Shown: positions 1 to 64,000 of the stretch, piece by piece
Position numbering within the stretch: the first letter of the stretch is position 1
Layout: each line of letters starts with the position of its first letter
Origin: a virus
IMG/VR virus record: IMGVR_UViG_3300005253_000166
DNA: 64,000 nucleotides
Reading direction: 5' to 3' (one strand)
The notes under the pieces: model-generated
What the model was told of the DNA's origin: nothing
Databases searched by the model: none
Seen by the model: the letters and a program-made list of their open reading frames with translations, nothing else
Made by a program: the position numbers and the translations under genes

Positions 1-200
1 CGACGATGGATAATATAGATAGACAAATTAAGGCGTATGAAAAAGAGGCTGAAGACTATCTTAGTCGATTCGACTAACTCTATAAGAGTTAGTTCTCGGC
101 TAAGATTCTTTTGTTTTCCTAAACAGTGTTGACAGTAGTCTTCTATTGAGTTGCAATACTTAACCATCATGCTGTTGATGCTGGGGAAGAATAAGGAGGA

Positions 201-473
201 TTGAAAATGAAGATAAAAATGAATTTTAACCAAAGACAGTTGGTAATATGGGCTGCATTTGTTATTCTATATATATTTATAATGGCTGCCCTGCATTGGT
301 TTTTAGATTCTGATGTTTTTATCATTGCACTTGGTCTTTGTGGCCTAGTATTTATGGGGGAATATTACCATTTAGTAATTTTTTCACCACTTGATAGGAG
401 TATAGGTCGGTCCGAAGGTGAACTACGTTGTTTGAAAAGAATTGATAAAATTCTTAAGAAAGGTCGAAAGTGA
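201..473 (+). CDS. hypothetical membrane protein (2-3 TM helices)
   Basis: ORF with SD (aaggagg) 8 nt upstream; hydrophobic helices in translation. Confidence 0.45.
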   Translation: MKMKIKMNFNQRQLVIWAAFVILYIFIMAALHWFLDSDVFIIALGLCGLVFMGEYYHLVIFSPLDRSIGRSEGELRCLKRIDKILKKGRK

Positions 474-507
474 TATTCAGACTTTTTATAAGACGAGGTG
501 AAAAAAT

Positions 508-762
508 ATGGCGTATGAAAAAGATAAGGATAAGGTATTGTTTGAGAAGACAGCAGATTGTGGTATGTTTAATATCATAGTTGCTGTGTATTCTTACAAT
601 GAGGGAGAGAAGAAAGTACAGATATCGAGGCAGCGATTACAGGATAAGGGAGAACCACAGTTTGCAAAGCTAGGTAGAATGAGTTTAGGAGAGCTTGATG
701 AAGTAATGCCTTTAGTTAAGGAAGCGATGGATTTCATTAAAGGGGAAGATAAGAAAGTTTAA
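508..762 (+). CDS. hypothetical protein
   Basis: ORF with SD gaggtg upstream, same strand as neighbours. Confidence 0.4.
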   Translation: MAYEKDKDKVLFEKTADCGMFNIIVAVYSYNEGEKKVQISRQRLQDKGEPQFAKLGRMSLGELDEVMPLVKEAMDFIKGEDKKV

Positions 763-885
763 CCTTGTCTTCTTTGAAGGCGAGTAAGGTGCAAAACGAG
801 AGGGTATGTTGGTGACGAGTGCAAGATAAGTTGATTCCTCTACTTTCCTATGATACTCTCGTGCACAATTTTTTATTAAAATGAA

Positions 886-1425
886 ATGGTGATAAAAATG
901 GTTTTTGTTAATGATGATAATAGGGTTAGATGTCCGCAATGTAGGATTATTGCGATTAAGCTTATTTCTGTTACTGACGATGGTAAAGGCAAAAGGGTTT
1001 GTCGTCATTGTAAGAAGAAGATTTTAGGGAAGAAGTTAAAAACCAGGATTGTCAAATTTAAATTACTTAAGGAGGATATAAAAATGGCTATGACAAAACA
1101 ATTAAAGATTAGTGAAATGTCGCTCGACCGTTTGCAAGCCTATGCAGAGAATTATAAGTTGATGGCACCAGGTGGAGTAACTGAAAGTGAGAAACGAGAG
1201 TTCTATATTAGTGAGTTACAAAAGTTGAATGAGGGAAAAGATAATGTGGGTGCTAGTATTGATGCTGGGAAGTATAAAGGTGTTAACTCATGTAAGTGTT
1301 CAGTCTGCGGCGAGGAGAAGGCCGTTAGAGCGGAAGTTTATGCAAAACGCGTTGAGAAGTTCGGCTCTGAAGAGAAGCTGACGGCTGGGTATAAATGCAT
1401 GGAATGCAGGAGGAAGGAGAAATGA
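886..1425 (+). CDS. zinc-ribbon protein; N-terminal CxxC..CxxC plus C-terminal 'KAVR..KFGSEEKL' Cx2C-23-Cx2C module
   Basis: CPQCR..CRHCKK and CKCSVCGEEKAVRAEVYAKRVEKFGSEEKLTAGYKCMECR; paralogous to modules at 6390-6500, 8050-8330, 9830-9950. Confidence 0.55.
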   Translation: MVIKMVFVNDDNRVRCPQCRIIAIKLISVTDDGKGKRVCRHCKKKILGKKLKTRIVKFKLLKEDIKMAMTKQLKISEMSLDRLQAYAENYKLMAPGGVTESEKREFYISELQKLNEGKDNVGASIDAGKYKGVNSCKCSVCGEEKAVRAEVYAKRVEKFGSEEKLTAGYKCMECRRKEK

Positions 1426-1643
1426 AGCTGGAATTTAGGAAAAAATTAGAAAGGTATTGTAAAAGGAATTTTAAACTTTTGCTAAGGAGTTCTGCCAAGG
1501 ATGAAGATGATATTCCTATTGAGCATCGTAAAGAAGGGTATAAGTGTGTTGTACGTGATATGGGTTATGATTTGATTGCCGAATACCGAGTAACAGAAGG
1601 CGACGTCAAAATACTAGACAAATTTATAGAAGAGTTGAGATGA
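1422..1643 (+). CDS. hypothetical protein
   Basis: ATGA overlap with upstream stop, SD aggaaggaga; track ORF 1395 trimmed to internal ATG. Confidence 0.4.
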   Translation: MKLEFRKKLERYCKRNFKLLLRSSAKDEDDIPIEHRKEGYKCVVRDMGYDLIAEYRVTEGDVKILDKFIEELR

Positions 1644-1841
1644 AAGGAAACATTATTATAAATGTGATAACAGAGGAACAAGAGGAAGAGATAATTAAAA
1701 GAGCAGTTAAGCATTTGATGGTTTGTTCTAAGGAACCATATGTTTTTGAACAGTCGACTCTGGAAGGATGTTTTAGAGGATGTATTAGGGATACTGTTAA
1801 AAAATTATGTGAGCAATGAATGAATGTTAGGAGGTATGAAA

Positions 1842-2180
1842 ATGAATAAGAATGTGTTTTTTAGGCAAGGGGAGTTAGTTTTTGAGAAGATTGAGAGTGT
1901 TGATAAGCACTGGAAGTTAAAACAACGTAGTGATAACGTTATTAGAGAAGGCGAGGTATCGGGCCATTTACATGCAGTGAAGGGTAATGGACAGTTGTTC
2001 GATGTTGTTAGAGATAGAGGTTTTTCGGATGTAAGAGAAGGAACGATGGTTTTACAAGCACAGCAATTGGTGCAAGTCGAGCATCCTGAGCATAAGACTT
2101 TGTCGCTTGGTAAAGGTAGTTATGTTGTTACTGTTCAACGTGAATATAATGAGATACGAGATAGTTTGGTAATGGATTAA
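1842..2180 (+). CDS. hypothetical protein
   Basis: track ORF 1824..2180; internal ATG with better SD spacing chosen. Confidence 0.4.
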   Translation: MNKNVFFRQGELVFEKIESVDKHWKLKQRSDNVIREGEVSGHLHAVKGNGQLFDVVRDRGFSDVREGTMVLQAQQLVQVEHPEHKTLSLGKGSYVVTVQREYNEIRDSLVMD

Positions 2181-2181
2181 A

Positions 2182-3213
2182 ATGACGTTTAAGTATGGTT
2201 CGGGTATGGTTGAGATTGATTTTCCTGTGATTAATATGGATAAATGTAAGGTTACAGTTGAAAATATTGGTTGTACCGAGGTTTTCCGGCCAGGAACGAG
2301 TCATAAAGTGTTTCATAATGGTAAGTTAGTTTTTGAAAAGAGTTTTGGTGGTGGGATAAGACAGATACGCAGTGGTTTGCGTTTGGTACAACGTTGTTTT
2401 CTAGGTAAATTTTCTGGAACGTTGAGACAATGGACTAAGAATGGAACTTTTTACAAGGAAGAATTCACATATGATTGCAATAGTAAGTCTGCCTATACTA
2501 TAACTAATGGTGAAAAAGAGTTGGATATTTTTTATCCTGATGGTAAAAAATGGTTTACGATGAGGAGTGGACAGTCTGGTAAGATAAGTTTTAATAAGGA
2601 CAAAATTGTTGATGATTATTTGATTGTTGGTAAGAGTAACACAGATTTTGTTGGTAAGAATAATTATGTTACTAGCCATGATAATCATTTTAAGAGTTTT
2701 GATATGGAAGGAAATTTGAGAGAAAAAGGTCAGTATGAGTTTAGACAAAAGGTTGGAGAATGGTTAGAGAGTGGAAGTGAAGCCTTCTATTTACGAGGAG
2801 TTGAAGTTTCTAAACAAGAGTATCATGCTAAGCCAGAGGAATTAGATGTATTAAGCATCTTGAAGAATCCGAATGCACAGAAGAGAGCCGTTTTATTAGA
2901 TAAATTAGGTTCGGAAAATTTAGTTAAAACATTGATGAAGGATAGTTACGGTGCTAAAGTTATTCATAGAGAGGGTGACATGGAGTTGATTTCAATTGAT
3001 TTGTTTAGTAATTCTGGTATGGATAAAAATGATTGGTTAGGAGATTATGAGATTAATTTTTTAAAGGTAGTTTGTCCTTCGACGTTTACAAAGTTTTTTT
3101 TGAGGGTTCCGCCTGATATACACAAATGTGAAATAGCAAGACAATGGACGTTTGGTATTGAAGCTCGTAATAGTATTGAATATAATCCAATCCAATTCAA
3201 AAAGGAAACTTAG
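2182..3213 (+). CDS. hypothetical protein with MORN/YwqK-like repeats (G-x-W-x-F/Y-x-x-G-K)
   Basis: repeated 'NGKLVFEKSF', 'KNGTFYKEEF', 'PDGKKWFTMRSG' units; ATGA overlap with upstream gene. Confidence 0.4.
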   Translation: MTFKYGSGMVEIDFPVINMDKCKVTVENIGCTEVFRPGTSHKVFHNGKLVFEKSFGGGIRQIRSGLRLVQRCFLGKFSGTLRQWTKNGTFYKEEFTYDCNSKSAYTITNGEKELDIFYPDGKKWFTMRSGQSGKISFNKDKIVDDYLIVGKSNTDFVGKNNYVTSHDNHFKSFDMEGNLREKGQYEFRQKVGEWLESGSEAFYLRGVEVSKQEYHAKPEELDVLSILKNPNAQKRAVLLDKLGSENLVKTLMKDSYGAKVIHREGDMELISIDLFSNSGMDKNDWLGDYEINFLKVVCPSTFTKFFLRVPPDIHKCEIARQWTFGIEARNSIEYNPIQFKKET

Positions 3214-3390
3214 AGATGTGTTTACACTTTTATATGGAATACATTGTCTTTTTTTCACTTTTATTTTTGAAAAAATCTATACCATTCCGCTTTTTAAATG
3301 TGATGTGCCGTATGTTTTTTCACTTTTTAAATGTGATATGCTTTAGAACGTTTCACTTTTTTAATATATGATAAGGATGATGGTTAAAAA

Positions 3391-3507
3391 ATGAGTTGTG
3401 TGCAGATTGATGATTTGGATTGTCCTTTTTGTAATCAGATAACTATGGGGCAATTAGATATTAAAAGACGTGAGTATATGTGTTTTAAATGTGGTAAGGT
3501 GGTATGA
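3391..3507 (+). CDS. small zinc-ribbon protein (38 aa)
   Basis: MSCVQIDDLDCPFCNQ...CFKCGKVV; two CxxC pairs. Confidence 0.3.
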   Translation: MSCVQIDDLDCPFCNQITMGQLDIKRREYMCFKCGKVV

Positions 3508-3619
3508 ATGGAATTTGATAAGCTTGGGTTTGAAGAAGAGTTGAATGAGTTGAGTTTGAAGTATCCTAACATAGCAATATTTTTGGGTAGGTTAGAAAGA
3601 GTTATAAGGTGATTGTAGG

Positions 3620-3811
3620 ATGAAAAAGATATATAAAAGGGTGGTTGGTTATACATTGATAGTGATTGGATTTTTGTATAATATTATTCCTCCTTCTATA
3701 TTTATTTGGACTGGGCGATTAATTCATAGGGTATATAGGGTACCTTTTCTAGGCTTGATTATTGTCGTTGCTGGAGTTATTATTTTAATAAGGAGTTTAA
3801 CTAGAAAATGA
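3620..3811 (+). CDS. small membrane protein
   Basis: hydrophobic translation; ATGA coupling to next ORF. Confidence 0.4.
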   Translation: MKKIYKRVVGYTLIVIGFLYNIIPPSIFIWTGRLIHRVYRVPFLGLIIVVAGVIILIRSLTRK

Positions 3812-4101
3812 ATGAAGAAGAAGACGAGGATGAAATAAGTATCAATCCAGATAAGGTTGATGAAGTAATTGAAGACGTATACAATCTATTATACAAGAAG
3901 AAAAAGACTAAAAATGAAGAAGCAAGATTGTGGATATTGTGTATGGTTGCTTTTGAGATGAAATCCAGAGAGATTAAGAAACTTTACAAGTATGTTTCTA
4001 ATAGGATTGCTAATAAAAATATTAAGACTGAAGAACAATTGGAGAAGGATGTAAATGCTATTTTGGATAGGACAATTATAATTACTAAGTCGTTGAGGTG
4101 A
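3808..4101 (+). CDS. hypothetical acidic protein
   Basis: ORF, translational coupling. Confidence 0.4.
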   Translation: MNEEEDEDEISINPDKVDEVIEDVYNLLYKKKKTKNEEARLWILCMVAFEMKSREIKKLYKYVSNRIANKNIKTEEQLEKDVNAILDRTIIITKSLR

Positions 4102-4266
4102 TTCAAAAATGAGAGTTAATGTTAGTGGGGGGATTTCGAGGAAGGAGATGTTGTTAGCATTGCAGAAAGCAGAGCTTACGATGAGGGATGAGGATTTGTA
4201 TACGGGTGACGATAAGATTGATAAGTTGACAAAGAGTAAAATGGCTTTAATGCTAGCGGGTGGGAA

Positions 4267-4482
4267 ATGAATAAGGAAGAATTTGCTCAAATTTTCGAGA
4301 AGACTGTTTTTATAGAGCATTTGACTAAGAAACAGCAAGAAGAGTTTTATGAGGTAGTTAAAGGACTAGTTTTAAAAAGGAAAGTGAGAAAGGTTTTAGA
4401 ACAATATCACAGGTTTATAACGTGGAGAGGTTTAACTGAAGATGATTATAATAAGATGTTAAAGGGATTGGAGTTGAGATGA
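4267..4482 (+). CDS. hypothetical protein
   Basis: ORF, ATGA overlaps both sides. Confidence 0.4.
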   Translation: MNKEEFAQIFEKTVFIEHLTKKQQEEFYEVVKGLVLKRKVRKVLEQYHRFITWRGLTEDDYNKMLKGLELR

Positions 4483-4913
4483 AACATAAGTTTGAGATTG
4501 ATGATACTGTTAGAGTTATACATTCTAGGAAAGGTGGAACTATTATTAGGCGATTTTACGATGTAGATAGTACTCCAGTGTATGCCGTGAGATATATTGG
4601 GGTAAATACTAGGTTTGAGTTGTTTGTTAACAAGTTTACGCCGTTTAAAATCAACGTGACGACACTTCTTCCTAAATTCGAGAAGATGAATTGGAGGTAC
4701 GATAAAATGATACAATGTCCGGTATGTAATGGAGAAATGGAGCATTGGGGTAAACATGCTGCTTGGAATACTGTGAGAAATACTAAGACTAAAACATTTA
4801 CGTGTGGAGGTTGCGGACTGAGAATGGTTTTTAAGAAGAATAATTATAAGCATAGAAGATTTATTGAGGCGAATTATGATGGAGAAAGAAAAGTGAATAT
4901 TGGAGGTAATTAA
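4479..4913 (+). CDS. zinc-binding protein (CPVCNGE...CGGCG); contains left copy of 54-bp inverted repeat
   Basis: ORF; CxxC pairs. Confidence 0.45.
   Translation: MKHKFEIDDTVRVIHSRKGGTIIRRFYDVDSTPVYAVRYIGVNTRFELFVNKFTPFKINVTTLLPKFEKMNWRYDKMIQCPVCNGEMEHWGKHAAWNTVRNTKTKTFTCGGCGLRMVFKKNNYKHRRFIEANYDGERKVNIGGN
4623..4676. repeat. 54-bp perfect inverted repeat, left arm
   Basis: reverse complement of 5559-5612 exactly. Confidence 0.9.
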
Positions 4914-4914
4914 A

Positions 4915-5337
4915 ATGAAATTAGAAGTAGTTATGAAAGTATTGATGGGAGGAAAGGAGTTTAAAGGAAAAGGTTCATTAATTTTATTTGGTAATAGAAA
5001 CAGAATATATTATAGGGATTGGGATTTGGACCAGAGAAGGGAAGATGCTATAAAACTAAATCAGAGACCAGATATATTGGCTGATGGATGGTGGAAAGAA
5101 AATTGGGAATTATTTGAGGAAGAAAAGAAACAGACTTTGAGTGACAAATGGATTAGAGCAAATGAAGATGAGGTATGCGGTGATATGAATAAATTTTATT
5201 TAAGAGATGTCAAACAATTCATTAAAGACATTAAAGAAGATATTAAGAAATTAGGAGTAGAATCTTCAATAGAACAAGAATTTAATAGAGAACTATTTGA
5301 AGTAATAGATAAAAGAGCAGGAAAGAGATTGATATAA
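4915..5337 (+). CDS. hypothetical protein (inside IR-flanked segment)
   Basis: SD ggaggt upstream of ATG at 4915. Confidence 0.45.
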   Translation: MKLEVVMKVLMGGKEFKGKGSLILFGNRNRIYYRDWDLDQRREDAIKLNQRPDILADGWWKENWELFEEEKKQTLSDKWIRANEDEVCGDMNKFYLRDVKQFIKDIKEDIKKLGVESSIEQEFNRELFEVIDKRAGKRLI

Positions 5338-5426
5338 AATGTCAACGTATTATTTGTTAGAGAAAAGAGTAGTTACTTGTAGTAAAAATTTGAAAGAGAA
5401 GTATGAGGAGAAAGGTTTCAAATTGA

Positions 5427-5774
5427 TTGCTGTTGATTCTGGATGGAATAATAGTCTTCAATTACGATAAAATGACTTCTGGTAGTGACCAATATGAGGA
5501 AAGTCGATGTGAGTATTGGGGAACTACGCTTTATTCTTGTCGGTGTCCGGGTTATAATTTTAGGAAGAAGTGTCGTCACGTTGATTTTAAACGGCGTAAA
5601 CTTGTTAACAAAGATGCTAATCATACTGACGAATATGACAAGATTTTAGCCTCTATCGTTTCGGGAATAGAAGCTACAACGTTTGTTGAGCAAAATTCTG
5701 AAGAACTACTTAATAAAATGAAGGTAATAGGCGATGTATTCGAGCGTCACGGAAAATTATATAAACTTGAATGA
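5427..5774 (+). CDS. hypothetical Cys-rich protein; contains right copy of 54-bp inverted repeat
   Basis: ORF. Confidence 0.4.
   Translation: MLLILDGIIVFNYDKMTSGSDQYEESRCEYWGTTLYSCRCPGYNFRKKCRHVDFKRRKLVNKDANHTDEYDKILASIVSGIEATTFVEQNSEELLNKMKVIGDVFERHGKLYKLE
5559..5612. repeat. 54-bp perfect inverted repeat, right arm
   Basis: reverse complement of 4623-4676 exactly. Confidence 0.9.
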
Positions 5775-5816
5775 AGATGATGTACCTAAAGGTCCATCAA
5801 AACTAGATGGATTAGA

Positions 5817-6521
5817 ATGAAGTTAAAAAAGAAAGAAGCACAGGAAAAATTGAAAGAGCTGTTTCATAAAGAAATGGAATGGTTAAGAGATGAGTACAAT
5901 AGAGTTTGTCCTGAGGAACACTGGGCTTTTCTGTTTACAAATACGGAATTACGTGTTATGGATGCAGACACTTTTTACAACGCTAAAAATACTGTGTCTC
6001 TAGTGCATGGTAAGAGTTACAAAGAGATAGAGATTTGGGAAGACCATAACTCTGATACTCGTAGCCGTGAATCACCTTCTGCTGTCTTTAAGATTAATCA
6101 GATGAACGAAGTTATAGCCAAGATTATTGAGTTGATGAAGATTCAACCTAAACTTCCTATTTATCGTAGGTATAAGGCTGATAATATACTTCCTTTAATA
6201 TCTGATTTATCGGGTGGAAAGCTTAAAAATATATTGGAAGATAGCGAAAAAGGTCGAATTAATATGGCTTTGTGGAAAGATATTCAGAGTGTAAAGAAGG
6301 GTGAGTTGAAGTGCTCGTTTTATAGTCTGGCTAAGAAATATAAGGTGTCGACAGCTACTGTGGTGGCGTATAATAAGCGCTCTGTTGAATGCCAAAAATG
6401 TAAGGAGATTAAGGTCTTTGATGCGAAATTATACAAGGAAATGCTCGAGAAATACGGTTCCAAGTCAAATTTTAACAAGGGTTTTATATGTAAAAAGTGT
6501 AACATTAACGTGTTAATGTAA
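5817..6521 (+). CDS. hypothetical protein with C-terminal zinc-ribbon module of the 'KFGS' family
   Basis: C-term ECQKCKEIKVFDAKLYKEMLEKYGSKSNFNKGFICKKCN aligns with modules in 886, 7988, 9763 ORFs. Confidence 0.5.
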   Translation: MKLKKKEAQEKLKELFHKEMEWLRDEYNRVCPEEHWAFLFTNTELRVMDADTFYNAKNTVSLVHGKSYKEIEIWEDHNSDTRSRESPSAVFKINQMNEVIAKIIELMKIQPKLPIYRRYKADNILPLISDLSGGKLKNILEDSEKGRINMALWKDIQSVKKGELKCSFYSLAKKYKVSTATVVAYNKRSVECQKCKEIKVFDAKLYKEMLEKYGSKSNFNKGFICKKCNINVLM

Positions 6522-6947
6522 CGTTTGGCGTTTTTGAAAGTTCAAAAATTTCGGAGTCAAAAGAACTGTCTTGGTGAGTTCGTGTTTATAAATTTTTCGT
6601 AAAGTTTAAATAAGATGAACTCAAAGATATATATTAAAAGAGCACAACGTACGTTGTTTAAATACGAAATTTTATATTAACATATAACTATGTTAATGTA
6701 AATACATATATATTTTTTTAGTTACGTTGGAATGTTGAAGGCTAATATATATATTAAAAGCTATAAAAGGTGTTGGAGGCATTGAATATGGATAAACAAA
6801 ATTATCATTATAGACTTAGCGATGAACAAATTGAAGAAATACTTAAGAAATTGGATAAAGAATTATTTCGACAGAAAGTAATTGGACGTGATAAATTACG
6901 TTACAAAAATATTTATTTTAAATGAAAATCGAGTCTAAATTGCACAA

Positions 6948-6989
6948 CAATATTTAAATAGATGAACGCATTTAGATATATTAGAGATA
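6948..6989 (+). promoter_or_regulatory. repeated upstream element R (TTTAAATA core), copy 1
   Basis: 'atatttaaatagatgaacgcatttagatatattagagata' ~95% identical to 7929-7970; precedes gene start. Confidence 0.5.
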
Positions 6990-7012
6990 AATATTATGTG
7001 AGGTGTGTAAAG

Positions 7013-7891
7013 ATGGCGGATGGCAAGACTTTTATTTTAGGGTGTGTTGTTGGTGGCACAGTAGTATCTTTAGGGAAGTGGTTATTTGCCTATTGGAGAG
7101 AGTCGGGAAAAACTTCTACAGGGATAATTATGAAAGTCATGGAAAAATATTTTGAATATCCGAGACAGGACGGTGACGAAGAATTTGATGATGATAGTGA
7201 TTGTGGTGATGAAAAGGTTCGGTATATGTTAGATGAGGAATATAATATTGTTATCAGTGTTAAGGAGATTGAAGATGCTTTAAAAGAGGAAGATTTGACT
7301 CCTTGTAAAGTTTGTAAATTTATTCAAAATTATGTTTTGGGTAGGAAAACTATTGTAATTATGAAAATCATGGAAAAGGATTTGGATTATACAAGGAGGG
7401 GTGATGGTGGTGATGGCGATTATGGAAAGGCTTGGTATATGTTAGATGAGGAATATAATATTACTGTCACGGCTTGTACAATTGAAGATGTGTTAAGAGA
7501 AGAGGAATTGACTCCTTTTAAAGTTGATAAATTTATTCGGAATTATATTAAGCGTATGGAAACCTTTAGACGCGGTGAAGCATTAGAATTGAAAAAGTCT
7601 AAATTATACCAAAAGGATGAGAAGTTAGTAGTAGAGCAAGAAGCGGAGCGACGAGTTTATGGCGAGGTAAAAAGTAAGAGAGCTCCTTTAACGCCTGAAG
7701 AACGGAAGACTGTCCATGATAAATATCACAATGAATGTGCCGTATGTAGTGGTACAGTAGGATTAGAAATACATCATAGAGATGATGATGCGACAAATAA
7801 TAGACTAGGCAATTTAATCTTATTATGTGTTGATTGTCACAAAGAAACGCGCAAAAAAAGCAAGACAAATACTCGGAAGAAGAAGAAGTAG
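7013..7891 (+). CDS. HNH endonuclease-domain protein with two internal ~60-aa tandem repeats
   Basis: C-term CAVCSG..LEIHHRDDDATNNRLGNLILLCVDCH (HNH); repeats 'YMLDEEYNI..EE.LTP.KV.KFI.NY' x2; track ORF starts 6962 inside repeat, internal ATG 7013 has SD gaggtg. Confidence 0.55.
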   Translation: MADGKTFILGCVVGGTVVSLGKWLFAYWRESGKTSTGIIMKVMEKYFEYPRQDGDEEFDDDSDCGDEKVRYMLDEEYNIVISVKEIEDALKEEDLTPCKVCKFIQNYVLGRKTIVIMKIMEKDLDYTRRGDGGDGDYGKAWYMLDEEYNITVTACTIEDVLREEELTPFKVDKFIRNYIKRMETFRRGEALELKKSKLYQKDEKLVVEQEAERRVYGEVKSKRAPLTPEERKTVHDKYHNECAVCSGTVGLEIHHRDDDATNNRLGNLILLCVDCHKETRKKSKTNTRKKKK

Positions 7892-7928
7892 TGGTAGTAT
7901 CTATTATTTTCATGCTTTTTGTGTACAA

Positions 7929-7970
7929 ACATATTTAAATAGATGAACTCATTTAGATATATTAGAGATA
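7929..7970 (+). promoter_or_regulatory. repeated upstream element R, copy 2
   Basis: precedes 7988 gene; carries a short uORF MNSFRYIRDII. Confidence 0.5.
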
Positions 7971-7987
7971 TAATAAGAGGTGCTTAA

Positions 7988-8389
7988 ATGCCGGATAAAA
8001 GTAAAAAAGGTGGTGCTTTAATTTCTAAGGTTAAAGGACAGACTTCTATTCAGTGTTCTAAGTGCAGAGATATTAAGGCAGTGAGACGAGAGGTCTTTTT
8101 AAAGCGCATTGAGAAATTCGGTTCTGTCGGAAAATTGATTGCTAACTATAAGTGCCAAAAATGTCGCAATGGTGCTAAGAACGGTATTCAATGTGTTCAG
8201 TGTAAAGAGATAAAAGCAGTTAGAAGAGACGTGTATAAAAAAAGGATAGAGTGGTATGGAAGTGAAGAAAAACTAGTTGCAAAGTATTTATGTAGGAAGT
8301 GCCGAAGAATTGCCAAGCATGAAAAGAAAATGCAAGCTATGCACTCTCGCAAAGCTTATATGAAGTTGTCTAATAATGAAGGCAAGTAA
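7988..8389 (+). CDS. tandem double zinc-ribbon protein ('KAVR..KFGS..KL..Y.C..CR' module x2)
   Basis: IQCSKCRDIKAVRREVFLKRIEKFGSVGKLIANYKCQKCR and IQCVQCKEIKAVRRDVYKKRIEWYGSEEKLVAKYLCRKCR. Confidence 0.55.
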   Translation: MPDKSKKGGALISKVKGQTSIQCSKCRDIKAVRREVFLKRIEKFGSVGKLIANYKCQKCRNGAKNGIQCVQCKEIKAVRRDVYKKRIEWYGSEEKLVAKYLCRKCRRIAKHEKKMQAMHSRKAYMKLSNNEGK

Positions 8390-8542
8390 AACTTGCCAGA
8401 ATCTAAGTTTGTAAAACAGAATTATATTAATAAAGGGTGATAAAATGTTTCCTTATTGTAGCCATTGTAATAAAGAACTTGATAAAAAATTGCTAATGCT
8501 AGTTGACTCTACTATAGGTGATGAATTAAGTGTAGGATACTT

Positions 8543-8944
8543 TTGTTCCTTTTTATGTTTGAGAAGTTGGATAGACGAGCACAGGTGATATGGGATGCTA
8601 GGATGTGTGAGGTGGAAAGAATGAAATTTGAGAAAATAGTTAGAGTAGAATCAGCATATGATAAGAGAAGTAAAGACCCTAGTAAGAATTATGGTATAGG
8701 GTCTATGAGGATGCGATTTATATTAAAAGGAGATAAGGGATGTGTTCAAGTTTTAATAAACTTTCCAATCTTCTTGCCTGAAACTGTAGAGGAGTATAAG
8801 AGAATTGGAAATATGAATAATACAGACCCTTGTGATTTAAGGGATGAAGATGGTAAACCCAAAGGACTTGAATGTTGGGATGTAGGTTATCATAGCCCTA
8901 AACCAATGTTTGAAGGACAAACTAAGAGAGATTGCGACATCTAG
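8543..8944 (+). CDS. hypothetical protein
   Basis: ORF. Confidence 0.35.
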   Translation: MFLFMFEKLDRRAQVIWDARMCEVERMKFEKIVRVESAYDKRSKDPSKNYGIGSMRMRFILKGDKGCVQVLINFPIFLPETVEEYKRIGNMNNTDPCDLRDEDGKPKGLECWDVGYHSPKPMFEGQTKRDCDI

Positions 8945-9173
8945 AATGAAATTCGGAAAGTGTAAGCGTTGTGGAAAAAAAGGTGTATATCAACCTTCCA
9001 ATTTGGTTTATATGGATGGTAAGCGGCTTCAAGTTTATAGGATATGTAGGTATTGTCATACAGCACATAAAAGAATTGGAAGAATAGTACCAGACCCACA
9101 TAAAGGGCAGGTATGGAACGGGAAGAAGTATATTAGAGATACTTCAACTCCCGGAAAAATAGATGGAGTGTAG
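8910..9173 (+). CDS. zinc-ribbon protein (CKRCGKKG..CRYCH)
   Basis: ORF with CxxC pairs. Confidence 0.4.
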   Translation: MKDKLREIATSRMKFGKCKRCGKKGVYQPSNLVYMDGKRLQVYRICRYCHTAHKRIGRIVPDPHKGQVWNGKKYIRDTSTPGKIDGV

Positions 9174-9309
9174 TAAAGCAAAATGAATCAAAAAGACTAT
9201 GAGGAGATTGGGAAGATAATTAAACAGCTTAGAGAATGTAAAGGAACAGAAGATGAATACATAATTAATAAAGTAAAAGTTTTAATAGAGGATTGCGGAG
9301 TAGAGTGAG

Positions 9310-9645
9310 ATGTTTCAAGTAGTTTTTGAGTGGTGGTTGAGTTTAAAAGAGGAAGAACGATTTGAGATAATTGAAAATGCCTTTTGCAATAACAAGGAAT
9401 TGAAAATGCCTTTTGCAATAACAAGGGAATGTAAGTGTTGTAGGGATTTGTTGTGGCACTGTAAGAAGTGTTGGGATAAATTTCATAATGGTAGGTTACA
9501 TAAGGATTATGAACCACCTAAACATTATGGACAAAGTATGTTTGATGGTGAATTTACTAAGAAAATGAAAGAATTTGGAATAATATTTATACCTAAGATT
9601 AAAGAAGACAAGAAAAGAGATTATAAAGAAGGTGAGTATCATTAA
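9310..9645 (+). CDS. Cys-rich protein (CKCCRDLLWHCKKCWDKFH); start uncertain because of 29-bp tandem duplication at 9371-9429
   Basis: ORF; second repeat copy carries an in-frame ATG at ~9406. Confidence 0.35.
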   Translation: MFQVVFEWWLSLKEEERFEIIENAFCNNKELKMPFAITRECKCCRDLLWHCKKCWDKFHNGRLHKDYEPPKHYGQSMFDGEFTKKMKEFGIIFIPKIKEDKKRDYKEGEYH

Positions 9646-9762
9646 ATGACGCTTACAAATCACAACATTTAAATACTTGAATGCTTTTGGATTATCATAT
9701 GATGTGAGATTTTCCTTCAGGAAAATTTCAACGTGTATATCAACGAACCGAGGTGGTCGTAT

Positions 9763-9990
9763 ATGGCAAAAAAAGGTAAGGCTGAAGAAAAAGCCGAGAA
9801 AAAAGAGAAAGGACCAAGTAAGTCCAAGATAACTTGCACTAAGTGTGAGGAAGTGAAAGCTGTTAGACCTGAAGTCTTCGACAAAAGAGTTGAGAAATTT
9901 GGCTCTGAGGAGAAGTTAAGGGCAGGATATCTTTGCCAGAAATGCCGTCCTAAAAAGGAAAAAGCAAAGAAGGAAGGAAAAGAGGAGTAA
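9763..9990 (+). CDS. small zinc-ribbon protein of the 'KAVR..KFGSEEKL' family
   Basis: ITCTKCEEVKAVRPEVFDKRVEKFGSEEKLRAGYLCQKCR; SD gaggtgg upstream of ATG 9763. Confidence 0.5.
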   Translation: MAKKGKAEEKAEKKEKGPSKSKITCTKCEEVKAVRPEVFDKRVEKFGSEEKLRAGYLCQKCRPKKEKAKKEGKEE

Positions 9991-10051
9991 ATCCCTCTTT
10001 TCTTTTTTTTTTATTTCATTTTTATTTTTGATATTTCTAAGGGAGGGTAGA

Positions 10052-10345
10052 ATGAAAAAGATAATAATTGGATTAGTTATTTTAAGTTTAATGTTAATTG
10101 GTTGTGAAGAAGAAATTTATCCTCAAGAAGATTGGATTATTCAAACTAACTCAAGTTTTACCACAACGAAAGTTTATAACGGTACACTTTATTATTGCTT
10201 TATAAATAATAGTTATTATGGTTATGCTTGTTTTCCTTATACTAATAGCACAAAGGAAAACATTATAGACTATGAAAACACAACAGATTATGAAATATGT
10301 AGAATCATAAATGAAACGAAGCAATATTGTTATAATTACCACTAA
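10052..10345 (+). CDS. putative secreted lipoprotein, Cys/Tyr-rich
   Basis: MKKIIIGLVILSLMLIGC lipobox-like signal; SD gggaggg. Confidence 0.5.
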   Translation: MKKIIIGLVILSLMLIGCEEEIYPQEDWIIQTNSSFTTTKVYNGTLYYCFINNSYYGYACFPYTNSTKENIIDYENTTDYEICRIINETKQYCYNYH

Positions 10346-10396
10346 AGTAGGGTTTGATGTAGATATGGAGGTAAAGATGAAATCATTTTAAAGCGT

Positions 10397-10441
10397 AGAA
10401 AATGAAAGGAAAAATAACTAATTGGTCAAAATCAGACTTAA
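10397..10441. repeat. 45-bp perfect direct repeat, copy 1 (agaaaatgaaaggaaaaataactaattggtcaaaatcagacttaa)
   Basis: identical to 14535-14579. Confidence 0.9.
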
Positions 10442-11652
10442 GTAAGAAACCAAAGGTAGATTAAATCGAGGAGGTTAGAATGATTTTTAAATTAGAACAA
10501 CAAGTAGAAGGAGATAATGCAAGATTTACTATAGATATGACTGGATATGAATTACATATTATCAAACAGAGTAAAGAAGCAAGGAATCACTTTTTTGAGA
10601 ATATTGCACAAGAATTAAAACTTACTTAATTACAATTCAGTATGCAACTATGCCAAATCGTCTATGGGTAAGACACCTTTATTGAACTCGGAAGGAACGC
10701 TGAGGGTGAGGAGAAATGGGGTTCGAATCCCCTAATGGCTTAAAATAATTGTAGTAGAAAATGGGATGTATATATTGTGGAGAACATGGATGTGATGATT
10801 GTATGGATATTACTATAGCTTGGAAGATATACAGGAACATATCCTCACCACCACATATTAAGATGAAAAAGAGAAAAGGAATTGTAACACCAAATTATAT
10901 TAGACAAGGAGGTTAAGATGGAAAAAGGAAGAAAGTTATTGAAATTGTTTAGAAAAGAGCAACTGAAAAGGGATAATGTTGGTTGTATGTGTGGTGATTG
11001 TACGGAAGATATGGATAATGCACTAAATAATTATATTCAAGGGAAATGTAAGTAATGCAAAAGGTTAGAACTTGTTCTAATCACCTTATACCAAGAGGAT
11101 TAGACCTGTTGTTTAACAACTAACCTTGCAAAATTACTTACACTTTACTATGAAAACAAGGAGATTATGAAAATGGAAGAAGGATTAACATTTAAGGAAT
11201 TGAAACCATTGATGGTGATGATTGGGAATATGAGCAAAAATGAATCTATGCCTCATTGCTTTGGAGATGAAAAACAATTTAAAGATATAACAACATTATG
11301 GGAAAGATATAAGGAATGGGAAAAAGCTTCGTAGAAGCAACCCACTATGTAGAAAATGGCAAAAGTAAAGTTTCAATGCAATCATTGTGGAATATCTACC
11401 TATTGGTATAGGTCAGCAATCCATGAGCTTTCATATCAGAAAATAGATGATAAAATCTACTGTGATGATTGTATCAATAAGATAGGTCATAAAGCAGTAG
11501 ATTCGGATTAACCATTATAATGGTAAATGAGAAACGGATGCTATAACGTATTGAGGCAATGGCTCAGGGCAAAGTAGGCAAACCTTAGAAAACGGTGAGG
11601 TCGGTACTCACCCTTCCGCTCATTATTATCATCAGAGGTGTAGGTGATGAAT

Positions 11653-11964
11653 ATGAAGAAAATAATGGGTTTGATTTTAGTTGGATTAATTGTATTAGTA
11701 GGTTGTCAAAATCGTAGTGCTGAGATATGTTCATTTGTAGAAGCTTCAAAAACAGATAAGAATACAACTACTAGAATGGAAGGCGTAGTATGTGTTATTG
11801 AAGATAAAGATTATGAAACTGTTTTGGTTTTAAAATGTTCTAGTTTTTTGGGGTTTACAGAGATTAATCTTGTGTTAAAATATAATAATGAAACCAACCT
11901 TACTTCAATTAATGAAATTAAGAATAAGTGTGATATAATTGGAGAGGAGAGAGTTACGTCTTAG
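11653..11964 (+). CDS. putative lipoprotein
   Basis: MKKIMGLILVGLIVLVGC signal/lipobox. Confidence 0.5.
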   Translation: MKKIMGLILVGLIVLVGCQNRSAEICSFVEASKTDKNTTTRMEGVVCVIEDKDYETVLVLKCSSFLGFTEINLVLKYNNETNLTSINEIKNKCDIIGEERVTS

Positions 11965-11973
11965 AGTCAAAAA

Positions 11974-12180
11974 ATGAAACTAAACAAAAAAAGATTAAGA
12001 AAAGATTTTTTTGAACTATTAAAGATATTTTTTTATTTATCAATAGCAGCATTATTGATTTTTGTAATGGTTGTGTTTCCAATAATGTTTAGTGTGGTTA
12101 TTGGAATAGCTTTGTTTGTGATAATAATATCCTTTATAGTTTGGTTTTTTAAAAAAAGATATATAATTACAGAAGCGTAG
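11974..12180 (+). CDS. small membrane protein
   Basis: hydrophobic ORF. Confidence 0.4.
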   Translation: MKLNKKRLRKDFFELLKIFFYLSIAALLIFVMVVFPIMFSVVIGIALFVIIISFIVWFFKKRYIITEA

Positions 12181-12212
12181 GGAAGTCAGTAGATAATTGG
12201 AGGTCAGAAAAA

Positions 12213-12539
12213 ATGGGAAAGAAGTTTCAAATAATAATGTTTTGTTTTTGGTTGTGTGTAATATTTGTTCCTGCAATAGTATATGGTGTAAGACATAATA
12301 CTCAATTACATTTTTGGAAATCCGAAATACAACAGAAAGAAGATTGGTGTAACATAAATACCCCAATGATGAATATAAGTATGCTTGATAAAAGAGTAGC
12401 TTATTGTTATGGGGAAGGATGGAGTAAATACTGTAAAATAAGTTATTCAGAACATTGCCCAGATAATGATTATTCAGATTATGATAGATGTTTAAGAAAT
12501 TGTATAGTTTATGGACAAGAAGATGTTTGTCCTTGTTAA
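12213..12539 (+). CDS. secreted Cys-rich protein
   Basis: N-terminal signal-like helix, 10 Cys. Confidence 0.4.
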   Translation: MGKKFQIIMFCFWLCVIFVPAIVYGVRHNTQLHFWKSEIQQKEDWCNINTPMMNISMLDKRVAYCYGEGWSKYCKISYSEHCPDNDYSDYDRCLRNCIVYGQEDVCPC

Positions 12540-12568
12540 GAACTACACTTTGTAGAGGATTGATGTAA

Positions 12569-12874
12569 ATGGAACTGATAAATATTTTAATAATGTTGGC
12601 GATTATGTATTTAGTTATATTGATTATTGATAAGTTAGCACCGCTTATTATAGGTGGTTTATTAGCTTTGATAATTGTATTAATAGTACCTTACATATTC
12701 AAAGCAATAATATGGGTATTTAGTGGATTTATGAACGTAATGTCAATGCCTATTTATTGGGTTACAGGATATAAATTGGTTCTTCCTTGGTGGATTGGAT
12801 TAATTATGGTTGCTATTGGAATTATACCAATGTTAGGATTTTGGGGAGTAAGAAGAGGAGAACCTACGTTTTAG
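12569..12874 (+). CDS. polytopic small membrane protein
   Basis: three hydrophobic helices. Confidence 0.45.
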   Translation: MELINILIMLAIMYLVILIIDKLAPLIIGGLLALIIVLIVPYIFKAIIWVFSGFMNVMSMPIYWVTGYKLVLPWWIGLIMVAIGIIPMLGFWGVRRGEPTF

Positions 12875-13288
12875 GGAGCAGGTGCGTAGATGATATTTAA
12901 AAACAAATGGGCTAACGAAGAAAGGGTAAAACTATTTAGAGTTTGGAGATTTGAGTTTTATTGGATTCACTATTATATACCAAGACCAAATGTTCGTAGC
13001 TCCATCAAAAACTGTAAACGGAGGCAAGAATGAGAAAAAAGAAGTTTATTTTAAAAATACATAAGCTTGGCTTAATAGAAGTTAATGACACAAAGGAAAG
13101 AAGAAAGAAGAAGTTTTCTCTCCCAAATGGGGATGGATATGAGTTTAACAAGAGATTCAAGGAATTAAAAGAAGATAATGAAATAATTATCTACTTATGA
13201 ACCATCAAAGGTGTAAATAATGGAAATAAAAGAGTATGTTTGAATTAGTAGATAAAGCATTTCCAGACTTACAGAATGTAACGAAAAA

Positions 13289-14047
13289 ATGAAGAAAATA
13301 ATAATAGCTGGTTGTACAAGAACTAATTATATAGCATTTAATCTTATAAAGAAATATCCAGAATTTCTTTATGTTTTTGTGAATAAACAAGATACACCTA
13401 AACCTCAAAGAAAATATGAAAGTATTAAGAGAAATCTATGTTCAATATCTATTAATATGTTATTAAGACCAGATATTCTATTTAGGTTATGGTGCAAAGG
13501 AAGGAAAGAGAGAAAAGAAATGAAACATTTTGTAAAACCAAACTTATGTTGTCCCCCAAATTATTTAATCGTAAACAATTACAATAGCAAGGAATATGAA
13601 AACATACTTAAAGTTGAAGACCCTGATTTATTGATTGTTTTAGGCGGAATAATATTAAAACCTCAAATATTTAATAAAGGAAAACTTGGCTGTTTGAATA
13701 TACATTCTAGTCTTTTGCCTTTTGGGAGAGGAAGAGATGGTCCTTTTTGGGCTTTGTATTATAATAAACCTGCGGGGTTTACAGTACATTATATTACTGA
13801 ACAAGTGGATGCTGGAGATATAGTATTCCAGAAAGAAGTTGAAACCAAAGAAGGTGACACTCCATTAAGTTTGAGGAAAAGAATAGCTGATGAAATAATA
13901 AACTCTTTTCCAGAAATACTTGATAAATTTAAGGATGGAAAATCAGTAGGAAGAAAACAAGAATTTGGGTCATTATCTAATAAACATCCAACATTCAAGG
14001 ATAGATTTGAGTTGGAAATAACACCTTCCCAAAGTAAATCTGCCTGA
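13289..14047 (+). CDS. formyltransferase-family protein (PurN/Fmt/sugar N-formyltransferase fold)
   Basis: NIHSSLLPFGRGRDG (HxSLLPxxRG motif) and TVHYITEQVDAGDIVFQKEV match the Formyl_trans_N catalytic core. Confidence 0.6.
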   Translation: MKKIIIAGCTRTNYIAFNLIKKYPEFLYVFVNKQDTPKPQRKYESIKRNLCSISINMLLRPDILFRLWCKGRKERKEMKHFVKPNLCCPPNYLIVNNYNSKEYENILKVEDPDLLIVLGGIILKPQIFNKGKLGCLNIHSSLLPFGRGRDGPFWALYYNKPAGFTVHYITEQVDAGDIVFQKEVETKEGDTPLSLRKRIADEIINSFPEILDKFKDGKSVGRKQEFGSLSNKHPTFKDRFELEITPSQSKSA

Positions 14048-14066
14048 AGGCAGGGGTTTTCAAAGA

Positions 14067-14303
14067 ATGGTAACACAAAAACAGAGGATTGACGAAGAAA
14101 TGTTTGAATATAATTTAGATGGTTGGTTTGGTAGAACAAGAATTTGTAAATATTGTGAAACACCAACACAATTTGATAAGAAAATTGGCAGATATTGTCC
14201 TAAAGGGTGTTTTAAGGGAAATCATTTGAATAAGTTTATTTCATATATAAATAGATTACTTAGGAGATATAAGGAGGTGAGTTCTCATTCCTCCACGCAC
14301 TAA
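14067..14303 (+). CDS. zinc-binding small protein
   Basis: CKYCE..CPKGC. Confidence 0.35.
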   Translation: MVTQKQRIDEEMFEYNLDGWFGRTRICKYCETPTQFDKKIGRYCPKGCFKGNHLNKFISYINRLLRRYKEVSSHSSTH

Positions 14304-14534
14304 AGTACATGGTATCCTGAGAATATTATTATGAAAAGAAATATATTATTTATAATTTGTATGTTGTTAAGTGGTTATATTGCATTAGCAACAAGATATT
14401 TGATTATAGGTAGTTGGTAAATGGCAAGAACAAAGAAGAAAAAGGTAGTCTTTTGGGCTAGTGTAAGGTATCCAGAAGGAACTGAACCACCAAACTTTAA
14501 AGAGAAAAGAAAGAAGAAATTACCGCTTATCCAA

Positions 14535-14579
14535 AGAAAATGAAAGGAAAAATAACTAATTGGTCAAAATCAGACTTAA
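14535..14579. repeat. 45-bp perfect direct repeat, copy 2
   Basis: identical to 10397-10441. Confidence 0.9.
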
Positions 14580-14691
14580 TCATAGAGATTAATCTAAGAA
14601 TGGAAGCTTTAGATACTTCAGAAGAAGAATTTTCAAATAGAGAATTATTAAGTGATTTTGAAGGATTACTTAAATTCCAAAAGAACAAGAG

Positions 14692-14934
14692 GTGATAAGA
14701 TTGACTTGTAGGGCAGACAAATATCCAGAAAAGGATTTTAAAGGCAATATATTCAAAACACACTGTTACAGATGTGGAAGGGAAATGTCAATTGTTAAGG
14801 GACAGATTAAATATAATACTGAATGGAAGGATGAGTGGATTCCAGATATACAATACTGGACATATCTTGCGTTAGGAAGTAAGGATAAGATAAAAGTGGA
14901 AGTAGAACCACCAAAAGTATCAAGTAGTTGTTAG
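14692..14934 (+). CDS. hypothetical protein
   Basis: ORF. Confidence 0.3.
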   Translation: MIRLTCRADKYPEKDFKGNIFKTHCYRCGREMSIVKGQIKYNTEWKDEWIPDIQYWTYLALGSKDKIKVEVEPPKVSSSC

Positions 14935-14952
14935 GTACATAGTTTTCCAAAA

Positions 14953-15159
14953 ATGAAGAAGAAAATAAAATTCATAATTGCCAATGTACTAGATAAGTTT
15001 TCACAACTATGCTGGACTAATCTTGTATTGTGGGCTGAGTTAGATGCTCCATTTAAAGATATATTCAACCAAGAATGTAGAAAGGATAAGGAGGGTTACC
15101 CTTATGCTTATTGTAATAAATGTGAATTAACAGGTAGATTTTATAGCAAATCTACTTAA
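14953..15159 (+). CDS. hypothetical protein
   Basis: ORF. Confidence 0.3.
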   Translation: MKKKIKFIIANVLDKFSQLCWTNLVLWAELDAPFKDIFNQECRKDKEGYPYAYCNKCELTGRFYSKST

Positions 15160-15190
15160 ATTCAAGAAGGTGAGTAGATGATAGATATAT

Positions 15191-15391
15191 TTGGTGCATT
15201 GCAAGGAGGTTTTGAAGATGAAAGACAAAGAGATTATTAAAGCATTATTAAGGGTAATTGATAGAAAAGATAAAGATATAATAAACTTGCTTAACGGAAG
15301 AAGCGTTTTGGTAGTAAAAGACGGAGAATGGCTAGAGAGATACACAAATCTATTTTTCCATTTTGGATTAAATATGTTTAGAAACATTTAA
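15191..15391 (+). CDS. hypothetical protein
   Basis: SD aaggaggt upstream. Confidence 0.35.
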   Translation: MVHCKEVLKMKDKEIIKALLRVIDRKDKDIINLLNGRSVLVVKDGEWLERYTNLFFHFGLNMFRNI

Positions 15392-15418
15392 TAATAGGTA
15401 ATACTTAGGTTAGATATT

Positions 15419-15793
15419 ATGGAAGAAAAATCAAAGGATACAATAATGACTATTGCGTGGACATTGATTATCTTAGGTTTAGCTGCACTATTTATCTACA
15501 TTATTGGCAAATCATTAGGTATAATCCATTTACCAGTATGGGTTACTTATATACCCCATATGGGTGGAGGTGCAACTCTTTTAGGAATCGCTTTACAAAC
15601 TGGAAGGGTTCTCCAAAAAATTAAGAATGTTGAAGAAGACGTTAAAGATATAAACAAGGATATTGATAATGTAGATAACAAAGTAGGAATTTTAGTAACT
15701 GATGTGGTTGCAATAAAAACTGAAGTTAATGCACATGAAACATCTATAAAAACTATGGATGAACGTGTACATGAAATATCAAAAAGAGGTTAA
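15419..15793 (+). CDS. membrane protein with C-terminal coiled coil
   Basis: two TM helices then heptad-like region. Confidence 0.4.
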   Translation: MEEKSKDTIMTIAWTLIILGLAALFIYIIGKSLGIIHLPVWVTYIPHMGGGATLLGIALQTGRVLQKIKNVEEDVKDINKDIDNVDNKVGILVTDVVAIKTEVNAHETSIKTMDERVHEISKRG

Positions 15794-15947
15794 AATGACA
15801 ACAATAAAAATAAGTGAAGAAGCAGAAAAGAGAATTAGGGAGAGGAGTAAGAGAGTAGAGAAGGCACATAATGACTTCAAAAGAGCTTGTGGTTAAACTT
15901 ACACAATAGAGGAACAAGATGAACAATGCAACCATAGAGGTATTTAA

Positions 15948-16277
15948 ATGATATTACTTGGATATTTAGCTTTAAGGTTTAGAAAAATAATATGTAAATA
16001 CATACCTAAATTAGCCATATGGATTTATTCAAAACATAGAGGAGAATGTAATGGTTGTGGTGATTGTTGTAAAACTATAAACTGGAATTGTGAGCATTTA
16101 ATAAATAACAAATGTAATATTTATGAAAAAAGACCTTTGAACTGCACGACAGCACCCTTTCCTTTTGATTTATGGTTTAATGAGAAATTTAAAAACTGTA
16201 GCATTTATTATTTTCAAAAGAGAAGAAGTAAAGAAGTAGAGAAGGCACATAATGATTTTGAAAAAGCTTGTGGTTAA
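15948..16277 (+). CDS. CxxCxxCC putative Zn/Fe-chelating domain protein (YkgJ-like), paralog A
   Basis: GECNGCGDCCKT motif; 70% identical to 17930-18232 product; upstream 35 nt also duplicated. Confidence 0.5.
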   Translation: MILLGYLALRFRKIICKYIPKLAIWIYSKHRGECNGCGDCCKTINWNCEHLINNKCNIYEKRPLNCTTAPFPFDLWFNEKFKNCSIYYFQKRRSKEVEKAHNDFEKACG

Positions 16278-16397
16278 GCTGAAAGCAACCAAGTATGGAG
16301 TAAAAATGAAAAAATCAGAAAAGTTTTTAGAAATAATAACAAGACCGATAGCCTGGCTAGTAGGTCTTTTATTTAAGTCTATAGAGGTGTTTGAAAA

Positions 16398-16688
16398 ATG
16401 AAATGTATATTTTATAGTTTTCCAAAAGAAAGGGGTTGTAGAAATAGAATCTCTTTTTGGAATTGGTTAGGATTCTTTTTTGGAGCTGTCCCTATATGTA
16501 AACAATGTAAAGCAGATATACAAAAAAATAATAATATAAATATAACTCATAGAACTATGTTGGATGAAGATTGTTATCAGAGCGTTAAGAAATTATATAA
16601 AAGTAATCCTGACATTGTTATGAAACCTTCTATCTGGAAAAAGGAAAGATTAAAGCAATTAAAGAAAGAAGGAAAGCCATGGGATTAA
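16398..16688 (+). CDS. Cys-rich hypothetical protein
   Basis: ORF. Confidence 0.35.
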   Translation: MKCIFYSFPKERGCRNRISFWNWLGFFFGAVPICKQCKADIQKNNNINITHRTMLDEDCYQSVKKLYKSNPDIVMKPSIWKKERLKQLKKEGKPWD

Positions 16689-16951
16689 AAAATGAAAGTG
16701 ATGAACATAACAACATTCATAAGGTTATAAAAGAATCTAGTAATAGAATAATGAAAGAATTACACAATAGAGGAAAAACAATGAAAGAATTTAATCGAAA
16801 CATAACCCTAAGAGTAATATATGAATCATTAGGATTGGTAGTTAGTCTTATGGATGCTTTAGAATTTGAGTATATGGTAGATTGGAGAAACACAATACAG
16901 AAGTGGCGTATGGAAATGAGAAGAAGAAGGAACTGGCTACCAAACGATTAA
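16679..16951 (+). CDS. hypothetical protein
   Basis: ORF. Confidence 0.35.
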   Translation: MGLKNESDEHNNIHKVIKESSNRIMKELHNRGKTMKEFNRNITLRVIYESLGLVVSLMDALEFEYMVDWRNTIQKWRMEMRRRRNWLPND

Positions 16952-17160
16952 AACTTACAACTTACTATGAGACAATCATGGAGGTAAGAAAATGGCAACT
17001 GATGGAGAGAAAACATATATCGGAAATCAAATAGATTTACTTATTGAACAATACAAAATTACTAATAATGAGTTTGTTGAGATTATTGATAATATTAAAA
17101 TAGATAGAGATTGGAATAATGGTTAATACCAAGAAACAATCATATATGGAGGTATTGAAG

Positions 17161-17463
17161 ATGAAATTAGAACTAAAGATGGATAATAAGACATTTTGGT
17201 TTTGTATAGCTATTATCTTTTTGATAGGATTGTTAGCTCTTGGTTGGAATGACACCCCAATAATTGTAGAAAGATATAATTGTAGTTGTCCAAAAGAAGA
17301 ATCATCCTTTTTCAAAGATGGTGGATGGGAAGTCATAACTAATGATGATATAGTTGATAATATAGTTATTCCAGATTTTGAAGATTGTGAAGAAGTAACT
17401 TGTGATTGTTACGAAGAATTTGGATGTATGGCTAAATGCTATAGATGTCCAGAATCTACATAA
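17161..17463 (+). CDS. membrane-anchored acidic Cys-rich protein
   Basis: SD ggaggt upstream of ATG 17161; TM helix then CxC-rich acidic tail. Confidence 0.4.
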   Translation: MKLELKMDNKTFWFCIAIIFLIGLLALGWNDTPIIVERYNCSCPKEESSFFKDGGWEVITNDDIVDNIVIPDFEDCEEVTCDCYEEFGCMAKCYRCPEST

Positions 17464-17489
17464 TACTATGAAAACAAGGAGGTTTTAGA

Positions 17490-17747
17490 ATGGGATTAAT
17501 AAGATGGATTATAAGGAGGATAGTAAGAATAGTAATTAGAACTACAAAGAGTGAAGTAAAAAGAACAGTTAAATCAAAAGGGAAAACAATCTACATAACC
17601 AAAGATAAGACAATAGAAGGAGATTCTATAGGTAATATAGAAATTCAAGATGGAGCTACTTTAGTAGTTGAAGGAGATGTAATTGGAAATGTAATTAATA
17701 AAGGAGACTTAACAATAGAAGGGGATACTGTGGGGAATGTAATATGA
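17490..17747 (+). CDS. bactofilin-like beta-helical repeat protein (weak)
   Basis: repeats 'EGDSIGNIEI','EGDVIGNVIN','EGDTVGNVI'. Confidence 0.3.
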   Translation: MGLIRWIIRRIVRIVIRTTKSEVKRTVKSKGKTIYITKDKTIEGDSIGNIEIQDGATLVVEGDVIGNVINKGDLTIEGDTVGNVI

Positions 17748-17929
17748 CACTTCCAACAAATTGGGTATGGTGGGGATTAGGTTGGTTATTCCTACCAAGA
17801 ATGACTATTGGAATACTTATAGGGATTTTCACTAATCAGGCTACACTAGGATTAGTCTTAGCAATAATAGGTGCTATAATAGATTTATGTAGCGATTAAT
17901 TACAGCTATGCAACCATAGAGGTATTTAA

Positions 17930-18232
17930 ATGATATTACTAGGATATTTAGCTTTAAGGTTTAGAAAGGCATTATGTAAATACCTGCCTAAATTAGCTAT
18001 GTGGATTTATTCAAAACATAAAGGAGAATGTGATAACTGTTGTGATTGTGGTAACTGCTGTAAAACTACAGACTGGTCTTGTAGTGATTTAATAAATAAT
18101 AAATGTAGTATTTATGATAAAAGACCACTTAGCTGTAAAGTGGCACCATTCCCTTTTGATTTATGGTTTAATAAGAAGTTTAAGAACTGTAGCATTTATT
18201 ATTTTAAAAAGAAAAACTTATGCAAATCGTGA
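17930..18232 (+). CDS. CxxCxxCC putative Zn/Fe-chelating domain protein (YkgJ-like), paralog B
   Basis: GECDNCCDCGNCCKT; paralog of 15948-16277. Confidence 0.5.
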   Translation: MILLGYLALRFRKALCKYLPKLAMWIYSKHKGECDNCCDCGNCCKTTDWSCSDLINNKCSIYDKRPLSCKVAPFPFDLWFNKKFKNCSIYYFKKKNLCKS

Positions 18233-18240
18233 GAATCAAT

Positions 18241-19314
18241 TTAGGTTTTGTCTTTGCCTATGAGTTTTTCTTCGTAGTTGGATATTGTTGTTGTTGAAAC
18301 TCCCATTAATCTTGCTAACCTAGATTTATTAGCCGTGGGGTATTTTTCTTTCATTAATCTGTATTGAACTATTTTATCCTTTGTTTCAGGATTGGTAAAT
18401 TGTAGGAGAATGGTTTGAATAAAGTCAAATGCTTGTTCAAAATATGAAGAATCATCAATCTGGATTTCCTTGAGTTTCTTTGTTTCTTTATATATATTGT
18501 TGGTTTTTAAATAATTATATATACCGTATCTAGTTATTTCAGATGATGTTCTTGCTATAAACCCATAATCGAGAGTATCAGATGGCCATAATTCATTGTC
18601 GTCTATGTATTCGTCATATTTAGTTTGATAGTCGCTGAATACTTTTGTTGGTATTATTACATTATCGATTTGTCTGGAGCAATCTTGTATATTAATATCT
18701 AATTCACCTCGTAATCCAGATTTGATATACTCTTTAGTTGGTTGTATGAATAAAGGTGAAAACCTACTTAGTAAAGCTTTACCTTTCTGAGAATTATCGT
18801 AGTTGGGATATTCCATAGCATAAGCAATACAACTAAAAATTGCTTTGATTCGTATTAAATTATCTTTGACTTCGTAATCTACGAAACCATGTCTATCTCT
18901 AAATCTATATGGTGATTTAACTTTAAAACCTAGTGACCTCGAGCTTTCTTGGTTTTCAAGAAGCGATAACATAGAATTTTGGCCGAAAGTTCCTACTGAA
19001 TTCCATTCATCAATTACAAATATTTTTCCACCTACATTGATTAATATCGAAGGGACGTACTCCCCATCTTTACTTATCGAACCTTCTATACTTGGTTTTG
19101 TAAAGTCGTCGTTGACAAATATATCATCTAATGCTATTTTACGTAATTGTTGGGTAATAGCAGATTTAAAGGTTCCGAATGGTGAAACGATTAGTAAGTG
19201 GTTTTGAGGGCGTAATCGGAACGGTCTCTTTTTTTGCTCGATTATAACGTTTTTTATCTTGCGCATCGAGAAGCAAGTTGATATTGCTGTGTCCAGATAG
19301 TCAATATTCGTCAT
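18241..19314 (-). CDS. MCM-like AAA+ ATPase (minimal helicase core) with C-terminal winged-helix
   Basis: Walker A-like SPFGTFKS, Walker B IFVIDEWN, MCM-type arginine-finger context ALLSRFSPLFI (cf. LLSRFDLIF), C-terminal HTH ANKSRLARLMGVSTTTISNYEE; only substantial minus-strand gene; first ATG at 19314 (track starts at upstream TTG 19335). Confidence 0.5.
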   Translation of the reverse strand: MTNIDYLDTAISTCFSMRKIKNVIIEQKKRPFRLRPQNHLLIVSPFGTFKSAITQQLRKIALDDIFVNDDFTKPSIEGSISKDGEYVPSILINVGGKIFVIDEWNSVGTFGQNSMLSLLENQESSRSLGFKVKSPYRFRDRHGFVDYEVKDNLIRIKAIFSCIAYAMEYPNYDNSQKGKALLSRFSPLFIQPTKEYIKSGLRGELDINIQDCSRQIDNVIIPTKVFSDYQTKYDEYIDDNELWPSDTLDYGFIARTSSEITRYGIYNYLKTNNIYKETKKLKEIQIDDSSYFEQAFDFIQTILLQFTNPETKDKIVQYRLMKEKYPTANKSRLARLMGVSTTTISNYEEKLIGKDKT

Positions 19315-19330
19315 GTGTGTACCTCTAAAC

Positions 19331-19570
19331 GACAAACTCTCCGAGTTTGTTTTTATCTCCCAAAGGAGATAACTATAGAAGAAAATGATACATTATTTAA
19401 CAATTTATTCAAATTTATAAACTTTTCGTTGACCTTGGTATCCATGGTAAACAAGGTCAACATAAACTTTATAAACTTGAACGTTTTTGTTATAGTTAAC
19501 GCGATGTGTAAAGCGTTAAAAAAGCCTAAAACACTACAGGCGAGTGTTTATCTCCTTTAGGAGATAATTC
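19331..19570. promoter_or_regulatory. origin-like / divergent promoter region: palindromes TATCTCC-N4-GGAGATA x2 (19353-19370, 19549-19566) symmetrically flanking an AT-rich core, with GTTGACCTTG-N14-CAAGGTCAAC (19428-19461) bracketed by direct repeats TTTATAAACTT (19414-19424, 19468-19478)
   Basis: read directly from sequence; located between the minus-strand MCM-like gene and plus-strand genes. Confidence 0.5.
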
Positions 19571-19619
19571 GCATTTTTTCTCGAGGTGATTTTAAGGCAA
19601 TGCATGGAGGTGCATATAT

Positions 19620-20024
19620 ATGGTAGATAGAACCAAAGCTGAAATGATAGAGTCTTTTGATGGACTCTGTGAAAAGGTTGAGATAGTACCCGACCAAATG
19701 AGAGATAGTGGAGAACAGATACATATGGAGTTCAAACCTGACGACGAAGAGATATTGAAGGGCAGCAAGACTGGAAGATTCCACGAATGGCTGAGATTAA
19801 CAGACAAAACAACTGAAACAACGGTTCCTGAAGGTAGTAAGATAGAAGCTTATCTAAAGGAGATTGAAGTAGTATTGCCTGAAACAAAGAAGACAAAGAA
19901 GGTAGTTGAAGCCTTTATGTTGATGCAAGGTAAGAAATTTACCTTTGTAAGGAAGACATTAGGAAAAGCATTCAAAGGACACGAAGCAAAACCTAGCTTT
20001 ATACCACAAACACTGCTTGACTAA
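19620..20024 (+). CDS. hypothetical protein
   Basis: SD ggaggtg upstream. Confidence 0.45.
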   Translation: MVDRTKAEMIESFDGLCEKVEIVPDQMRDSGEQIHMEFKPDDEEILKGSKTGRFHEWLRLTDKTTETTVPEGSKIEAYLKEIEVVLPETKKTKKVVEAFMLMQGKKFTFVRKTLGKAFKGHEAKPSFIPQTLLD

Positions 20025-20067
20025 GTGAGTTGGAATGCAAAGGGATAAGCCACTCTAGTCGAGTAAG

Positions 20068-20559
20068 GTGTTGAGGGATGCGAAGGTAGTTACCCAATCG
20101 GACAGGTTGATACTACTTCCTTGCAAAATTCCAATGGTACAAAGAACAGACAGGTATGGAGATATTGTAGAGGGGGAACCTGATGAACGCGTGGTAAATA
20201 CGCGTCCATTTGGTAAACCTCTGCTTTTAATTTTTGTTCAGAATAGATGGGAATTGATGGAGAGGATTGGAACCTTAAAAGGTGTATTGTATTGCAAAAA
20301 AGAAAGACTAAAGAATTTAATTAATCATTGTTATCATATTATTATTTATGTTCCTACTAAAGAAATTGTGGAATTTGTTGGGCGACTTGATAACATTTCT
20401 CAGGATGTAGAAACTCGAGAAGAACCTCGAGCTATAGTGGCTATCGACCTCTTGGGTAAGAACATTAGGTCGCTCGACATTCCTTTTAAACTTGATTTCG
20501 GGGATAAATCCGATGACTTCATTTTTGAGTATCTAAAGGAGTTTTTAAGGATAGAATGA
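20068..20559 (+). CDS. hypothetical protein
   Basis: ORF. Confidence 0.4.
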   Translation: MLRDAKVVTQSDRLILLPCKIPMVQRTDRYGDIVEGEPDERVVNTRPFGKPLLLIFVQNRWELMERIGTLKGVLYCKKERLKNLINHCYHIIIYVPTKEIVEFVGRLDNISQDVETREEPRAIVAIDLLGKNIRSLDIPFKLDFGDKSDDFIFEYLKEFLRIE

Positions 20560-20753
20560 AAGAATCTAAGTTTTTTAAGATAAAGGATAATGATGCTGAT
20601 TTTGTTACAATTAGTAGAAGGAACTTTAATCAGATGAAAGTAGACTTTGCTGACCCTCATTTAACTAAGTTAGATTTGTCTATCGTGGGGGTTAAGAAGA
20701 AGCGCAAAGTTTAAATACTTGAAGATTAATGTATATCTTAGAGGTGTTATAAA

Positions 20754-21269
20754 ATGGGATTAGCAGATTGGATTAAAGGTCATCAAGTTCTTGTTGGAGT
20801 ATTTGTAATTTGTATTTTACTAATCATAGTTAGTATAATAGTATTTATCATTATAAGGAATATTAAAAGGAGACTTATAGAGGGAGCATCGTTAGACGTT
20901 CCACCTAAGCCACCTAAAGCTATTATGCCGTTCTTTGAACGACTTAAGGAGATGATAAAGATAAATAAACCTGTGGAAATTAAATTCCTAGGTGAGACAA
21001 GACAAGGAATGTCTGCAACGGCATTACCTAGAATAATGGAGGCAATCAAAATGAAGACAAAAAAGATAAAATCACCAGTACCTGTGGCGCCTGCTCCAGT
21101 GGAGTCTGCACCTACTGTTGATATTAATGCTTTGACTGTTGAACAGTTGGAACAATTGTTATCTGAGAAGAAGTCGGCAGCTGCTGTACAAACAAAGCAA
21201 GCTACATTAATGGCTATGCCAAAAGAAGAACTCGTACAACTAATAATTGATAACCAAATAGAGGTATAA
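20754..21269 (+). CDS. membrane protein with Ala/Pro-rich linker
   Basis: N-terminal TM, VPVAPAPVESAPTV. Confidence 0.45.
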   Translation: MGLADWIKGHQVLVGVFVICILLIIVSIIVFIIIRNIKRRLIEGASLDVPPKPPKAIMPFFERLKEMIKINKPVEIKFLGETRQGMSATALPRIMEAIKMKTKKIKSPVPVAPAPVESAPTVDINALTVEQLEQLLSEKKSAAAVQTKQATLMAMPKEELVQLIIDNQIEV

Positions 21270-21448
21270 AATGGAAATAAAAGGATGTAATACAGGGTTT
21301 ATAGTTGAGTATAAAACTTCTGGGATAGCAGTCATGAACAGAATTTATTTTGGTAAGTGGATTAGATTAATTGAATGGTTAACAGAAAACAAGAAAAATA
21401 TATTAGAAGTTTATGATTCGGATGAGGAATAACTACACTTTAATACAT

Positions 21449-21525
21449 ATGCTTCCCTAAGACCTCGACGCGTCGGGGGATTGATAACGCGATAAGTTGA
21501 GCTTAAATGCTCGGGGAAGCTGCTT
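21449..21525 (+). promoter_or_regulatory. GC-rich structured element upstream of queD (candidate cis-regulatory RNA or operator)
   Basis: 8-bp long-range stem GCTTCCCT/GGGGAAGC enclosing palindrome CCTCGACGCGTCGGGG and hairpin GAGC-ttaaat-GCTC; sits 25 nt before SD of queD. Confidence 0.35.
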
Positions 21526-21549
21526 TATGCAAGAGGAGGTAAAAAAAAA

Positions 21550-21954
21550 ATGAAACTAAGTACAAGGGTATTTTTTGAGGCAGCGCATAGATTGTCAGAT
21601 TATGAAGGCAAGTGTAAAAGGTTACATGGGCATAATTGGATAGTTGACGTAGATATAGATACAGATAGAAAATTAGACAAAACTGGATTTATAGTGGATT
21701 TTGGTATTATAAAGGATATTGCTAAAAAGTTTGACCATATAATAGTGATGAAAGATACTGATGAGAATAGGAAATATTTAGAAAGTGTTCCAGAAGATTG
21801 GGTTCTATGGGTTAGTTTTAATCCGACTTGTGAGCATTTTGCAGAGTACTTCAGGAATGAAATTAGTAAACAGTGTAAGTTGCAACGTGGAGATGTGTCA
21901 ATTAAGGTTTATGAAAATTATAAACCAGAAAGGAAGTCTTACGCAGAAATATAA
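21550..21954 (+). CDS. queD: 6-carboxy-5,6,7,8-tetrahydropterin synthase QueD
   Basis: C-x3-HGH motif 'CKRLHGHNW', PTPS-fold length 134 aa; strong SD agaggaggt. Confidence 0.8.
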   Translation: MKLSTRVFFEAAHRLSDYEGKCKRLHGHNWIVDVDIDTDRKLDKTGFIVDFGIIKDIAKKFDHIIVMKDTDENRKYLESVPEDWVLWVSFNPTCEHFAEYFRNEISKQCKLQRGDVSIKVYENYKPERKSYAEI

Positions 21955-21975
21955 TTTTTTATGGGGTAATGTATA

Positions 21976-22179
21976 ATGTTCAAGGACAAAAAACAATTTT
22001 GCAGGTTTGCTGTTAAGTTTAATTCGCTTCCTTTGAAAGTTAAGCAAGCATTAGAACAAGAGTTTATTATCAAAGCAAAACAGTATTGTCGTCGTGAAGG
22101 TTTTACTCCTGATGAAGTTGTTATTACTATGGTTAAAGGTGATGATATTTCATTTTCGTTTATTGCTACTTTGAAATGA
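21976..22179 (+). CDS. hypothetical protein
   Basis: ORF within que cluster. Confidence 0.35.
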   Translation: MFKDKKQFCRFAVKFNSLPLKVKQALEQEFIIKAKQYCRREGFTPDEVVITMVKGDDISFSFIATLK

Positions 22180-22197
22180 GAGTCAGAGGTTCATATA

Positions 22198-22476
22198 ATG
22201 AAACTAGGACATTTATTTTATGCTGCACCTTTAAAACTATTTAAAGAGATAGCTAACTCAAACGGAGAAGTTATTTACGCTGCGTTAGCTGGAAGAACTG
22301 TTAATGTCTCATATGCCTATACTTCAAAGATAGTAAGGGAATTTGAAAAGCTTGGTTTGATTAAGAGCATTAGAGAATGGGGTAAAATACGTATCAAATT
22401 AAAAATTACACCATATGGAGAGCAGGTGTGGGAGCATCTTAACTTTATAATGGGAAGATTAGAAAATGGAGACTGA
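22198..22476 (+). CDS. winged-helix DNA-binding protein (putative transcription regulator)
   Basis: HTH-like 'AGRTVNVSYAYTSKIVREFEKLGLI'. Confidence 0.4.
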   Translation: MKLGHLFYAAPLKLFKEIANSNGEVIYAALAGRTVNVSYAYTSKIVREFEKLGLIKSIREWGKIRIKLKITPYGEQVWEHLNFIMGRLENGD

Positions 22477-22600
22477 TAAAAGACAATATAAAAAGAGACA
22501 TTGTAAGTGTGGTAACCTTTTAGTTTCGATAAGAGAGGTTACAGAGGAAAAATGTGACCATTGTCTTACGTTTAATAAGTAATTTTTAGGGTGAAATAAA

Positions 22601-23881
22601 ATGAAAATTAGTGAAGCTTATGTTTTTGGACGATGGCTTGGCGATGGTACCAAAGAGTCTTCTAGTTTAGAAATAGCTCGTTCTGAGTCGCGTATTGATG
22701 AAATGGAGACGATTGCTAATATGATACATAAACCTTTTTGTCATACTAACTCTAGTTGTACTAGGTTTCAAGATGCTTACAAGTTAAAAAAAGAATTTTA
22801 TAGGATATACTCAATTATTATCAATCAAGATGTTAAATTACTATTTAATATAAAAGAGTCTTTTGCTATTATTGCAGGGTTCTTAGAATCGGATGGGAGT
22901 ATTGATAATCATTCCAAAAACAAAATTAAAATAGTTTTGCATAATAATGATAAGAATCTTTTATATTTCCTACAGAATTTATTAAAGAATGCAGGTATTA
23001 TTTGCTATATTAAGGAGTCTTATGGTTTAAAAACTAATTACGGTCGAGACAAATGTTGTAGACTGCACATTAATAATAATCTTTGCTTATATTACTTATT
23101 TCATATGCTATTGCCTTATTTATTATCTAAAGATAAGAAGAATCGTATTAATGATTGGTTAAAATTCTATGATGATTATCATCAAAGTTTAAAATTGAAT
23201 TTTTCGGAAAAGTTTATTAGTATCGAAGGTGAAGGTCGTGACATGGGAAGATTAAAGCTTTTTTTGAGGGTACGTGGCTGTCCATTTTCGTGTGGCTATT
23301 GTGATACCAAATATTCGATTGGTTCTAGAGGTATGTCTAATTATAAAGCTCCTACTTTAAGGCAGATAATTAATGATGTAAGAAATTTTGGGTATTTCAG
23401 TGAAATAGAATTTACAGGAGGCTCACCAGAGTGGTTTCCTCAAAAAATAGGGTATTTATTAGTTTATTTCAAAATACATTTTAACAGTAGGATAACAATG
23501 CAATGTAGTGGTGGTATATATAGTGAAAAAAACCAAGCGTTATTTACTTTATCGGATATTAATAGTTTTGATTGTAAAGACCTACGGGAAAAAGTACCTT
23601 TTATTATCGATAAGCTTTATGTAAGAGAAAAAGATGAAATCAAGTTTTTGGTTTGCGATGATTTATCTTATCAGTTCGTAAAGAATAAGCTTAAGGAATT
23701 TAAAGATTTGAAATGCCAATTTATAATTTCTGTCGTTACTGAAGAAAATAAAGATGATTTGGAAAGTTTGAATTTGCTTATCGATAAAATAAAGCATGAT
23801 AATGATTTTCCCAAGCAAAATGTTAGATTAATGGTTCGTGAGCATATTTTATTATATGGAAAAGGTAAACGAGGGATATAA
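22601..23881 (+). CDS. queE: LAGLIDADG homing-endonuclease domain fused N-terminally to 7-carboxy-7-deazaguanine synthase QueE (radical SAM)
   Basis: two LAGLIDADG-type motifs 'FGRWLGDGT' and 'IAGFLESDGSI' in residues 1-190; QueE begins 'FISIEGEGRDMGRLKLFLRVRGCPFSCGYCDTKYS' (Cx3Cx2C); stop codons immediately upstream exclude an intein. Confidence 0.75.
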   Translation: MKISEAYVFGRWLGDGTKESSSLEIARSESRIDEMETIANMIHKPFCHTNSSCTRFQDAYKLKKEFYRIYSIIINQDVKLLFNIKESFAIIAGFLESDGSIDNHSKNKIKIVLHNNDKNLLYFLQNLLKNAGIICYIKESYGLKTNYGRDKCCRLHINNNLCLYYLFHMLLPYLLSKDKKNRINDWLKFYDDYHQSLKLNFSEKFISIEGEGRDMGRLKLFLRVRGCPFSCGYCDTKYSIGSRGMSNYKAPTLRQIINDVRNFGYFSEIEFTGGSPEWFPQKIGYLLVYFKIHFNSRITMQCSGGIYSEKNQALFTLSDINSFDCKDLREKVPFIIDKLYVREKDEIKFLVCDDLSYQFVKNKLKEFKDLKCQFIISVVTEENKDDLESLNLLIDKIKHDNDFPKQNVRLMVREHILLYGKGKRGI

Positions 23882-24109
23882 ATGATAAAACTTCCTAAAA
23901 GAATTCGAATCATAGAAGCAAGTGATATACGTTTGACTGAGAAGCGAGACCAAATCTATATTGAAAAAGAATCTGATTTTCTTTGGTATTTAAAGAGGTA
24001 TAACATCGAAGCAATTCTCAAACTCAAAAAACTTTATTATGTTTTTGAGGATACTGATACTATCATGATATATGACGATAGTAAGGCGTCGCCAGAGGTA
24101 CCACAATGA
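23882..24109 (+). CDS. hypothetical protein
   Basis: ATGA coupling both sides. Confidence 0.35.
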   Translation: MIKLPKRIRIIEASDIRLTEKRDQIYIEKESDFLWYLKRYNIEAILKLKKLYYVFEDTDTIMIYDDSKASPEVPQ

Positions 24110-24768
24110 AAAAAGAAAAGGCAGTATTAATTTTGTCAGGAGGGGTTGATTCGACTACTCTACTATACAATTTATTAGACCAAGATTACGAAGTTTATGC
24201 TGTTAGTTTTGATTACGGTCAGAAACACGCTAAAGAATTATTATGTGCAGCTGAAATATGTAGGAAGCTTAGTGTAAACCATAAGATTCTAAATTTATCG
24301 GTGTTGAATGATGTCGCTCCTAGTGCATTGACGCGAAAAGATATAGAAGTTCCAGAAGGTCATTACAAAGAAGAGTCTATGAAAGCAACAATTGTCCCTA
24401 ATCGTAATATGGTGATGCTTTCTTTAGCAACAGCTTATGCTATTAGTATCAAAGCAACAAAATTGTTTTATGGGGCGCATATTGGAGACCATGAAATTTA
24501 TCCGGATTGCAGGAAAGAATTTATTTATGCTATGAAGCAAGCTATTAAGCTATGTGATTGGCATCAAGTTGAATTAAAAGCTCCATTCAGACATCTAACC
24601 AAGGTGAGTGTTGTAAATCTTGGTAAAACGTTAAATGTTGATTATTCACTTACATATTCGTGTTATAAAGGGAGTGAGAAGGCTTGTGGCAAGTGTGGGA
24701 CTTGTGTTGAACGTCTCGAAGCATTTAAGATAGCTGGAGTAAAAGACCCTATTGAATATGAAAAATAA
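24106..24768 (+). CDS. queC: 7-cyano-7-deazaguanine synthase QueC
   Basis: PP-loop 'LILSGGVDSTT', C-terminal zinc site 'CGKCGTCVERLEAF'. Confidence 0.85.
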   Translation: MKKEKAVLILSGGVDSTTLLYNLLDQDYEVYAVSFDYGQKHAKELLCAAEICRKLSVNHKILNLSVLNDVAPSALTRKDIEVPEGHYKEESMKATIVPNRNMVMLSLATAYAISIKATKLFYGAHIGDHEIYPDCRKEFIYAMKQAIKLCDWHQVELKAPFRHLTKVSVVNLGKTLNVDYSLTYSCYKGSEKACGKCGTCVERLEAFKIAGVKDPIEYEK

Positions 24769-25108
24769 GAAAATAGCGATTGGTATAATAATACTTATGG
24801 GATTAACTTTACTAACAATATTTATTTACGATTACAACATAACTTACGGTGATTACAATGAATTGGTACTTGAATACAATTCCTTATTGAATGATTATAA
24901 CGAGTCATTAAATGCACCATGCAAAGGATGTGAGATGTGTGGTGCTGATATCAAATTTGGTGTAACTGGAATTTATCGGGCCAATGACTATTATTGTGTT
25001 TATGTTGAGAATAGAACAGAGGCTGAGATTAACAGAACAGAGATTCATGAACCGTGTCATCATTTTGTATATATGGACTATGAACACTTCTGCCTAGGCA
25101 AAGCCTAG
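24752..25108 (+). CDS. membrane-anchored Cys/His-containing protein
   Basis: N-terminal TM, CKGCEMCG..HEPCHH. Confidence 0.4.
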   Translation: MNMKNKKIAIGIIILMGLTLLTIFIYDYNITYGDYNELVLEYNSLLNDYNESLNAPCKGCEMCGADIKFGVTGIYRANDYYCVYVENRTEAEINRTEIHEPCHHFVYMDYEHFCLGKA

Positions 25109-25143
25109 GTATCTGGCCTTCTGTCTAGGAGAGCGTAATAAAA

Positions 25144-25635
25144 ATGTCAAATAAAAAGATTATAACGTGGAAACAGTTTCGAGAGCTTGTAGTACAACTC
25201 GAAAAGAAGATTGAATGGAATTCAAATATTAATGATATTTATGGGATTCCGAGAGGTGGGCAATATGTCGCTTTAATGCTTAGCGAAATTTCAGGAATCC
25301 CTTTAACTGACCATATTGATTCGAGGACATTTGTAGTTGACGATATTGCTGATTCTGGGAGTACTCTAGCCAGATTCCATGGAAAGGGGTGTGGAGTTGC
25401 TACTCTCCACGTTAAACCTCGTTCCATGGTTAAACCCCATTACTGGGTTGAGGAAACAGAGGATTATATTATTTATCCATATGAAGCTGCTGCAAATGAA
25501 GATGTTGAAGATAATATTCGTCGTATTTTACAGTTTTTAGGAGTTTATAAAGTGACTGATGGACAATTACTTTCGTTAAAACATAGTGTTCTTAAATTTG
25601 TTAGAGATTGGGGTGTTATAAATGGTAAAGTATAA
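25144..25635 (+). CDS. type I phosphoribosyltransferase-domain protein
   Basis: PRPP-binding motif 'VVDDIADSGSTL'; C-terminal tail 'EDNIRRILQFLGV' duplicates the FolE N-terminus at amino-acid level. Confidence 0.6.
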   Translation: MSNKKIITWKQFRELVVQLEKKIEWNSNINDIYGIPRGGQYVALMLSEISGIPLTDHIDSRTFVVDDIADSGSTLARFHGKGCGVATLHVKPRSMVKPHYWVEETEDYIIYPYEAAANEDVEDNIRRILQFLGVYKVTDGQLLSLKHSVLKFVRDWGVINGKV

Positions 25636-26857
25636 GGTTGATGAAAATTTTTTTGATAAGTGGTCAGGTGATATGGCTTATATTCTAGGGTTATGGTATG
25701 CAGATGGTTGGGCTATTGATACAAAACAAGGTTGCCAAGTTTGTATTGAATTGAAAGATAAATGTTTGTTAGAACAAGTTAAAATGAGAATGGGTGATGT
25801 CCCTATTAAAGAATTATGTAGGACTATTAATAGTAAACAAGTTCATTCATATTTATTGAGGTATTGTCGTAACGGGTTGTACAAGAGTCTGGTTTCTAGG
25901 GGGTATAATAATAAAGATGTTTTTCCTAGAATACCTGGTGAATACATTTCATATTTTATGAGAGGTTATTTTGATGGGGATGGAAGCTTACAGTTGCGTG
26001 AAAATGATAGAACGTTGCGCTTTTCGATATATGGTCCTAAACCTTTGTTAACTGAATATAGTGGTTTGTTGGCTAAGAAATTACAATTAAGTCGGGTTGC
26101 CCCTGTATTTAAAACTCAAGCAACACATGGTTTTAATTACGCCAAGATTACAGACGTTGCTAAAATTTTTCGATATTTATATTCAGATAATAGCATTGGG
26201 TTGTGTCGTAAATGTAGGTTGTTTGGTGAATGGTTTGAGACTGTCGGTTCAAAAGAACTTTTATCGAAAAGTACAATCCAAGATAATATAAGACGAATCC
26301 TTGAGCTTATAGGTGAAAATCCAAACAGAGAAGGTATCAAATATACTCCTCATAGAGTTGAAAGATTATATAATAATCTATTTTATGGATATAGAAAGAA
26401 ATTAAAAGTGATGAATGAAGAGGAGCGTAATACAGGATTTGATGAAAATATTATTCCTATCACTGTGTTTAAAAACGAGAGTGATGAGATGTTAATCAGG
26501 AAAGTCAATGCAGTGACGTTTTGCGAGCATCATATTGCAGTTACTCCATTAGAGGTTTGGGTTGGTATTATTCCTGATGAGACTCTAATGGGTATGAATA
26601 AGATTGATAAAGTAGTAAAGTATTTTGCTGCTCGTTTGCAAATCCAAGAACGTATGACGAATCAAGTTGCAGATTGGATTAGTGATAATATTGAGCCAAA
26701 AGGTGTAATAGTTGTAATCAAAGGTATTCATTATTGTGCTGAGTTGCAGGGTGATAGTGGAAATTTTATTACGAGCGCAGTTAGAGGTATATTTTTACAC
26801 CCAGATGCTAATAAGGACCCTAAATCCGAATTTTTAACTTTAATAAGGGAAAAATGA
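25622..26857 (+). CDS. folE: LAGLIDADG homing-endonuclease domain fused N-terminally to GTP cyclohydrolase I (FolE)
   Basis: 'ILGLWYADGWA' and 'FMRGYFDGDGSL' LAGLIDADG motifs; FolE part 'IRRILELIGENPNREGIKYTPHRVERLY...FCEHHIAV...IHYCAELQGD'. Confidence 0.75.
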   Translation: MVKYKVDENFFDKWSGDMAYILGLWYADGWAIDTKQGCQVCIELKDKCLLEQVKMRMGDVPIKELCRTINSKQVHSYLLRYCRNGLYKSLVSRGYNNKDVFPRIPGEYISYFMRGYFDGDGSLQLRENDRTLRFSIYGPKPLLTEYSGLLAKKLQLSRVAPVFKTQATHGFNYAKITDVAKIFRYLYSDNSIGLCRKCRLFGEWFETVGSKELLSKSTIQDNIRRILELIGENPNREGIKYTPHRVERLYNNLFYGYRKKLKVMNEEERNTGFDENIIPITVFKNESDEMLIRKVNAVTFCEHHIAVTPLEVWVGIIPDETLMGMNKIDKVVKYFAARLQIQERMTNQVADWISDNIEPKGVIVVIKGIHYCAELQGDSGNFITSAVRGIFLHPDANKDPKSEFLTLIREK

Positions 26858-27066
26858 AAGAAGAAGAATTTTTGAAAGAACATCCGAGTTTGAAGGGAAA
26901 ACTGTATTATTCAAGTATAGGAGAACCGCCACGAAGTGATTGGTGGACATTTATTAAATATATTCACGAAACACAATTAGACAAACAGAAAGTTAAGGAA
27001 GTTATTGAAAGGTTGGCATTTAAAGAATTGGCTATTGAATTAAAAAAGGAGTTAGGATTAGAATGA
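26854..27066 (+). CDS. hypothetical protein
   Basis: ORF, coupled. Confidence 0.35.
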   Translation: MKEEEFLKEHPSLKGKLYYSSIGEPPRSDWWTFIKYIHETQLDKQKVKEVIERLAFKELAIELKKELGLE

Positions 27067-27650
27067 ACAACAAAAATGATGGGCAAATGAAAGGCCAAAT
27101 TATTGCAGAACTAAACAAAGTCAAACGTGAAGGTATGCAAGACCTCATTGAATGGCTCACGGGGAGTGATTTCTTTATAGCGCCTTGTTCAGGCAGGTAT
27201 CATAATGCGTTTGATGGTGGGTTGGCTGAGCATAGTTGGAATGTTTTGAAGTTGCTAAGAGAAAAGAATCATAGGTATGCTTTAAATTTATCAGCAGAGA
27301 CTATTATAATTTGTGCTCTTTTACACGATTTATGTAAAGTGAATTTTTATGTAAAGCATGTAAGGCTTAGTTATTTGAATAATGAACCAGAATACTATTA
27401 TAAGATTGAGGAGAAAGCGTTGCCTTGTGGTCATGGAGAGAAGAGCGCTTTGTTAATCCAAAAATTTATGAAGTTAAGTGACCAAGAGATTGTTATGATA
27501 CGTTGGCATATGGGTAAATATGGTGACGATTTTAATATGTATCACGGGCCTGCGTTTTACAAGGCATTAGAACTTTACCCAGCTGCACTAGCTTTACATA
27601 CAGCTGATTTTGAAGCTGCAACATTCTTAGAGACTCATGGTGTGAAATGA
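27063..27650 (+). CDS. HD-domain phosphohydrolase
   Basis: H..HD motif 'ICALLHDLCK', upstream 'RYHNAFDGGLAEHSWN'. Confidence 0.5.
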   Translation: MNNKNDGQMKGQIIAELNKVKREGMQDLIEWLTGSDFFIAPCSGRYHNAFDGGLAEHSWNVLKLLREKNHRYALNLSAETIIICALLHDLCKVNFYVKHVRLSYLNNEPEYYYKIEEKALPCGHGEKSALLIQKFMKLSDQEIVMIRWHMGKYGDDFNMYHGPAFYKALELYPAALALHTADFEAATFLETHGVK

Positions 27651-27780
27651 AAATACTTGATAAACTAAGTCAAATAAGAATTGAATTTACGTCTAGTGAA
27701 GTTGACGCTCTCAAAAAGATATTGAGTAATCATAGTGGAGATTACGAGAAATTTGCGATGGAATTATACGATTTGATAAA

Positions 27781-28089
27781 ATGAAGATTACGATAAAACA
27801 GGGGTTCATTGAGTTTCGAAGGGTCGATAAACCAAAATATAGTCTATTTGAACTTGAGAGGGTAGAAGTTAATGAACAGTATCAAAGAAGGGGGCATGGT
27901 TGCAAACTTTTTAATATGATGATTGAAAAGATAAAACCATATAGAAAATTGTTTTGTACTACTCATGCTTCAAATAAAATAGCTCATAGATTTTATGAGC
28001 ATATGGGTATGAAGATGGAAGCAGTTTTACCGAATCATTATTATAGGGGTGAACCAGAGATAGTGTATAGTCAATACCCGGTGTCGTGA
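27781..28089 (+). CDS. small GNAT-like acetyltransferase
   Basis: 'EQYQRRGHGCKLF' acetyl-CoA binding-like motif. Confidence 0.35.
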   Translation: MKITIKQGFIEFRRVDKPKYSLFELERVEVNEQYQRRGHGCKLFNMMIEKIKPYRKLFCTTHASNKIAHRFYEHMGMKMEAVLPNHYYRGEPEIVYSQYPVS

Positions 28090-28433
28090 GAATGGTAAGC
28101 AACGTGGAGAAGGGAAAAAGAGTTGAAAAGAAAGCGCGTGATGCACTTGAAGAGCTTGGATGGAAAATCTTGTTTAAGAGTATTAGGACGAGGTTTCAGA
28201 GTCAAGACTTTGCTGGGCTTTTCGATATCGTCGCAGCTAGAGATAGGAGTCGTCGATTGGTTAGTGTTAAAACTTTTGTAAGTAATGCAAGGCATGTAGA
28301 GCATAAAAGGGATTTGCAAAATTTTTCAAACAAACATTCTCTATTAAATGAGAAGTGCGAGCTTTGGTTATGGCACCAAGAGACCTCTAGTACTTCTAGT
28401 GCTGGAGGTACGTGGGAGATGATTACGTTTTAA
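28086..28433 (+). CDS. Hjc-like PD-(D/E)xK nuclease (Holliday-junction resolvase-like)
   Basis: 'KGKRVEKKARDALEELGWKILF'..'FDIVAAR'..'LVSVKT' parallels Hjc E..D..(E/S)VK. Confidence 0.4.
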   Translation: MRMVSNVEKGKRVEKKARDALEELGWKILFKSIRTRFQSQDFAGLFDIVAARDRSRRLVSVKTFVSNARHVEHKRDLQNFSNKHSLLNEKCELWLWHQETSSTSSAGGTWEMITF

Positions 28434-28449
28434 TGAAGGTGAGGTTAGA

Positions 28450-28647
28450 ATGGTAAAAGGAACTTTGAAACAGATTAAGAAGGACTATTTGGATAAGTCA
28501 ATTCCAATAAAGGATATATTAGATTGTGAAGATGGTTGCCCTTTAGATAGCAATAGTTGCTATGAAAAGAATAAAGGGTTTGATGATTGTGATGAAATAA
28601 ATGAACAAATACTAGCAGAAAAATTAATTAAGATTGGATTAATTTAA
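28450..28647 (+). CDS. hypothetical Cys-containing protein
   Basis: ORF. Confidence 0.3.
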   Translation: MVKGTLKQIKKDYLDKSIPIKDILDCEDGCPLDSNSCYEKNKGFDDCDEINEQILAEKLIKIGLI

Positions 28648-28810
28648 AGATGGCAATCAAAAAAGATAGAAAAGGATTAGTGAATATAAGTACTTTGAAT
28701 AAAGTAGAGGAGAAAATATTTATCAAATTCCTCGAGATGGAGAAAGAACGTCACGAAGATGATATAAGGCATATAGAGGAGACAATTGCACGTATTCGTT
28801 TGAAGGAAAA

Positions 28811-29200
28811 ATGAACTACTTTCAGGGGATATTCGTTTGTGCTGTTACCGCATTAATAGTTACGTTGCTAGGTCAAATACCATATCAATTCAACGACAAA
28901 AACAAACTTAGGGAATTAAATAAAGAAAAGAAGAAGATAAAAGGAATTTTAAAAAAGGATAATGTTATCAACAACGACGAACTTTATGAAAAAAATCAAA
29001 AACAATTGATTAGAGCGAACTGGGAAGTAAGTCGTCGTATCATGTTTCCATTAATTATTCAAATGGCGATTATTTTTTACGCACTAAATAGATTAAGAAT
29101 ACTTAACCCTATGTTCCTGTGGTTGGTTTGGTATATAGGATTTGCAATGCTATTCAGTAGAATGTGGAAAAAGGTATTTGTGTTATTAGTAGGGGGTTAA
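28811..29200 (+). CDS. membrane protein
   Basis: TM helices at both ends. Confidence 0.4.
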   Translation: MNYFQGIFVCAVTALIVTLLGQIPYQFNDKNKLRELNKEKKKIKGILKKDNVINNDELYEKNQKQLIRANWEVSRRIMFPLIIQMAIIFYALNRLRILNPMFLWLVWYIGFAMLFSRMWKKVFVLLVGG

Positions 29201-29201
29201 G

Positions 29202-29528
29202 ATGTTAGATACATACAAGCAAAAAAGATTAGCAAAACAATTGGCGCCTATTATCAAACGTTGCAAAGAGATTGATAAGATATTTGATACTGATTTAGAA
29301 ATTAGCCAAGCAAAGGTATTAGGTATAGAGCTTGCTGATTTATTTATAGAAGTTGTTCAAATTTGTGGTAAGTATGGCTTTCGTAAGTCTAAAATGTATA
29401 CACAGGTTTGCAATGGATTGAAAGAAAGACTAAAAGCTACTAAAGATGAAGATTTATTAAGTGATAGTGTAAACTACTTACTCAGTAATTTTAATTCGTT
29501 GATTGTTACAATGGGTATAGCAATCTAA
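29202..29528 (+). CDS. hypothetical protein
   Basis: ORF. Confidence 0.4.
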   Translation: MLDTYKQKRLAKQLAPIIKRCKEIDKIFDTDLEISQAKVLGIELADLFIEVVQICGKYGFRKSKMYTQVCNGLKERLKATKDEDLLSDSVNYLLSNFNSLIVTMGIAI

Positions 29529-29598
29529 AAAAGGTGCGGATAAATCCGCAACTTCATCACCTTCAGGTGATAAAGATATAACAATCTAATATCTAATA

Positions 29599-29820
29599 TT
29601 GAAAATGAAATACAAAACGTTTGCAATGAATTATGAGCACTTGAAATTTAATGTAGAAGAATCTATCTCGGTTGAAGAACATACTAATTATATAGACATT
29701 AAGAAAAATTATAAATACGGTTATATTGGGGGTTTTCATTCCTTAGATATGACGAATGCAACTGCAATAAAATTGCGAGACTTGCTTAACAAAATATTTC
29801 CTGTCGAGGGTGGAAAATGA
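29599..29820 (+). CDS. hypothetical protein
   Basis: ORF. Confidence 0.35.
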   Translation: MKMKYKTFAMNYEHLKFNVEESISVEEHTNYIDIKKNYKYGYIGGFHSLDMTNATAIKLRDLLNKIFPVEGGK

Positions 29821-30074
29821 CAAAACTAAACTATTTTTGTAAAAGGTGTAGGCATGCATGGTTCCTTTTAATGGGATGTTATACTCCGCAAAAGTCGATT
29901 CCTAAAGCGCATCGTGAAAATCGTGATGCATATGTTGAAGTAGTAGAAGATGAACATGGTAATGTTCTTAAAACCCGTTACACGAGGGAAGCTGGACATT
30001 GTTATTGTGGTACGGCTTTTCCTGTAGAGATTGAGGGACCGAAAGGTCTTTCAATGCTAGGAGTGAAGGTGTAA
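29817..30074 (+). CDS. zinc-binding protein (CKRCRH...HCYCG) immediately upstream of dpdA-like gene
   Basis: ORF, ATGA coupled. Confidence 0.4.
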   Translation: MTKLNYFCKRCRHAWFLLMGCYTPQKSIPKAHRENRDAYVEVVEDEHGNVLKTRYTREAGHCYCGTAFPVEIEGPKGLSMLGVKV

Positions 30075-30076
30075 AA

Positions 30077-30772
30077 ATGCGGTATGCACATATCACGCCA
30101 CTCAGAAACTTTAAACTTTCGGATACCTATAATGATATGCATCTATTATTATATCACTGGGGGCTCAAGAGTGAAAAGTACAGTAGGAAATGCAGACAAA
30201 GTAAAGTATACAAAATGGCTGATAACAGTCAATATGAATTAAGAAAAGAAATAGACTATGACGATTACTTAAGATGGGCGCAATGGGTAAAAGCAGACGA
30301 AATAATTGCTCCTGACGTTATGTACAATTTCAAGAAGACAAAGAAATTAATCGAGGATTTTATTCCAAGGGTTCCGAAACAAATTGCTGGTCATAAAGTT
30401 AAAATTCAAGGAGTTGTTTGTGGCAAGACTATAGAAGAATTGAAGCGATGTTATGATTGGCTTTGTAATAACGAAGGGATTGACGTGATTGGTATTAGTA
30501 AACACGGATGTGTTCCATATAAAAAGGAAGATTATTTTCAATCGCGCCGAGATTTTTTAGAATCGGTATTCGGCACTGAGAAGCCTATTCACTTGCTCGG
30601 TGTAAATGATTTCAAAGATTTTTTGACAGATATACCAACTTTGAATGTTCGTTCAATTGATGGGAAGTTCCTTGCCAAAGTTGCAAATTTCGACAAGAAA
30701 ATTGATTTACATACTCATATTAATCGCAATCATCTACTAAGTTTATTCAATTTGTTTGAGCATATTAAATAA
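30077..30772 (+). CDS. dpdA: tRNA-guanine transglycosylase-fold protein, DpdA-like (7-deazaguanine DNA transglycosylase candidate)
   Basis: 'KPIHLLGVNDFKDFL' resembles the TGT 'PRYLMGVGxPxDL' motif followed ~17 aa later by an Asp-containing segment; short TGT-like length typical of phage DpdA; located in preQ0 cluster. Confidence 0.45.
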   Translation: MRYAHITPLRNFKLSDTYNDMHLLLYHWGLKSEKYSRKCRQSKVYKMADNSQYELRKEIDYDDYLRWAQWVKADEIIAPDVMYNFKKTKKLIEDFIPRVPKQIAGHKVKIQGVVCGKTIEELKRCYDWLCNNEGIDVIGISKHGCVPYKKEDYFQSRRDFLESVFGTEKPIHLLGVNDFKDFLTDIPTLNVRSIDGKFLAKVANFDKKIDLHTHINRNHLLSLFNLFEHIK

Positions 30773-31142
30773 ATATTGCTGGTCATTATATATAAAATAT
30801 TGCTGGTCAAATTTATTAGGAGGTTAAGAAGGTGGGACAACCAAACGAGAGAATTATAAAATGTGTCAGATGTGGTGTATTTAATTTAGATAGTGCAATA
30901 ATAATGAATGATTATGTTTATTGTTTAAGGTGCTTTGCTGAAAGTTCAGATTTACAGAATAGATTAAAGGAAATGATATTTGAAGGAAAAAATAAAGGTT
31001 AAGGTAAGATGGAAGATGAAGAAGCATTTAGTTTAATTAATCAAATGATAGGAATGTTGCATAGTAATTATCATCATAATAAAAAAAGAGATTTAAAGTT
31101 AGACCAATTGGATGAATGGACTAAGAAGTTAATTAAGAAAAA

Positions 31143-31346
31143 ATGAAACTCGATACTAAGTTTGCAATTTGGGAAATACTAGCAGGTTTGACTATGATTG
31201 CATCGTTTGTTTTTGCTGGGTTTCAGGGTGAATGGAAGTATAAGTATATGGGTGGTTATACATTGATAAATTTGGGTTATTCAGGTTTGGGTTTACTCGC
31301 TCTTATTGTAATAATTCACGGTGTAGAAGGTTTGCGTAAAAATTGA
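31143..31346 (+). CDS. small membrane protein
   Basis: hydrophobic ORF. Confidence 0.4.
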   Translation: MKLDTKFAIWEILAGLTMIASFVFAGFQGEWKYKYMGGYTLINLGYSGLGLLALIVIIHGVEGLRKN

Positions 31347-31574
31347 TGGACATTCGGTCTATCTAATGAAAACAAATACGAGGTGATTAATATGCAAACA
31401 TATAAGATAGAGATAAACTGTTGGAATTGCCATGGGACTAATGACTTCGTTATTCCTAAAGGCACTTTAGTTAAGGTTTTTGTAGAGGGTAAGAAATGTG
31501 TTCACTGTGGGTGTTTAGTCCGAGAATATAATAATCCTTAGTAATGAGGAAATCAAATACGGGGTGAGAAGTAA

Positions 31575-32429
31575 ATGAGGTATAAAAAAGCAAGTGTCAG
31601 CGTTGTTGCTGGTACGACGATTGCAATAGTAATTTTTATTGTTGCAATTATTGTGCTGTTGATAGGCGTTGATGTGGTTGACGCAAATAGATTAGGGGTG
31701 AAAGTACGGTTTGGGAATGTACTGGGTGCAATGGGGCCTGGTATACAGTGGACGGGGTTGTTTACTAACGTGTATCAATATGATATGCGTATAAGGAAGT
31801 CGACAATACAATTAGAGGGTGATTTTAATGCACCTGACAAAGAAGGTCAGCCCATTTACGCGACCATTAGCGTAAACTATAAGGTAAGGCGCGACCTGAA
31901 TACAGTAATTAATCTGTATAAGAACGTTGGTACAGATAGGTATATAGCAGATATCTTGAATATTGAACCTATTATCACAGAAGGGTTTAAACAGGCAACG
32001 GTTAAGTACGAGGCATTGGAAATCTTGGATAAGAGACAAGAAGTAAAGGAATTGGCTAGGGCTAATATTAAGGCTAACTTCCCAAAAGACTATTTTGATA
32101 TAGTGGATATTGTTATAGGTAATATTCATTATTCAAAGCAATTCCAAGATGCAATCGATTCGAAGAAGACTGCTATACAATTAGCAGAGAAGGCAGAGAA
32201 CGATTTGGAGAGAGTTAAGTTTGAGCAGCAACAAGAAATTGAAAAGTATAAAGCAGAGGCTAAAAAACTTGAACTACAGAAAAAACAAGTTACTGCATTA
32301 TTGAACCAGCAGAAGTGGATTGAGACATGGGATGGCAAGTTACCTACCTATATGATAACTACACCAGATGCAGCAAATCTATTACTGCCATTACCAGGGA
32401 CAATAGGTGGTGAAAGTGCTCTTACTTAG
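31575..32429 (+). CDS. SPFH/band-7 (prohibitin/stomatin-like) membrane protein
   Basis: N-terminal TM, SPFH-like core, C-terminal coiled-coil (KFEQQQEIEKYKAEAKKLELQKKQ). Confidence 0.55.
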   Translation: MRYKKASVSVVAGTTIAIVIFIVAIIVLLIGVDVVDANRLGVKVRFGNVLGAMGPGIQWTGLFTNVYQYDMRIRKSTIQLEGDFNAPDKEGQPIYATISVNYKVRRDLNTVINLYKNVGTDRYIADILNIEPIITEGFKQATVKYEALEILDKRQEVKELARANIKANFPKDYFDIVDIVIGNIHYSKQFQDAIDSKKTAIQLAEKAENDLERVKFEQQQEIEKYKAEAKKLELQKKQVTALLNQQKWIETWDGKLPTYMITTPDAANLLLPLPGTIGGESALT

Positions 32430-32619
32430 AGTACTTTTATACTTTGTTGTTATCGCTGGTATAGCAGTAGGAGTATATAAAGCAGTGAAGTATTTTGCAG
32501 GTTCAAGAGCTAGAGTCGGAAAAGCTCACGTAGAGAAATTCCACGACGACGAAGAAAAAAGAGCTGACAAAAAAATTAAAGCAATAAAGAAGAGCTTTAA
32601 GCCTAGAGAGGGAAAATGA
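32407..32619 (+). CDS. small membrane protein with basic tail
   Basis: ORF. Confidence 0.35.
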   Translation: MVKVLLLRVLLYFVVIAGIAVGVYKAVKYFAGSRARVGKAHVEKFHDDEEKRADKKIKAIKKSFKPREGK

Positions 32620-32933
32620 AAAGTCGTTTGCTATTTTATATAGCAATCCTTTTTATTTTTATTTTGATTATCTGGATTGCGATTATGAATTCTAATACTA
32701 ACGACCTTGCACCTGGAACCAGAGAAGGTATCGAGAAGGGTAAGCGAGCAACTCAAGAACTCAAAGACGAAGTTTACACTCGCGACGATGGTGAATATAT
32801 TGAACCTATCGAGTATACTGGTTTGATGGGTTTTATATCGGGTAAGAGATTTACTTTGGTTATAAGCATAGTTCTTTTTACAATGTTTGTTGCTATCTTC
32901 GGTAGGTGGAGGAGTCTATTGTACAATGAATAA
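32616..32933 (+). CDS. membrane protein, paralog 1 (MNS..DL..TREGI.KG...DLKE.YT)
   Basis: paralogous to next gene. Confidence 0.45.
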   Translation: MKSRLLFYIAILFIFILIIWIAIMNSNTNDLAPGTREGIEKGKRATQELKDEVYTRDDGEYIEPIEYTGLMGFISGKRFTLVISIVLFTMFVAIFGRWRSLLYNE

Positions 32934-33333
32934 ACGCACTAAAAGGATATTCAAGGATAATGAATTGCGAGCTAAGAGACCTAATTGGAAACCTTTGATT
33001 TATGCTTGTGGTGGATTCGCTATCTTTTTATTATTTTGGGTTGTTGTTATGAATTCAGGCAGTGATGATTTAACTTCATCTACTCGCGAAGGTATTGCGA
33101 AGGGTAGACAATCAGTTGAAGACCTAAAAGAAAGTATTTACACCCAGGAAGTTGAAGAAGTTGAACAACATGATGATACAGAAGGAAGTCCATTATCAGG
33201 TTTATCTGATAATAGTTTAGCTGAATTAGCACCAGGAGTAGTAGCACTCATAGTCATATTGGGTGTCTTCGGTGCTGTTGCTGCTATTGTTTATGCAGTA
33301 GTAGGCATTATGAGAGGTGGAGGGATGGTATGA
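32926..33333 (+). CDS. membrane protein, paralog 2
   Basis: 'VMNSGSDDLTSSTREGIAKGRQSVEDLKESIYT' vs upstream 'IMNSNTNDLAPGTREGIEKGKRATQELKDEVYT'. Confidence 0.45.
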   Translation: MNKRTKRIFKDNELRAKRPNWKPLIYACGGFAIFLLFWVVVMNSGSDDLTSSTREGIAKGRQSVEDLKESIYTQEVEEVEQHDDTEGSPLSGLSDNSLAELAPGVVALIVILGVFGAVAAIVYAVVGIMRGGGMV

Positions 33334-35735
33334 AAATCCCTCTCTATGCTCGGAATTTCGAAGATAGGATGAGGTATAAGACTAAACTTGAAGTCTGGCA
33401 TGATAAGGAAAAAGAAATCGTAGATATTCCATTCAAACCGTATTTCTATTCTCGTAAGCCAAGAAGTATTAGTGTTGCACAAGTTGAGATGGAACGTCTT
33501 AAATTTATTTCTGATTTACATAGCGAAACCCTTTACAAATACAATTTCAATTCAGTTAAAGATATACCATTGTACAGGGACGAAGATTCTTTGGAGGCAG
33601 ATATACCCTACATACAAAGGGTCGCAATAGATGCTCCTAATTTTTATACAAGGTATCCTCAGACTAAGCCTTTAGACATGTTTTATTTTGATATAGAGAC
33701 CGATACTTCTGGAGCTTTTCCTAAACCAGAACGTAATATTATTACCGCTTTGTCGTATGCCCTTAATGATGGTGAATTAGTAACATATACAGTTGATAAT
33801 ATTAAGCAAGGTGATGCTAATATTCTCGAAGCATTTACAAGTGATATTAAAAAGTTGAATCCGGATTCCTTCGTGGGATATAATTCTACATATTTTGACA
33901 TTCCTTACATTATCGATAGGTTAAGAATAAATGGCATGTCTGATGAATCTTTATCCCGGAATAAAGGTGGAGCAAGTTTTGTAAATCAGCAAGGGCAGAC
34001 GATTTTAAATATACAGGGAAGGGTAAACGCTGACGTATTCCGTGAAGTTAAGCTTGACCAAACGTTGTTCGGAATAAGTGATAGAAAGCTAAAGACTGTT
34101 GGTAAATTTTTCAATGTAGAAAAGAAGATTCAGCAATTACCTGGTTATGAAGATTATAAAATGATTTTAGAAGACCTTGGTAATATACGGTCAATTGTTG
34201 GTACTCCTAAATTGAAGAAGTATATTGAGTCTGATGTATTGATAACTCGGGAACTTTCTAGGTTTTACTTTAATAATGTAACTACGTTCGCAGAAATGTT
34301 AAGGGTTCCGATTAGCGTTATGACTAAGCGTTCTGCTAATTTAATTGGTACAATAGTTTATGCTAGGGAATTGGCGAAGAAAAAAATCATCTCAGATGAC
34401 CCGAATTTCAAGCGATTTCCTACGGTATTCGGAATTCCTGAATTTGATGAGAGGCGCGGTCGATATTCCTTTAATGGGGGTACAGGGGTGCAAGGGGCGT
34501 TGGTCGGTTTATTTAAAGATGGTAAATCACTTCCATTATTTAATGAATTAAAAGAACAGTTCAAGGATGTCTATAAATTAGACTTTGCTAGTCTTTATCC
34601 TACTATACAAAGGACGTTTAATTTGAGCCCTGAGACAACAAAGATAATTGAAATAAAAGAAAAAGGACCAAAGATATTAACATATGAAAAGAAGGATGGC
34701 TATTCAATTCTAGGAATACCAGATAGAAAGATGGGTTACGTCCTTATAAAAATATTACCAGAAGAGGGTTTCCTTCCAATCATGCTTACAGAGTTGCACC
34801 ATAAGCGATTAGAGATTAAAGCTAAATTAAAGGATGTTAATCTTTCTGAACATGAGAGAGAAGGTCTAGAGTCTCTTTCATGGTCAAATAAAGTTGTACA
34901 GAACATGAACTACGGATTAGGTGGTGCTGCATATTTTAGATATTCAGACCTTGCGGTGACTATTGCAACGACTGGTATTGGGCGTTTTCTAATGCAAATG
35001 GTTCTCGATGTAAATTTACAAGTTAATATTGCCTGCGACACCGATGGTTTATATTTAACTGGGGTACCTGATGTCGGCGAATACAATAGAATTATTAATG
35101 AGTACATAGAAAAACAATTTGAGTTGAAGAGTTACCTAGATATTGAAGTGGAGGGGCCATATCCAAATAGTTACTTTTTAAAAAGGAAAAATTATATACT
35201 ACAAAGGGAAGATAAAGTTATTATCAAACATGGAAACAGTTTCAAAGGTAGTGCTAAGAATGTTATTTTTTCATACGCATTAGAACGTTTGATTGACTCT
35301 ATGTTTAACAATCCTAAAAAAATTAAAGAAGCGATTAAAGATTGTTTTAAATTAGATGAACGGAATATAAAGGATTATATTCAGCGTACTGGTATTCATA
35401 GACCCTTAAGTGAATATGCTAGTGGTTCTTGCTTGCAAGTCGCTATGGCTAGGCAATATGCTGATTTTCACAATATCGAAGTGACTCAAGGGGATAGTAT
35501 AGAGTATGTGAAACAGGAAGGTGGTTACGTAATACGTGATTTGGCTAAGCTTAGAAAGATTGATAAAAAATATTATTTGTCTCAGGTCAAACGTGTTTTA
35601 GAACGACTTAATTTAACCCAAGTTTCTGTAAATACAACTAAGGGTTTCAAACATAAAATGTATAAAAGGGGTCGAAGTGGTTATATATTCGACGGGCAGT
35701 CTGTGTGCCAACAGGTGACTTTAGATGGGGTATAA
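33330..35735 (+). CDS. family-B DNA polymerase with 3'-5' proofreading exonuclease
   Basis: Exo I 'FDIETD', Exo II 'YNSTYFDIPY', Exo III 'YIESD'; motif A 'DFASLYPTI', motif B 'KVVQNMNYG', motif C 'IACDTDGLY'. Confidence 0.9.
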   Translation: MKIPLYARNFEDRMRYKTKLEVWHDKEKEIVDIPFKPYFYSRKPRSISVAQVEMERLKFISDLHSETLYKYNFNSVKDIPLYRDEDSLEADIPYIQRVAIDAPNFYTRYPQTKPLDMFYFDIETDTSGAFPKPERNIITALSYALNDGELVTYTVDNIKQGDANILEAFTSDIKKLNPDSFVGYNSTYFDIPYIIDRLRINGMSDESLSRNKGGASFVNQQGQTILNIQGRVNADVFREVKLDQTLFGISDRKLKTVGKFFNVEKKIQQLPGYEDYKMILEDLGNIRSIVGTPKLKKYIESDVLITRELSRFYFNNVTTFAEMLRVPISVMTKRSANLIGTIVYARELAKKKIISDDPNFKRFPTVFGIPEFDERRGRYSFNGGTGVQGALVGLFKDGKSLPLFNELKEQFKDVYKLDFASLYPTIQRTFNLSPETTKIIEIKEKGPKILTYEKKDGYSILGIPDRKMGYVLIKILPEEGFLPIMLTELHHKRLEIKAKLKDVNLSEHEREGLESLSWSNKVVQNMNYGLGGAAYFRYSDLAVTIATTGIGRFLMQMVLDVNLQVNIACDTDGLYLTGVPDVGEYNRIINEYIEKQFELKSYLDIEVEGPYPNSYFLKRKNYILQREDKVIIKHGNSFKGSAKNVIFSYALERLIDSMFNNPKKIKEAIKDCFKLDERNIKDYIQRTGIHRPLSEYASGSCLQVAMARQYADFHNIEVTQGDSIEYVKQEGGYVIRDLAKLRKIDKKYYLSQVKRVLERLNLTQVSVNTTKGFKHKMYKRGRSGYIFDGQSVCQQVTLDGV

Positions 35736-36471
35736 TGGACCGATTAGGTGTGTCAAGTGTGGTGTATCGAAGAAATTAAATAAGGTTAACTTAGAGGTCG
35801 GTATTGCAAATCATGGAAGTGAAAATAAGTTTCGTAATAAATATTTATGTCGATATTGTAAACCCTATTTAACTAAGTTAAAGGGTTATATTCTTAGGTG
35901 TATCAAGTGTGGTGTTAGTAAAAAAGTTAATAGTCTACAGATTAGAGTTGGTATCAGTCGATTCGGTTGTTATGATAAATATAAAAAAAGGTATAAGTGT
36001 CAAAAGTGTTCTCGAGTTAAAATAGAAGACTTGATTAAGTGGTTAAGATTGATTAAAGATAAAAATTTGAGTAAGACTGAATTCAGAGAGAGTGGTAAAA
36101 GATATGGTTATGGGAGTCGAAGTATTATAAAATATGTGCTTGACCGAAACAATCTAACTCTCGATGAGCTAGCAAAACAAGCTGGTATAGAATTTACTAT
36201 TCCAGACAAAGGTTTGGGCCTTAACGAAACTATGATGCTCGATAGACAAGAACAAAAAATAGGTCGTAGAATCGAAAGGCAAAAATATGTAATTGGTTAC
36301 AGGCTTGACGGCTATGACTCCGTTGCGAATACAGCTTACGAAGTCGACGAATACCATCATCAATATCAAAAGATTGAAGACCAAATGAGAGAAGATAAAA
36401 TTAAGGCAGCAATCAAGTGTAAGTTCGTACGAATTCCTGATACTTCATTAGAGCAAACAACATTAGATTGA
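35725..36471 (+). CDS. double zinc-ribbon protein with C-terminal nuclease-like segment
   Basis: two copies of 'C.KCGVSKK.N...V...VGI...G....K..Y.C..C'; C-terminal 'GYRLDGYDSVANTAYEVDEYHH' resembles PD-(D/E)xK/Vsr-like endonuclease cores (weak). Confidence 0.4.
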   Translation: MGYNGPIRCVKCGVSKKLNKVNLEVGIANHGSENKFRNKYLCRYCKPYLTKLKGYILRCIKCGVSKKVNSLQIRVGISRFGCYDKYKKRYKCQKCSRVKIEDLIKWLRLIKDKNLSKTEFRESGKRYGYGSRSIIKYVLDRNNLTLDELAKQAGIEFTIPDKGLGLNETMMLDRQEQKIGRRIERQKYVIGYRLDGYDSVANTAYEVDEYHHQYQKIEDQMREDKIKAAIKCKFVRIPDTSLEQTTLD

Positions 36472-36483
36472 GGCGAAACAAAA

Positions 36484-36906
36484 ATGAAAAAACTATTGAT
36501 TATTTTATTCATATCTTTAATTATTTTATTGAGTGGGTGTGAATTGATTTATGGTGGTTGTCCACAATGTTATTGCCCTGAAAAGGTATGCCCGTCTTGT
36601 CCCAAATGCGAAGATATAAAACCTAAGGACAAGCTCTTAATTGTTGAGTTTAGGGGGTGGAAGGTATATGATAGTTATGAAGGGAAGGCAGGTAATGCAT
36701 ATGCTATTTTAAATCCAAATGATAGGAAGGTTTTAGCAGAAATTGAGACTCATTGTTATGATGAAGATAAAAATGAGATACCGAGTAGTGATAAATGGAA
36801 AGTCTTTATAGATGCAAAGTCTGAGGCATTTAATGGTCGTTATTGGTATACTAATTGTCTTGACCGGAGTATGGGTACAGTTGTAACAGCTAAAATAATA
36901 GATTAA
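36484..36906 (+). CDS. putative lipoprotein
   Basis: MKKLLIILFISLIILLSGC lipobox. Confidence 0.5.
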   Translation: MKKLLIILFISLIILLSGCELIYGGCPQCYCPEKVCPSCPKCEDIKPKDKLLIVEFRGWKVYDSYEGKAGNAYAILNPNDRKVLAEIETHCYDEDKNEIPSSDKWKVFIDAKSEAFNGRYWYTNCLDRSMGTVVTAKIID

Positions 36907-36912
36907 ATTTAA

Positions 36913-36963
36913 CCAAAAAAACACAAAATTTATAAAGTTGATTCACATGTATTTATATATATT
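36913..36963 (+). promoter_or_regulatory. repeated promoter-like element E (CCAAAAAAAC..TTTATAAAGTTG..N10..TATATATATA), copy 1
   Basis: ~75% identical over ~50 nt to 48450-48500. Confidence 0.5.
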
Positions 36964-37061
36964 AAAGATAATAGGTATTTGCCTGTCAGGTTTTGTATTT
37001 TTATGGATATCTGTCTGGCTATTAATCAAACTTTGTGATAAATTTATGTCGGAGGGGCCTG

Positions 37062-38000
37062 ATGAACGTCTTACAAATCCTTACACCAAGAATTAAAAAA
37101 AGGATACTTAAGACTGTTGATTTCCATAGGTACTACATAGACAGGATTCTTTTCGAGATGGTAAAGGTTGGTAAGGGTCGTGAAATGGCTTTTATCAATA
37201 ACAAAGGTGCCATCAGACATATCAAAGCGCACGCACTTTATTATCTAAAAGAGAACTTTAAAGCTTTTCATTTCTATGATAATCCCCGTAACATTTATTA
37301 TTCACTTGCTCATCTCGAAAATATGCCTATGTTTTCTTTTGTACCTATCGTCAGGAAACAGCAACAAGAGGTATTCAACCAAAATTTCCAGCAATATTTC
37401 AAAGGGATGGATTTTGGAATAGACTTTGATGAAAGTTGCAAATATTGCGAGGGAAAGCATAATTGTATCAAACACGAAAAAATGACTAACAAAGAGATTT
37501 GTTCCAAATGTGAAGATTATGAAACTAATTTCGATGTATTATACAATGATGTGAAACGTGTTAAAACGTCTTTCGATGATTACGGTTTGCCATATCAATT
37601 AAAATTCTCGGGTTCTGGATTTCATATCAATATCGAGTGGAAATATATCAAAGATTGTATGGATATCGCTAAAAGGATAAAACGGTTACAGAGTTCATCA
37701 GCAGAGGATTGTATTGCACTGTTGAAGTGGTTCTTGAGTGAATTGTCTGATATATTCAATGCAACCTCGCTGGACACTTCTGTAACCGATATCCGTCGTA
37801 TCTGGAAGATGCCATACAGTATTGATATTAAGACGGGAAACGTTGCACTACCGTTAACTGGTCAACAGTTTAGAAACTTCAATTTTGATATTGTTAAACC
37901 AGAGAATGTAATTGATACTGTGCGAAACAGGGGTTTGCTAGAGCGTAAAGGTACGTCTGAAAACCTCAAAAACTTTATGGAGAGTTTCTTGCTCGGGTGA
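37062..38000 (+). CDS. archaeo-eukaryotic primase (AEP / PrimPol-like) catalytic subunit
   Basis: motif I 'FGIDFDE' (DxD), motif II 'KFSGSGFHINI' (sGxGxH), motif III-like 'DTSVTDIRRIWKMPYS'; Cys cluster 'CKYCEGKHNC..CSKCEDY'. Confidence 0.55.
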   Translation: MNVLQILTPRIKKRILKTVDFHRYYIDRILFEMVKVGKGREMAFINNKGAIRHIKAHALYYLKENFKAFHFYDNPRNIYYSLAHLENMPMFSFVPIVRKQQQEVFNQNFQQYFKGMDFGIDFDESCKYCEGKHNCIKHEKMTNKEICSKCEDYETNFDVLYNDVKRVKTSFDDYGLPYQLKFSGSGFHINIEWKYIKDCMDIAKRIKRLQSSSAEDCIALLKWFLSELSDIFNATSLDTSVTDIRRIWKMPYSIDIKTGNVALPLTGQQFRNFNFDIVKPENVIDTVRNRGLLERKGTSENLKNFMESFLLG

Positions 38001-38005
38001 TAAAT

Positions 38006-38281
38006 ATGACTTACAAAATAGAAAAATCAGGCTTAGTTAAGGATATGGAAAAAAAGTTACCAAAGAAAGTTAGAGAGGCATTAGAGAGGAAATTAAAAGA
38101 GCTTGCTGAAAATCCTTTTGTTAGGAAGCCTGTTAAAAAGGAAGAATACTTTGTAGTAATGATGCAGATGATTGAACAGAGATTTGATTTAATTCCAGAT
38201 GAAGTTAAGAGCTTGTATATTTCAAATCCAGAATATTTTAAGAAAGGTGAATTTAAGATTATTATGGAATTATCTACGTAG
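38006..38281 (+). CDS. hypothetical protein
   Basis: ORF. Confidence 0.35.
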   Translation: MTYKIEKSGLVKDMEKKLPKKVREALERKLKELAENPFVRKPVKKEEYFVVMMQMIEQRFDLIPDEVKSLYISNPEYFKKGEFKIIMELST

Positions 38282-38292
38282 GTGATAAAAAA

Positions 38293-38580
38293 ATGATACC
38301 TGATGGAGAAGTTGGATGTAAAATATGTAACAAATCAATTTATCGTATTTTTGTTGAACATGTACAGGGACATTTAGATAAAGGTGGAATGGTTGGGGCT
38401 AAAGAATTAAAAAGAATGGCAGTTTTGCAGTTGAAAGATTTAGCCAAGGAATATTCTACTCATCATGCTGGTTCAAAGATGGATGAACTCTCAGCAAAAA
38501 TTAGTGTTATTAAAAACCGATTCAATATCAGCGACGAAGAATACGCTAAAATTTATCACGATGCTGTAAATGAGATTTAA
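38293..38580 (+). CDS. hypothetical protein
   Basis: ORF. Confidence 0.35.
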   Translation: MIPDGEVGCKICNKSIYRIFVEHVQGHLDKGGMVGAKELKRMAVLQLKDLAKEYSTHHAGSKMDELSAKISVIKNRFNISDEEYAKIYHDAVNEI

Positions 38581-38688
38581 AAATGTCAAATAACGAATAC
38601 GACCCATATTATTGTTATATGTGTGGATGTCCTATGAGCGAATGTATTAAGAATAAATGTGGTTGTCCTAACGACGGGGGCTATTAAG

Positions 38689-39414
38689 ATGGTATCTCGA
38701 ACAAGATTAGGTGGAGCGAGGAGTATTTCTGGATATGCTCGTACAATGATGCCCGAGAGTATTCGGAAACTTGCTTCTTATATCTATGTAGACAAAGCAC
38801 TATTATTGAAGTTGTCGGAGACTGGACTTAATCCTACTCGAGTCGACGAATTACGAGCCATCTTATTACTTAATCAAAATCCTGGGTCTGATATTGGTGG
38901 TCCACTCGATGCTTACGACGCTCTTGTAATGGAGCTTGCTACCTTTATAATTGAAGATAATATGGATTTAATCGAAGATGAGATTAGAAAAGCCCAAAGT
39001 GAGGCGTTAGGTATTGGTCCTGAAGAAGAAATTTCTGAAGAGATTATCGAAGAGGTTCCTGGAGAAACCATAGAAGAGCGTACTGTTCGTGAGGCGGGTG
39101 TAGAGAGAGAGGAAGTTCTTATTCCTGAGAAGATAAGAGTTGTGAGTAAAAAGGGTGTTGTTACCCACCGTGCAAAGAGTGTACCCTATAGAAAGAGAGG
39201 TGTGCCTGGTTTGTCTTCACAAGAACAGTTCTTGTATTCACGTGTCGGTCAACCTATTGTAGATACGCAACATGAATATATAAGCAGGTTCAAGATATAC
39301 AGAACAAAGCGGTCTCTTAGTACCAAGCAAAGAAGAGTCGCAAAACGAGTAGTATTATCAGAGAAGGAACGAGCAAGAAGTGAAGGGGCAGGCAAAGGGA
39401 TGACGCCTAAGTAG
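38689..39414 (+). CDS. hypothetical acidic/basic bipartite protein (locally higher GC)
   Basis: ORF; start uncertain (track 38659). Confidence 0.35.
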   Translation: MVSRTRLGGARSISGYARTMMPESIRKLASYIYVDKALLLKLSETGLNPTRVDELRAILLLNQNPGSDIGGPLDAYDALVMELATFIIEDNMDLIEDEIRKAQSEALGIGPEEEISEEIIEEVPGETIEERTVREAGVEREEVLIPEKIRVVSKKGVVTHRAKSVPYRKRGVPGLSSQEQFLYSRVGQPIVDTQHEYISRFKIYRTKRSLSTKQRRVAKRVVLSEKERARSEGAGKGMTPK

Positions 39415-39435
39415 TCAGGAACAGAGCTGATTAAG

Positions 39436-39756
39436 ATGATAAATTCTGAACAAACTAGAAAAGAGTTTAAACGAGGTATTATAGTTATGTCGCTAGTGTT
39501 TATTTGGGGCCTGCTTGGAATGCTTATAATATCTGCCCTTCTCGGGAAGTTTTATATTTGGCACCTTTCCTGGAATCTCGTTCCAGTGGTCGCTTTTCTA
39601 GCTGCTTTAATGTACGATGTTAAACATGAGGAAATTCCAGACGTCGAAGTAGAACCAAAACCTGGGGGTGTGTGGACTGAACTGGGTGAAGATAAAATTA
39701 CAATTATCAGAGAAGCTAGTCCATTAGTTGAAAAGAAGTACACCGGCATATATTAG
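39436..39756 (+). CDS. membrane protein
   Basis: two TM helices. Confidence 0.4.
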   Translation: MINSEQTRKEFKRGIIVMSLVFIWGLLGMLIISALLGKFYIWHLSWNLVPVVAFLAALMYDVKHEEIPDVEVEPKPGGVWTELGEDKITIIREASPLVEKKYTGIY

Positions 39757-39765
39757 GGGTGAATC

Positions 39766-40029
39766 ATGATGAAATCTAACGAAGATAACATAATGAAATT
39801 TGGTGAAGATGAAGTTAACTCTGGGAATGGGATTAGATTAGTGTGGAAGGGTCTTAAAGGGTTGGCTATGCTTATGCTCATTTTCGGGAAAATTATGTTC
39901 AAATTTTTCCTTTGGTTTGGTAAAGTTTTTATGAAATTTGGTGAATCTTATGGCAAATCGATGGATAAGAAGATGAAAAATATAGACAAAGAAAACAAGA
40001 AGTATGCTAAACAATTTAAACAATATTGA
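39766..40029 (+). CDS. hypothetical protein
   Basis: ORF. Confidence 0.35.
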   Translation: MMKSNEDNIMKFGEDEVNSGNGIRLVWKGLKGLAMLMLIFGKIMFKFFLWFGKVFMKFGESYGKSMDKKMKNIDKENKKYAKQFKQY

Positions 40030-40044
40030 GGTGAATAAAACAAA

Positions 40045-40923
40045 ATGAAACTTAAATTTGAAAAGATAATATTAGCAATATTATCGACTCCTATAGTATT
40101 AGGGGCACAGGTAGTGGAAGAACAGGGAGTGATACGGACGGATATGTTTAGTCAGGTATTTGGGTTTTTCGGCAAAGCTTGGAAGTTTATGCTTTGGGCA
40201 GTAATTCTTTTTATATTTTGTATAGTCGTCTATTATTTATTTAAAAAGCTCGATGACGATAGAAAAGAAAGGGACGAACCTGGTTATCAAGTATACAAAG
40301 CATTAAAAAAGACTTGTATGCTTCAGTCAGATAAGCGACGTATCAGGAAGTCGTGGGCCTTAATAAATTTATTGTGGTTTGGTTTACCTCTCATTAAGAG
40401 AGAGCACTCGACTAAATTCCTCGACATATCAAATCGTGTTTTGGGTTACTATCGTGGTGAAGCGCAAACAATGGATAACACTATTAACTATCTTGGGTAC
40501 AAGCGTAAATTTTTTATCTTTTTTGAGGAAACATTCATTATGAAGATTCCCCATATTATAAAAGTCAAAAGGAAAGATAAGAAGACTAATGAAGAAAAGA
40601 CTGAAACGATTGATTTGACTGGTTACCTCAAAGAATTGCCTAATGGTGACATAAAGATAGATTGTGTTGGTATAGAACGTCTTGGACTTTATTATTATTG
40701 TCCTGTATTTGTAATTGACGAAAAGCATGGAAAACTAGATTATCGAAAGGTCATGGAAGGTAGCATAGTGGATACAACTTACCAAACAATGTTGCAGAGA
40801 ATTGTTAATGTCCAAGCCAAGATGATGGAAAAAGCTACATTGTCAAATCCTGGTGTACAAGCACAACGACTCGGCGCCGAAAAAACCAAGGAAGAATCCA
40901 AGTTGGATGCAGGTGTAACATGA
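40045..40923 (+). CDS. membrane protein
   Basis: TM helices near N-terminus. Confidence 0.4.
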   Translation: MKLKFEKIILAILSTPIVLGAQVVEEQGVIRTDMFSQVFGFFGKAWKFMLWAVILFIFCIVVYYLFKKLDDDRKERDEPGYQVYKALKKTCMLQSDKRRIRKSWALINLLWFGLPLIKREHSTKFLDISNRVLGYYRGEAQTMDNTINYLGYKRKFFIFFEETFIMKIPHIIKVKRKDKKTNEEKTETIDLTGYLKELPNGDIKIDCVGIERLGLYYYCPVFVIDEKHGKLDYRKVMEGSIVDTTYQTMLQRIVNVQAKMMEKATLSNPGVQAQRLGAEKTKEESKLDAGVT

Positions 40924-41130
40924 CTGGAGTATTAGAATTGGGAACCAATGCTTTTATCATTACTAGTATTGGTATAGTAATAGGCTCGATGTTTTTTGTT
41001 TACCTTATTCATGGCCTTACTAAGATTGGAGAGAGATTAAGGAAGTTAAAAATCGGAATTAGATAAGCAAAACCTGTTCTCTTTTACGACGCTCACTCGT
41101 CGTTACTGGTAATACATTTTTGAGGATAAT

Positions 41131-41610
41131 ATGCAACTAGTATCATTCGTAGTCCAGCATTATGTAGCACTTCCGTATCAGAAATTTACGGAGAAGGTAA
41201 TTGCAGCTCTTGCAATATTTCAGGTTATACAAAAACAGACACAAGACCCTAAAAAAGTCATGGAATTTGAAAACGACGAATTAGAGATTATGTGGATTGA
41301 AGAAAATACCAATACCAAGGTAATGGTACCTATTTATGTATTGGATAGATGTGTTAATCCTGCCAAAGGGGAATTTAGGGTTACTCAAAATAAAGTAACA
41401 TTTGATACAAATATTCCTGATGAGAATGCTGAAGATATGGCGAAGCAAGTGGAATTAACTGAAAATCAGATACAGAAATATTTATGTATGGCTATAAGGC
41501 GTGTTAACGATATTGTTATGAAAAATGTCAAAGCTTATAGCGAAGAAATACCAATCCCTGACCTAGGCATGATAACGACTGAACCTGGTTTAGACTTCAA
41601 AGATGTTTAA
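41131..41610 (+). CDS. hypothetical protein
   Basis: ORF. Confidence 0.4.
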   Translation: MQLVSFVVQHYVALPYQKFTEKVIAALAIFQVIQKQTQDPKKVMEFENDELEIMWIEENTNTKVMVPIYVLDRCVNPAKGEFRVTQNKVTFDTNIPDENAEDMAKQVELTENQIQKYLCMAIRRVNDIVMKNVKAYSEEIPIPDLGMITTEPGLDFKDV

Positions 41611-41764
41611 TAATCACCCCTTTAGTCTTTGTGGTGACCAACTACCGTCGACCTTTAGGCCGAAGGTGTCGGAAGTTCGTAGGCATTAGGTATATCCTGT
41701 TTTGTGAGAAAGGCAGGATATACTTTTCATAATCCATGTAGTTTTGTTAGAATCAAGGTGTAAA

Positions 41765-42808
41765 ATGATAGACCTACCACAATTAAATTATAAGGATATG
41801 TTATCATTAAAGAGAATTAGGGTACACTTTCCTATGCAATTTTATCAAAATGTTACATCATTCTTTATTGGGCAAATGTCTGAGTATATTAAGGATTGTC
41901 GTGTTTGGCGTATCGTCCTAATGGGAGAGACGAGGGGTGGTAAAAGTGAAACTGCAATGACTATTGCCAAGCTCTACGTTAATATTTTTAATCAATACCT
42001 TAAGAAAGACGCTTTCAAACACATGAAGTTTGATAAATATCTTAAGGTTGCTCCGTTAACATTTGGAATCGATTATGTTGTTGGTTCACAAAGCAATTAC
42101 ATATATACTTTGAGAGAACAAAAGAAATCTGGGAAACTAAAGTTTGGGCAAATATGGCAAATCGATGAGAATAGGGAAAACGTTGGCGGTCTTGGTACAT
42201 TTTCAGAAATGTTGGACCTTGCCAATATAAATAACATTGTTGCTAAGTTTATGCAAAGTGAACTATGGTTAACTCCTGTTAAGCTCCAGCAGAGAAATGC
42301 TCCTTATGGTCTATATGTATATAAAAAAGATACAGTTAATAGAGTAAACTGGTGTTTATTATATAAAATTGAGATGGGTGTTAAAGGTACCTTAGAATAT
42401 ATTTTTATGGGGTGGGTGAAAGTTCCTCTCCATCATGATGTTAATTTGCGTAACGAGTATGAGATGAAAAAGAATAAATGGATAGCGAATGAAATTGAAG
42501 GTGCAGTCGACCAGCGTGTGATTCAGCGTAAGCATGCTGCTGAACAATTATCAAAAGACCCAGTTTTTAGTGAAATGAGTAAGAGTGGCAAAAGTTTTGC
42601 ATTATCAAAGGACCAACAACTAGCTTTGCTTGAACAATATATAATCGAGGGTAAGACTCAGAGATGGAATGAACTCGAAATGTATCGTATCATTAGTGAA
42701 GGTAGAATGCTTGTTATGCAACGTATAAATAAGGAACGTTCGCTTGAACTCGAACAAGAATTTGGTCCAATCAAAGACAAAAAAGTCAAGCGTGAAATCG
42801 AAGTATAA
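41765..42808 (+). CDS. P-loop NTPase, putative genome-packaging ATPase (FtsK-HerA/terminase-like)
   Basis: Walker A 'LMGETRGGKSE', Walker B 'IWQIDENREN'; position immediately upstream of structural block. Confidence 0.4.
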   Translation: MIDLPQLNYKDMLSLKRIRVHFPMQFYQNVTSFFIGQMSEYIKDCRVWRIVLMGETRGGKSETAMTIAKLYVNIFNQYLKKDAFKHMKFDKYLKVAPLTFGIDYVVGSQSNYIYTLREQKKSGKLKFGQIWQIDENRENVGGLGTFSEMLDLANINNIVAKFMQSELWLTPVKLQQRNAPYGLYVYKKDTVNRVNWCLLYKIEMGVKGTLEYIFMGWVKVPLHHDVNLRNEYEMKKNKWIANEIEGAVDQRVIQRKHAAEQLSKDPVFSEMSKSGKSFALSKDQQLALLEQYIIEGKTQRWNELEMYRIISEGRMLVMQRINKERSLELEQEFGPIKDKKVKREIEV

Positions 42809-42832
42809 TAGAGTTGGTAATTATATTAAGAG

Positions 42833-43216
42833 GTGAACGAAATTAAACTTTGTCCAAAATGCGGACGCAAAATAGATTTCAATATAGTAAGCAATTTATA
42901 TTGGTGCAATTCGTGTGGTTATAAGTTAATTGATGATAAGAATCCTAATAAAAATATCCTTGTCTCAACTGATTTAAGAAGATTAATGTTATCATGGGAA
43001 AGCGGTTGGGATAAGGTGTATTCACATGTTTATCAATTAGATTTACTTAAAATAATGAATATGGCTCAGCATCTAAGTATACCTAAGTATGTTGATTGGG
43101 CTGAGCGAATAATACATCAAATAGATAAGATTGAAAAACGGGGTACTGATTTCAATCGGTTAGATAAGTTACCTCGAATATTCCTCAAAGACTATTTAGA
43201 TTCGCGTACGGTGTAG
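42833..43216 (+). CDS. protein with N-terminal zinc ribbon
   Basis: CPKCGRK..CNSCGYK. Confidence 0.4.
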   Translation: MNEIKLCPKCGRKIDFNIVSNLYWCNSCGYKLIDDKNPNKNILVSTDLRRLMLSWESGWDKVYSHVYQLDLLKIMNMAQHLSIPKYVDWAERIIHQIDKIEKRGTDFNRLDKLPRIFLKDYLDSRTV

Positions 43217-43386
43217 GTATAGAGAATGGAAATGATTCAGGATATAACCAAAAATGTTCTAGTTATGGTTGGCTCAGTATTAATTTCATCAGTAGTTGTT
43301 ATTCTTATTGTGCTTTGTTTGTTTTATTTGCTTAAGGGTCAATTTGCCCCTTCAAAAATAACTGAGTATATATTTTTTAATTAAAA

Positions 43387-43650
43387 ATGATAGAATCAAC
43401 AAATATTCAATTACATGAGAAGGATGCGAAGTTAATAATATTTCTAACAATATTATTAATAGTTGTTGTAGCGTTTGGTTGTTTTTATGGGGGTATTCAG
43501 TATTCAAAAACTAGGTTCGTCGAAGAATCAACATATGAATTAGAACAATTGCTCCTTACAAATTTCAGCTATGTTTGTGGGGCTGGATGGGAACAATATT
43601 ATCTTGACAATCTCGATAACTATAGTATAAGTTTGGAGAGCATTAAATGA
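43387..43650 (+). CDS. membrane protein
   Basis: TM helix. Confidence 0.35.
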   Translation: MIESTNIQLHEKDAKLIIFLTILLIVVVAFGCFYGGIQYSKTRFVEESTYELEQLLLTNFSYVCGAGWEQYYLDNLDNYSISLESIK

Positions 43651-44072
43651 AATTGATACGGCCTGCGAAGTTAGATAGTGAAGGGAACAATATTCCACCA
43701 TTGGTTCAAATTAATAAGGATATTCCTCATTCACCGTTGGCATTTGGAGTTTTAATGGTAATGCTTTTTATAGTTGGCATGGCTATTATTTCAGGCATCT
43801 TCATCTTCTATGATAAATTTTTTAAACAACCAGAATACGTTCCAGATTATCACACATTAAGAGATAATCTTGTAATGCCTGATGGCCGTAGTTACTGGGA
43901 CGACAACAACCACACTGATATGATGGTTGCTGCTCAAATCCTAGAAACCTACCTCGACAAAAAAATTGCAGGTGAAAATGAAACGAATATAACAGTGGAA
44001 CAATTCTTAAAATTATCAGCAAAGCCTATTTTAAATGGGGGTGGTGGTAGTGGAGGTCGACGTAGACAATGA
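43647..44072 (+). CDS. membrane protein with Gly-rich C-terminus
   Basis: TM helix; GGGGSGGRRRQ tail. Confidence 0.4.
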   Translation: MKLIRPAKLDSEGNNIPPLVQINKDIPHSPLAFGVLMVMLFIVGMAIISGIFIFYDKFFKQPEYVPDYHTLRDNLVMPDGRSYWDDNNHTDMMVAAQILETYLDKKIAGENETNITVEQFLKLSAKPILNGGGGSGGRRRQ

Positions 44073-47000
44073 AAAGGTTGATTACTATTTGCTTAATATC
44101 ATTATTGATATTAGTTTCTTTTGTGAGTGCTGCTATCACCAGTACATTTTGTGAGTCAGCAGGTTCTCATTCTGTTGATTGTCCGACTGGCTGTGGTGAT
44201 TGTGCTGTAACCTGTACAAACCCTACTTATCAGACTAATGATTGCTGGGAACAATGGACAGTCTATTGTATAACTTGTAGTGACCCGGGTGATAATTATG
44301 ATGTAACGTTTTATGCTAATTCTTCATGGACTTCCGACAGTAACTTAGCAGACACTTGTAATTTCGGAAATGCTTGCTTTAGCAGTTCTAATAGTTGTGG
44401 GGGGAGTGATTGGATATGGGCTTATAGTTTTTGGGGTTATTGCGGTTTAGCTGATTATGGTACTTTAGAGGGTAATGTTCGAGTAGTTGATACTGGTACT
44501 TTCGCTGGTACTTCTACTGCTTCAGATACTGAGGCCATAGCTGTTAAAACAGAGGAATGGTCAACAATGCCTGATGCTGGTGAAATCTACAAAACTTCCG
44601 TCATGAAAGAAGTTGCTGCTATTACCCAACCTTATGGTTATTATACGGCACAACAACTAAAGATGTATTATAAAGGAACGACAGCTTATCCCGATACTTA
44701 TGCTAGCCATAAAATCGATACTTGGGATGATGTATGTACTGGTGGTGGTACGGTATGTGAAGCGTTAGTTGATTGGGATGATTACAGTGAACTGAGTAGT
44801 GATGCAGAAGATGCATTCGATGATAACAAATGCAGTATAAGTTGTGGGGCAAAATCTGTGGCGACCATTCAATCAACATTGAGGAATGGTTTTCCTATCA
44901 TTGTAAAAGTCGATGGGTCAGATTTGGAATTGGAAGCATCAGGTGATACATCATTAAGTACGTCGTGGGGAATTGGTGATTACGCAGAGTATGATGGTAA
45001 TCTTTTAGTTGTAGGTAATGATTCGTCTGGCTATTATGTTTATCATCCTTACAATCAAAAACAAAAATATTCTTATGCAACGTTCAATAATTTCTATGAC
45101 GGTCTTGCTTGTACATTTTCTTGTGACATCGACAGTATACTTGGTGCATCCGCTATTAGTGTTTGGTCTTATGATACTGTTACATTAATGCCTAGTGGTG
45201 CCTATGAAACAGGTGGTATATTCGACCCATTTTGTGGTTGTTGGGATTATAATGGGGATGGCGATTATGAAGATATAGGCGATGAATGTCGTCATGCGAA
45301 TGTTGAATCGGGACAAGATTGCTGTGATGATTGTCCTGATGTTGGTGTCGTATATTCTGGAACAGAAGTTACTAGTTCTGCTTGGAATGCTCAAGTCACA
45401 ATGCAAGAGAATAGTTCTGAGACTATAGATATTGCATTTACTGCAGTTGCAAGTGGCAATACAGATGATAGGAGTGCTGTTTTTGCAGAAACTGATATTA
45501 CTATCACCTGGAACAATCCTACAATAACTGGTGATATTCAGTATGCGGCTGGCGGTTATGACGATGACGAAAATGACGATGGTAACTTAGTCAAAACATA
45601 TACAATTGGTTTTAATGCATCTGGTAGTTCTTCAAATGGTGGCAATAATTATACAAATATTTGGGGTGCTATTTGGAATATTATGTTTACTACTTCCGGT
45701 GTTGTTGATAAATCTTATTGTGTCTCTAATTATACAAATACTGGCCAAGAAGTAGTCGACCCCGAATCATGGTGCACTTCTGTTTGTGCATCTTGTACAT
45801 TCAACGATTCAGAATGGACCAAAATTATAAACCACTCCTACCCTTTAAAAGCGAATTTTACAGCTACTGTTAGATTGGTAACAGTTAATTACGGACCGTC
45901 TGCTGGAATAGGTTGGTCGGGTACTGCATCAATTAACTTCTCTTACACTGATTCCAGTCTAATTCCAGCTTTCGATAGTGTTGTTGTTAATGGAATTAAT
46001 ATCACGGATTGGAATCCCCCTTTAACTGACCCTATTATTTTTAATATGAATAATACAATATTTGATGAAGATTATATACAATGGATGGCAGTTGATTATG
46101 ACGATGATGATGATACAGATAGGTGTTACAGTCGCGATTTGGCTTATTCTTTGCATTGTGAAAACAATGCTACTTTTTTAGACGCTGATTTTAGTGGTTA
46201 TTGGTCAGATAATCAAACTTCAGCTGATAACATACAACTTTTCTCGATTACTATAACTGCAGATAGTTTGGCAGACGCTAATGTCAATAAAAATGTATCA
46301 ATTCAAATGGCGACAAGGCTTAATATTAGTGGTTGGGTTAAGCAAGAATATCAATTTCAGAGTGCTACTTTAATAGCAGAGTTGAATCTTGTCGATAGTG
46401 ATACGGATACATGGGATACTGATTATGGTGATACAATTTGGTATAATCTAAATGATACACAATTCAATAGATACAATTCATCATTCATAAATATAGAAGA
46501 AGTTAATATTAGTGCCGTTGATTGTTACGATAATGTTTTAATCAAAGCTTTGTGTACAGTACTTGGTTTTTTACAACTACCAGACAGCTGGTGTTATTGT
46601 GTTGTAGAGTCTGTTACTAGGCGTGATTGGAATCACTCTCCAATTCTCGGAGTGTGTTATGATTATACAGATGACGGGACTTATGATAAATGTTTTTCTT
46701 CCCATACAGCCGACGAAAATTATTGGACAGGGTTTAGTATGGAAGACGCTGATAAATGCGATATAGGATGTGATTATACAGAACATCCTGAGACTGAGAA
46801 CTGGTATTTGAATTATAGTCTACCAGGTGTAGGTACTGGTAGTGGGATATTAGAGGGATACATGTGTAATATCTATGAAAATTGTGATAACGACCTTCAA
46901 GCATATAGTTTTGAAGCTCCAAATTATATAGCTAATTGCAGTATAGTAGAAAATATAAATACCAAGGTTACTTATAGACTTACAGGGCCGACATTCCATA

Positions 47001-48442
47001 CTGAGCGCGCATCTGTACTAGCAGGTACACCTGTTACTATTAGGGTTTCGGGTTCGACATATGGTAATAACTATTTTCCGAATCTGTATACAATGGTAAT
47101 GTATGAAACGTCTAATGAGACAACAGATTATTTAATTGAAGCTCTTCGAACAAAAGCCTATACTCCTCAATATGTATTTTGCAACGCTGCAGATTTAAGT
47201 GATTGTTCTAATCCTTGTGATTTTTTTGGTACTGGTGATATATGTGATGATTTAACAATAACGTCATGGAGTACTGATATCAATTATACAGCGTATAAAA
47301 CAAACGCGGTTCATTTCTTAGTAATTATTGGTTACGATTTCGATTTTTATGATAATATTTATTATGCAGTGACGTCGTGTGACGTCATGTGGTCTGGTCC
47401 CGATATCGAAGGTTGTATTTTGCCTTCTCCATACGACGAAGATTTAGACGATGATTTTAAAGTGTTTATGAATTCTACTACAGTAAACGTAACGATTGGA
47501 TTTGACCCCAATTGTTCTACTATAGTTCCTCGCAATGAAAAATATGTCACTGACTTCAGTATATCAGGGATTAACGATTCGTTTACTGGGGCAATTCATT
47601 CAAATATTACTGATATTGATATTACATTCAATACAACTGGGTTGACTAACGAGGTTACGGGTGTGTGTTGGGATAATAACGAAGATGGAGTATGGGATGC
47701 TTATGCTGGTTATGTTAATTGTCTTGACCCAGGGGTTGAGGGTGGTGGTTCCTATGTGAATATAACAACAGCATGTCCTAATGCTACTATCAATTGGAGT
47801 GCTAACTGGTATACTCCATACAATATTACAAGGAATGATACAAATCAAACAACTGTTAAAGTCCAGGTATTTGATAAATGCGGTGCTACAGTTGTTAATG
47901 CTACACAGGTAGCATACTGGGACAGAGGGACTCTTTTATGTTCCAACAGGGTTAGAGATGATGAGAACAACGAGTTGATAGGAAGTGGGTCAACATCGAT
48001 ATCCGACTATGGTGGTACTTGTGGCCTTTGTACTGACCATGTTTTAAATAATGATGAATCTAAAACAAGTTATTATGATACAGGCTATGATTATGGTGGT
48101 AAGTGGTGTGGCTATTGTGACTTAGATGAAACGAAAGATGAAATATGGATTGAAGTAGTAAAAGAATACGGCTTGGTGGCACCTTTCGATACAGGTTTGT
48201 GTGATGAGATAAGGGGTGTAATTACCATTGCTGGTATCATAATGATGATTATTATGTTGATACTTTTGGTAGGTCTTTTATTCTTGCTATTATTAGTGGG
48301 TATTCCTTTGATAATAATGGTTACTAAAGGGGTTGTATTTACTGTTGAATTTATTAGAAGGTTGAGGGGCTTAGCAAAGAAGCGTAAAGTTGGTCGCAAA
48401 TTGCTTCAAGCCTTGCACAGGGTGAAGCGCGGCAAATGTTAA
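44069..48442 (+). CDS. giant secreted structural/surface protein (1457 aa), Cys-rich N-terminal domain, C-terminal TM anchor plus basic tail
   Basis: signal peptide MKRLITICLISLLILVSFVSAA; dense N-x-S/T sequons; C-terminal 'IAGIIMMIIMLILLVGLLFLLLLVGIPLII' then KKRKVGRK. Confidence 0.6.
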   Translation: MKRLITICLISLLILVSFVSAAITSTFCESAGSHSVDCPTGCGDCAVTCTNPTYQTNDCWEQWTVYCITCSDPGDNYDVTFYANSSWTSDSNLADTCNFGNACFSSSNSCGGSDWIWAYSFWGYCGLADYGTLEGNVRVVDTGTFAGTSTASDTEAIAVKTEEWSTMPDAGEIYKTSVMKEVAAITQPYGYYTAQQLKMYYKGTTAYPDTYASHKIDTWDDVCTGGGTVCEALVDWDDYSELSSDAEDAFDDNKCSISCGAKSVATIQSTLRNGFPIIVKVDGSDLELEASGDTSLSTSWGIGDYAEYDGNLLVVGNDSSGYYVYHPYNQKQKYSYATFNNFYDGLACTFSCDIDSILGASAISVWSYDTVTLMPSGAYETGGIFDPFCGCWDYNGDGDYEDIGDECRHANVESGQDCCDDCPDVGVVYSGTEVTSSAWNAQVTMQENSSETIDIAFTAVASGNTDDRSAVFAETDITITWNNPTITGDIQYAAGGYDDDENDDGNLVKTYTIGFNASGSSSNGGNNYTNIWGAIWNIMFTTSGVVDKSYCVSNYTNTGQEVVDPESWCTSVCASCTFNDSEWTKIINHSYPLKANFTATVRLVTVNYGPSAGIGWSGTASINFSYTDSSLIPAFDSVVVNGINITDWNPPLTDPIIFNMNNTIFDEDYIQWMAVDYDDDDDTDRCYSRDLAYSLHCENNATFLDADFSGYWSDNQTSADNIQLFSITITADSLADANVNKNVSIQMATRLNISGWVKQEYQFQSATLIAELNLVDSDTDTWDTDYGDTIWYNLNDTQFNRYNSSFINIEEVNISAVDCYDNVLIKALCTVLGFLQLPDSWCYCVVESVTRRDWNHSPILGVCYDYTDDGTYDKCFSSHTADENYWTGFSMEDADKCDIGCDYTEHPETENWYLNYSLPGVGTGSGILEGYMCNIYENCDNDLQAYSFEAPNYIANCSIVENINTKVTYRLTGPTFHTERASVLAGTPVTIRVSGSTYGNNYFPNLYTMVMYETSNETTDYLIEALRTKAYTPQYVFCNAADLSDCSNPCDFFGTGDICDDLTITSWSTDINYTAYKTNAVHFLVIIGYDFDFYDNIYYAVTSCDVMWSGPDIEGCILPSPYDEDLDDDFKVFMNSTTVNVTIGFDPNCSTIVPRNEKYVTDFSISGINDSFTGAIHSNITDIDITFNTTGLTNEVTGVCWDNNEDGVWDAYAGYVNCLDPGVEGGGSYVNITTACPNATINWSANWYTPYNITRNDTNQTTVKVQVFDKCGATVVNATQVAYWDRGTLLCSNRVRDDENNELIGSGSTSISDYGGTCGLCTDHVLNNDESKTSYYDTGYDYGGKWCGYCDLDETKDEIWIEVVKEYGLVAPFDTGLCDEIRGVITIAGIIMMIIMLILLVGLLFLLLLVGIPLIIMVTKGVVFTVEFIRRLRGLAKKRKVGRKLLQALHRVKRGKC

Positions 48443-48449
48443 TTTTAAT

Positions 48450-48500
48450 CCCAAAAAAACCAAAAGCTTTATAAAGTTGCTTAACTTGTATATATATATA
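48450..48500 (+). promoter_or_regulatory. repeated promoter-like element E, copy 2
   Basis: follows the 1457-aa gene; precedes next transcription unit. Confidence 0.5.
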
Positions 48501-48622
48501 ATATTGTATTTTCTAGGGGGTTTGAATGATTAGGACTGATAGCCAAATAACTTTTGCGTTTATTGCTGATTCTCTAGAATTTGAAAAGACATTTGACGTG
48601 GTGATATAAAATCGGGTGGATA

Positions 48623-48838
48623 GTGGTGCCTAATAATAGTACAACTTTAGGAGGGTCAACAATAAAATTCTACTCTATCGCTGATGACGTTGCTTTAATT
48701 CACGACCGATTATTTGAGTTTATCTCTGCTGTCAGCCCTGGTGTCTATACACTTCTCATTGTTACTGTCACTTTTACTATAGTAATTTTACTATTATTAT
48801 CAGTCCGGTCTGCGATTACTCGTGTTGGTGAGATGTAA
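48623..48838 (+). CDS. small membrane protein
   Basis: ORF, hydrophobic C-terminus. Confidence 0.3.
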   Translation: MVPNNSTTLGGSTIKFYSIADDVALIHDRLFEFISAVSPGVYTLLIVTVTFTIVILLLLSVRSAITRVGEM

Positions 48839-48842
48839 GAAA

Positions 48843-48916
48843 GGCAATTTGGGGAAGGGGTTGTTTCCACTGGCATCATGAGCCAGAGAAGGTTGGTTCG
48901 AGTCCAACAATTGCCA
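48843..48916 (+). tRNA. tRNA-Met (anticodon CAT)
   Basis: hand-folded cloverleaf: acceptor GGCAATT/AATTGCC 7 bp, U8, D-stem GGGA/TTCC, anticodon stem CTGGC/GCCAG with loop ATCATGA (U33, CAT, R37), 5-nt variable loop, T-arm GTTGG-TTCGAGT-CCAAC, discriminator A. Confidence 0.8.
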
Positions 48917-48946
48917 TTCACATTTATTGAGAAAAAAGTGTCTAGA

Positions 48947-49138
48947 ATGAGTGATTATTTAATAACAGGTTTATCTGATTCTATGGGTTATATAGTCGAA
49001 GACCTCATGCAATTCTTTGCAAACCTTACTAATGGTTGGGTTGTTATGCTTCTCTTCTTAACTGTTGGTTTTATCATATTTATCTATTTTCGATTTTTTA
49101 GTGATATTGTCTCATTCAGATTTTTCGAGCAGGCATAA
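48947..49138 (+). CDS. small membrane protein
   Basis: track ORF 48878 overlaps the tRNA; trimmed to internal ATG 48947. Confidence 0.3.
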   Translation: MSDYLITGLSDSMGYIVEDLMQFFANLTNGWVVMLLFLTVGFIIFIYFRFFSDIVSFRFFEQA

Positions 49139-49140
49139 AG

Positions 49141-52100
49141 ATGAAAATGATTACATCTATAATGTTAATCTTATGTGGAACGATTTTGTTAGGTAGCATG
49201 GTATACTTTAGTGGTAATAAGCCATTGTTAGAAGGAGGTTTTAAAGAAATGGACACTAGAGTTTATGCAGGTAAAGGTTCCCCTATATCAGGAGATGAAG
49301 AGATTAAAATAAACCCTTACAAAACAAGATACACAGAAGATTACAAAGTTCTCAAAAAAACAGGAAACGAAAGTCTATTTGATGTTTCTTTTAACAAAAC
49401 ATCTGTTTTAGTTGCAAACTATACAGTTAACGATACTTATCCTAATGGCACTAATTATACTAGAAGAATAGTAAAATACAGAGAAGATACTATAATTTGT
49501 TTAGAGGCTGGATGGATTAATAAAAAGGTCTTGACTTATTTTTATAATTTAAACGGTAATATTACTGGTGTAAACAAAAACTATACTTATTCTGTTCCTT
49601 CAAAACTTTCTTTCTATAAAACCAATTCATTGTCTAAACAATCTGATTTATCTATGACACAAGCCAATGGACAGATTACAACAAGTCCATCTAATCCAAA
49701 GAAATTCTGCTATCAAGCAAATCCAGAGCAAGACTTTTATTTAAAGTTTGGAGATAACTCTGTAATAGTCATTCAAGATTCAAATATAGTTACAGACTCT
49801 TTATTAAGAAATGTAACAGCAGAAGGCAACTTCACACATCTTACTATAGATGATGACCCTGATGTTTATTTAGAGTTTGATGGTGATAATGATTATGTTA
49901 GTGTGGCTGATGATGACAGCTTGGATTTATCTACTAAAGCTACTTGGAGTCTTTGGGTAAAACGAGCCCAATATACTGATTTGGGAGGGCTTTTGAATAA
50001 ATATTTTTCTGCTGGTGGAAGGAGGTCATATACTTTGTTAGAAGCTAGTGGTGATAACACTGAAATTGGATTGTTTCTTTCTCCGAATGGTGCTAGTCCT
50101 GATGTATATTATACAACTAATGATTGTGCTCCTGTTGATGACGAATGGACATATATAGCAGTTACCTATGATGAAGGTTCAGCAATCTATTATAAGAATG
50201 GTGTGCAGTGTGATACTGATTCTTCTTCAGTAACCTCAATCCATCCTTCTTCTGAGCCCCTTTTGATAGGTTCTTCTTATGATAGTGACTTCAACGGCTC
50301 AATAGATGAAGTCCGTATTTATAATAGAAGCCTAAATGTTTCAGAAATTATAGAAATCTACAATTCTGGCAGGGTAGCAAATTCTTCATTACCTTCTGAT
50401 AATTTAACTTTATGGTTAAAGATGGATGAAGGTGTAGGAATATCAGCAGATGATTCAAGTGGAGAAGGAAATGACGGGACTTTAGTTGGTAATCCTACTT
50501 GGAGTACATGGGGATTGGGAGATAACTTAGTCGGCTATTGGAATTTTGATGGTGATAAAGTAAATACTCCATTAGCAACTTCTTATGATTTTACAAAGGA
50601 AGATAATGATGGGACAGGAGTTGCAGATGCTTTGGTTAATTCTACTGATTGTATGACTGGTTATGGAAATTGTTATCAGGGGGATGGTGTTGGCGATTTT
50701 ATCAATTTAGGAGACCCTGCATCATTGAGAAACTTCGGAAACTTAACCATTTCTGGGTGGTTTAATACAAGGGACAATACAACAAACTTTCAGGTGCTTA
50801 TTAGTAGACATACTACTACACAAGTATGGTTTATAAGGACAGACCCAGATAACTTTCAGTTTGATATTGAAACCGATGGGAGTCATCCACAAGTAAATAG
50901 CATTACACGTATTAAAAATAACATCTGGTATCATGTTGCTGGAGTGTATAATGGAACTGGCATGGGATTATATATAAACGGCGTTTTAGACAATTCGGGA
51001 GCAGCTTCAGGAACTATTGATTCTACCGCACAGACTGTTAGGATTGGAAGTAGAAATGGAGGTATGTTTATGGATGGTATGATAGACGAAGTAATGGTTT
51101 TCAATGCTTCTTTATCATCCGCACAAATCTTAGAAATCTACAACAACCAATCAGCAAGATTCAAAACAGAAGGAACACAAAAAGTAAGAGCAGTCAAAGT
51201 AACTAACGGAAGTACTTGGGATAATGGTGGAGATAATCGAGTTAACATAACTGTTGATTTTCAAGCAAATAAAAACTCAAATATCTCAGCAAGGATTGGA
51301 CAGATTAATCTTAGTGTTAATAATTCTGATTTATTATTTTATCTACCTTTTGAATGGAACGGTGCAGAAGATATTACTGGAAACGGATTTGATGGATTAT
51401 TGATTGGAGAAACTTTTATTAACGGTACAGGTTTAAATGACACAAGGGGAGCCCAATTTCAAGGGATGGATGATTTGATGAATTTAACTAACTCTGAAAG
51501 TTTAATTTTTCCAACAGGGGGATTCACTTTAGCGGTTTGGTTCAAAACTTTAGGGGGTGACTTAACAGCAAACCTTTTTGGTAAATATCCTACTACTGGA
51601 ATTGCAGGAAGAATCGCTTGTTTTATTTCAGGTGGAGATATTCTTTGCACTTTAGATGATGGGGCTTTACAGGTTGTTGCAGGGGGAGCTGTCAATGATG
51701 ATGAATGGCATCATATAGTATTATCTGTAAATGATACTAATCTAGCAGGATTTTTAGATGGAAATGTTTTTGCAGTAGATAGTCACGATAATACTTTGGT
51801 TACTAATACTGCAAGTTGGTCTTTAAGCTCAGCTATCCCAAATGCTCAATTTTCTTTGAATGGTTCAATAGATGAAGTAATACTTTTCAACAGAAGCTTA
51901 ACAACTCAAGAGGTTGTAACCCTTTATACAAGGTCAGCACAACAATACCACGAAGCATATTATACAGAATATCAAAACGTAACAGGAAACCCAACTAACT
52001 TTACAATAAATACAGAAGCAGACTTCTTATTTCCAGACTTTAAGTTTCATTCAGGTGCTGACCAGTTCTATACTCCTATAATTAACGGAAGTATGACTTT

Positions 52101-53382
52101 AGAGACTTGGAATGTAAGCTTACCAGCAGCATTACCAGACACAACACCACCAAAGATAAACTTTACAGCTCCAACACCAGCTAATGCTTCAACTCAATCA
52201 GAAACTTATGTGACTATAAATGTAAGTATAATAGAAACTAATCTAAAAGATGTTGTATTTAATTGGAACGGAACAAACACTACTATCTTTAATGATTCTT
52301 TAGTTTTATTTATGAACTTTGACAATAGAAGCGGTTTAGGAGAAACAACAGAACCATCTGGTAATGTATCTGTCGATATAAGCAATGGAGGAAATAACGG
52401 TTCATTTCAAGGAAATGCTACAATTAATTTAACTGGTGGAAAATATAGTGGAGGTTTGCAGTTGGATGGTCTTGGTAGTTACCTTGAAGTACCCTTTAGT
52501 CCTGATATATCTTCTAATGATTTTACTGTAGCTATTTGGTTTAAAACAAGTATTCAAACCGATATTGTTAATACAGCTTTTGTTAATAAGATAAACGCAT
52601 CTAGTAATGGGTGGTCGTTTGGTAAAAGACGGAGTGATGTTGGGGCAGAAGCAAATAAACTTCAAATTCTTATTGCTGATGGTAGTAATTTTGCCACCCC
52701 TGTATCTGATAATGTTGTAAATGATAATTTATGGCATCATGGAGTAGCAACAATAGATTGGACTGCTGACTTAGTATTATTATATGTTGACGGTGTTCAA
52801 CAAACTGAACAAGATAGTTTAAGTGCTTTTACTCAAGATAACACTAGAAACAATGACCCAATCAAAATTGGAGAAGTCGCATCTGACCCTACTCTTAACA
52901 TTTCATTTGATGAAGTAATGATATGGAATAGAAGCTTATCAGCACAAGAAATACAACAACTATATTTCACAAGCCTCACTAAATATAATCTTACAGATTG
53001 GAGTTTGTATGTAAATCAATCTTTAAACAGTACAGACGGTTTAACAGACGGAGATTACACCTTTCAGGCATTTGCTTCAGATAATAATTCTAATTGGAAC
53101 TTTACAGAAATAAGAACAGTTACAATAAGTACAGCAGATTCTTGTGCTTATACAAAAAATACTAATTGGAATGTTGAAGACCATTGTGTAAAGGTAAATG
53201 AGTATGTAGATTTGGGTACTGGGAATATGAGTATTATAACTGGTGGTTCAGTGGTGTTTGAAGATTCTAATGTATCTATGGGTTGTTATTCCGTGTATGC
53301 TACAGATGTGGATAAGGCGTTTATAAATGTATCATGGACAAGTAATGATTATTGGTTTAATACAACTGAATGTTTAAAATAA
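49141..53382 (+). CDS. giant secreted protein (1413 aa) with four LamG/concanavalin-like jelly-roll repeats
   Basis: four repeats ending 'IDEVRIYNRSLNVSEIIEIYNSG', 'IDEVMVFNASLSSAQILEIYNN', 'IDEVILFNRSLTTQEVVTLYTRS', 'FDEVMIWNRSLSAQEIQQLYFTS'; N-terminal signal/TM. Confidence 0.65.
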   Translation: MKMITSIMLILCGTILLGSMVYFSGNKPLLEGGFKEMDTRVYAGKGSPISGDEEIKINPYKTRYTEDYKVLKKTGNESLFDVSFNKTSVLVANYTVNDTYPNGTNYTRRIVKYREDTIICLEAGWINKKVLTYFYNLNGNITGVNKNYTYSVPSKLSFYKTNSLSKQSDLSMTQANGQITTSPSNPKKFCYQANPEQDFYLKFGDNSVIVIQDSNIVTDSLLRNVTAEGNFTHLTIDDDPDVYLEFDGDNDYVSVADDDSLDLSTKATWSLWVKRAQYTDLGGLLNKYFSAGGRRSYTLLEASGDNTEIGLFLSPNGASPDVYYTTNDCAPVDDEWTYIAVTYDEGSAIYYKNGVQCDTDSSSVTSIHPSSEPLLIGSSYDSDFNGSIDEVRIYNRSLNVSEIIEIYNSGRVANSSLPSDNLTLWLKMDEGVGISADDSSGEGNDGTLVGNPTWSTWGLGDNLVGYWNFDGDKVNTPLATSYDFTKEDNDGTGVADALVNSTDCMTGYGNCYQGDGVGDFINLGDPASLRNFGNLTISGWFNTRDNTTNFQVLISRHTTTQVWFIRTDPDNFQFDIETDGSHPQVNSITRIKNNIWYHVAGVYNGTGMGLYINGVLDNSGAASGTIDSTAQTVRIGSRNGGMFMDGMIDEVMVFNASLSSAQILEIYNNQSARFKTEGTQKVRAVKVTNGSTWDNGGDNRVNITVDFQANKNSNISARIGQINLSVNNSDLLFYLPFEWNGAEDITGNGFDGLLIGETFINGTGLNDTRGAQFQGMDDLMNLTNSESLIFPTGGFTLAVWFKTLGGDLTANLFGKYPTTGIAGRIACFISGGDILCTLDDGALQVVAGGAVNDDEWHHIVLSVNDTNLAGFLDGNVFAVDSHDNTLVTNTASWSLSSAIPNAQFSLNGSIDEVILFNRSLTTQEVVTLYTRSAQQYHEAYYTEYQNVTGNPTNFTINTEADFLFPDFKFHSGADQFYTPIINGSMTLETWNVSLPAALPDTTPPKINFTAPTPANASTQSETYVTINVSIIETNLKDVVFNWNGTNTTIFNDSLVLFMNFDNRSGLGETTEPSGNVSVDISNGGNNGSFQGNATINLTGGKYSGGLQLDGLGSYLEVPFSPDISSNDFTVAIWFKTSIQTDIVNTAFVNKINASSNGWSFGKRRSDVGAEANKLQILIADGSNFATPVSDNVVNDNLWHHGVATIDWTADLVLLYVDGVQQTEQDSLSAFTQDNTRNNDPIKIGEVASDPTLNISFDEVMIWNRSLSAQEIQQLYFTSLTKYNLTDWSLYVNQSLNSTDGLTDGDYTFQAFASDNNSNWNFTEIRTVTISTADSCAYTKNTNWNVEDHCVKVNEYVDLGTGNMSIITGGSVVFEDSNVSMGCYSVYATDVDKAFINVSWTSNDYWFNTTECLK

Positions 53383-53389
53383 TGAGGCA

Positions 53390-55993
53390 ATGAAAATGAA
53401 CAAAACAAAAATTTTCATGTTTGGATTTTTATTATGTTTAATGGTAACTACTGTAATTGCATTCGAAGTAGTAATTAAGGATTCAACATCAACATTCAAT
53501 ATAACAAATTCGACTCGTATGACTATAGAGGATAGTGGTACTAATATATCATACTACCACGTGAACACTACATATGTCTATGCGAATGAAGCATTATATC
53601 AATTAGGAATACCTATAAACAGTTTGTTTGTTGGTGTTGACTGGGATAATAACACTTATTATGGTAGTACATTAAATTCTACAATTAATGCTTCAATAGA
53701 TGTTAGAGTTGACGTAACTTTCTTACAAAACCTTTTAGACGCAGTTTATCTAGCCATTTCTAATTTAGCAATTGCAATTCAAAACGAAACAATAATAAGA
53801 AGTGGAGTTAATGAAAGCTGGATAAATGAAACAGTAAACCTAAGTTATATTCCTTATTCTGGAGCATACAGAAACATAGATTTAGGTTCTAATAATGTTA
53901 CAGTTAATACAAACACATTCTTTATTGATTCAACTAATAAAAGAGTAAGTATAGGAACAACTGTGGGGTTTGACCCAAGACCAGGTCTAACTGTTTCTGG
54001 AGATTTTGATGTAAATCATACAGCAACAGAAAATGATGACCATGCTGTTGAGATAATTGTTGATGCAGCAGGATTTGGAGATGTTAAAGGTTTAGATATA
54101 GTTTATATAACAGGTGCTATATCTTTAGGAGAAGATGAAGAAGTTATTTTAATAAATATAGATGAATCATTAGCAACAGGAGGAGATGTTGTAGCATTAG
54201 ATATATTAGCTACAGAAGGTTCAGCAACTATTTATGGAATGGAAGCTGGAGCATTAGTTAATCCTATCATACAACTTTCTGGAACTTTTGTAAATATGGA
54301 TTCTGCAAACAATTCAGGGATAGATTCCTTAATTAACTTTACAAGCACTACTGCGGATTCAGTTATTTTCGCAAATGATAATGATTATGTGACAATAGGA
54401 GATGCAGATAAATTTGAAGAGATAGAATTTTTGTTAAACACTACAGCTTCCAATCCAGGCATAAAGCCAACTTTCGAGTTTTCTACTACAGGAGTTAATA
54501 ATTGGACTATTTTCTCTCCAACAGACGGAACAGAAGGAATGAGGCATACAGCAATAGTAGCTTGGCTTGATGAGGACATTCCAACTTGGGCGAAAGGAGC
54601 AGGAACAGAATACTTAATCAGGATAACAAGAACAGCAAATTCTTTAGCAACTGTCCCAATAGAAAATAAAGTTCAGATTGCTGCTGTTGTAATTGCTAAA
54701 TGGGATAAGGATAGAAATTTAGTCGGTATAAATGAAATAAATGCCAGTAAGATTAGAAGTGACAACTGGGACAATGTTTCAACAACAACTTCTCAAATAA
54801 ATGATTTACCAATCTGCGGTGGTGGAGAGTTTACCACCTCTGATGGAACAGTCTTTACTTGTGCTACTCCTGTAGGCGGAGGAGGGGGAGTTGGAGATAA
54901 GTGGGTAACATCTGGTGGAGATTTTATTTCTCCTAATACTACTTTTGGTTCTAAAGTAAATGCCACTGGCTATACTGCTGATGGAGGGACTAATATATCT
55001 AAAACAGATGTAAATACAACTAATGTTTTTGCTGCTTTGTTTTATAGGGGAGGAACTGAGATAAGTAATATTTATGCAGCTATAACCTATGTTGATACAA
55101 GAGTAGATTCTATTGATAATCATACTGCTACAGTAGATACAACAATAGGGAATGAATCTGTAAATGTTGCTTTAATAATTGACACTTATATTCCTGATAA
55201 TGCAACTGCTGATAGGGCCTATACAGATACTAGAGTAGATTCTGTTGATAATCATACAGCTACAACAGATACAGATACACAAAGAAAAGGAGATGGAATA
55301 GTACTTTACAATGATTCAGATACTATGTATCTAAATAGAACTTGGATAAATGAAACATCAAATGCTACAATAGATGCAAGAGTAGATACTTCTTTCTTAC
55401 AGAATCTTTTAAATGCTATTTATGCTACTTTTGGTTATGTTGATAATAGGGTAGATTCTGTAGAAAACTTCACAATACAAGATATTAATGATAGCTTCAA
55501 TAACTTCTCGCAATGGCAAGGAACATACCCAAACATAGATACAGATTCAACAGATGATTTAGATACTGCGAAGTTGGATAATGGTAGTATAGTTAGAAGC
55601 CACAATACAACTTGGTTAGATAGTTGGTATTCTCCAATAGGATATTATACATTAACAAATTTTACTGTTCATTACGCAACTGTGGGTTACTATACATTGA
55701 CAAATTTTACAAGCCATTTGAGTAATGCAGATATTCAAAACTTTACAATACAACAGATAAATGATAGTTTTGGGAATTGGTCACAATACTTAGGGACTTA
55801 CCCAAACATAGATACAGATTCAACAGATGATTTAACAAATGGAACGGACGCAAATCTCGGAGCAATAAACTCAACTAAATTGGTATCTACTCAAGCAAAT
55901 ATTACTGGAAACAGCTACGTTTGCAATGCAACTGGGGAAAGTTGTTTTTATTGGAGTATTAGTGGGGGAAATTTATTATTGAAAAAGGTATAA
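53390..55993 (+). CDS. secreted repeat-rich structural protein (867 aa)
   Basis: signal peptide; internal repeats 'TDTRVDSVDNHTAT' and 'NIDTDSTDDL', 'FLQNLL(D/N)A(V/I)Y'. Confidence 0.55.
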   Translation: MKMNKTKIFMFGFLLCLMVTTVIAFEVVIKDSTSTFNITNSTRMTIEDSGTNISYYHVNTTYVYANEALYQLGIPINSLFVGVDWDNNTYYGSTLNSTINASIDVRVDVTFLQNLLDAVYLAISNLAIAIQNETIIRSGVNESWINETVNLSYIPYSGAYRNIDLGSNNVTVNTNTFFIDSTNKRVSIGTTVGFDPRPGLTVSGDFDVNHTATENDDHAVEIIVDAAGFGDVKGLDIVYITGAISLGEDEEVILINIDESLATGGDVVALDILATEGSATIYGMEAGALVNPIIQLSGTFVNMDSANNSGIDSLINFTSTTADSVIFANDNDYVTIGDADKFEEIEFLLNTTASNPGIKPTFEFSTTGVNNWTIFSPTDGTEGMRHTAIVAWLDEDIPTWAKGAGTEYLIRITRTANSLATVPIENKVQIAAVVIAKWDKDRNLVGINEINASKIRSDNWDNVSTTTSQINDLPICGGGEFTTSDGTVFTCATPVGGGGGVGDKWVTSGGDFISPNTTFGSKVNATGYTADGGTNISKTDVNTTNVFAALFYRGGTEISNIYAAITYVDTRVDSIDNHTATVDTTIGNESVNVALIIDTYIPDNATADRAYTDTRVDSVDNHTATTDTDTQRKGDGIVLYNDSDTMYLNRTWINETSNATIDARVDTSFLQNLLNAIYATFGYVDNRVDSVENFTIQDINDSFNNFSQWQGTYPNIDTDSTDDLDTAKLDNGSIVRSHNTTWLDSWYSPIGYYTLTNFTVHYATVGYYTLTNFTSHLSNADIQNFTIQQINDSFGNWSQYLGTYPNIDTDSTDDLTNGTDANLGAINSTKLVSTQANITGNSYVCNATGESCFYWSISGGNLLLKKV

Positions 55994-56001
55994 AATGCAA
56001 A

Positions 56002-56904
56002 ATGAAAAAACTTATCTATCTTTTATGTTTGGTTTTGATGTTTAAAATGGTAGCGGCAACTGTAACTGTTGATGAAGGGGAGAAATTTGCTCCATCTGGT
56101 TTGTATAATGTTACGTATAGAATGAACAGAACTTTTAACGGTATCACAATTATAAAATTAAACTCCACTTGTCTTACTATAAATACGACAGTATATTGTA
56201 ATTCTTCAGCTACTCCTATAACTATCAATATTTCAGAAGTGCTTGTTGAAGATACAGCAGCACCGACATATTCTAACTTTCAAGATAATGCGAGTGGCGG
56301 TACAAAAAATTCAACAGACGTTCAATTAAACGTCACTATAATAGATGCGACGGCAATCGATTATTATAGAATTGCGACAAACAATACAGATGGAAACGTG
56401 TTAACAAATCAAACTATTATAGACGCTGACAATATAGCTTCTCTAACAGCTATTTTCAATGAATCATTAGCTTGGTTCCCTGTGACAGGAGGAACTCTGG
56501 GATGGCAAATATGGGCAAATGATACAGGGGGGTATTCAAGTGTAAGTTCCATACAAGTCGTTACAATCCAAGCAACAGTTGATGTAATACCACCATCAAA
56601 TTTAACCATAACAGTAATACGCTCTAGCGATAACTGGATTACTGCTAATTGTTCTGCTGATGATAGCTCAACTCCAATTACATACGATTTATGGATTGAA
56701 GATACTGTTAGTGGTGTTGGAATAGAATGGGGCTCTGAAACTGGCATGACGACATGTGCAAAAACTTTCACTCAATTATGGGACCATGTTACGTATCGGA
56801 TATATATGAATGCTACTGATAGTGTAGGAAACTTAGGTGGCGCAAATATAACTCATTATACTCGCCCTTATCAATATAGGTTGGGTGTTCATGTTGGAAC
56901 ATAA
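56002..56904 (+). CDS. secreted Ig/FN3-like beta-rich protein
   Basis: signal peptide MKKLIYLLCLVLMFKMVAA; Thr/Asn-rich beta pattern. Confidence 0.45.
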   Translation: MKKLIYLLCLVLMFKMVAATVTVDEGEKFAPSGLYNVTYRMNRTFNGITIIKLNSTCLTINTTVYCNSSATPITINISEVLVEDTAAPTYSNFQDNASGGTKNSTDVQLNVTIIDATAIDYYRIATNNTDGNVLTNQTIIDADNIASLTAIFNESLAWFPVTGGTLGWQIWANDTGGYSSVSSIQVVTIQATVDVIPPSNLTITVIRSSDNWITANCSADDSSTPITYDLWIEDTVSGVGIEWGSETGMTTCAKTFTQLWDHVTYRIYMNATDSVGNLGGANITHYTRPYQYRLGVHVGT

Positions 56905-57775
56905 ACGAATCATAATAAGCTCATTGATAGCTGTACCGTTAATAATAATATTGTTGATTATATTAAGTGCACCAAAAGGCACTTCAAAATCACCCGTTTA
57001 TAATATCATTGAAAATTGTTCAGAAGAACCAAAAATGTGTGAAGAAGACCAAGACCATTTTATACTCGGTCAATTTGGAGACCAAGCAGTACACGTCAAG
57101 GTAGTTGGTACTATCTATCGTAACGTTGGCAATGTGACAATTTATGCTAGTTGTTATGATGACTTAGGGCACGGTTTAGAGTCAAATGCTTCCTTAGTTA
57201 TATATGATAAAGATAATGCAACATATTTGAATTGGACTAATATGAGTACGTTTAGTGGGTACAATCATAAGTATATTGGTGCTGTTCCTAACGAAACTGG
57301 TAACTACTTTGTCGTTGTCAACTGTACATCAGGAAGTGATTGGGGTTTAGGTTACTCTGAATTCCAGGTACCTGATTGGTTGCAAACTCTTTTAAATACT
57401 TCAAATCAATCTGAAGAAAACGTCGAGACCTTAATCAACATCACTAATACTACCCAGGATTGGGTTGGTAAAATGATGGAGTATTGGGGGATATTAACAT
57501 ACACATGTTTAGATATCGAAAATGATGCTCCTACAACCGCAGACAGAGGTGGTACTTGGGGGATACGTTCACTAGTTACTGACGAATATGGTACAACTCA
57601 AACTGGTTCCGATGTCGCTTGTAATATCTCAACCTCTTTTTGGGGAGAAGATATAATGACTTACTCAGTAATAACTGAGAAGTTTACATACTATAACTAC
57701 TTAAACAGTAGTGGAATATTAGCATACAACGTAACTTGTGAGGAGATTGGTGAAAATGCTCAAAACATTTGCTAA
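56885..57775 (+). CDS. N-terminally membrane-anchored structural protein
   Basis: TM 'IISSLIAVPLIIILLIILS'. Confidence 0.45.
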   Translation: MFMLEHKRIIISSLIAVPLIIILLIILSAPKGTSKSPVYNIIENCSEEPKMCEEDQDHFILGQFGDQAVHVKVVGTIYRNVGNVTIYASCYDDLGHGLESNASLVIYDKDNATYLNWTNMSTFSGYNHKYIGAVPNETGNYFVVVNCTSGSDWGLGYSEFQVPDWLQTLLNTSNQSEENVETLINITNTTQDWVGKMMEYWGILTYTCLDIENDAPTTADRGGTWGIRSLVTDEYGTTQTGSDVACNISTSFWGEDIMTYSVITEKFTYYNYLNSSGILAYNVTCEEIGENAQNIC

Positions 57776-57829
57776 GGATAATACACAAAATCATTTCCCT
57801 TTTCTGCATAGCAGGGCTGGTAAATTAAA

Positions 57830-58972
57830 ATGAAAATCAAACACTATGTAAAGATTGCTGCACCAATCGTTGGTCCAGTTCTCTTCGTCGTATTATTAAC
57901 TATTTTATCAGTATTTATTATATTATCTCCTGTTTACGCTGCATCCTCCTCTGGTAACACTACAGTATATGATTACGATACGAATGCATCTTTGACTGCT
58001 GGTGCTTTGGTCAATTACAATTGCAATGCTTCTGGTTTAAATGCTGCATTAACTATTGATGTTGACCCTTATGTCGGTACAGATGAATTAGAACTTATAA
58101 AGGCTTATTACAGAGCGAGTAATGGGTCGGCAATCGAAGAAAATCTAACTGATTATGATTTCGAGAATCGAACTCGTGTTGTCCTTGACCTCAACTCAAC
58201 ACACTCCTATAATCTTACATATGTAGCTTCAGATAGTTCTTGGCAAGGTCGTATATCTTCTAACGAATCAGAAGACACTACTTTGATATTTAAAGCAAAT
58301 TCAAAATCATACGTATGTCTCAATGCAACTACTACAATTAAGTTTAGGCCAGCATTTTATCTTACTCTCCGTTTCTATAAAGGAAGTAATATGACAACAG
58401 ATGTATCAACTAGTTCATACAAAAACGAATTCCAATACGTCTATATGCGCTTTGTGAATGCATCATTATCGTATACTGATTCAACAATATTTAGAGATAT
58501 GTCATATCTCGATAGGATGTTTGGCTGGATGCCATTCTATAAACCTACATTTTCTTCAACATCAGATGATGCTTTAACTTTCTGGGCACATTACAATAAT
58601 GGTGAAGCTCGAATCAAACTTTACGAAGCACCACAAAATTATAGTATCCATTTGCAAACAGATGACACATATGGGTTAACGTGGACAGACGAGTTTACAA
58701 GGCCACAACTTCAAGATTCTTCCTGGAAATCGAAGCCTATCCCTAAATTGAGAATTGCGGAAGCTGAAGACAAGACTTTAAGTGTCTATCTTTCAAGGTG
58801 GGAAGTACATAAATTTCTCTTCCTAATGAATATTGGGTACTGGCTACTTATAATTATAGGATGGGTCGTAATCATGATGGTAGCAGGGTCCCATTTAAGC
58901 TGGAAAGCTATGGTCGGTGTAAGTATAGGTTACCTAGCATTAATGCGAGCAATAGGCCTCGCAATATTCTAA
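57830..58972 (+). CDS. membrane protein with N- and C-terminal TM anchors and large ectodomain
   Basis: N-term TM, C-term three hydrophobic helices. Confidence 0.45.
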   Translation: MKIKHYVKIAAPIVGPVLFVVLLTILSVFIILSPVYAASSSGNTTVYDYDTNASLTAGALVNYNCNASGLNAALTIDVDPYVGTDELELIKAYYRASNGSAIEENLTDYDFENRTRVVLDLNSTHSYNLTYVASDSSWQGRISSNESEDTTLIFKANSKSYVCLNATTTIKFRPAFYLTLRFYKGSNMTTDVSTSSYKNEFQYVYMRFVNASLSYTDSTIFRDMSYLDRMFGWMPFYKPTFSSTSDDALTFWAHYNNGEARIKLYEAPQNYSIHLQTDDTYGLTWTDEFTRPQLQDSSWKSKPIPKLRIAEAEDKTLSVYLSRWEVHKFLFLMNIGYWLLIIIGWVVIMMVAGSHLSWKAMVGVSIGYLALMRAIGLAIF

Positions 58973-58990
58973 CAGATGTAAAAACAAAAA

Positions 58991-61900
58991 ATGAAACTCA
59001 CAATCCAGAAATTATTTATATGTATTTTATTATCAATATTGTTATTGCTTAATTTTGTTAGTGCTAGTACTATCAATGCTACTGATACTTTTGATAGAAC
59101 GAACAGTAATACATTAGGAACTTCTAGCGATGGTAATATTAGTTATACTGAAGCAGGAGGTTTTGATGATATTATGAGGATAAGTAGTAATCTGCTTACG
59201 GGTGTTCAGGCTCATAGTGGTGAAGGAGAATGTGCAAGATTAGATTATCAGGAAACACCAAATTATTTTAATGTAAGTGGAGGAGGACTTAATGTAACTA
59301 TTACCATAATTGCACCCGAAGGATATTACTTTCAATGGAAATTTGCAAATAAAAGTGTTGCGTGTTCAGATGTTGGTGCTATGGCAGGGGCTAGTGGGGT
59401 TATTGTTAGTTTTGGTACCAATTTTGCAGCTCCTCATCTCTATTATTTTAATGATACAACTACTAGCGGTTCTATAGAAACGGATGCTGGTGGAATAGGA
59501 GAGTATTCTGTAGTAATTAATGAAACTCATATTATAGCCTATGTAGATGGAGCATTAAACTGGTCGAATGAACACACAGGTAAATTTGATTCGGATTTTT
59601 CACAAGGATTATATATTTATGGTGCTATGGCATCATTTGATAATCAAGACCCTATGAAAATTGATAATTTATCAATTCGTAATTATCCTGCCGCGCCAAA
59701 TTCTGCTCCTAATGTTCCGACAATAACAAGTCCTTATAATAATGAGATAAACAATACAAGAAAAATAGAGTTTAATTCGTCAGATACAGAGGGAGATGCT
59801 GTAAGTTATACTATTTATATCAATGGAACTTTTAACATATCAACAACTACCAATGTGACTGTATGGAACGGTTCAGACGGAGTTTATAGTTTGACAATGA
59901 CGGCAAACGATAGCACAGGTGTAAGTGCCAATTCATCAGCAATTATTTTTACTTTAGATACGACAACACCATCATGGTCTGGGAATCAAACAAATGCGAC
60001 CTTAATGAAAATAAATGGAGATGCTCAATTTAACATCACTGTAACAGATAGTGGTTCTAGTCTATCATATTATATATTTAGTTGGAATGGTACTGGAGTA
60101 TGGAGTAATGCTACTAACGGGACGATAAGTAGTGATTCTGTCAAATTAATAATAAACAAATCAACTAACTTGTCTCAAGGGAATACTGTTGGATATAGAT
60201 GGTATGCTAATGATAGCTTGAATCAATGGAATAATAGTATGTTGAGAACATTTGTCGTAGCAAACTCAGTACCATCAGTACCAACAGTAACTAGTCCTTA
60301 TAATGGAGAGATAAATAATACAAGAAAAATAGAATTTAATTCATCAGACGTAGATGGAGGTACTATAACTTACAATATATATATTAACGGTACACTAAAT
60401 ATTACAACGACTACGAACGTCACGGATTGGAATGCTTCAGATGGTGTGTATAATTTGACAATAACAGCATACGACCAGATAAATTCTAGTTCTAATTCAA
60501 GTGTAATTGTATTTACGTTAGATGCAACACCACCTGGAATTGCTAATATTACTGTTGCGGGATTAAACAGGAGTGGTGATACGTTTTACGTCAATATAAC
60601 AGCTAGGGATAACTTAACAGGTATAAACTGGACAATTTCTCAGAATCAAACGGGGACATGGCAAAATACAACATGGAGTGCAACGTGGACAGCAGCTGGT
60701 GATTGGTTTATCGCTGTCTACTCTGCGACTATAACTGCAACAAAGAATACAGTATTTAGTATCATTGGTTATGTGAAGGATGAAGCTAACAACATTGCTC
60801 AATCCGTAACAACTTCTCTAACAGTCGGGAATGCATTGCCTACCATAACTAATTTTACGTTTCCGACAGCAACTCCAGACCGTACAAATATCAACATTAC
60901 AATTAATTGGTCGAATTCATCAGATGCAGATGGTGACACAGTCTACTATCGTCTCTGGGTTGGTGATGCTAGTCCGCCTACATGGCTTTATTACAACAAT
61001 ACTGATTCCAATTTCACGACAAATCTAAGCGATGGTACATATTACTTTTCTGTCGATGTATTTGATGGGACAGATTACAATAGTAACACTTCGATATACA
61101 GACTTGACGTAGATACTACGTCGCCAATACTTTACCAAAACTTTACAGACCCTTTCAATACTTCGTTGACATATTTCCTAATTAACTACACAGTGACTGA
61201 TGAAGGTGATTTATGGTCAGTCAACTCAACTGTCATTAACAGTTCAGGTGCTGTTATTTGTTCGAATGGAACAATCAATTTATCAGTAAACAGTTATAAC
61301 TACGTCTATAATTGCTCACTACCAAAAGTAGACAACGAAACATTCAATGGAACAGTTATAGCATACGATGCTCATACAAGTCTCAATTTTAAAATTTCAC
61401 CTAGTAAAATCAACGTTGATGAAAATTCAAGGAAGTTTGATTTTGATGGTGTTACAGTTCAGATGACAAGTACTATTGGTACAATAGAAGAGATGGCGTA
61501 TCAGGAATTAGGCGACCGTTATTCATTTAGTTATACAATGGTAGGTATGCCTGCGTTATCGAAGAATGGAACTTATCATTATATTTTTAAGTTACCGGCA
61601 AATGCCTTTTACCTTGCGACCTCTCAATATCAAGGCCACTTTATTATTCCAAGTAAAAAAATGGGAATCGATTTCGAAGGTCCAAAAGGTACCTTTGTTA
61701 TCAATAAGACAGTGGTTCATTTTTACACAACCGAAACTAATCTTACTTTCAATTCTATATTCAGTCTAAACAATGTAACTGATACATTCCAATTAACAGT
61801 AGACAATATAGCACCTCGTATTTCATATTCAAGTCCAACACCGGATAATGGCTCGGTAAAGGTTGGAAACTTAATAACAATTAACGTCTCATTTACAGAA

Positions 61901-63334
61901 GCACATTTAGATACTTGCACATTAGAATGGAATGGTGTTAATGAATCAATGACTATAAACAGTACAGATTCATATTGCAATATAACCAAAGCGACAATAG
62001 ATGGAACAGGATATATCTACAGAGTATATGCAAACGACACATACGGAAATATAAACATGACTAGTATAAGAAACGTCACTGAAAACTCATTGCCGACGGC
62101 TACATTATTAAATTTCACACCTTATCCAGTCTATACTAATGCAAGCGTTAACATCACCTACACATTCACAGATGCGGAGAACCAGACAAACGATGCTTCA
62201 ACATTTAAATGGTTTAACAATAGTGTAGTAATTAGTGGTGTAACAGGTAATCAATTGGGTAAGGATAATATTTCAGGGGATATTAATATCACTGCCGAAG
62301 TTACACCCAACGATGGTTATGAAAACGGAGTATCAGTCAACTTTAGCATTATAACCCTAAGTACTATACCTAACATTACATACATTAACTTGACACCATA
62401 TCCTGCTTACAATAATGCAACCATTGTACCAAACATTACTACTCACGATAATGATGGTGATGTAGTATCAATCTATTATAACTGGTACATTAATGGGTCA
62501 TGGCTTAATCTTAGCAATACGACCACAATTAACTTATCAGCTGATTACTTTAATAGAACACATAACGTGACACTTAGGGCAACTCCATTCGATGTTGGTG
62601 GTAGTGGAGTCGAACGTGAAGCATCAATAACAATCTTAAATATTCCCCTAATAATAACTATGATGTCGCCAACAAGCGGTACGTTTACGACTTGGATACC
62701 TTTCCAATGCGAGGCATACGATGATGACGTTCCAAAGGATACCCTATTATACACAATTAGTGTCTACTACAACAACGGCTCACTAACAGGATGGTATAAC
62801 ATTACTAACCAGTCTATTTCAGGGACAGGTTTGTTATATGTCTATAATGTGACACAACAAACAAATATTTCCTGGAAGTGTACTGTAACTGATGGTATAG
62901 ATACTGTTTCAGCTACTATTGGAAATTTAGGGATTGGAAAAGAACCATTTGTATATATAGGAAGTCCGGTAGCCGACTATTACATAGAAAATCAACCAAT
63001 CAATTTAGTAGTATCTTGTTATTTACCAACAACATATAATTACGGCATAGCGTATTCATGGGTTGATTGTAATAACGACGGTTACTGGGACAAAGCGGTT
63101 GATTATACAAACTCATCAATCAATGTACACTCAGTGTCGGATACTATACAGTGCATAAGGTTGAATGCCGGAGAGAGCACTATAATGGGAGGTTGTGTTT
63201 TCGAAAAAGAGACATCAAAAATATGGAAAGACCCATTCTGCTCTAAAATCTCCCATACTAAAAATTTTTGTTCTGTGTCAGCACAATATAAGGTGAATGT
63301 TCATGAAGACCCAAACAAAGCTATTTTCAGGTAA
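58991..63334 (+). CDS. giant secreted protein (1447 aa) with tandem Ig/FN3-like ~90-aa repeats
   Basis: signal peptide; near-identical repeats 'PNVPTITSPYNNEINNTRKIEFNSSDTEGDAVSYTIYINGTFNISTTTNVTVWNGSDGVYSLTMTA' vs 'PSVPTVTSPYNGEINNTRKIEFNSSDVDGGTITYNIYINGTLNITTTTNVTDWNASDGVYNLTITA'. Confidence 0.6.
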   Translation: MKLTIQKLFICILLSILLLLNFVSASTINATDTFDRTNSNTLGTSSDGNISYTEAGGFDDIMRISSNLLTGVQAHSGEGECARLDYQETPNYFNVSGGGLNVTITIIAPEGYYFQWKFANKSVACSDVGAMAGASGVIVSFGTNFAAPHLYYFNDTTTSGSIETDAGGIGEYSVVINETHIIAYVDGALNWSNEHTGKFDSDFSQGLYIYGAMASFDNQDPMKIDNLSIRNYPAAPNSAPNVPTITSPYNNEINNTRKIEFNSSDTEGDAVSYTIYINGTFNISTTTNVTVWNGSDGVYSLTMTANDSTGVSANSSAIIFTLDTTTPSWSGNQTNATLMKINGDAQFNITVTDSGSSLSYYIFSWNGTGVWSNATNGTISSDSVKLIINKSTNLSQGNTVGYRWYANDSLNQWNNSMLRTFVVANSVPSVPTVTSPYNGEINNTRKIEFNSSDVDGGTITYNIYINGTLNITTTTNVTDWNASDGVYNLTITAYDQINSSSNSSVIVFTLDATPPGIANITVAGLNRSGDTFYVNITARDNLTGINWTISQNQTGTWQNTTWSATWTAAGDWFIAVYSATITATKNTVFSIIGYVKDEANNIAQSVTTSLTVGNALPTITNFTFPTATPDRTNINITINWSNSSDADGDTVYYRLWVGDASPPTWLYYNNTDSNFTTNLSDGTYYFSVDVFDGTDYNSNTSIYRLDVDTTSPILYQNFTDPFNTSLTYFLINYTVTDEGDLWSVNSTVINSSGAVICSNGTINLSVNSYNYVYNCSLPKVDNETFNGTVIAYDAHTSLNFKISPSKINVDENSRKFDFDGVTVQMTSTIGTIEEMAYQELGDRYSFSYTMVGMPALSKNGTYHYIFKLPANAFYLATSQYQGHFIIPSKKMGIDFEGPKGTFVINKTVVHFYTTETNLTFNSIFSLNNVTDTFQLTVDNIAPRISYSSPTPDNGSVKVGNLITINVSFTEAHLDTCTLEWNGVNESMTINSTDSYCNITKATIDGTGYIYRVYANDTYGNINMTSIRNVTENSLPTATLLNFTPYPVYTNASVNITYTFTDAENQTNDASTFKWFNNSVVISGVTGNQLGKDNISGDINITAEVTPNDGYENGVSVNFSIITLSTIPNITYINLTPYPAYNNATIVPNITTHDNDGDVVSIYYNWYINGSWLNLSNTTTINLSADYFNRTHNVTLRATPFDVGGSGVEREASITILNIPLIITMMSPTSGTFTTWIPFQCEAYDDDVPKDTLLYTISVYYNNGSLTGWYNITNQSISGTGLLYVYNVTQQTNISWKCTVTDGIDTVSATIGNLGIGKEPFVYIGSPVADYYIENQPINLVVSCYLPTTYNYGIAYSWVDCNNDGYWDKAVDYTNSSINVHSVSDTIQCIRLNAGESTIMGGCVFEKETSKIWKDPFCSKISHTKNFCSVSAQYKVNVHEDPNKAIFR

Positions 63335-63881
63335 TATTATATTATTGGTGATAGTAACCTTACTTAGTGTATACACTATAGCAGTACCAGATGGTATACA
63401 GGTTACAGACCCAAACAGTTGCGATTCGGGGCACGCTAGATTTGTTCCCTATACTAACAATTCAGGTGGCGAGTTGTATTGTGTAAACGCTAATTCAGCT
63501 TTTCAGTGGGCACATCCTTTTAATACAATGCAAAATTCATCTCATATAATTGCCGCCGAACCAATGTCTGAGGGTGCAATCGAAGTGCAAATGGATTTAG
63601 CTGAATCATCTACAATATGGACGAAGGCAGATGAATTGTATTGGCAATATAAATTCGATGGGTTCGACGAAGAGGGTATCTTGGGCATCAAAGATTATAA
63701 CAAGTTGGTTTGGAGTTACATATGGGCATTTTTTGTTTTGACTTTAGAAGTAGTAAAACTGATATTTTATTTAGTTGAAATTTTATTCGTCATTTATGTA
63801 ATGTTTACATTGATTCCCGAAACATTCTTCAAACTACGAGATGCTATTGTAAAATCATACATAAGGAGATACGCTACCTAG
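63297..63881 (+). CDS. membrane-anchored protein (N- and C-terminal TM)
   Basis: overlaps end of upstream gene; hydrophobic termini. Confidence 0.4.
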   Translation: MFMKTQTKLFSGNIILLVIVTLLSVYTIAVPDGIQVTDPNSCDSGHARFVPYTNNSGGELYCVNANSAFQWAHPFNTMQNSSHIIAAEPMSEGAIEVQMDLAESSTIWTKADELYWQYKFDGFDEEGILGIKDYNKLVWSYIWAFFVLTLEVVKLIFYLVEILFVIYVMFTLIPETFFKLRDAIVKSYIRRYAT

Positions 63882-64000
63882 GTGATATAAAATGTCAAAC
63901 ATAAATATATGTAACATGAAACTTCCAGCTATAATAATGCTAGCATTGCTTTTAATGCCTGCTACTCTAGCAATTACAAAAAACGACCACTTTATGGTCG

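What the first reader, a model, noticed from the sequence alone, without database searches (positions are those of the whole stretch)
4623..5612. Perfect 54-bp inverted repeats embedded in two different ORFs, flanking an 880-bp segment
TTTGTTAACAAGTTTACGCCGTTTAAAATCAACGTGACGACACTTCTTCCTAAA (4623-4676) is exactly reverse-complementary to 5559-5612. The left arm encodes FVNKFTPFKINVTTLLPK inside ORF 4479. The right arm is read on the opposite strand, as KKCRHVDFKRRKLVNK, inside ORF 5427. A perfect inverted repeat of this length in an AT-rich genome implies very recent duplication or ongoing homogenisation. The geometry would allow recombination-driven inversion of the enclosed segment (gene 4915-5337), swapping the C- and N-terminal portions of the flanking ORFs. 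That is a shufflon-like arrangement without an obvious recombinase. It could also be a MITE-like insertion.
Basis: seen in the sequence. Interest (0 to 1): 0.55.

Follow-up and report, generated by a model that had tools for sequence, protein, structure and literature searches.

The report
Recent inverted 53-bp self-copy insertion
The perfect 54-bp inverted repeat is real, but it is a very recent, still-polymorphic insertion of a reversed 53-bp copy of a nearby zinc-finger gene in an uncultivated sediment virus, fusing two small genes, and not a programmed DNA-inversion switch.

Summary
Positions 4623-4676 and 5559-5612 are 54 nt long, 100% complementary and 882 nt apart, with no such match expected by chance.

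The window is a virus-like contig from the Loki's Castle LCGC14 sediment metagenome. The right arm is native: it encodes the conserved R/C/H core of a SWIM zinc finger in gene 5472-5774. The left arm is the copy. Its GC skew is reversed relative to its surroundings.

An otherwise 100% identical contig from run SRR1555748 (L002) lacks exactly 53 nt of the left arm. In that "empty" allele, gene A (57 aa) ends at a TAA stop one base before the ATG of gene B, a 68-aa zinc-ribbon gene. The 53-nt insert shifts the frame and fuses A and B into the 144-aa ORF 4479-4913.

Break points of the k=31 Logan contigs show that both alleles co-occur in SRR1555744 and SRR1555748. The filled junction also appears in a contig from a different BioSample.

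I found no recombinase among ORFs of 150 aa or more. Every assembly has the same orientation. There are no further copies, terminal repeats or clear target-site duplication.

Best reading: a recent templated inverted insertion from a polymerase template switch or break repair. It is not a shufflon or a MITE. Rare inversion and an amplification artefact cannot be excluded without reads.

The parts
4623..4676 (+). Left arm. This is the derived, polymorphic inverted copy. 53 of its 54 nt are absent from the empty allele; the extra matching base is a T shared with the target site.
   Evidence: L002 lacks these 53 nt and is otherwise 100% identical. Its GC skew is -0.26 against a local median of +0.41, which puts it in the lowest 1.2% of 54-nt windows.
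5559..5612 (+). Right arm. This is the native template: codons 30-47 (FRKKCRHVDFKRRKLVNK) of the SWIM-type zinc-finger gene.
   Evidence: It is identical in all five contigs compared, including the empty allele. It contains the invariant C34 and H36 and the nearly invariant R31 of a 17-member family alignment. 9 of those 17 members match Pfam SWIM PF04434.
4479..4913 (+). 144-aa fusion ORF of the filled allele (GenBank KKN44333.1, LCGC14_0694350). It consists of gene A residues 1-48, 18 arm-encoded residues, a 10-residue linker and gene B.
4479..4705 (+). Span of gene A. In the empty allele this is a 57-aa gene (MKHK...FREDELEVR*) that ends at TAA 4703-4705. In the filled allele the stop is out of frame.
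   Evidence: L002 gene call 5341-5514 and its translation. It matches PHROG families whose profiles are 61-68 positions long.
4707..4913 (+). Gene B, a 68-aa zinc-ribbon protein with its own GGAGG ribosome-binding site and ATG. It is called as a separate gene only in the empty allele.
4915..5337 (+). Gene C, 140 aa, no family match. It lies between the arms.
5339..5470 (+). Gene D, 43 aa. It lies between the arms.
5472..5774 (+). Gene E, a 100-aa SWIM-type zinc-finger protein (KKN44330.1) that holds the right arm. The CxC half (C23, C25) lies inside the enclosed segment and the CxH half (C34, H36) lies inside the arm.

Best explanation
The left arm is a very recent insertion of 53 nt copied, in reverse-complement orientation, from codons 30-47 of the SWIM zinc-finger gene about 0.9 kb downstream. 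It landed between the last codons of a 57-aa gene (A) and the start of a 68-aa zinc-ribbon gene (B). Because 53 is not a multiple of three, it takes the TAA stop of A out of frame and fuses A and B into one 144-aa ORF. Alleles with and without the insert coexist in the same viral population. The most likely origin (inferred, not shown) is a double polymerase template switch during replication or break repair: the growing strand left its template at 4622/4623, copied 53 nt from the opposite strand at 5611 down to 5559, and returned to exactly the next base of the original template. The inverted repeat is therefore a by-product of mutation, not a recombination site. Its expected consequences, also inferred, are an A-B fusion protein, a 54-bp duplex in any transcript that spans both arms, and a substrate for occasional homologous inversion.
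For: Shown:
(1) L002 (the SRR1555748 assembly) is 100% identical to the window over 4,625 nt on one side and 6,254 nt on the other, and lacks exactly 53 nt at the left arm. Deleting 4624-4676 in silico reproduces L002 exactly.
(2) The empty allele has a clean gene layout: A is 57 aa and stops at TAA, one base lies between, then the ATG of B preceded by GGAGG. The PHROG families that A matches have profiles of 61-68 positions.
(3) The right arm encodes the invariant C34/H36 and nearly invariant R31 of a SWIM family and is present in every contig.
(4) The left arm's GC skew (-0.26) is in the lowest 1.2% of local 54-nt windows, as expected for sequence copied from the other strand.
(5) The filled allele is in the GenBank LAZR01 contig, in JGI 3300005663, in the SRR1555743 and SRR1555744 assemblies, and in a 666-nt contig from another BioSample, SAMN10402039.
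(6) Logan contigs end at 4625 (L013, L014), run 4677-5588 (L005) and start at 5583 (L006, L007). These are the break points expected in a k=31 graph that contains both alleles and the repeat, so both alleles are present in SRR1555744 and SRR1555748.
(7) No Pfam recombinase, integrase or transposase family matched any ORF of 150 aa or more.
Against: The net junction microhomology is only 1 nt (a T). That is less than expected for classical microhomology-mediated template switching, and the template lies about 0.9 kb away rather than within about 100 bp. Capture of a short DNA fragment at a break would fit the junctions equally well. No orthologous A/B locus was found in a more distant relative, so polarity rests on gene structure, skew and SWIM conservation rather than on an outgroup. 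No reads were available, so allele frequencies and rare inverted isomers were not measured. I could not establish from the material held here whether any of the libraries had been whole-genome amplified.
Confidence: 0.78

Rival explanations
1. The region is an invertible, shufflon-like segment. Recombination between the two arms flips 4677-5558 and swaps the ends of the flanking ORFs to make alternative proteins.
For: The geometry allows it, and 54 bp of perfect identity is enough for homologous recombination. In the predicted inverted isomer both chimeric frames stay open: A' plus a 46-aa antisense tail, and an antisense head of at least 59 aa read into the SWIM C-terminus. The empirical chances of open runs that long are 0.13 and 0.08.
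Against: No recombinase matched among ORFs of 150 aa or more. All four filled assemblies that span the segment (the window, L001, L003, L004) have one orientation. An allele with a single arm exists. Inversion would separate the invariant CxC from CxH in the SWIM finger and place genes B, C and D antisense. Antisense ORFs of 98-149 aa are common in this G-rich coding strand, and the test of open frames was made after seeing the result.
Confidence: 0.05
2. The filled allele is a laboratory or assembly artefact, such as a polymerase double template switch early in whole-genome amplification of low-input sediment DNA, or a misassembly.
For: From my own knowledge, unverified here: part of the Loki's Castle data was generated from amplified DNA, and displacement amplification is known to produce inverted chimeras. 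The two alleles differ by nothing else over 10.9 kb.
Against: The same junction was assembled from three separate runs with k=127, which exceeds the 54-nt arm, and also appears in the GenBank and JGI assemblies. It is the consensus in most of them. It also occurs in a contig from a different BioSample and assembly. Amplification chimeras are usually single junctions that do not return to the next base of the original template.
Confidence: 0.07
3. The filled state is ancestral, and L002 carries a precise 53-nt deletion.
For: Only one assembly shows the empty allele. No outgroup is available.
Against: A deletion would have to remove exactly the stretch that is complementary to the SWIM gene and, by doing so, restore a canonical stop/RBS/ATG junction. 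The left arm has wrong-strand composition. There is no direct repeat at its borders to mediate a deletion.
Confidence: 0.03
4. Whatever its origin, the copy is kept because it works in cis as an antisense element. In a polycistronic transcript the arms form a 54-bp duplex that controls processing or translation of the SWIM gene and of genes B to D.
For: The minimum-free-energy and centroid folds of 4610-5625 both pair the two arms completely. The filled allele is the assembled consensus in most data sets.
Against: There is no conservation to test. The relatives of the SWIM gene that were found have different upstream genes. Perfect identity and an identical background indicate too little time for selection to be visible. 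There are no transcription data.
Confidence: 0.06
5. It is a MITE-like or other mobile-element insertion.
For: It is a short insertion that is polymorphic for presence or absence.
Against: Only two copies exist in 64 kb, and one of them is constrained coding sequence. The 54-mer has no exact match in the viral or metagenome contig collections, and its 34-nt core has none in the genome contigs. The insert has no terminal inverted repeats. At most an ambiguous TT could be read as a target-site duplication.
Confidence: 0.01

Closest known systems
Templated inverted insertions from polymerase template switching (MMBIR-type 'MMB-TI' events and short-range template-switch mutations; PMC8421209, PMC7954356, PMC11724301)
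   Same: A short insertion that is the reverse complement of a nearby template, added without loss of target sequence, creating a perfect inverted repeat. [quoted passage not shown]
   Different: The template is 882-935 nt away, whereas those surveys searched within about 100 bp. The net junction microhomology is 1 nt, whereas the described signature has microhomology at both junctions. The setting is an uncultivated virus of a prokaryote rather than yeast or human cells.
Quasipalindrome-associated template-switch mutations in bacteria and phage T4 (own knowledge: Ripley 1982; work from the Lovett laboratory)
   Same: The event is strand-switch copying that makes inverted repeats perfect, and it occurs in prokaryotic and phage replication.
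   Different: Those events correct pre-existing imperfect palindromes over a few bases. Here 53 nt were added at a site with no pre-existing complementarity.
Site-specific invertible segments (the R64 shufflon with Rci; the Gin, Cin and Hin systems of Mu, P1 and Salmonella; own knowledge)
   Same: Inverted repeats lie inside coding sequence and flank a segment of about 1 kb, so inversion would exchange ORF ends.
Inverted chimeras of multiple displacement amplification (own knowledge: Lasken and Stockwell 2007)
   Same: An inverted junction to a nearby sequence with little microhomology.
   Different: Here there are two junctions with an exact return to the original template. The event was recovered from several runs and from a second BioSample, and it is the consensus allele.

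Membership tests
Shufflon / site-specific DNA invertase system | A tyrosine (Rci-type) or serine (Hin/Gin-type) recombinase encoded with the segment | tested here: not met
   Pfam scans of the neighbouring genes and of every ORF of 150 aa or more in the window found no integrase, resolvase, invertase or transposase family. About 6 kb of the 70-kb source contig lies outside the window and was not seen.
Shufflon / site-specific DNA invertase system | Both orientations of the segment present in the population | tested here: inconclusive
   The four filled contigs that span the segment all have the same orientation. A minority isomer cannot be seen without reads. Graphs with k=31 cannot distinguish the isomers because the arms are 54 nt long.
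Shufflon / site-specific DNA invertase system | Both repeat copies are a stable, conserved part of the locus | tested here: not met
   L002 lacks the left arm on a 100% identical background.
Shufflon / site-specific DNA invertase system | Inversion exchanges alternative functional gene ends | tested here: not met
   The predicted isomer splits the invariant CxC from CxH in the SWIM finger and joins both flanking genes to antisense sequence.
MITE / small non-autonomous transposon | Terminal inverted repeats, a target-site duplication and multiple dispersed copies | tested here: not met
   There are two copies only, and one is native coding sequence. There are no terminal repeats and no clear duplication at GAGTTGT|TTCGAG. 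The 54-mer has no exact match in the viral or metagenome collections, and its 34-nt core has none in the genome collection.
Template-switch / MMBIR-type templated insertion | The insertion is the reverse complement of a nearby sequence, and the uninserted allele is otherwise intact | tested here: met
Template-switch / MMBIR-type templated insertion | Microhomology at both switch junctions (PMC8421209) | tested here: not met
   The identity is 54 nt and the insert is 53 nt, so one shared T is the only net overlap. The CCTAAA|TTCGAG junction has none.
Template-switch / MMBIR-type templated insertion | The event arose in vivo during replication or repair | not testable with these tools
   This needs library metadata, reads or PCR on native DNA.
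SWIM zinc finger (Pfam PF04434), for the gene that holds the right arm | The CxCxnCxH signature and a profile match | tested here: inconclusive
   C23, C25, C34 and H36 are invariant in 17 homologues, and 9 of the 17 match PF04434, best E-value 3.9e-5. The window protein itself does not reach E = 0.05. UniRef names it a SWIM-type domain-containing protein.

The most novel reading that the evidence does not exclude
The 54-bp inverted repeat may be one product of a systematic process in the early-gene region of this virus. That process would paste short (29-54 nt) perfect copies of the virus's own coding sequence nearby and so redraw ORF boundaries. There are three such perfect copies in the first 15 kb and none in the other 49 kb. 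The 53-nt inverted insert fuses two ORFs, and removing one copy of the 29-nt tandem duplication would likewise split ORF 9310-9645 in two. The resulting inverted repeat might then be used either as a cis-antisense duplex controlling the SWIM gene or as a substrate for inversion that makes chimeric proteins.
Probability: 0.08. Interest if true: 0.5.

Novelty: new member of a known kind. Interest (0 to 1): 0.2.

Why it matters
The value is mainly as a clean natural example. Both the before and after states of a templated inverted insertion were captured in one wild viral population, and the event creates a gene fusion in a single step. It also carries a practical caution: a perfect inverted repeat inside coding sequence need not be an inversion switch, and the 144-aa protein deposited in GenBank (KKN44333.1) is a fusion of two genes. 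It does not open a long-standing question.

Tried and rejected
- Nucleotide search of 3800-6600 against 50,697 phage records found no match.
- Exact search for the 54-mer found nothing in viral contigs or metagenome contigs, and a 34-nt core found nothing in genome contigs. The source contig itself is evidently not in those collections.
- A word-indexed protein search with the 144-aa fusion returned nothing. The same search with the 57-aa gene A returned only itself. No outgroup for the A/B junction was therefore obtained.
- Searches for related loci in viral contigs with the SWIM protein, its neighbour and a five-sequence alignment found no relatives. The 17-sequence alignment was too divergent for the tool.
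- The metagenome scan gave SWIM relatives, but the closest one with upstream sequence (L017) has the SWIM gene directly after the homologue of 4109-4270. Genes A to D are absent there and the insertion site cannot be compared.
- The sigma-70 promoter and terminator scan of 3000-7200 gave counts at or below chance.
- I could not retrieve the original Loki's Castle paper to check which libraries were amplified, or identify BioSample SAMN10402039.
- Considered and rejected without further tests: a diversity-generating retroelement (it would need a direct orientation, adenine-specific mismatches and a reverse transcriptase, and none of these is present) and a virus-borne mini-CRISPR array (there are no flanking repeats around the left arm).

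Full report
**Observation.** The sequence shows TTTGTTAACAAGTTTACGCCGTTTAAAATCAACGTGACGACACTTCTTCCTAAA at 4623-4676 and its exact reverse complement at 5559-5612, with 882 nt between them. Allowing three mismatches, these are the only two copies in the 64-kb window. No match occurred in 100 dinucleotide-preserving shuffles. It is the only perfect inverted repeat of 28 nt or more in the window.

**Context.** The window is AT-rich (about 33% G+C), and nearly all sizeable ORFs lie on the + strand. GC skew is very strong, +0.4 to +0.46 in the first 8 kb. The window encodes:
- a family B DNA polymerase, plus a weak, below-threshold match to a primase small subunit;
- QueC, GTP cyclohydrolase I and a radical-SAM enzyme, the last two with LAGLIDADG domains;
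- an HNH endonuclease;
- very large proteins rich in laminin-G/lectin domains.

This is a virus-like genome. Exact protein look-ups place it in the Loki's Castle LCGC14 marine sediment metagenome (PRJNA259156). The 144-aa ORF 4479-4913 is GenBank KKN44333.1 (LCGC14_0694350) and the gene holding the right arm is KKN44330.1. Both are on a 70,324-nt LAZR01 contig.

**The decisive comparison.** The same region was recovered on independent assemblies:
- JGI 3300005663 (L001);
- MEGAHIT assemblies of SRR1555744 (L003), SRR1555743 (L004) and SRR1555748 (L002);
- Logan contigs.

L001, L003 and L004 carry both arms. L002 is 100% identical to the window over 4,625 nt to the left and 6,254 nt to the right, but lacks 53 nt at the left arm. 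It reads ...GAGTTGT|TTCGAG.... Removing 4624-4676 from the window in silico reproduces the L002 sequence exactly. The right arm is identical in all five contigs.

**Which state is derived.** Four lines of evidence say the left arm is the newcomer.
- In the empty allele the locus has a canonical layout. Gene A is 57 aa (MKHK...FREDELEVR) and stops at TAA (window 4703-4705). One base later comes the ATG of gene B (4707), preceded by GGAGG. Gene A matches PHROG families whose profiles are 61-68 positions long, which fits a small stand-alone protein. Gene B is a 68-aa zinc ribbon.
- Because 53 = 3 x 18 - 1, the insert shifts the frame. The TAA is then read as GAT AAA ATG, which produces the 144-aa A-B fusion.
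- The right arm encodes residues 30-47 of a 100-aa protein. An exhaustive HMMER search found 21 relatives of this protein. In a 17-sequence alignment, C23, C25, C34 and H36 are invariant and R31 is nearly so, which is the CxC...CxH signature of a SWIM zinc finger. Nine of the 17 members match Pfam SWIM. The right arm is therefore constrained native coding sequence.
- The left arm has a GC skew of -0.26 in a region whose 54-nt windows have a median of +0.41. Only 1.2% of windows are that low, as expected for a piece copied from the opposite strand.

**Is the polymorphism real?** The filled junction was assembled with k=127, which is longer than the arm, from two separate runs. It is also in the GenBank and JGI assemblies. 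The empty junction was assembled from a third run.

The Logan contigs break exactly where a k=31 graph holding both alleles and the repeat must break:
- L013 (SRR1555748) and L014 (SRR1555744) end at 4625, the last base shared by the two alleles. With only the filled allele they would run to 4652.
- L005 runs from 4677, the first shared base after the insert, to 5588, which is 30 nt into the right arm.
- L006 and L007 start at 5583, which is 30 nt before the end of the right arm.

Both alleles are therefore present in at least SRR1555744 and SRR1555748.

A 666-nt contig from another assembly and BioSample (ERZ23486227, SAMN10402039; L015) is 100% identical to 3976-4641 and runs 19 nt into the left arm. 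The filled allele is therefore not confined to one project. I could not establish what that sample is. I also could not read the original paper to learn which libraries were amplified. An early amplification artefact is therefore unlikely but not excluded.

**Testing the inversion-switch idea.**
- No integrase, resolvase, invertase or transposase family was found in the neighbouring genes or in any ORF of 150 aa or more.
- All four filled assemblies that span the segment show the same orientation.
- One arm is dispensable.
- The predicted inverted isomer would separate the CxC half of the SWIM finger, which lies inside the segment, from the CxH half, which lies in the arm. It would also turn genes B, C and D antisense.
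- Both chimeric frames would stay open, with 46 further codons after the arm on one side and at least 59 before it on the other. The empirical chances of runs that long on this strand are 0.13 and 0.08. No particular length was predicted in advance, however, and antisense ORFs of 98-149 aa are common here. I treat this as weak, post hoc support.
- Low-frequency homologous inversion across 54 bp remains physically possible and cannot be seen without reads.

**Testing the MITE idea.** There are only two copies, and one of them is constrained coding sequence. The insert has no terminal inverted repeats, and the target shows at most an ambiguous TT. The 54-mer occurs nowhere else in the viral or metagenome collections searched, and its 34-nt core occurs nowhere in the genome collection.

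**Mechanism (inferred).** The event is a pure insertion of an inverted copy of sequence 882-935 nt away, with an exact return to the next base of the target. That is the outcome of a double template switch by a polymerase during replication or break repair. [quoted passage not shown] PMC7954356 describes short-range template switches, and PMC11724301 describes inverted templated insertions at breaks.

Two features fit less well. The net junction microhomology is a single T (54 nt of identity against 53 nt inserted). The template is further away than the roughly 100 bp those surveys considered. Capture of a short DNA fragment at a break would fit the junctions equally well. I commit to the template-switch or templated-repair origin, and regard the exact pathway as open.

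**Consequences (inferred).**
- The filled allele encodes an A-B fusion in which A's last nine residues are replaced by 28 others. B may still be made from its own ribosome-binding site.
- Any transcript spanning both arms is predicted to fold them into a complete 54-bp duplex, in both the minimum-free-energy and centroid structures.
- Coexistence of the two alleles, with the filled allele as the consensus in most data sets, suggests the insert is tolerated.
- No conservation is available to test for selection. The closest SWIM relatives with flanking DNA have different upstream genes. In L017 the SWIM gene directly follows the homologue of 4109-4270.

**Verdict.** The inverted repeat is real and non-random. 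It is a recent, polymorphic, templated inverted insertion, not a shufflon-like switch or a mobile element. It is a new instance of a known kind of mutation, of modest interest. Its main value is as a captured before-and-after pair and as a correction to the annotation of a deposited fusion protein.

Noticed in passing
window 9369-9397 and 9398-9426: A perfect 29-nt tandem duplication lies inside ORF 9310-9645. Removing one copy in silico splits the 111-aa ORF into a 31-aa ORF and an overlapping ORF of about 80 aa that starts MPFAITRECKCC. Like the 53-nt insert, this length is one short of a multiple of three and joins two reading frames. The duplication is present wherever L001 and L002 cover it.
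   Followed up: partly
window 10397-10441 and 14535-14579: A perfect 45-nt direct repeat, 4.1 kb apart. The downstream copy is the ribosome-binding site plus the first 13 codons of gene 14539-14694. The upstream copy sits between genes and creates a 20-aa mini-ORF (MKGKITNWSKSDLSKKPKVD). All three perfect short repeats in the window lie in the first 15 kb.
   Followed up: partly
window 10931-11721 (L002 11737): L002 also lacks 791 nt that the window has. It joins ...ATGGAAAAAGGAA directly to ATATGTTCATTTG..., 130 nt before the end of that contig. This is either a second structural polymorphism of the population or a chimeric contig end.
   Followed up: partly
window 1-64000: The GC skew is extreme and declines steadily, from about +0.45 in the first 6 kb to about 0 at 60-64 kb, without changing sign. 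The small-gene region is strongly depleted in C on the coding strand.
   Followed up: no
window 22601-26857: A cluster for 7-deazaguanine (preQ0 or archaeosine-type) synthesis. It holds a radical-SAM enzyme with a LAGLIDADG domain (22601-23881), QueC (24106-24768) and GTP cyclohydrolase I with a LAGLIDADG domain (25622-26857). This suggests intein-carrying genes and modified DNA.
   Followed up: no
window 886-1425, 7988-8389, 9733-9990, 5817-6521: Several otherwise unrelated small ORFs share a recurring motif of about 35 aa with paired cysteines: C..C.E.KAVR.EVF.KR.EKFGSEEKL.A.Y.C..CR. It occurs twice in 7988-8389.
   Followed up: no
window 6962-7891: The HNH endonuclease ORF has an internal direct duplication of about 213-231 nt (7125-7350 against 7356-7563) at 80-83% identity.
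   Followed up: no
L017 1591-2115 (SDBV01160111.1): In a relative with a 60%-identical SWIM gene, that gene directly follows the homologue of window 4109-4270. The five genes at 4267-5470 are absent there, so this early region is mosaic between related viruses.
   Followed up: partly
window 15926-16224 and 17908-18215; 18241-19335 (-): A direct repeat of about 300 nt at 81-89% identity has its second copy ending just upstream of the only large minus-strand ORF, an AAA_5 ATPase of 364 aa.
   Followed up: no

Follow-up and report, generated by a model that had tools for sequence, protein, structure and literature searches.

Virus-encoded 7-deazaguanine DNA modification is a known anti-restriction strategy, and its described forms differ in their DpdA transglycosylase. 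Phages with an enzyme of the DpdA3 subfamily, such as immuto, phiST, and CP220 (described in 2023; PMC10516641), have 100% of their G replaced and carry fdPreQ1, dDG, and dADG, respectively. The activity of DpdA3 has yet to be reconstituted; tests that these authors made in E. coli failed, and they doubt that preQ0 is the base inserted by DpdA3 in phiST and CP220 (PMC10516641). The Queuovirinae phages (PaMx25, NP1, and VpKK5) are bacterial siphoviruses that combine a DpdA1 of ~310 aa with QueC or Gat-QueC and modify ~16–30% of G, in specific motifs; in phage CAjan, modification requires DpdA (PMC6884629). Some haloarchaeal tailed viruses combine the preQ0 pathway with DpdA4 (386 aa), and one of them, HVTV-1 (Druskaviridae), clusters FolE, QueD, QueE, and QueC, has a QueF-like gene, and contains dPreQ1. 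The cellular enzymes Tgt and ArcTGT and the DpdA of the bacterial Dpd system (PDB 7ui4) share a (beta/alpha)8 barrel with a nucleophilic Asp and an HLLG-type strand.

The locus described here lies in a 64,000-nucleotide stretch of DNA (hereafter the window) from an uncultured virus of Arctic deep-sea sediment. Its ORFs are all open and closely spaced, and the genes relevant to this analysis are as follows.

21550–21954, + strand: QueD, 6-carboxytetrahydropterin synthase (Pfam PTPS, 3.6e-23; CxxxHGH motif)
21976–22476, + strand: two small conserved ORFs of unassigned role (21976–22179; 22198–22476, possibly a wHTH regulator)
22601–23881, + strand: LAGLIDADG homing-endonuclease domain (~22601–23170) fused in frame to QueE, the radical-SAM CDG synthase (~23171–23881)
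24106–24768, + strand: QueC, 7-cyano-7-deazaguanine (preQ0) synthase (Pfam QueC, 5.8e-71)
25144–25635, + strand: purine phosphoribosyltransferase (PRT; domain ~25144–25490) with a C-terminal tail
25622–26857, + strand: LAGLIDADG homing-endonuclease domain (~25622–26250) fused in frame to FolE, GTP cyclohydrolase I (~26276–26857)
27063–28433, + strand: insert with an HD phosphohydrolase (27063–27650), a small ORF (27647–27784), a GNAT (27781–28089), and a nuclease-like ORF (28086–28433)
28650–30074, + strand: small conserved ORFs with orthologues in a related locus
30077–30772, + strand: DpdA3-family 7-deazaguanine transglycosylase, a minimal TGT barrel
33330–35735, + strand: family B DNA polymerase (PolB), a neighbour at the start of the replication module (Pfam DNA_pol_B and exonuclease domain)

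We consider it likely that the virus uses this cluster, as a module of the DpdA3 type, to put a 7-deazaguanine into its DNA, with the PRT recycling guanine and dPreQ0 as the product. A reading of the sequence alone had already proposed a complete GTP-to-preQ0 pathway with a DpdA-like transglycosylase, and this was borne out, by HMM searches that matched QueD, QueE, QueC, and FolE (all on the + strand within 21550–26857) and by structure and profile comparison for the transglycosylase. The motifs on which that reading relied (CKRLHGHNW, CPFSCGYC, SGGVDS, CGKCGTC, CEHH, and KPIHLLGVNDF) are each present in the translated ORFs. QueC exceeds the equivalog cut-off of TIGR00364 (223.8 versus 150.3 bits); QueD (TIGR03367, 1.5e-21), QueE, and FolE do not reach theirs in NCBIfam. 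The top NCBIfam matches of QueE are all QueE models (1.3e-20), which span aa 200–425 and are covered end to end. Of the two closest relatives, the locus L009 is collinear with the window, with 55% identity in QueD and 60% in QueC, and L003, whose QueC is 51% identical, has the order QueD-QueE-QueC-PRT-x-FolE-x-DpdA-PolB. FolE would convert GTP to H2NTP, which QueD would turn into CPH4, QueE into CDG, and QueC into preQ0.

Both QueE and FolE carry N-terminal LAGLIDADG domains, which the sequence-only reading had missed and which are found in neither enzyme of the DpdA3 phages. In the QueE ORF, LAGLIDADG_3 matches aa 88–160 (8.8e-11) and Radical_SAM and Fer4_12 match aa 209–388, and there is no in-frame ATG at the junction upstream of the QueE domain. 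In the FolE ORF, LAGLIDADG_3 matches in two stretches (1.1e-9) and GTP_cyclohydroI matches aa 219–408 (3.9e-41). The orthologues lack these domains (QueE of L003, 242 aa, and L009, 200 aa; FolE of L003, 174 aa, and the FolE part of L009). The module thus appears to have been invaded by two homing endonucleases that are now translated as extensions of ~190–210 aa, which could impair QueE or the assembly of the FolE decamer. A homing endonuclease also lies inside the cluster of the Queuovirinae phage NP1. Such large additions to two of the four enzymes, together with a FolE fragment left on the PRT ORF, might mean that the cluster is decaying, with QueE and/or FolE inactivated and preQ0 either no longer made or supplied by the host. 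We find this highly improbable, as neither enzyme domain is truncated relative to its profile (FolE matches positions 1–178 of 179), the catalytic motifs CEHH and CX3CX2C are intact, every ORF is open and closely spaced, and the PRT-plus-tail architecture is kept in two other viruses (P0078 and P0079), which points to selection after the PRT and FolE had separated.

The PRT falls below the Pfam cut-off (16.6 versus 26.3 bits), but its best PDB matches by phmmer are archaeal, namely the Pyrococcus horikoshii purine PRTase 1vdm (1.2e-9) and GpT-1 and GpT-2 of Sulfolobus solfataricus. It shares 36% identity with the PRTase of immuto (E 2e-20), and its catalytic motifs GIPRGG and VVDDIADSGST are kept across relatives. 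Its tail (~25483–25635) is left over from the N-terminus of a FolE: the alignment of the ORF with the PRT-FolE fusion of L009 spans 158 aa (58% identity) and extends ~40 aa into the FolE part, and a DNA repeat links the tail (25508–25541) to the FolE ORF (26280–26313). PRT-FolE fusions also occur in Pseudomonas phage NP1 (gp36) and Vibrio phage VpKK5 (gp32), and a PRT homologue lies beside or inside folE in 34 of the 34 phage records that have one; HVTV-1 is absent from the phage records with PRT matches. The gene had been correctly recognized in the earlier reading, but as an extra outside the canonical set, which does not hold, since it recurs beside or fused to FolE in a sister contig, immuto, and cultured Queuovirinae phages. 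Judged by this gene neighbourhood, the PRT belongs to the conserved gene set of such clusters. Its status as a recurrent FolE partner had gone unnoticed. The PRT most likely recycles the guanine released by DpdA, a substrate that we infer.

The 231-aa product of 30077–30772 had been described as a short TGT-fold protein. A Pfam TGT search gave no match, nor did PADLOC for DpdA, but structure and profile comparison upheld the fold. Its AlphaFold (AF2) model has a pLDDT of 95.4, and each of the best 50 Foldseek PDB matches listed is a TGT or an ArcTGT (lowest E 1.2e-7). The best structural match in BFVD is a 259-aa protein of Cellulophaga phage phiST (E 4.7e-13, TM 0.78). In hhalign, the family profile matches the annotated DpdA of Flavobacterium phage immuto (YP_010114477, named DpdA3 in PMC10516641) with 99.5% probability (E 8e-23) and gp056 of Campylobacter phage CP220 with 99.4% (E 1e-21). 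The phage matches found by tblastn comprise immuto phages, 14 Campylobacter phage records (CP220 group), Bacillus BSP7-like phages, and Weizmannia phage Youna2. Membership in the DpdA3 subfamily had not been recognized before. The next-closest subfamily is DpdA4 (hhalign 62%, E 7.5e-5, HLLG and SIDG aligned). DpdA4 is recognized by Pfam DUF6610, but the window protein scores 16.6 bits with this model, under the 27-bit cut-off; alignments to E. coli Tgt and DpdA1 are weak, the latter giving no significant profile match. The top PDB profile match is the DNA-guanine transglycosylase 7ui4, with HLLG and SIDS aligned. Invariant in the family are D49-N50, P79-D80, G116, H172xLG175, and R192-S193-x-D195, where D195 falls at the position of the E. 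coli Tgt nucleophile, Asp264. Identity to Tgt, ArcTGT, and 7ui4 is 11–14%, and the barrel lacks their Zn-binding subdomain and the C-terminal RNA-binding parts.

From homology and the model, this protein most likely swaps guanine in viral DNA for preQ0, giving dPreQ0; we infer that its target is DNA and not RNA, and likewise the extent of replacement. tRNA-guanine transglycosylases have the same fold, preQ0 would be the ArcTGT substrate if the host is archaeal, and the window has a tRNA-like gene (48843–48916), so that a raised preQ0 supply might instead serve an archaeosine or queuosine precursor in host or viral tRNA, to translational benefit. This is very unlikely, given that the closest homologues come from phages with fully modified DNA (PMC10516641), that the Zn subdomain and the C-terminal/PUA domains with which TGT and ArcTGT handle tRNA are missing from the protein, and that Rfam gave the tRNA-like gene no support.

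The 7-deazaguanine might also enter DNA as a nucleotide, before replication: the PRT would make a preQ0 ribonucleotide with PRPP, or DpdA3 would act on a free (deoxy)nucleotide and swap its base, and the phosphorylated product would be incorporated by the viral PolB while the HD hydrolase depletes dGTP (compare Z-genome phages). Replacement is complete in DpdA3 phages and the ADG nucleoside occurs in CP220-infected cells (PMC10516641); the barrel is small (231 versus ~375 aa for TGT, without Zn and C-terminal domains); P-loop NMP-kinase-like genes adjoin DpdA3 in CP220, immuto, L004, and L010, as does MazG in L011; in L003 and L011, the gene immediately after DpdA encodes a DNA polymerase; and the window's cluster contains the HD hydrolase and the PRT. 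The window, however, has no homologue of a kinase, MazG, or deoxyribosyltransferase. Its HD gene belongs to a generic phage family and is absent from the closest relatives. Furthermore, Queuovirinae phages with DpdA1 carry the same PRT as a fusion with FolE, and in CAjan, a member of this subfamily, modification is dpdA-dependent and motif-specific (PMC6884629, PMC7544227); fusion to the GTP-consuming first enzyme suits guanine recycling better than preQ0 activation. We therefore regard the nucleotide route as unlikely and retain exchange in DNA.

As for the final base, the earlier reading had noted that QueF and Gat-QueC are missing. We agree: tblastn with the QueF of immuto and the QueF-like protein of HVTV-1 gave no match, Pfam detected neither among the cluster ORFs, and QueC (220 aa) has no amidotransferase (Gat) domain. 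With QueC present in the window and QueF, Gat-QueC, DpdL, DpdM, and DpdN all absent, dPreQ0 is supported as the default prediction, rather than the fdPreQ1, dDG, or dADG of the DpdA3 phages or the dPreQ1 of HVTV-1. Further chemistry by a formyltransferase, as had been suggested, finds no support, as that gene is 7.5 kb away and shows no DpdN similarity by tblastn.

The HD, GNAT, and nuclease-like genes have no counterparts in L009 or L003 and are thus window-specific and outside the module. Pfam supports the HD (1.4e-7; homologues are generic phage proteins of Lak phages, Dp-1 gp21, and Faecalibacterium phages) and the GNAT (5.6e-10), but the claimed Hjc-like nuclease has only sub-threshold PD-(D/E)xK-type matches (XisH 0.007, UPF0102 0.45). 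The ORFs 21976–22179 and 22198–22476 (67% and 27% identity to L009) have no Pfam match, and between them yield one weak PHROG transcription-regulator match (0.0013). Those at 28650–28814, 28811–29200, 29202–29528, and 29817–30074 (78, 61, 41, and 42% to L009 orthologues) match neither Pfam nor PHROG.

Archaeal-looking promoters and replication proteins had also been reported. Only the polymerase points this way, and an archaeal host is plausible from its sequence. Among 50,697 phage and virus records, PolB matches only 21 haloarchaeal tailed viruses (~24% identity), its best NCBIfam model is archaeal PolB, and the one distant homologue with a named source comes from a Nanoarchaeota MAG. The archaeal host is unproven, because the promoter motifs are not enriched (TTTAWATA, 35 occurrences versus 31 +/- 6 in shuffles; sigma-70-like sites, 66 versus 61 +/- 7) and a search for a host link found none; GGAGGT/GAGGTG ribosome-binding sites on most genes do not discriminate between domains.

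Taken together, the window shares with immuto its transglycosylase subfamily, a homologous PRT, and the order QueD...QueE...PRT-FolE...DpdA3, but differs in having a family B polymerase instead of PolA and in having no thymidylate-kinase-like gene beside DpdA3. With Queuovirinae it shares FolE-QueD-QueE-QueC and a transglycosylase near the DNA polymerase, and a PRT fused to or abutting FolE; with HVTV-1, the clustered preQ0 genes and a plausible archaeal-virus setting. In three other phage lineages, the DpdA3 family adjoins a YhhQ/Vut_1 7-deazaguanine-precursor transporter. For the present virus, the predicted activity of the cluster is as follows: dPreQ0 in the viral genome would protect it from restriction-type nucleases, and the PRT would convert released guanine and PRPP to GMP, which host kinases would return to GTP, the substrate of the pathway. 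By consuming the product of the exchange, the PRT would drive the transglycosylase reaction forward, a role for a guanine-salvage enzyme previously unremarked in such an anti-restriction module.

Modification of DNA with 7-deazaguanines is an established anti-restriction strategy of viruses, and a sequence-only reading of the window had proposed a complete preQ0 cluster of this kind. Every motif that it quoted was found in the translated ORF to which it had been ascribed. The + strand is the coding strand for nearly the whole window, and the four synthesis genes are listed below.

Genes for preQ0 synthesis in the window, with profile matches
21550-21954, QueD: Pfam PTPS, 3.6e-23
22601-23881, QueE: Radical_SAM and Fer4_12; the best NCBIfam matches are four QueE models
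24106-24768, QueC: Pfam, 5.8e-71; TIGR00364 equivalog, 223.8 bits against a cut-off of 150.3
25622-26857, FolE: GTP_cyclohydroI, 3.9e-41, covering profile positions 1-178 of 179

FolE, QueD, QueE, and QueC all score above the Pfam thresholds (4/4) and contain their catalytic motifs. Among the NCBIfam models, QueC exceeds its equivalog cut-off, and QueD, QueE, and FolE match the correct models with scores below cut-off. Since HMM searches thus recovered all four enzymes, the pathway from GTP to preQ0 is complete, as proposed.

The protein at 30077-30772 (231 aa) had been proposed as the TGT-fold enzyme of the cluster, a claim that found no support in standard family searches and was borne out by profile and structure comparisons. 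It has no match to PF01702 (TGT) at E <= 0.01, none to the DpdA models of PADLOC or the TGT/DpdA models of NCBIfam, and a phmmer search against the PDB found nothing. Alignment of 33 homologues revealed invariant residues D49-N50, P79-D80, G116, R157, H172-x-L-G175, and R192-S193-x-D195. The best profile match in the PDB is the bacterial DNA-guanine transglycosylase DpdA (7ui4), a weak match (E 0.29) that aligns the HLLG and SIDS motifs. The AlphaFold model of the protein (pLDDT 95.4, pTM 0.91) was compared with the PDB using Foldseek, and the best 50 matches listed are all TGT or ArcTGT enzymes, with probability 1.0, TMq 0.56-0.69, and E values from 1e-7 to 7e-5. In BFVD, the best structural match is the 259-aa protein M4SLA5 of the Cellulophaga phage phiST (E 4.7e-13, TM 0.78), which, judging from length and organism, is probably CGPG_00065. 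In a weak alignment with E. coli Tgt, D195 falls opposite the nucleophile Asp264 and KPIHLLG opposite KPRYLMG, and the DSG motif of DpdA1 is matched by D49-N50-S51; these correspondences suggest catalytic roles for D195 and the D49-N50-S51 region.

The DpdA3 family was defined from phiST, the Campylobacter phage CP220, and the Flavobacterium phage immuto, all three of which (3/3) show complete replacement of G; DpdA3 activity has never been reconstituted, the founding members included (Cui, Hutinet et al, 2023, PMC10516641). A tblastn search of 50,697 phage records with the window protein retrieved immuto phages, 14 records of the CP220 group, Bacillus BSP7-like phages, and Weizmannia phage Youna2. 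The immuto match is annotated "DNA guanine transglycosylase, DpdA", and E values to the DpdA3 founding members are 6e-8 and 4e-4. Furthermore, the protein matches PHROG 19058 (2.3e-5), and hhalign relates it to immuto DpdA with a probability of 99.5% (E 8e-23) and to CP220 gp056 with 99.4% (E 1e-21); gp056 and M4SLA5 are equated here with the published DpdA3 proteins on the basis of the text of PMC10516641 and the immuto annotation. The protein therefore combines homology to the very phages that define DpdA3 with a predicted TGT-type (beta/alpha)8 barrel containing the conserved Asp and with genomic linkage, and on these sequence and model comparisons we assign it to the DpdA3 family. Its substrate for 7-deazaguanine insertion is probably DNA.

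Two other assignments were rejected. Placement in DpdA4 is contradicted by a DUF6610 score of 16.6 bits against a cut-off of 27 and by the weak alignment with HVTV1_69, the DpdA4 of haloarchaeal virus HVTV-1 (62% probability only, over 123 columns); the two are related but distinct families. A canonical DpdA1, DpdA2, or bDpdA is likewise excluded by the missing PF01702 and PADLOC matches and the length of only 231 aa. The Zn-binding C-terminal subdomain of canonical TGT/DpdA enzymes is absent from the protein, and hhalign probabilities are 1.2% to the DpdA1 of PaMx25 and about 1% to E. coli Tgt.

The gene neighborhood of the transglycosylase is similar in its relatives. Contigs L003 and L009 are the closest: the sister contig L009 is collinear with the window over 18.2-30.8 kb and encodes a DpdA 66% identical to that of the window, and L003, with a DpdA of 56% identity, has the order QueD-QueE-x-QueC-PRT-x-FolE-x-DpdA-PolB, where PRT is a purine phosphoribosyltransferase and PolB a family B DNA polymerase. 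Immuto shows the order QueD...QueE...PRT-FolE...hydrolase...DpdA3, followed by DpdN, a thymidylate-kinase-like gene, and QueF. In three lineages of bacterial-type tailed phages (contigs L004, L005, L010, and L011), a transporter of the Vut_1/YhhQ 7-deazaguanine-precursor family adjoins the DpdA3-like gene. These independent linkages to 7-deazaguanine synthesis or uptake support the assignment as a transglycosylase.

Genes for Vut_1/YhhQ and for a P-loop kinase-like protein (AAA_28) or MazG flank the DpdA3-like gene of bacterial-type phages. A "thymidylate kinase" gene adjoins DpdA3 in CP220 and immuto, and an HD-AAA protein is encoded as well in CP220. The loci compared are listed below; the recurrent kinase linkage could be a pointer to nucleotide-level chemistry.

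Loci flanking DpdA3-like genes in the compared contigs
L004/L005, 8988-10732
L010, 7829-10729
L011, 8791-10726
L001, 4868-7361
L002, 11998-14002

Just 3' of DpdA3 in the window lies a gene for an SPFH/Band-7 membrane-scaffold protein (31575-32429), which is kept in L009 (10897-12207).

The sequence-only reading saw neither QueF nor a Gat-QueC, and our searches agree. Using tblastn, we found no homologue in the window of QueF or DpdN (immuto queries) or of QueF-like (HVTV-1 query); the window QueC lacks a Gat (amidotransferase) domain in Pfam; and Pfam and PHROG scans of the cluster ORFs revealed no DpdL or DpdM-like genes. The default prediction is thus dPreQ0 in the viral DNA, with dADG as an alternative final base that may apply. 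By the precedent of the DpdA3 phages, the extent of G replacement could be high. Upstream of the cluster, the window encodes a 252-aa formyltransferase (13289-14047) with a PurN/Fmt/ArnA-like N domain and without the Fmt C domain. It is unlinked, 7.5 kb away, and was rejected as a DpdN on account of this distance, the missing QueF, and its lack of similarity to DpdN.

The PRT, encoded at 25144-25635, had been regarded as an oddity outside the canonical set, a view that its distribution overturns: it is linked to FolE in relatives and in all phage records that contain it. Homologues were found in 34 records of the phage database, and in 34/34 they either adjoin or form part of the folE of a 7-deazaguanine cluster. 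The carriers are immuto, the Vibrio phage VpKK5 group, and Queuovirinae phages of Pseudomonas, Xanthomonas, Stenotrophomonas, and Variovorax; a word-indexed search for PRT homologues gave five proteins only. In several genomes the PRT forms the N-terminal domain of a PRT-FolE fusion, as in NP1 gp36 (297 aa), VpKK5 gp32 (300 aa), and L009 (309 aa).

PRT-FolE fusion genes in the compared contigs
L009, 5902-6831
L012, 2399-3292
L013, 4004-4906

The fusions of the cultured phages NP1 and VpKK5 carry no annotation beyond "GTP cyclohydrolase"; PaMx25 gp38, listed as "hypothetical", is apparently this PRT domain too, called in a wrong frame. The GIPRGG and VDDIxDSGxT motifs are kept in all PRT relatives, and phmmer matches in the PDB are led by P. 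horikoshii 1vdm (1.2e-9) and include GpT-1 and GpT-2 of S. solfataricus. Against Pfam Pribosyltran, the window protein falls below the cut-off and its immuto and L003 orthologues above it. Judged by these sequence features, the protein is a type I purine PRTase.

Three key papers on viral 7-deazaguanine systems make no mention of a phosphoribosyltransferase. The most economical role that we can propose for it is guanine salvage. Each exchange by DpdA would release one guanine and use one GTP-derived preQ0; the PRT would convert the guanine to GMP, and hence to GTP, which would recycle the substrate and remove the exchange product. Base replacement would in this way feed itself, and a reversible exchange would be pulled to completion. 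Alternatively, the PRT might activate preQ0 for pre-replicative incorporation. We consider this improbable, as the PRT-FolE fusion is also present in DpdA1 phages, and in one phage of that subfamily the modification requires DpdA and is confined to specific motifs. Guanine salvage remains the preferred role. The full proposal, namely that the FolE-linked PRT is an overlooked sixth modification component that returns guanine to GMP/GTP, here in a virus of an uncultured archaeon with a viral genome largely or wholly substituted with dPreQ0, is put forward tentatively, as a possibility with the odds against it.

The QueE and FolE genes have a further peculiarity. Both proteins begin with double-motif LAGLIDADG domains, which differ from each other, have intact motif aspartates, and are in frame with the enzyme.

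LAGLIDADG domains in the window
22601-23170, N-terminus of QueE
25622-26250, N-terminus of FolE

The orthologues in L003 and L009 do not have these domains. Identity to L009 is 32% for QueE and 39% for FolE, the most diverged proteins of the module, versus 55-66% for QueD, QueC, PRT, and DpdA, and this strongest divergence suggests an endonuclease-driven replacement by foreign copies. The PRT ORF of the window aligns with the L009 fusion over 158 residues, including the first ~40 of the FolE part, and then ends; its tail (25483-25635) is thus a remnant of ~40 aa of a FolE N-terminus, and the LAGLIDADG-FolE ORF starts 14 nt ahead of the PRT stop. The PRT-plus-tail form is kept in the metagenomic proteins P0078 and P0079. 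The sequence upstream of the QueE fusion yielded no comparable remnant of QueE. From these comparisons, the resident QueE and FolE were probably displaced by endonuclease-linked cassettes, which would also have split an ancestral PRT-FolE fusion. An interpretation of the LAGLIDADG domains as inteins was rejected: they stand at the ORF start, which leaves no N-extein and no splice junctions, and no HN-[CST] junction is present ahead of the QueE or FolE enzyme domains. A LAGLIDADG intein (Intein_splicing and LAGLIDADG_3) does occur in P0035, a 1326-aa PolB homologue from a related virus (61% identical), which suggests that homing elements are frequent in this viral lineage.

Between FolE and DpdA3, the region 26854-28647 encodes an HD hydrolase, a GNAT, a nuclease-like ORF, and two small ORFs, which have no counterpart in L009 or L003. 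By this comparison the region is best described as a lineage-specific insert, and we rejected the HD, GNAT, and nuclease genes as module components. The label "Hjc-like" for the nuclease ORF is at most putative, its matches to PD-(D/E)xK-type families being sub-threshold (XisH 0.007, UPF0102 0.45). Lak phages, Dp-1 (gp21), and Faecalibacterium phages encode homologues of the HD protein, which is a member of a generic phage family; the single-sequence AlphaFold model of the window HD protein (pLDDT 36) is unusable.

The window has 34% G+C and a coding fraction of 88%. Its coding strand shows a very strong G>C skew (G 21.2% versus C 12.9%), which is +0.45 at the left end of 1-64000 and declines to about 0 at 60-64 kb. 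The third codon positions of early genes give 0.15-0.22 for G3 and 0.05-0.10 for C3; in late genes the two values are about equal. The skew is common to the relatives, L003 and L009 included (+0.26 to +0.38), and its gradient suggests strand-asymmetric mutation, for example through single-stranded time in replication. The sole large gene on the minus strand (18241-19335) encodes an MCM-like AAA+ protein with a C-terminal HTH, Walker A SPFGTFKS, and Walker B VIDEW, and its L009 counterpart is 75% identical; the adjacent divergent 285-bp intergenic region (19336-19619) may be the site of an origin or of promoters. Giant ORFs in 36000-64000 (1457, 1413, 867, and 1447 aa) match lectin/Ig-like domains only, and the ORF at 49141-53382 contains four Laminin_G_3 repeats. 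ARAGORN called a tRNA-Met (CAT) at 48843-48916, where the Rfam tRNA model stays below its gathering score, and an Rfam search of the whole window gave no match; a tRNA-like element that is degenerate or virus-specific may be present here.

Several observations bear on the host. A contig of 70,324 bases encodes the transglycosylase with 100% identity, under the entry [quoted passage not shown], whose LCGC14 prefix we take to denote the Loki's Castle sediment metagenome. Among cultured viruses, the only relatives of PolB (33330-35735) are 21 haloarchaeal tailed viruses, at ~24% identity; its best NCBIfam model is archaeal PolB, and one named distant homologue, from a cluster-name look-up, comes from a Nanoarchaeota MAG. 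Pfam and PHROGs identified no terminase, portal, or capsid protein in a scan of nearly all ORFs of >=100 aa, an absence that would be unusual in a bacterial tailed phage. TATA-like and sigma-70-like motifs in the window are at shuffle level, without enrichment, and Shine-Dalgarno sites do not discriminate between hosts. Neither the DpdA nor the PolB alignment found relatives in 185,579 species genomes, and the DpdA alignment found none in IMG/VR, so these scans give no host assignment. Overall, the genes lean slightly toward an archaeal host, which we regard as plausible.

Taken together, the module is a DpdA3-type viral 7-deazaguanine modification system of an established type, and such clusters have already been described in archaeal tailed viruses (PMC8651126, PMC6884629), so that the cluster as such is unsurprising. 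The PRT-FolE partnership and the remodeling by homing endonucleases are new, both modestly so. In the window, a DpdA3-type enzyme and the full preQ0 pathway occur together without tailoring enzymes, and the virus, from sediment, is very divergent and may be archaeal; this makes it a clean candidate for testing which base DpdA3 inserts. Among 1.84 billion representatives, a full HMMER scan retrieved 5,298 DpdA3-like members, 4,273 of them with E <= 1e-10; the family size of about 5,300 counts representatives at 50% identity, and a functional result would be widely applicable across so large a family. Homing endonucleases apparently remodel the preQ0 pathway by bringing in foreign QueE and FolE copies. 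If our tentative proposal holds, DpdA3 would extend beyond bacterial phages, and the conserved PRT-FolE partnership suggests a guanine-recycling step that can be tested.

Follow-up and report, generated by a model that had tools for sequence, protein, structure and literature searches.

Two unrelated LAGLIDADG homing-endonuclease domains form the front halves of two enzymes of a viral preQ0 cluster, QueE and FolE, and we think it fairly probable that the arrangement is a product of intronless homing. Both fusions most likely originated from homing endonucleases of the free-standing type whose stop codons were lost. On the FolE side, the cassette appears to be a rare insertion by which one gene became two; on the QueE side, the fusion appears to be an old, conserved and apparently previously undescribed family, ancestral to at least 16 proteins, rather than a recent invasion.

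The DNA comes from a virus of marine sediment (IMGVR_UViG_3300005253_000166); the whole stretch analyzed, 64,000 nt long, is called the window, and the fusions reside at 22601-26857. Part of a viral genome, the window contains genes of the family-B DNA polymerase and primase-like kinds, and no family match was obtained for most of its ORFs. The genes for preQ0 (7-deazaguanine precursor) form a cluster in the order QueD, QueE, QueC, PRTase, FolE, and this QueD is syntenic with those of L001, L002, L004 and L005. As in viral preQ0 DNA-modification clusters, the four biosynthetic enzymes FolE, QueD, QueE and QueC are grouped, and L001 and L002 are syntenic relatives of the whole cluster. The window differs from such clusters in bearing endonuclease domains on two of the four enzymes, in a FolE type that seems to have been ancestrally fused to a small PRTase, and in that no DpdA/TGT-like transglycosylase was detected within the 64 kb. 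The features are as follows.

21550..21954, +: QueD (6-pyruvoyl-tetrahydropterin synthase family; Pfam PTPS, E 3.6e-23), first gene of the cluster
22601..23881, +: LAGLIDADG::QueE fusion ORF, 426 aa (Pfam, AlphaFold2/Foldseek and comparison with HE-free, that is, endonuclease-free, homologues agree)
22601..23194, +: single-chain LAGLIDADG domain of the QueE fusion, aa 1-198 (Pfam LAGLIDADG_3, motifs, fold match)
23195..23881, +: complete QueE core (aligned with the QueEs of L001 and L002 and with P0055)
24106..24768, +: QueC (Pfam QueC, E 5.8e-71)
25144..25635, +: putative 5' fragment of a split PRTase::FolE gene, 163 aa (profile match, alignment)
25501..25545, +: upstream, probably resident, repeat copy of the FolE start (codon-by-codon comparison with L001, L088, L087 and L002)
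25546..25621, +: putative leader of the endonuclease cassette, 76 nt, carrying an SD-like GGGGTG
25622..26857, +: LAGLIDADG::FolE fusion ORF, 411 aa, whose ATG lies in a 14-nt overlap with the upstream ORF
25622..26272, +: single-chain LAGLIDADG domain (aa 1-~210) plus linker of the FolE fusion (homologue alignment, fold)
26273..26317, +: downstream repeat copy of the FolE start, contiguous with the remaining FolE
26279..26857, +: complete FolE (GTP cyclohydrolase I) core (Pfam; CEHH and H..C zinc/catalytic motifs)

Architecture of the two fusion ORFs

The initial annotation had described two enzymes within 22601-26857, each beginning with a double-motif LAGLIDADG domain, and this description was borne out: the ORFs (22601-23881 and 25622-26857) and the quoted motifs are present, alignment to LAGLIDADG HMMs yields a Pfam LAGLIDADG_3 match in both (E 8.8e-11 and 1.1e-9, respectively), and the predicted folds agree. 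In the QueE fusion, the match spans aa 88-160 (42.4 bits, for a cutoff of 22.5), and the motifs are FGRWLGDGT (aa 9-17, 22625-22651, aspartate D15) and IAGFLESDGSI (aa 91-101, 22871-22903, aspartate D98); the Radical_SAM and Fer4_12 matches start at aa 209, and the core holds the CX3CX2C cluster motif GCPFSCGYC. In the FolE fusion, LAGLIDADG_3 matches in two stretches, the motifs are ILGLWYADGWA (aa 21-31, 25682-25714, aspartate D28) and FMRGYFDGDGSL (aa 112-123, 25955-25990, aspartate D120), and Pfam GTP_cyclohydroI covers aa 219-408 (E 3.9e-41). Over its full length, this endonuclease domain can be aligned with 23 free-standing endonucleases (229-380 aa), D28 and D120 being invariant, and it counts as a full-length member of their family. 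BLASTP between the two window domains finds the motif alone, in line with the claim that the fusions are independent.

The AlphaFold2 model of the QueE fusion (pLDDT 83.8, pTM 0.85) matches PI-SceI, E-DreI and single-chain I-CreI in its amino-terminal half, and Bacillus subtilis QueE (5th5) in its carboxy-terminal half. For the LAGLIDADG domain of the FolE fusion (pLDDT 89.8), the best Foldseek matches are bI3 maturase, I-AniI, I-OnuI, I-Tsp061I and I-SceI. Compared with the solved single-chain LAGLIDADG structures (these five, I-DmoI/E-DreI and the PI-SceI endonuclease domain), the window domains share a pair of LAGLIDADG helices that both terminate in an acidic residue, and a predicted alpha-beta-beta-alpha-beta-beta-alpha fold repeated twice, and Foldseek probabilities reach 1.0, with E values down to 8e-8 and 1.6e-7. 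They differ in sequence (identity is just 11-18%), are at the small end of the size range with about 200 aa, and are covalently attached to a metabolic enzyme.

An SD-like site (AGGGTGA for QueE) and an ATG precede each endonuclease domain, in-frame stops lie directly upstream as had been reported (TGA at 22592-22594, TAA at 25619-25621), and neither domain ends in its own stop codon. In alignments with HE-free QueEs, a TTG at 23195 takes the position of their initiator Met, but a check for ribosome binding sites found no SD ahead of it, and homologues have no conserved start there; the same check found no in-frame, SD-preceded start ahead of the FolE core. Since the endonucleases lack a stop, and the enzyme cores a start or SD ahead of them, QueE and FolE are each predicted to be produced solely as an endonuclease-enzyme fusion protein, which could be processed or poorly active.

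Age and spread of the LAGLIDADG::QueE family

Fourteen clusters at 50% identity, together with P0052 and P0054, match the LAGLIDADG::QueE profile end to end, giving a family of at least 16 proteins that fall into two clades and share one junction. Both LAGLIDADG motifs and both catalytic aspartates are kept in 16/16, while endonuclease-domain identity falls to 18%. Neighbor-joining trees of the QueE core and of the endonuclease domain recover the same two clades, and the pairwise identities of the two parts correlate (r=0.71). The QueE fusion would thus be old, its two domains having diverged jointly with retention of the active-site aspartates. It had been considered that the extension might be an ancestral, non-mobile part of the enzyme: for QueE, ancestral it does appear to be, but 'non-mobile' agrees poorly with the tree, where HE-free QueEs (P0055, P0057, P0058, P0065 and P0076) are interspersed, P0076 inside clade B, or with the incongruence of QueC. 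Indeed, among genomes with the fusion, QueE identity is 46-62% and that of the adjacent QueC 34-37%, and the relation is reversed in the HE-free pair L001/L002. Another discrepancy concerns FolE, which in the window is 83% identical to that of L001, as against 25-38% for QueD, QueE and QueC. These observations, drawn from few genomes and from neighbor-joining trees, are hints that endonucleases may have driven mobility of the modification genes.

The most serious alternative, which we nevertheless consider unlikely, is that the QueE-fused LAGLIDADG domain, and perhaps also the FolE-fused one, has been domesticated into an immobile DNA-binding, regulatory or structural domain that benefits the virus, homing being lost. 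Selfish endonucleases are expected to go through a cycle of invasion, decay and loss; a domain found at one junction in 16 highly diverged proteins, co-diverging with QueE, has persisted beyond such a cycle, which counts for domestication. The pTM of the two-domain model suggests a defined inter-domain arrangement, and the population sample has zero SNPs inside this domain. Co-divergence over so long a time would agree at least as well with a domesticated host function as with a purely selfish element. However, in WhiA and other domesticated LAGLIDADG proteins the catalytic aspartates are gone, whereas all 16 fusions retain them, and the interspersed HE-free QueEs and the incongruence between the QueE module and QueC also speak against immobility. 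Moreover, the substrate of QueE is free and pterin-derived, so that we know of no role for a DNA-binding domain in this enzyme.

A split PRTase::FolE gene and its duplicated FolE start

In 19 database homologues, PRTase::FolE is a single uninterrupted gene. The profile of these proteins aligns with aa 5-135 of the window PRTase ORF (E 3.9e-44) and extends on it through '...EDNIRRILQFLGVY', thereby reaching the FolE portion of the profile. The initial annotation had this ORF end at '...LQFLGV', which needs correction: it continues for 29 residues more, to a stop at 25633-25635, and thereby overlaps the fusion ORF by 14 nt. It is thus made of a PRTase domain, a linker, a FolE amino-terminal stub and a read-through tail of about 30 aa (29-30; YKVTDGQLLSLKHSVLKFVRDWGVINGKV), which yields no hit by itself. 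On this comparison, the PRTase ORF appears to represent the 5' half of what was ancestrally one PRTase::FolE gene, not a neighboring gene. Both window halves are as near to P0002 and P0003 as these are to each other, the FolE core being 82.7-82.8% identical to their FolE halves with nearly invariant columns retained.

The gene is also uninterrupted in the syntenic HE-free cluster of L001 and in L088, likewise syntenic, an HE-free allele from the same sediment metagenome. Among IMG/VR relatives, 80 of 434 loci were kept, and 80/80 matches are uninterrupted; across L006-L097, no LAGLIDADG ORF was found except in the control loci L094 and L095. In the databases searched, the endonuclease::FolE arrangement is confined to one lineage, and the insertion history is therefore reconstructed from a single allele. 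A stand-alone PRTase exists in L004, and stand-alone FolEs in L090, L091 and L093, which indicates that splitting PRTase::FolE is tolerable.

The reported repeat of the FolE start at the protein level, with different codons and in another frame, is present: the upstream copy (25501-25545, frame 1) reads (DV)EDNIRRILQFLG, or D-V-E-DNIRRIL-QFLG, and the downstream copy (26273-26317, frame 2) reads (TI)QDNIRRILELIG, or T-I-Q-DNIRRIL-ELIG. Nucleotide identity between them is only about 60%, and their Smith-Waterman score of 52 was reached in 5/2000 shuffles. Comparison with HE-free homologues mapped the junctions at the nucleotide level: on the left, homology to HE-free alleles stops after GGA G at 25545, with positions 25507-25530 identical to L001 (24/24), and on the right, it restarts with the downstream copy at 26273. 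In frame 1, the intervening leader encodes the non-homologous tail of the PRTase ORF. We therefore retain the proposal that the repeat would be the footprint of an endonuclease cassette, but not that its target was a stand-alone folE, since it is the ancestral PRTase::FolE gene that would have been split. Nor does the second copy need to have been 'recoded': the HE-free alleles L001, L088, L087 and L002 differ synonymously there just as much, and its codons appear indistinguishable from ordinary synonymous divergence between alleles.

In the history that we favor, two unrelated single-chain LAGLIDADG genes of free-standing type became the 5' parts of queE and folE. For folE, the starting point would be a single PRTase::FolE ORF, into which the 76-nt leader and the endonuclease ORF were placed 12-15 codons within the FolE domain; the resident FolE start would have been left on the PRTase fragment, and with a second complete start in frame after the endonuclease, FolE stays intact. 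Standard double-strand-break repair would not yield a 45-nt flanking repeat, which counts against this history. Our inferred route begins with a break close to the codons for ...LIG|ENPNREG..., repaired by homology on one side only: the right end would be copied from a donor endonuclease::folE, and upstream of the endonuclease the left end would be joined illegitimately. Nuclease activity and mobility of both domains are likewise deduced from their genes: they would cut endonuclease-free alleles of co-infecting relatives, and repair would then copy the endonuclease plus the attached enzyme gene. Fusion would guarantee endonuclease expression and render the cassette harmless to the pathway.

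It is distinctly improbable that endonuclease::FolE is instead a decaying accident, with FolE not usefully expressed or the split PRTase dead, and the host GTP cyclohydrolase I used. Confinement to one lineage, the non-homologous tail on the PRTase fragment and a FolE devoid of its own start codon would suit decay. Yet the FolE core has kept 83% identity to intact homologues and every nearly invariant catalytic column, frameshifts and stops are absent, and SNPs are synonymous in FolE (2/2) and mostly so in the PRTase ORF (4 synonymous, 1 non-synonymous). In addition, an SD-like site precedes the start of the fusion and this start overlaps the preceding stop, both of which would be expected for translational coupling, and PRTase::FolE itself shows that FolE naturally tolerates an amino-terminal domain of about 125 aa.

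Relation to known mobile elements

LAGLIDADG domains are frequent in inteins and introns, and a reading of the window domains as self-splicing elements (inteins, split inteins of 'fractured genes', or group I intron ORFs) absent from the mature enzymes could draw on this frequency. FolE is moreover an intein target in another lineage, where P0025 has a Hint domain with LAGLIDADG_3 inserted at the CEHH motif, and fractured genes whose halves are separated by a free-standing endonuclease are known (PMC2677866). The window resembles these cases in having LAGLIDADG within a conserved enzyme gene or between its parts; it differs from them in its upstream stops, in having neither a Hint domain nor splice-junction residues, and in host sequence that is duplicated rather than interrupted, with the FolE pieces in different frames. 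No Hint or intein-splicing Pfam domain was found in either fusion ORF, the LAGLIDADG fold starts at residue ~5-16 of each, the upstream junction lacks Cys/Ser, the downstream one lacks HN+Cys/Ser/Thr, and Rfam gave no intron RNA at E<=1 across 21000-28000. The earlier conclusion that these are not inteins holds, and intein, split-intein and intron readings of both fusions are rejected as highly improbable.

A chimeric join of two strains is an equally implausible source of the duplication and fusions: metagenome assembly could in principle be misled by a repeat, but these copies are too different for a mis-join, unrelated samples supplied five more QueE fusions, and, with strain-level SNPs (7 synonymous and 1 non-synonymous), five contigs from two runs (SRR1555748, SRR1555744) and three pipelines (ENA, JGI and Logan) reproduce the structure at 99.5-99.9% identity; we rejected this artefact.

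Intronless homing, our preferred reading, has counterparts among phages. Phage endonuclease genes can overlap the upstream ORF by 11-24 bp, and they split genes in the cases of mobE in nrdA of Aeromonas phage Aeh1, mobA in T4 gene 39/60 and a seg-like gene in gene 43 (PMC2988022). As with the T4 seg and mob genes, the window endonuclease ORFs reside in or beside conserved phage genes with no promoter of their own; the FolE-fusion start overlaps the preceding ORF by 14 nt, and PRTase::FolE is cut into two ORFs, with related genomes free of the insertion. However, the T4 examples are GIY-YIG/HNH enzymes with their own stops, whereas the window has LAGLIDADG domains read through into the enzyme. 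In Aeh1, two NrdA pieces must reassemble, whereas here the cut is near a domain boundary and the duplicated segment completes FolE. Endonuclease activity in the window, unlike in the T4 and Aeh1 systems, is predicted from genes.

In mitochondria, 'core creep' has joined LAGLIDADG and GIY-YIG ORFs in frame to host exons, and in Tremella fuciformis, gene conversion driven by an intron or endonuclease led to partial foreign gene replacement and an amino-terminal duplication (PMC8393795). The window shares with the former a translational fusion to host coding sequence that uses host expression signals, and with the latter a duplicated or displaced host-gene fragment, as mobility with flanking co-conversion would leave. 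Mitochondrial fusions typically involve the upstream exon and lie inside spliced-out introns, whereas in this prokaryotic virus, not an organelle, the endonuclease lies 5' of the enzyme with no intron, and the fusion protein is the sole predicted route to the enzyme.

Endonuclease domains at the N termini of QueE and FolE

The preQ0 cluster lies on a single strand, and two of its ORFs join a LAGLIDADG domain in frame to a complete enzyme.

Features of the preQ0 cluster (one-strand region 21550-26857)
21550-21954, + strand: QueD
22601-23881, + strand: LAGLIDADG::QueE ORF, 426 aa; Pfam LAGLIDADG_3 in the N-terminal ~200 residues, Radical_SAM/Fer4_12 in the remainder
24106-24768, + strand: QueC
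25144-25635, + strand: PRTase-like ORF, 163 aa
25622-26857, + strand: LAGLIDADG::FolE ORF, 411 aa; Pfam LAGLIDADG_3 in the N-terminal ~200 residues, GTP_cyclohydroI in the remainder

The four LAGLIDADG motifs quoted in the initial annotation are all present in the two fusion ORFs, and the profile search that it proposed (PF00961/PF14528) places both above threshold for PF14528, LAGLIDADG_3 (42.4 bits for the QueE ORF and 38.8 bits for the FolE ORF; cutoff 22.5); PF00961 gives a sub-threshold match in the QueE ORF only. Each domain has two motifs with an acidic residue at the end of the LAGLIDADG helix, namely D15 and D98 in the QueE fusion, invariant among 16 QueE fusions, and D28 and D120 in the FolE fusion, invariant among 24 members of the FolE-type endonuclease family. 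Sequence matches in the PDB were marginal (I-DmoI, E 0.063, for the QueE endonuclease; none for the FolE endonuclease), and it is the fold comparison that settled domain identity. Indeed, the AlphaFold2 models (pLDDT 89.8 for the FolE endonuclease domain; 83.8, with pTM 0.85, for the whole QueE fusion) have the duplicated alpha-beta-beta-alpha-beta-beta-alpha fold predicted in both domains, and their top Foldseek matches in the PDB, with probability 1.0, are bI3 maturase, I-AniI, I-OnuI, I-Tsp061I, I-SceI, PI-SceI and E-DreI. As the two domains have only the motif in common, they represent independent acquisitions, in agreement with the initial proposal. Local HMMs run on six-frame translations found no further LAGLIDADG ORF in the 64 kb.

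Each endonuclease ORF starts at its own ATG, behind an SD-like site. The in-frame stops that the initial annotation had noticed just upstream are a TGA at 22592, two codons before the ATG, and a TAA at 25619, immediately before it. Neither is a free-standing endonuclease with its own start and stop, since both run into QueE or FolE without a stop codon. The SD-like sites are at normal spacing, and both enzyme cores lack an SD and a usable start of their own, which argues that QueE and FolE are made only as fusions.

Its view that these are not inteins also holds: there is no Hint or Intein_splicing match, the fold starts at the N terminus, stops lie upstream, splice-junction residues are missing and part of the host sequence is present twice, which disposes of a split intein as well. 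A group I or II intron ORF is equally excluded, as an Rfam cmscan of 21000-28000 on both strands (E<=1) returned no match and the coding sequence abuts the ORFs directly. Misassembly is excluded too, since two runs and three pipelines yielded five contigs that agree at 99.5-99.9%. Seven of eight population SNPs within 22579-26794 are synonymous, the sole non-synonymous one being S73N in the PRTase ORF, with none in the endonuclease domains.

True inteins do occur in related material. P0025 is a 529-aa FolE with a Hint + LAGLIDADG_3 insertion at the CEHH active-site motif, and at 4037-7834 the comparison contig L004 has a PolA gene with Intein_splicing.

The folE locus, an interrupted PRTase::FolE gene

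For the folE locus, homologues gave the decisive result. Nearest to its FolE half are proteins of 294-317 aa, each with PRTase and FolE encoded in a single ORF (P0002, 81%; P0003, 82%; P0004; P0005), and alignment of 19 such PRTase::FolE proteins shows a conserved joint, ...W..P.E....[IV]EDNIRRIL..IGENPNREG. An intact gene is found in the syntenic locus L001 (QueD, orf67, QueE, orf60, QueC, orf98, PRTase::FolE), in L087, and in L088, whose contig comes from the sediment metagenome that also yielded the window. In IMG/VR, 434 stretches encode a PRTase::FolE relative, and the matches are uninterrupted in all 80 loci kept; no LAGLIDADG ORF is present in these 80 loci, in L088 or in L087. The PRTase::FolE coordinates are 25144-25545 and 26279-26857 in the window, 5220-6173 in L001 and 491-1366 in L088, the fusion being found also in L007-L086.

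The PRTase ORF had been taken for a separate neighbouring gene; the 19 intact homologues and the profile identify it instead as the 5' half of PRTase::FolE. Its residues 5-135 match the fusion profile through the PRTase domain, the linker and the first FolE helix (...EDNIRRILQFLG), its last 30 residues have no profile signal, and homology resumes in the FolE ORF at (S)TIQDNIRRILELIGENPNREG. MAFFT placed this 30-aa tail under ...ENPNREGLLDTPKRV..., as if it were a decayed FolE continuation, a reading that we rejected because the family profile does not match the tail alone. With its PRTase and FolE in two ORFs, in differing frames and with a cassette between them, the window is a disrupted derivative and not a member of the single-ORF family (~290-317 aa; type-I PRTase domain + GTP cyclohydrolase I). 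The FolE core itself is complete (PF01227, E 3.9e-41, profile positions 1-178 of 179), with CEHH, H..C and the nearly invariant columns kept.

Comparison with alleles free of the endonuclease (HE-free), which the initial annotation had suggested, maps the insertion junctions at the nucleotide level: the left one after GGA G at 25545 and the right one at ~26273. The intervening stretch comprises a 76-nt leader, which has an SD-like GGGGTG, followed by the endonuclease ORF. About 45 nt are doubled (25501-25545 and 26273-26317), with ~60% nucleotide identity between the copies. At the protein level, 8 of the 13 residues that had first been compared are identical, and the Smith-Waterman score of 52 is reached by 5 of 2000 shuffles. 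The repeated FolE start described in the initial annotation is thus real. Its recoding is not upheld: the upstream copy is identical to L001 at 24 of 24 nucleotides (25507-25530) and in the downstream copy 13 of 14 codons are unlike those of L001, but HE-free alleles differ from one another to the same degree, so that these codon differences are not evidence of recoding; we read them as probable ordinary divergence. The two halves do not come from different lineages either. Identity to P0002 and P0003 is 55-68% for the PRTase half, as compared with 63% between those two proteins, and 83% versus 83% for FolE; both halves are as near to P0002 and P0003 as these are to each other, with no discontinuity within the gene, and both are therefore native to the clade.

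Alignment of the FolE endonuclease with 23 free-standing endonucleases (229-380 aa) extends from end to end, and the catalytic residues are invariant in this family; the nearest of them, P0022 and P0020, lie in gene contexts without relation to folE. FolE accommodates an N-terminal domain, as the common PRTase::FolE fusion shows, and stand-alone forms exist of PRTase (L004) and of FolE (L090, L091, L093), so a split at this boundary should be harmless. The coding region would be spared, since the cassette sits at a domain boundary and provides a second copy of the displaced codons. The locus offers a rare natural before-and-after pair for the entry of an endonuclease into a coding region.

As to the function of the PRTase, PF00156 PRTases use 7-deazapurine bases in tubercidin-type clusters (bioRxiv 10.64898/2026.04.15.718813). 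By analogy, the viral enzyme might ribosylate preQ0 or CDG rather than act in guanine salvage.

The LAGLIDADG::QueE family and the possible mobility of both modules

Full-length homologues exist for the QueE fusion and not for the FolE fusion. A word-indexed search gave five (40-46% BLAST identity, or 42-49% aligned; 99-100% coverage), and an exhaustive profile search gave 14 clusters at 50% identity matching from profile position ~1-9 to 442-444. The same word-indexed search with the QueE endonuclease domain alone gave no match, and a scan of IMG/VR with the QueE fusion found no relative. Pfam confirms both domains in distant members, and the clade-B fusions P0060 and P0067 are likewise above the LAGLIDADG profile threshold. 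The motifs G.W.(G/A)DG and (S/T)DG are kept in 16 of 16 fusion proteins, none of which has a conserved start at the junction. LAGLIDADG::QueE is thus a conserved family of at least 16 diverged members with active-site residues kept, and not a one-off. Literature searches combining LAGLIDADG with QueE, and phage PRTase with DpdA or FolE, retrieved no description of this family or of the PRTase::FolE fusion.

By its domains (Radical_SAM + Fer4_12), its motif (GCPFSCGYC) and its modelled fold (Foldseek to 5th5, the B. subtilis QueE; TM 0.73, E 1.4e-9), the QueE of the window is a predicted 7-carboxy-7-deazaguanine synthase. The HE-free QueEs of L001 and L002 are 213 and 202 aa long, and their initiator Met aligns with a TTG at 23195 that has no SD before it. 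No QueE remnant was found upstream of the fusion in the window, L003, L004 or L005. Gene contexts of the family differ: the fusion of L003 is on a contig of 117 kb, that of L004 is accompanied by QueD, a stand-alone PRTase and QueC, and that of L005 comes after QueD.

The main rival to mobility is that the LAGLIDADG domain has been domesticated, in the QueE fusion especially. Its long co-divergence with QueE is what domestication would lead one to expect: neighbor joining gives the same two clades whether the tree is built from the QueE core or from the endonuclease domain, and pairwise identities of the two domains, which range from 26 to 62% for QueE and from 18 to 46% for the endonuclease, are correlated (r=0.71, 120 non-independent pairs). 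Against it, the aspartates are kept in the QueE fusions, HE-free QueEs are interspersed among them (P0055, P0057, P0058, P0065 and P0076 fall between and within the fusion clades), and the fusion is incongruent with its neighbour genes. Indeed, among QueE-fusion genomes QueE is 46-62% identical and the adjoining QueC only 34-37%, the reverse of the order in the HE-free pair L001/L002 (QueC 67%, QueE 50%). Similarly, the two halves of PRTase::FolE in the window are 55% and 83% identical to L001, as against 25-38% for QueD, QueE and QueC. Such contrasts give indirect support to mobility of the modules, and both loci are polymorphic for the endonuclease, having HE-free relatives. The family raises the question of whether a selfish endonuclease is sustained by continual homing between viruses, or has been co-opted for some function.

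One HE-free protein, P0055 (L096, 57-857), belongs to a subfamily that otherwise carries the endonuclease. It begins MKDEKNLQQRAKKMTLNISEIF, loosely like the end of the endonuclease domain of P0050 (...KKKRLQQW...YQKKKINITEIF), and this start may be a scar left when an endonuclease domain was deleted.

In the mobility model, which we consider the most likely, both LAGLIDADG domains would be active endonucleases cutting HE-free alleles in co-infecting relatives, and repair would copy the endonuclease plus the attached enzyme gene. At folE, a break near the LIG|ENPNREG codons would have been followed by one-sided repair, with the donor endonuclease::folE copied at the right end and the left end joined illegitimately, so that the PRTase fragment would have retained the resident FolE start. 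The initial observation is confirmed and its interpretation supported in part, the structural conclusions being firm. The two cases suggest that viral genes for 7-deazaguanine DNA modification, a trait that counters restriction, may be passed from virus to virus in cassettes driven by endonucleases.

Related outcomes are on record. Phage endonuclease insertions split nrdA (Aeh1 mobE), gene 39/60 (mobA) and gene 43, and the folE locus resembles them in that the endonuclease start overlaps the upstream ORF (PMC2988022). Mitochondrial genes can likewise end up with duplicated ends and in-frame fusions after an endonuclease or intron has moved (PMC8393795), and folE shows both. The folE locus differs from the phage and mitochondrial cases in three respects: the endonuclease family, the absent stop codon and the restoring duplication.

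We consider it improbable that the endonuclease domains persist through linkage to the modification pathway, as a nuclease paired with a protective modification that spares the virus's own DNA containing 7-deazaguanine derivatives. 7-Deazaguanine lacks the guanine N7, which LAGLIDADG enzymes, reading the major groove, often contact. If this were true, the virus's own intact targets, such as the FolE start at 26273-26340, would be immune and the unmodified DNA of competing relatives or host would be cut; endonuclease::QueE and endonuclease::FolE would form a gene drive akin to a restriction-modification or toxin-antidote system, and the retention of the QueE-fusion active site through deep divergence would be accounted for.

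Homing endonucleases are known in three forms, as free-standing genes, intron ORFs and intein domains. In the window they take a fourth: the endonuclease, lacking a stop codon, is fused translationally to the N terminus of a metabolic enzyme. In practical terms, the domains provide compact (~200 aa) single-chain LAGLIDADG scaffolds, and HE-free alleles allow a guess at their candidate target sites.

Neighbouring genes and genome composition

The window (24752-25108, 118 aa) and L001 (4920-5216, 98 aa) share a conserved small ORF located between QueC and PRTase::FolE. Both versions have an N-terminal hydrophobic segment, HExxH (HEPCH / HERCH) and a conserved ...YEHFC..., and the ORF has no Pfam match; judging from these motifs, it could encode a membrane-anchored metalloprotein of the cluster. 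Between orf67 and the QueE fusion, the window has two additional small ORFs (22198-22582) that are missing there in L001, one of 92 aa with weak wHTH-like matches (Rrf2, Crp HTH) and one of 38 aa (22466-22582) with a CxC...CxxC zinc-ribbon pattern; they may have arrived along with the endonuclease::queE module. Annotated ORFs at 6962-7891, 13289-14047 and 27063-27650 correspond to a weak, sub-threshold HNH-endonuclease match, a formyltransferase-domain protein (E 5.7e-17) and an HD-domain protein, the last directly 3' of the preQ0 cluster. The formyltransferase and HD proteins could take part in additional chemistry of base modification or of nucleotides.

Searches of the 64 kb with Pfam and PHROGs on the larger ORFs, and by phmmer with the L088 ORF at 1412-2128, detected no DpdA/TGT-like transglycosylase; such a gene may be situated beyond the window, or its divergence may be too great. 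This unannotated L088 ORF, which follows PRTase::FolE, had been suspected to be DpdA-like, but Pfam gave no confirmation and we do not assign it. Large ORFs tested in 38659-63334, of up to 1457 aa, have no Pfam match, nor does the subset scanned with PHROGs have any match there (the scans covered neither the 1413-aa ORF at 49141-53382 nor the 1447-aa ORF at 58991-63334). Among ten ORFs scanned with PHROGs, only the PRTase ORF matches a family, and a promoter and terminator scan showed no enrichment. Against cultured phages (INPHARED), blastn of 21000-28000 gave a single match, of 84 bp in folE, and tblastn of the FolE fusion ORF matched 369 records, in the FolE half only. By these sequence comparisons, the virus appears very distant from cultured phages, with no close relative among them.

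GC content is 0.34 and GC skew 0.24 over 1-64000, rising to 0.3-0.54 in the first 17 kb; relatives L001 and L003 have skews of 0.27-0.30. Nearly all ORFs are on the + strand, and the excess of G over C on this coding strand is very strong, third codon positions included. Both endonuclease domains share this composition and are thus not compositionally foreign. Finally, strains from the same metagenome are mosaic: L098 and L102 lack ~207 nt (26870-27076) holding a 70-aa ORF (26854-27066), and L100 has a differing QueD region (21284-21971); all five contigs encode one and the same endonuclease::QueE protein.
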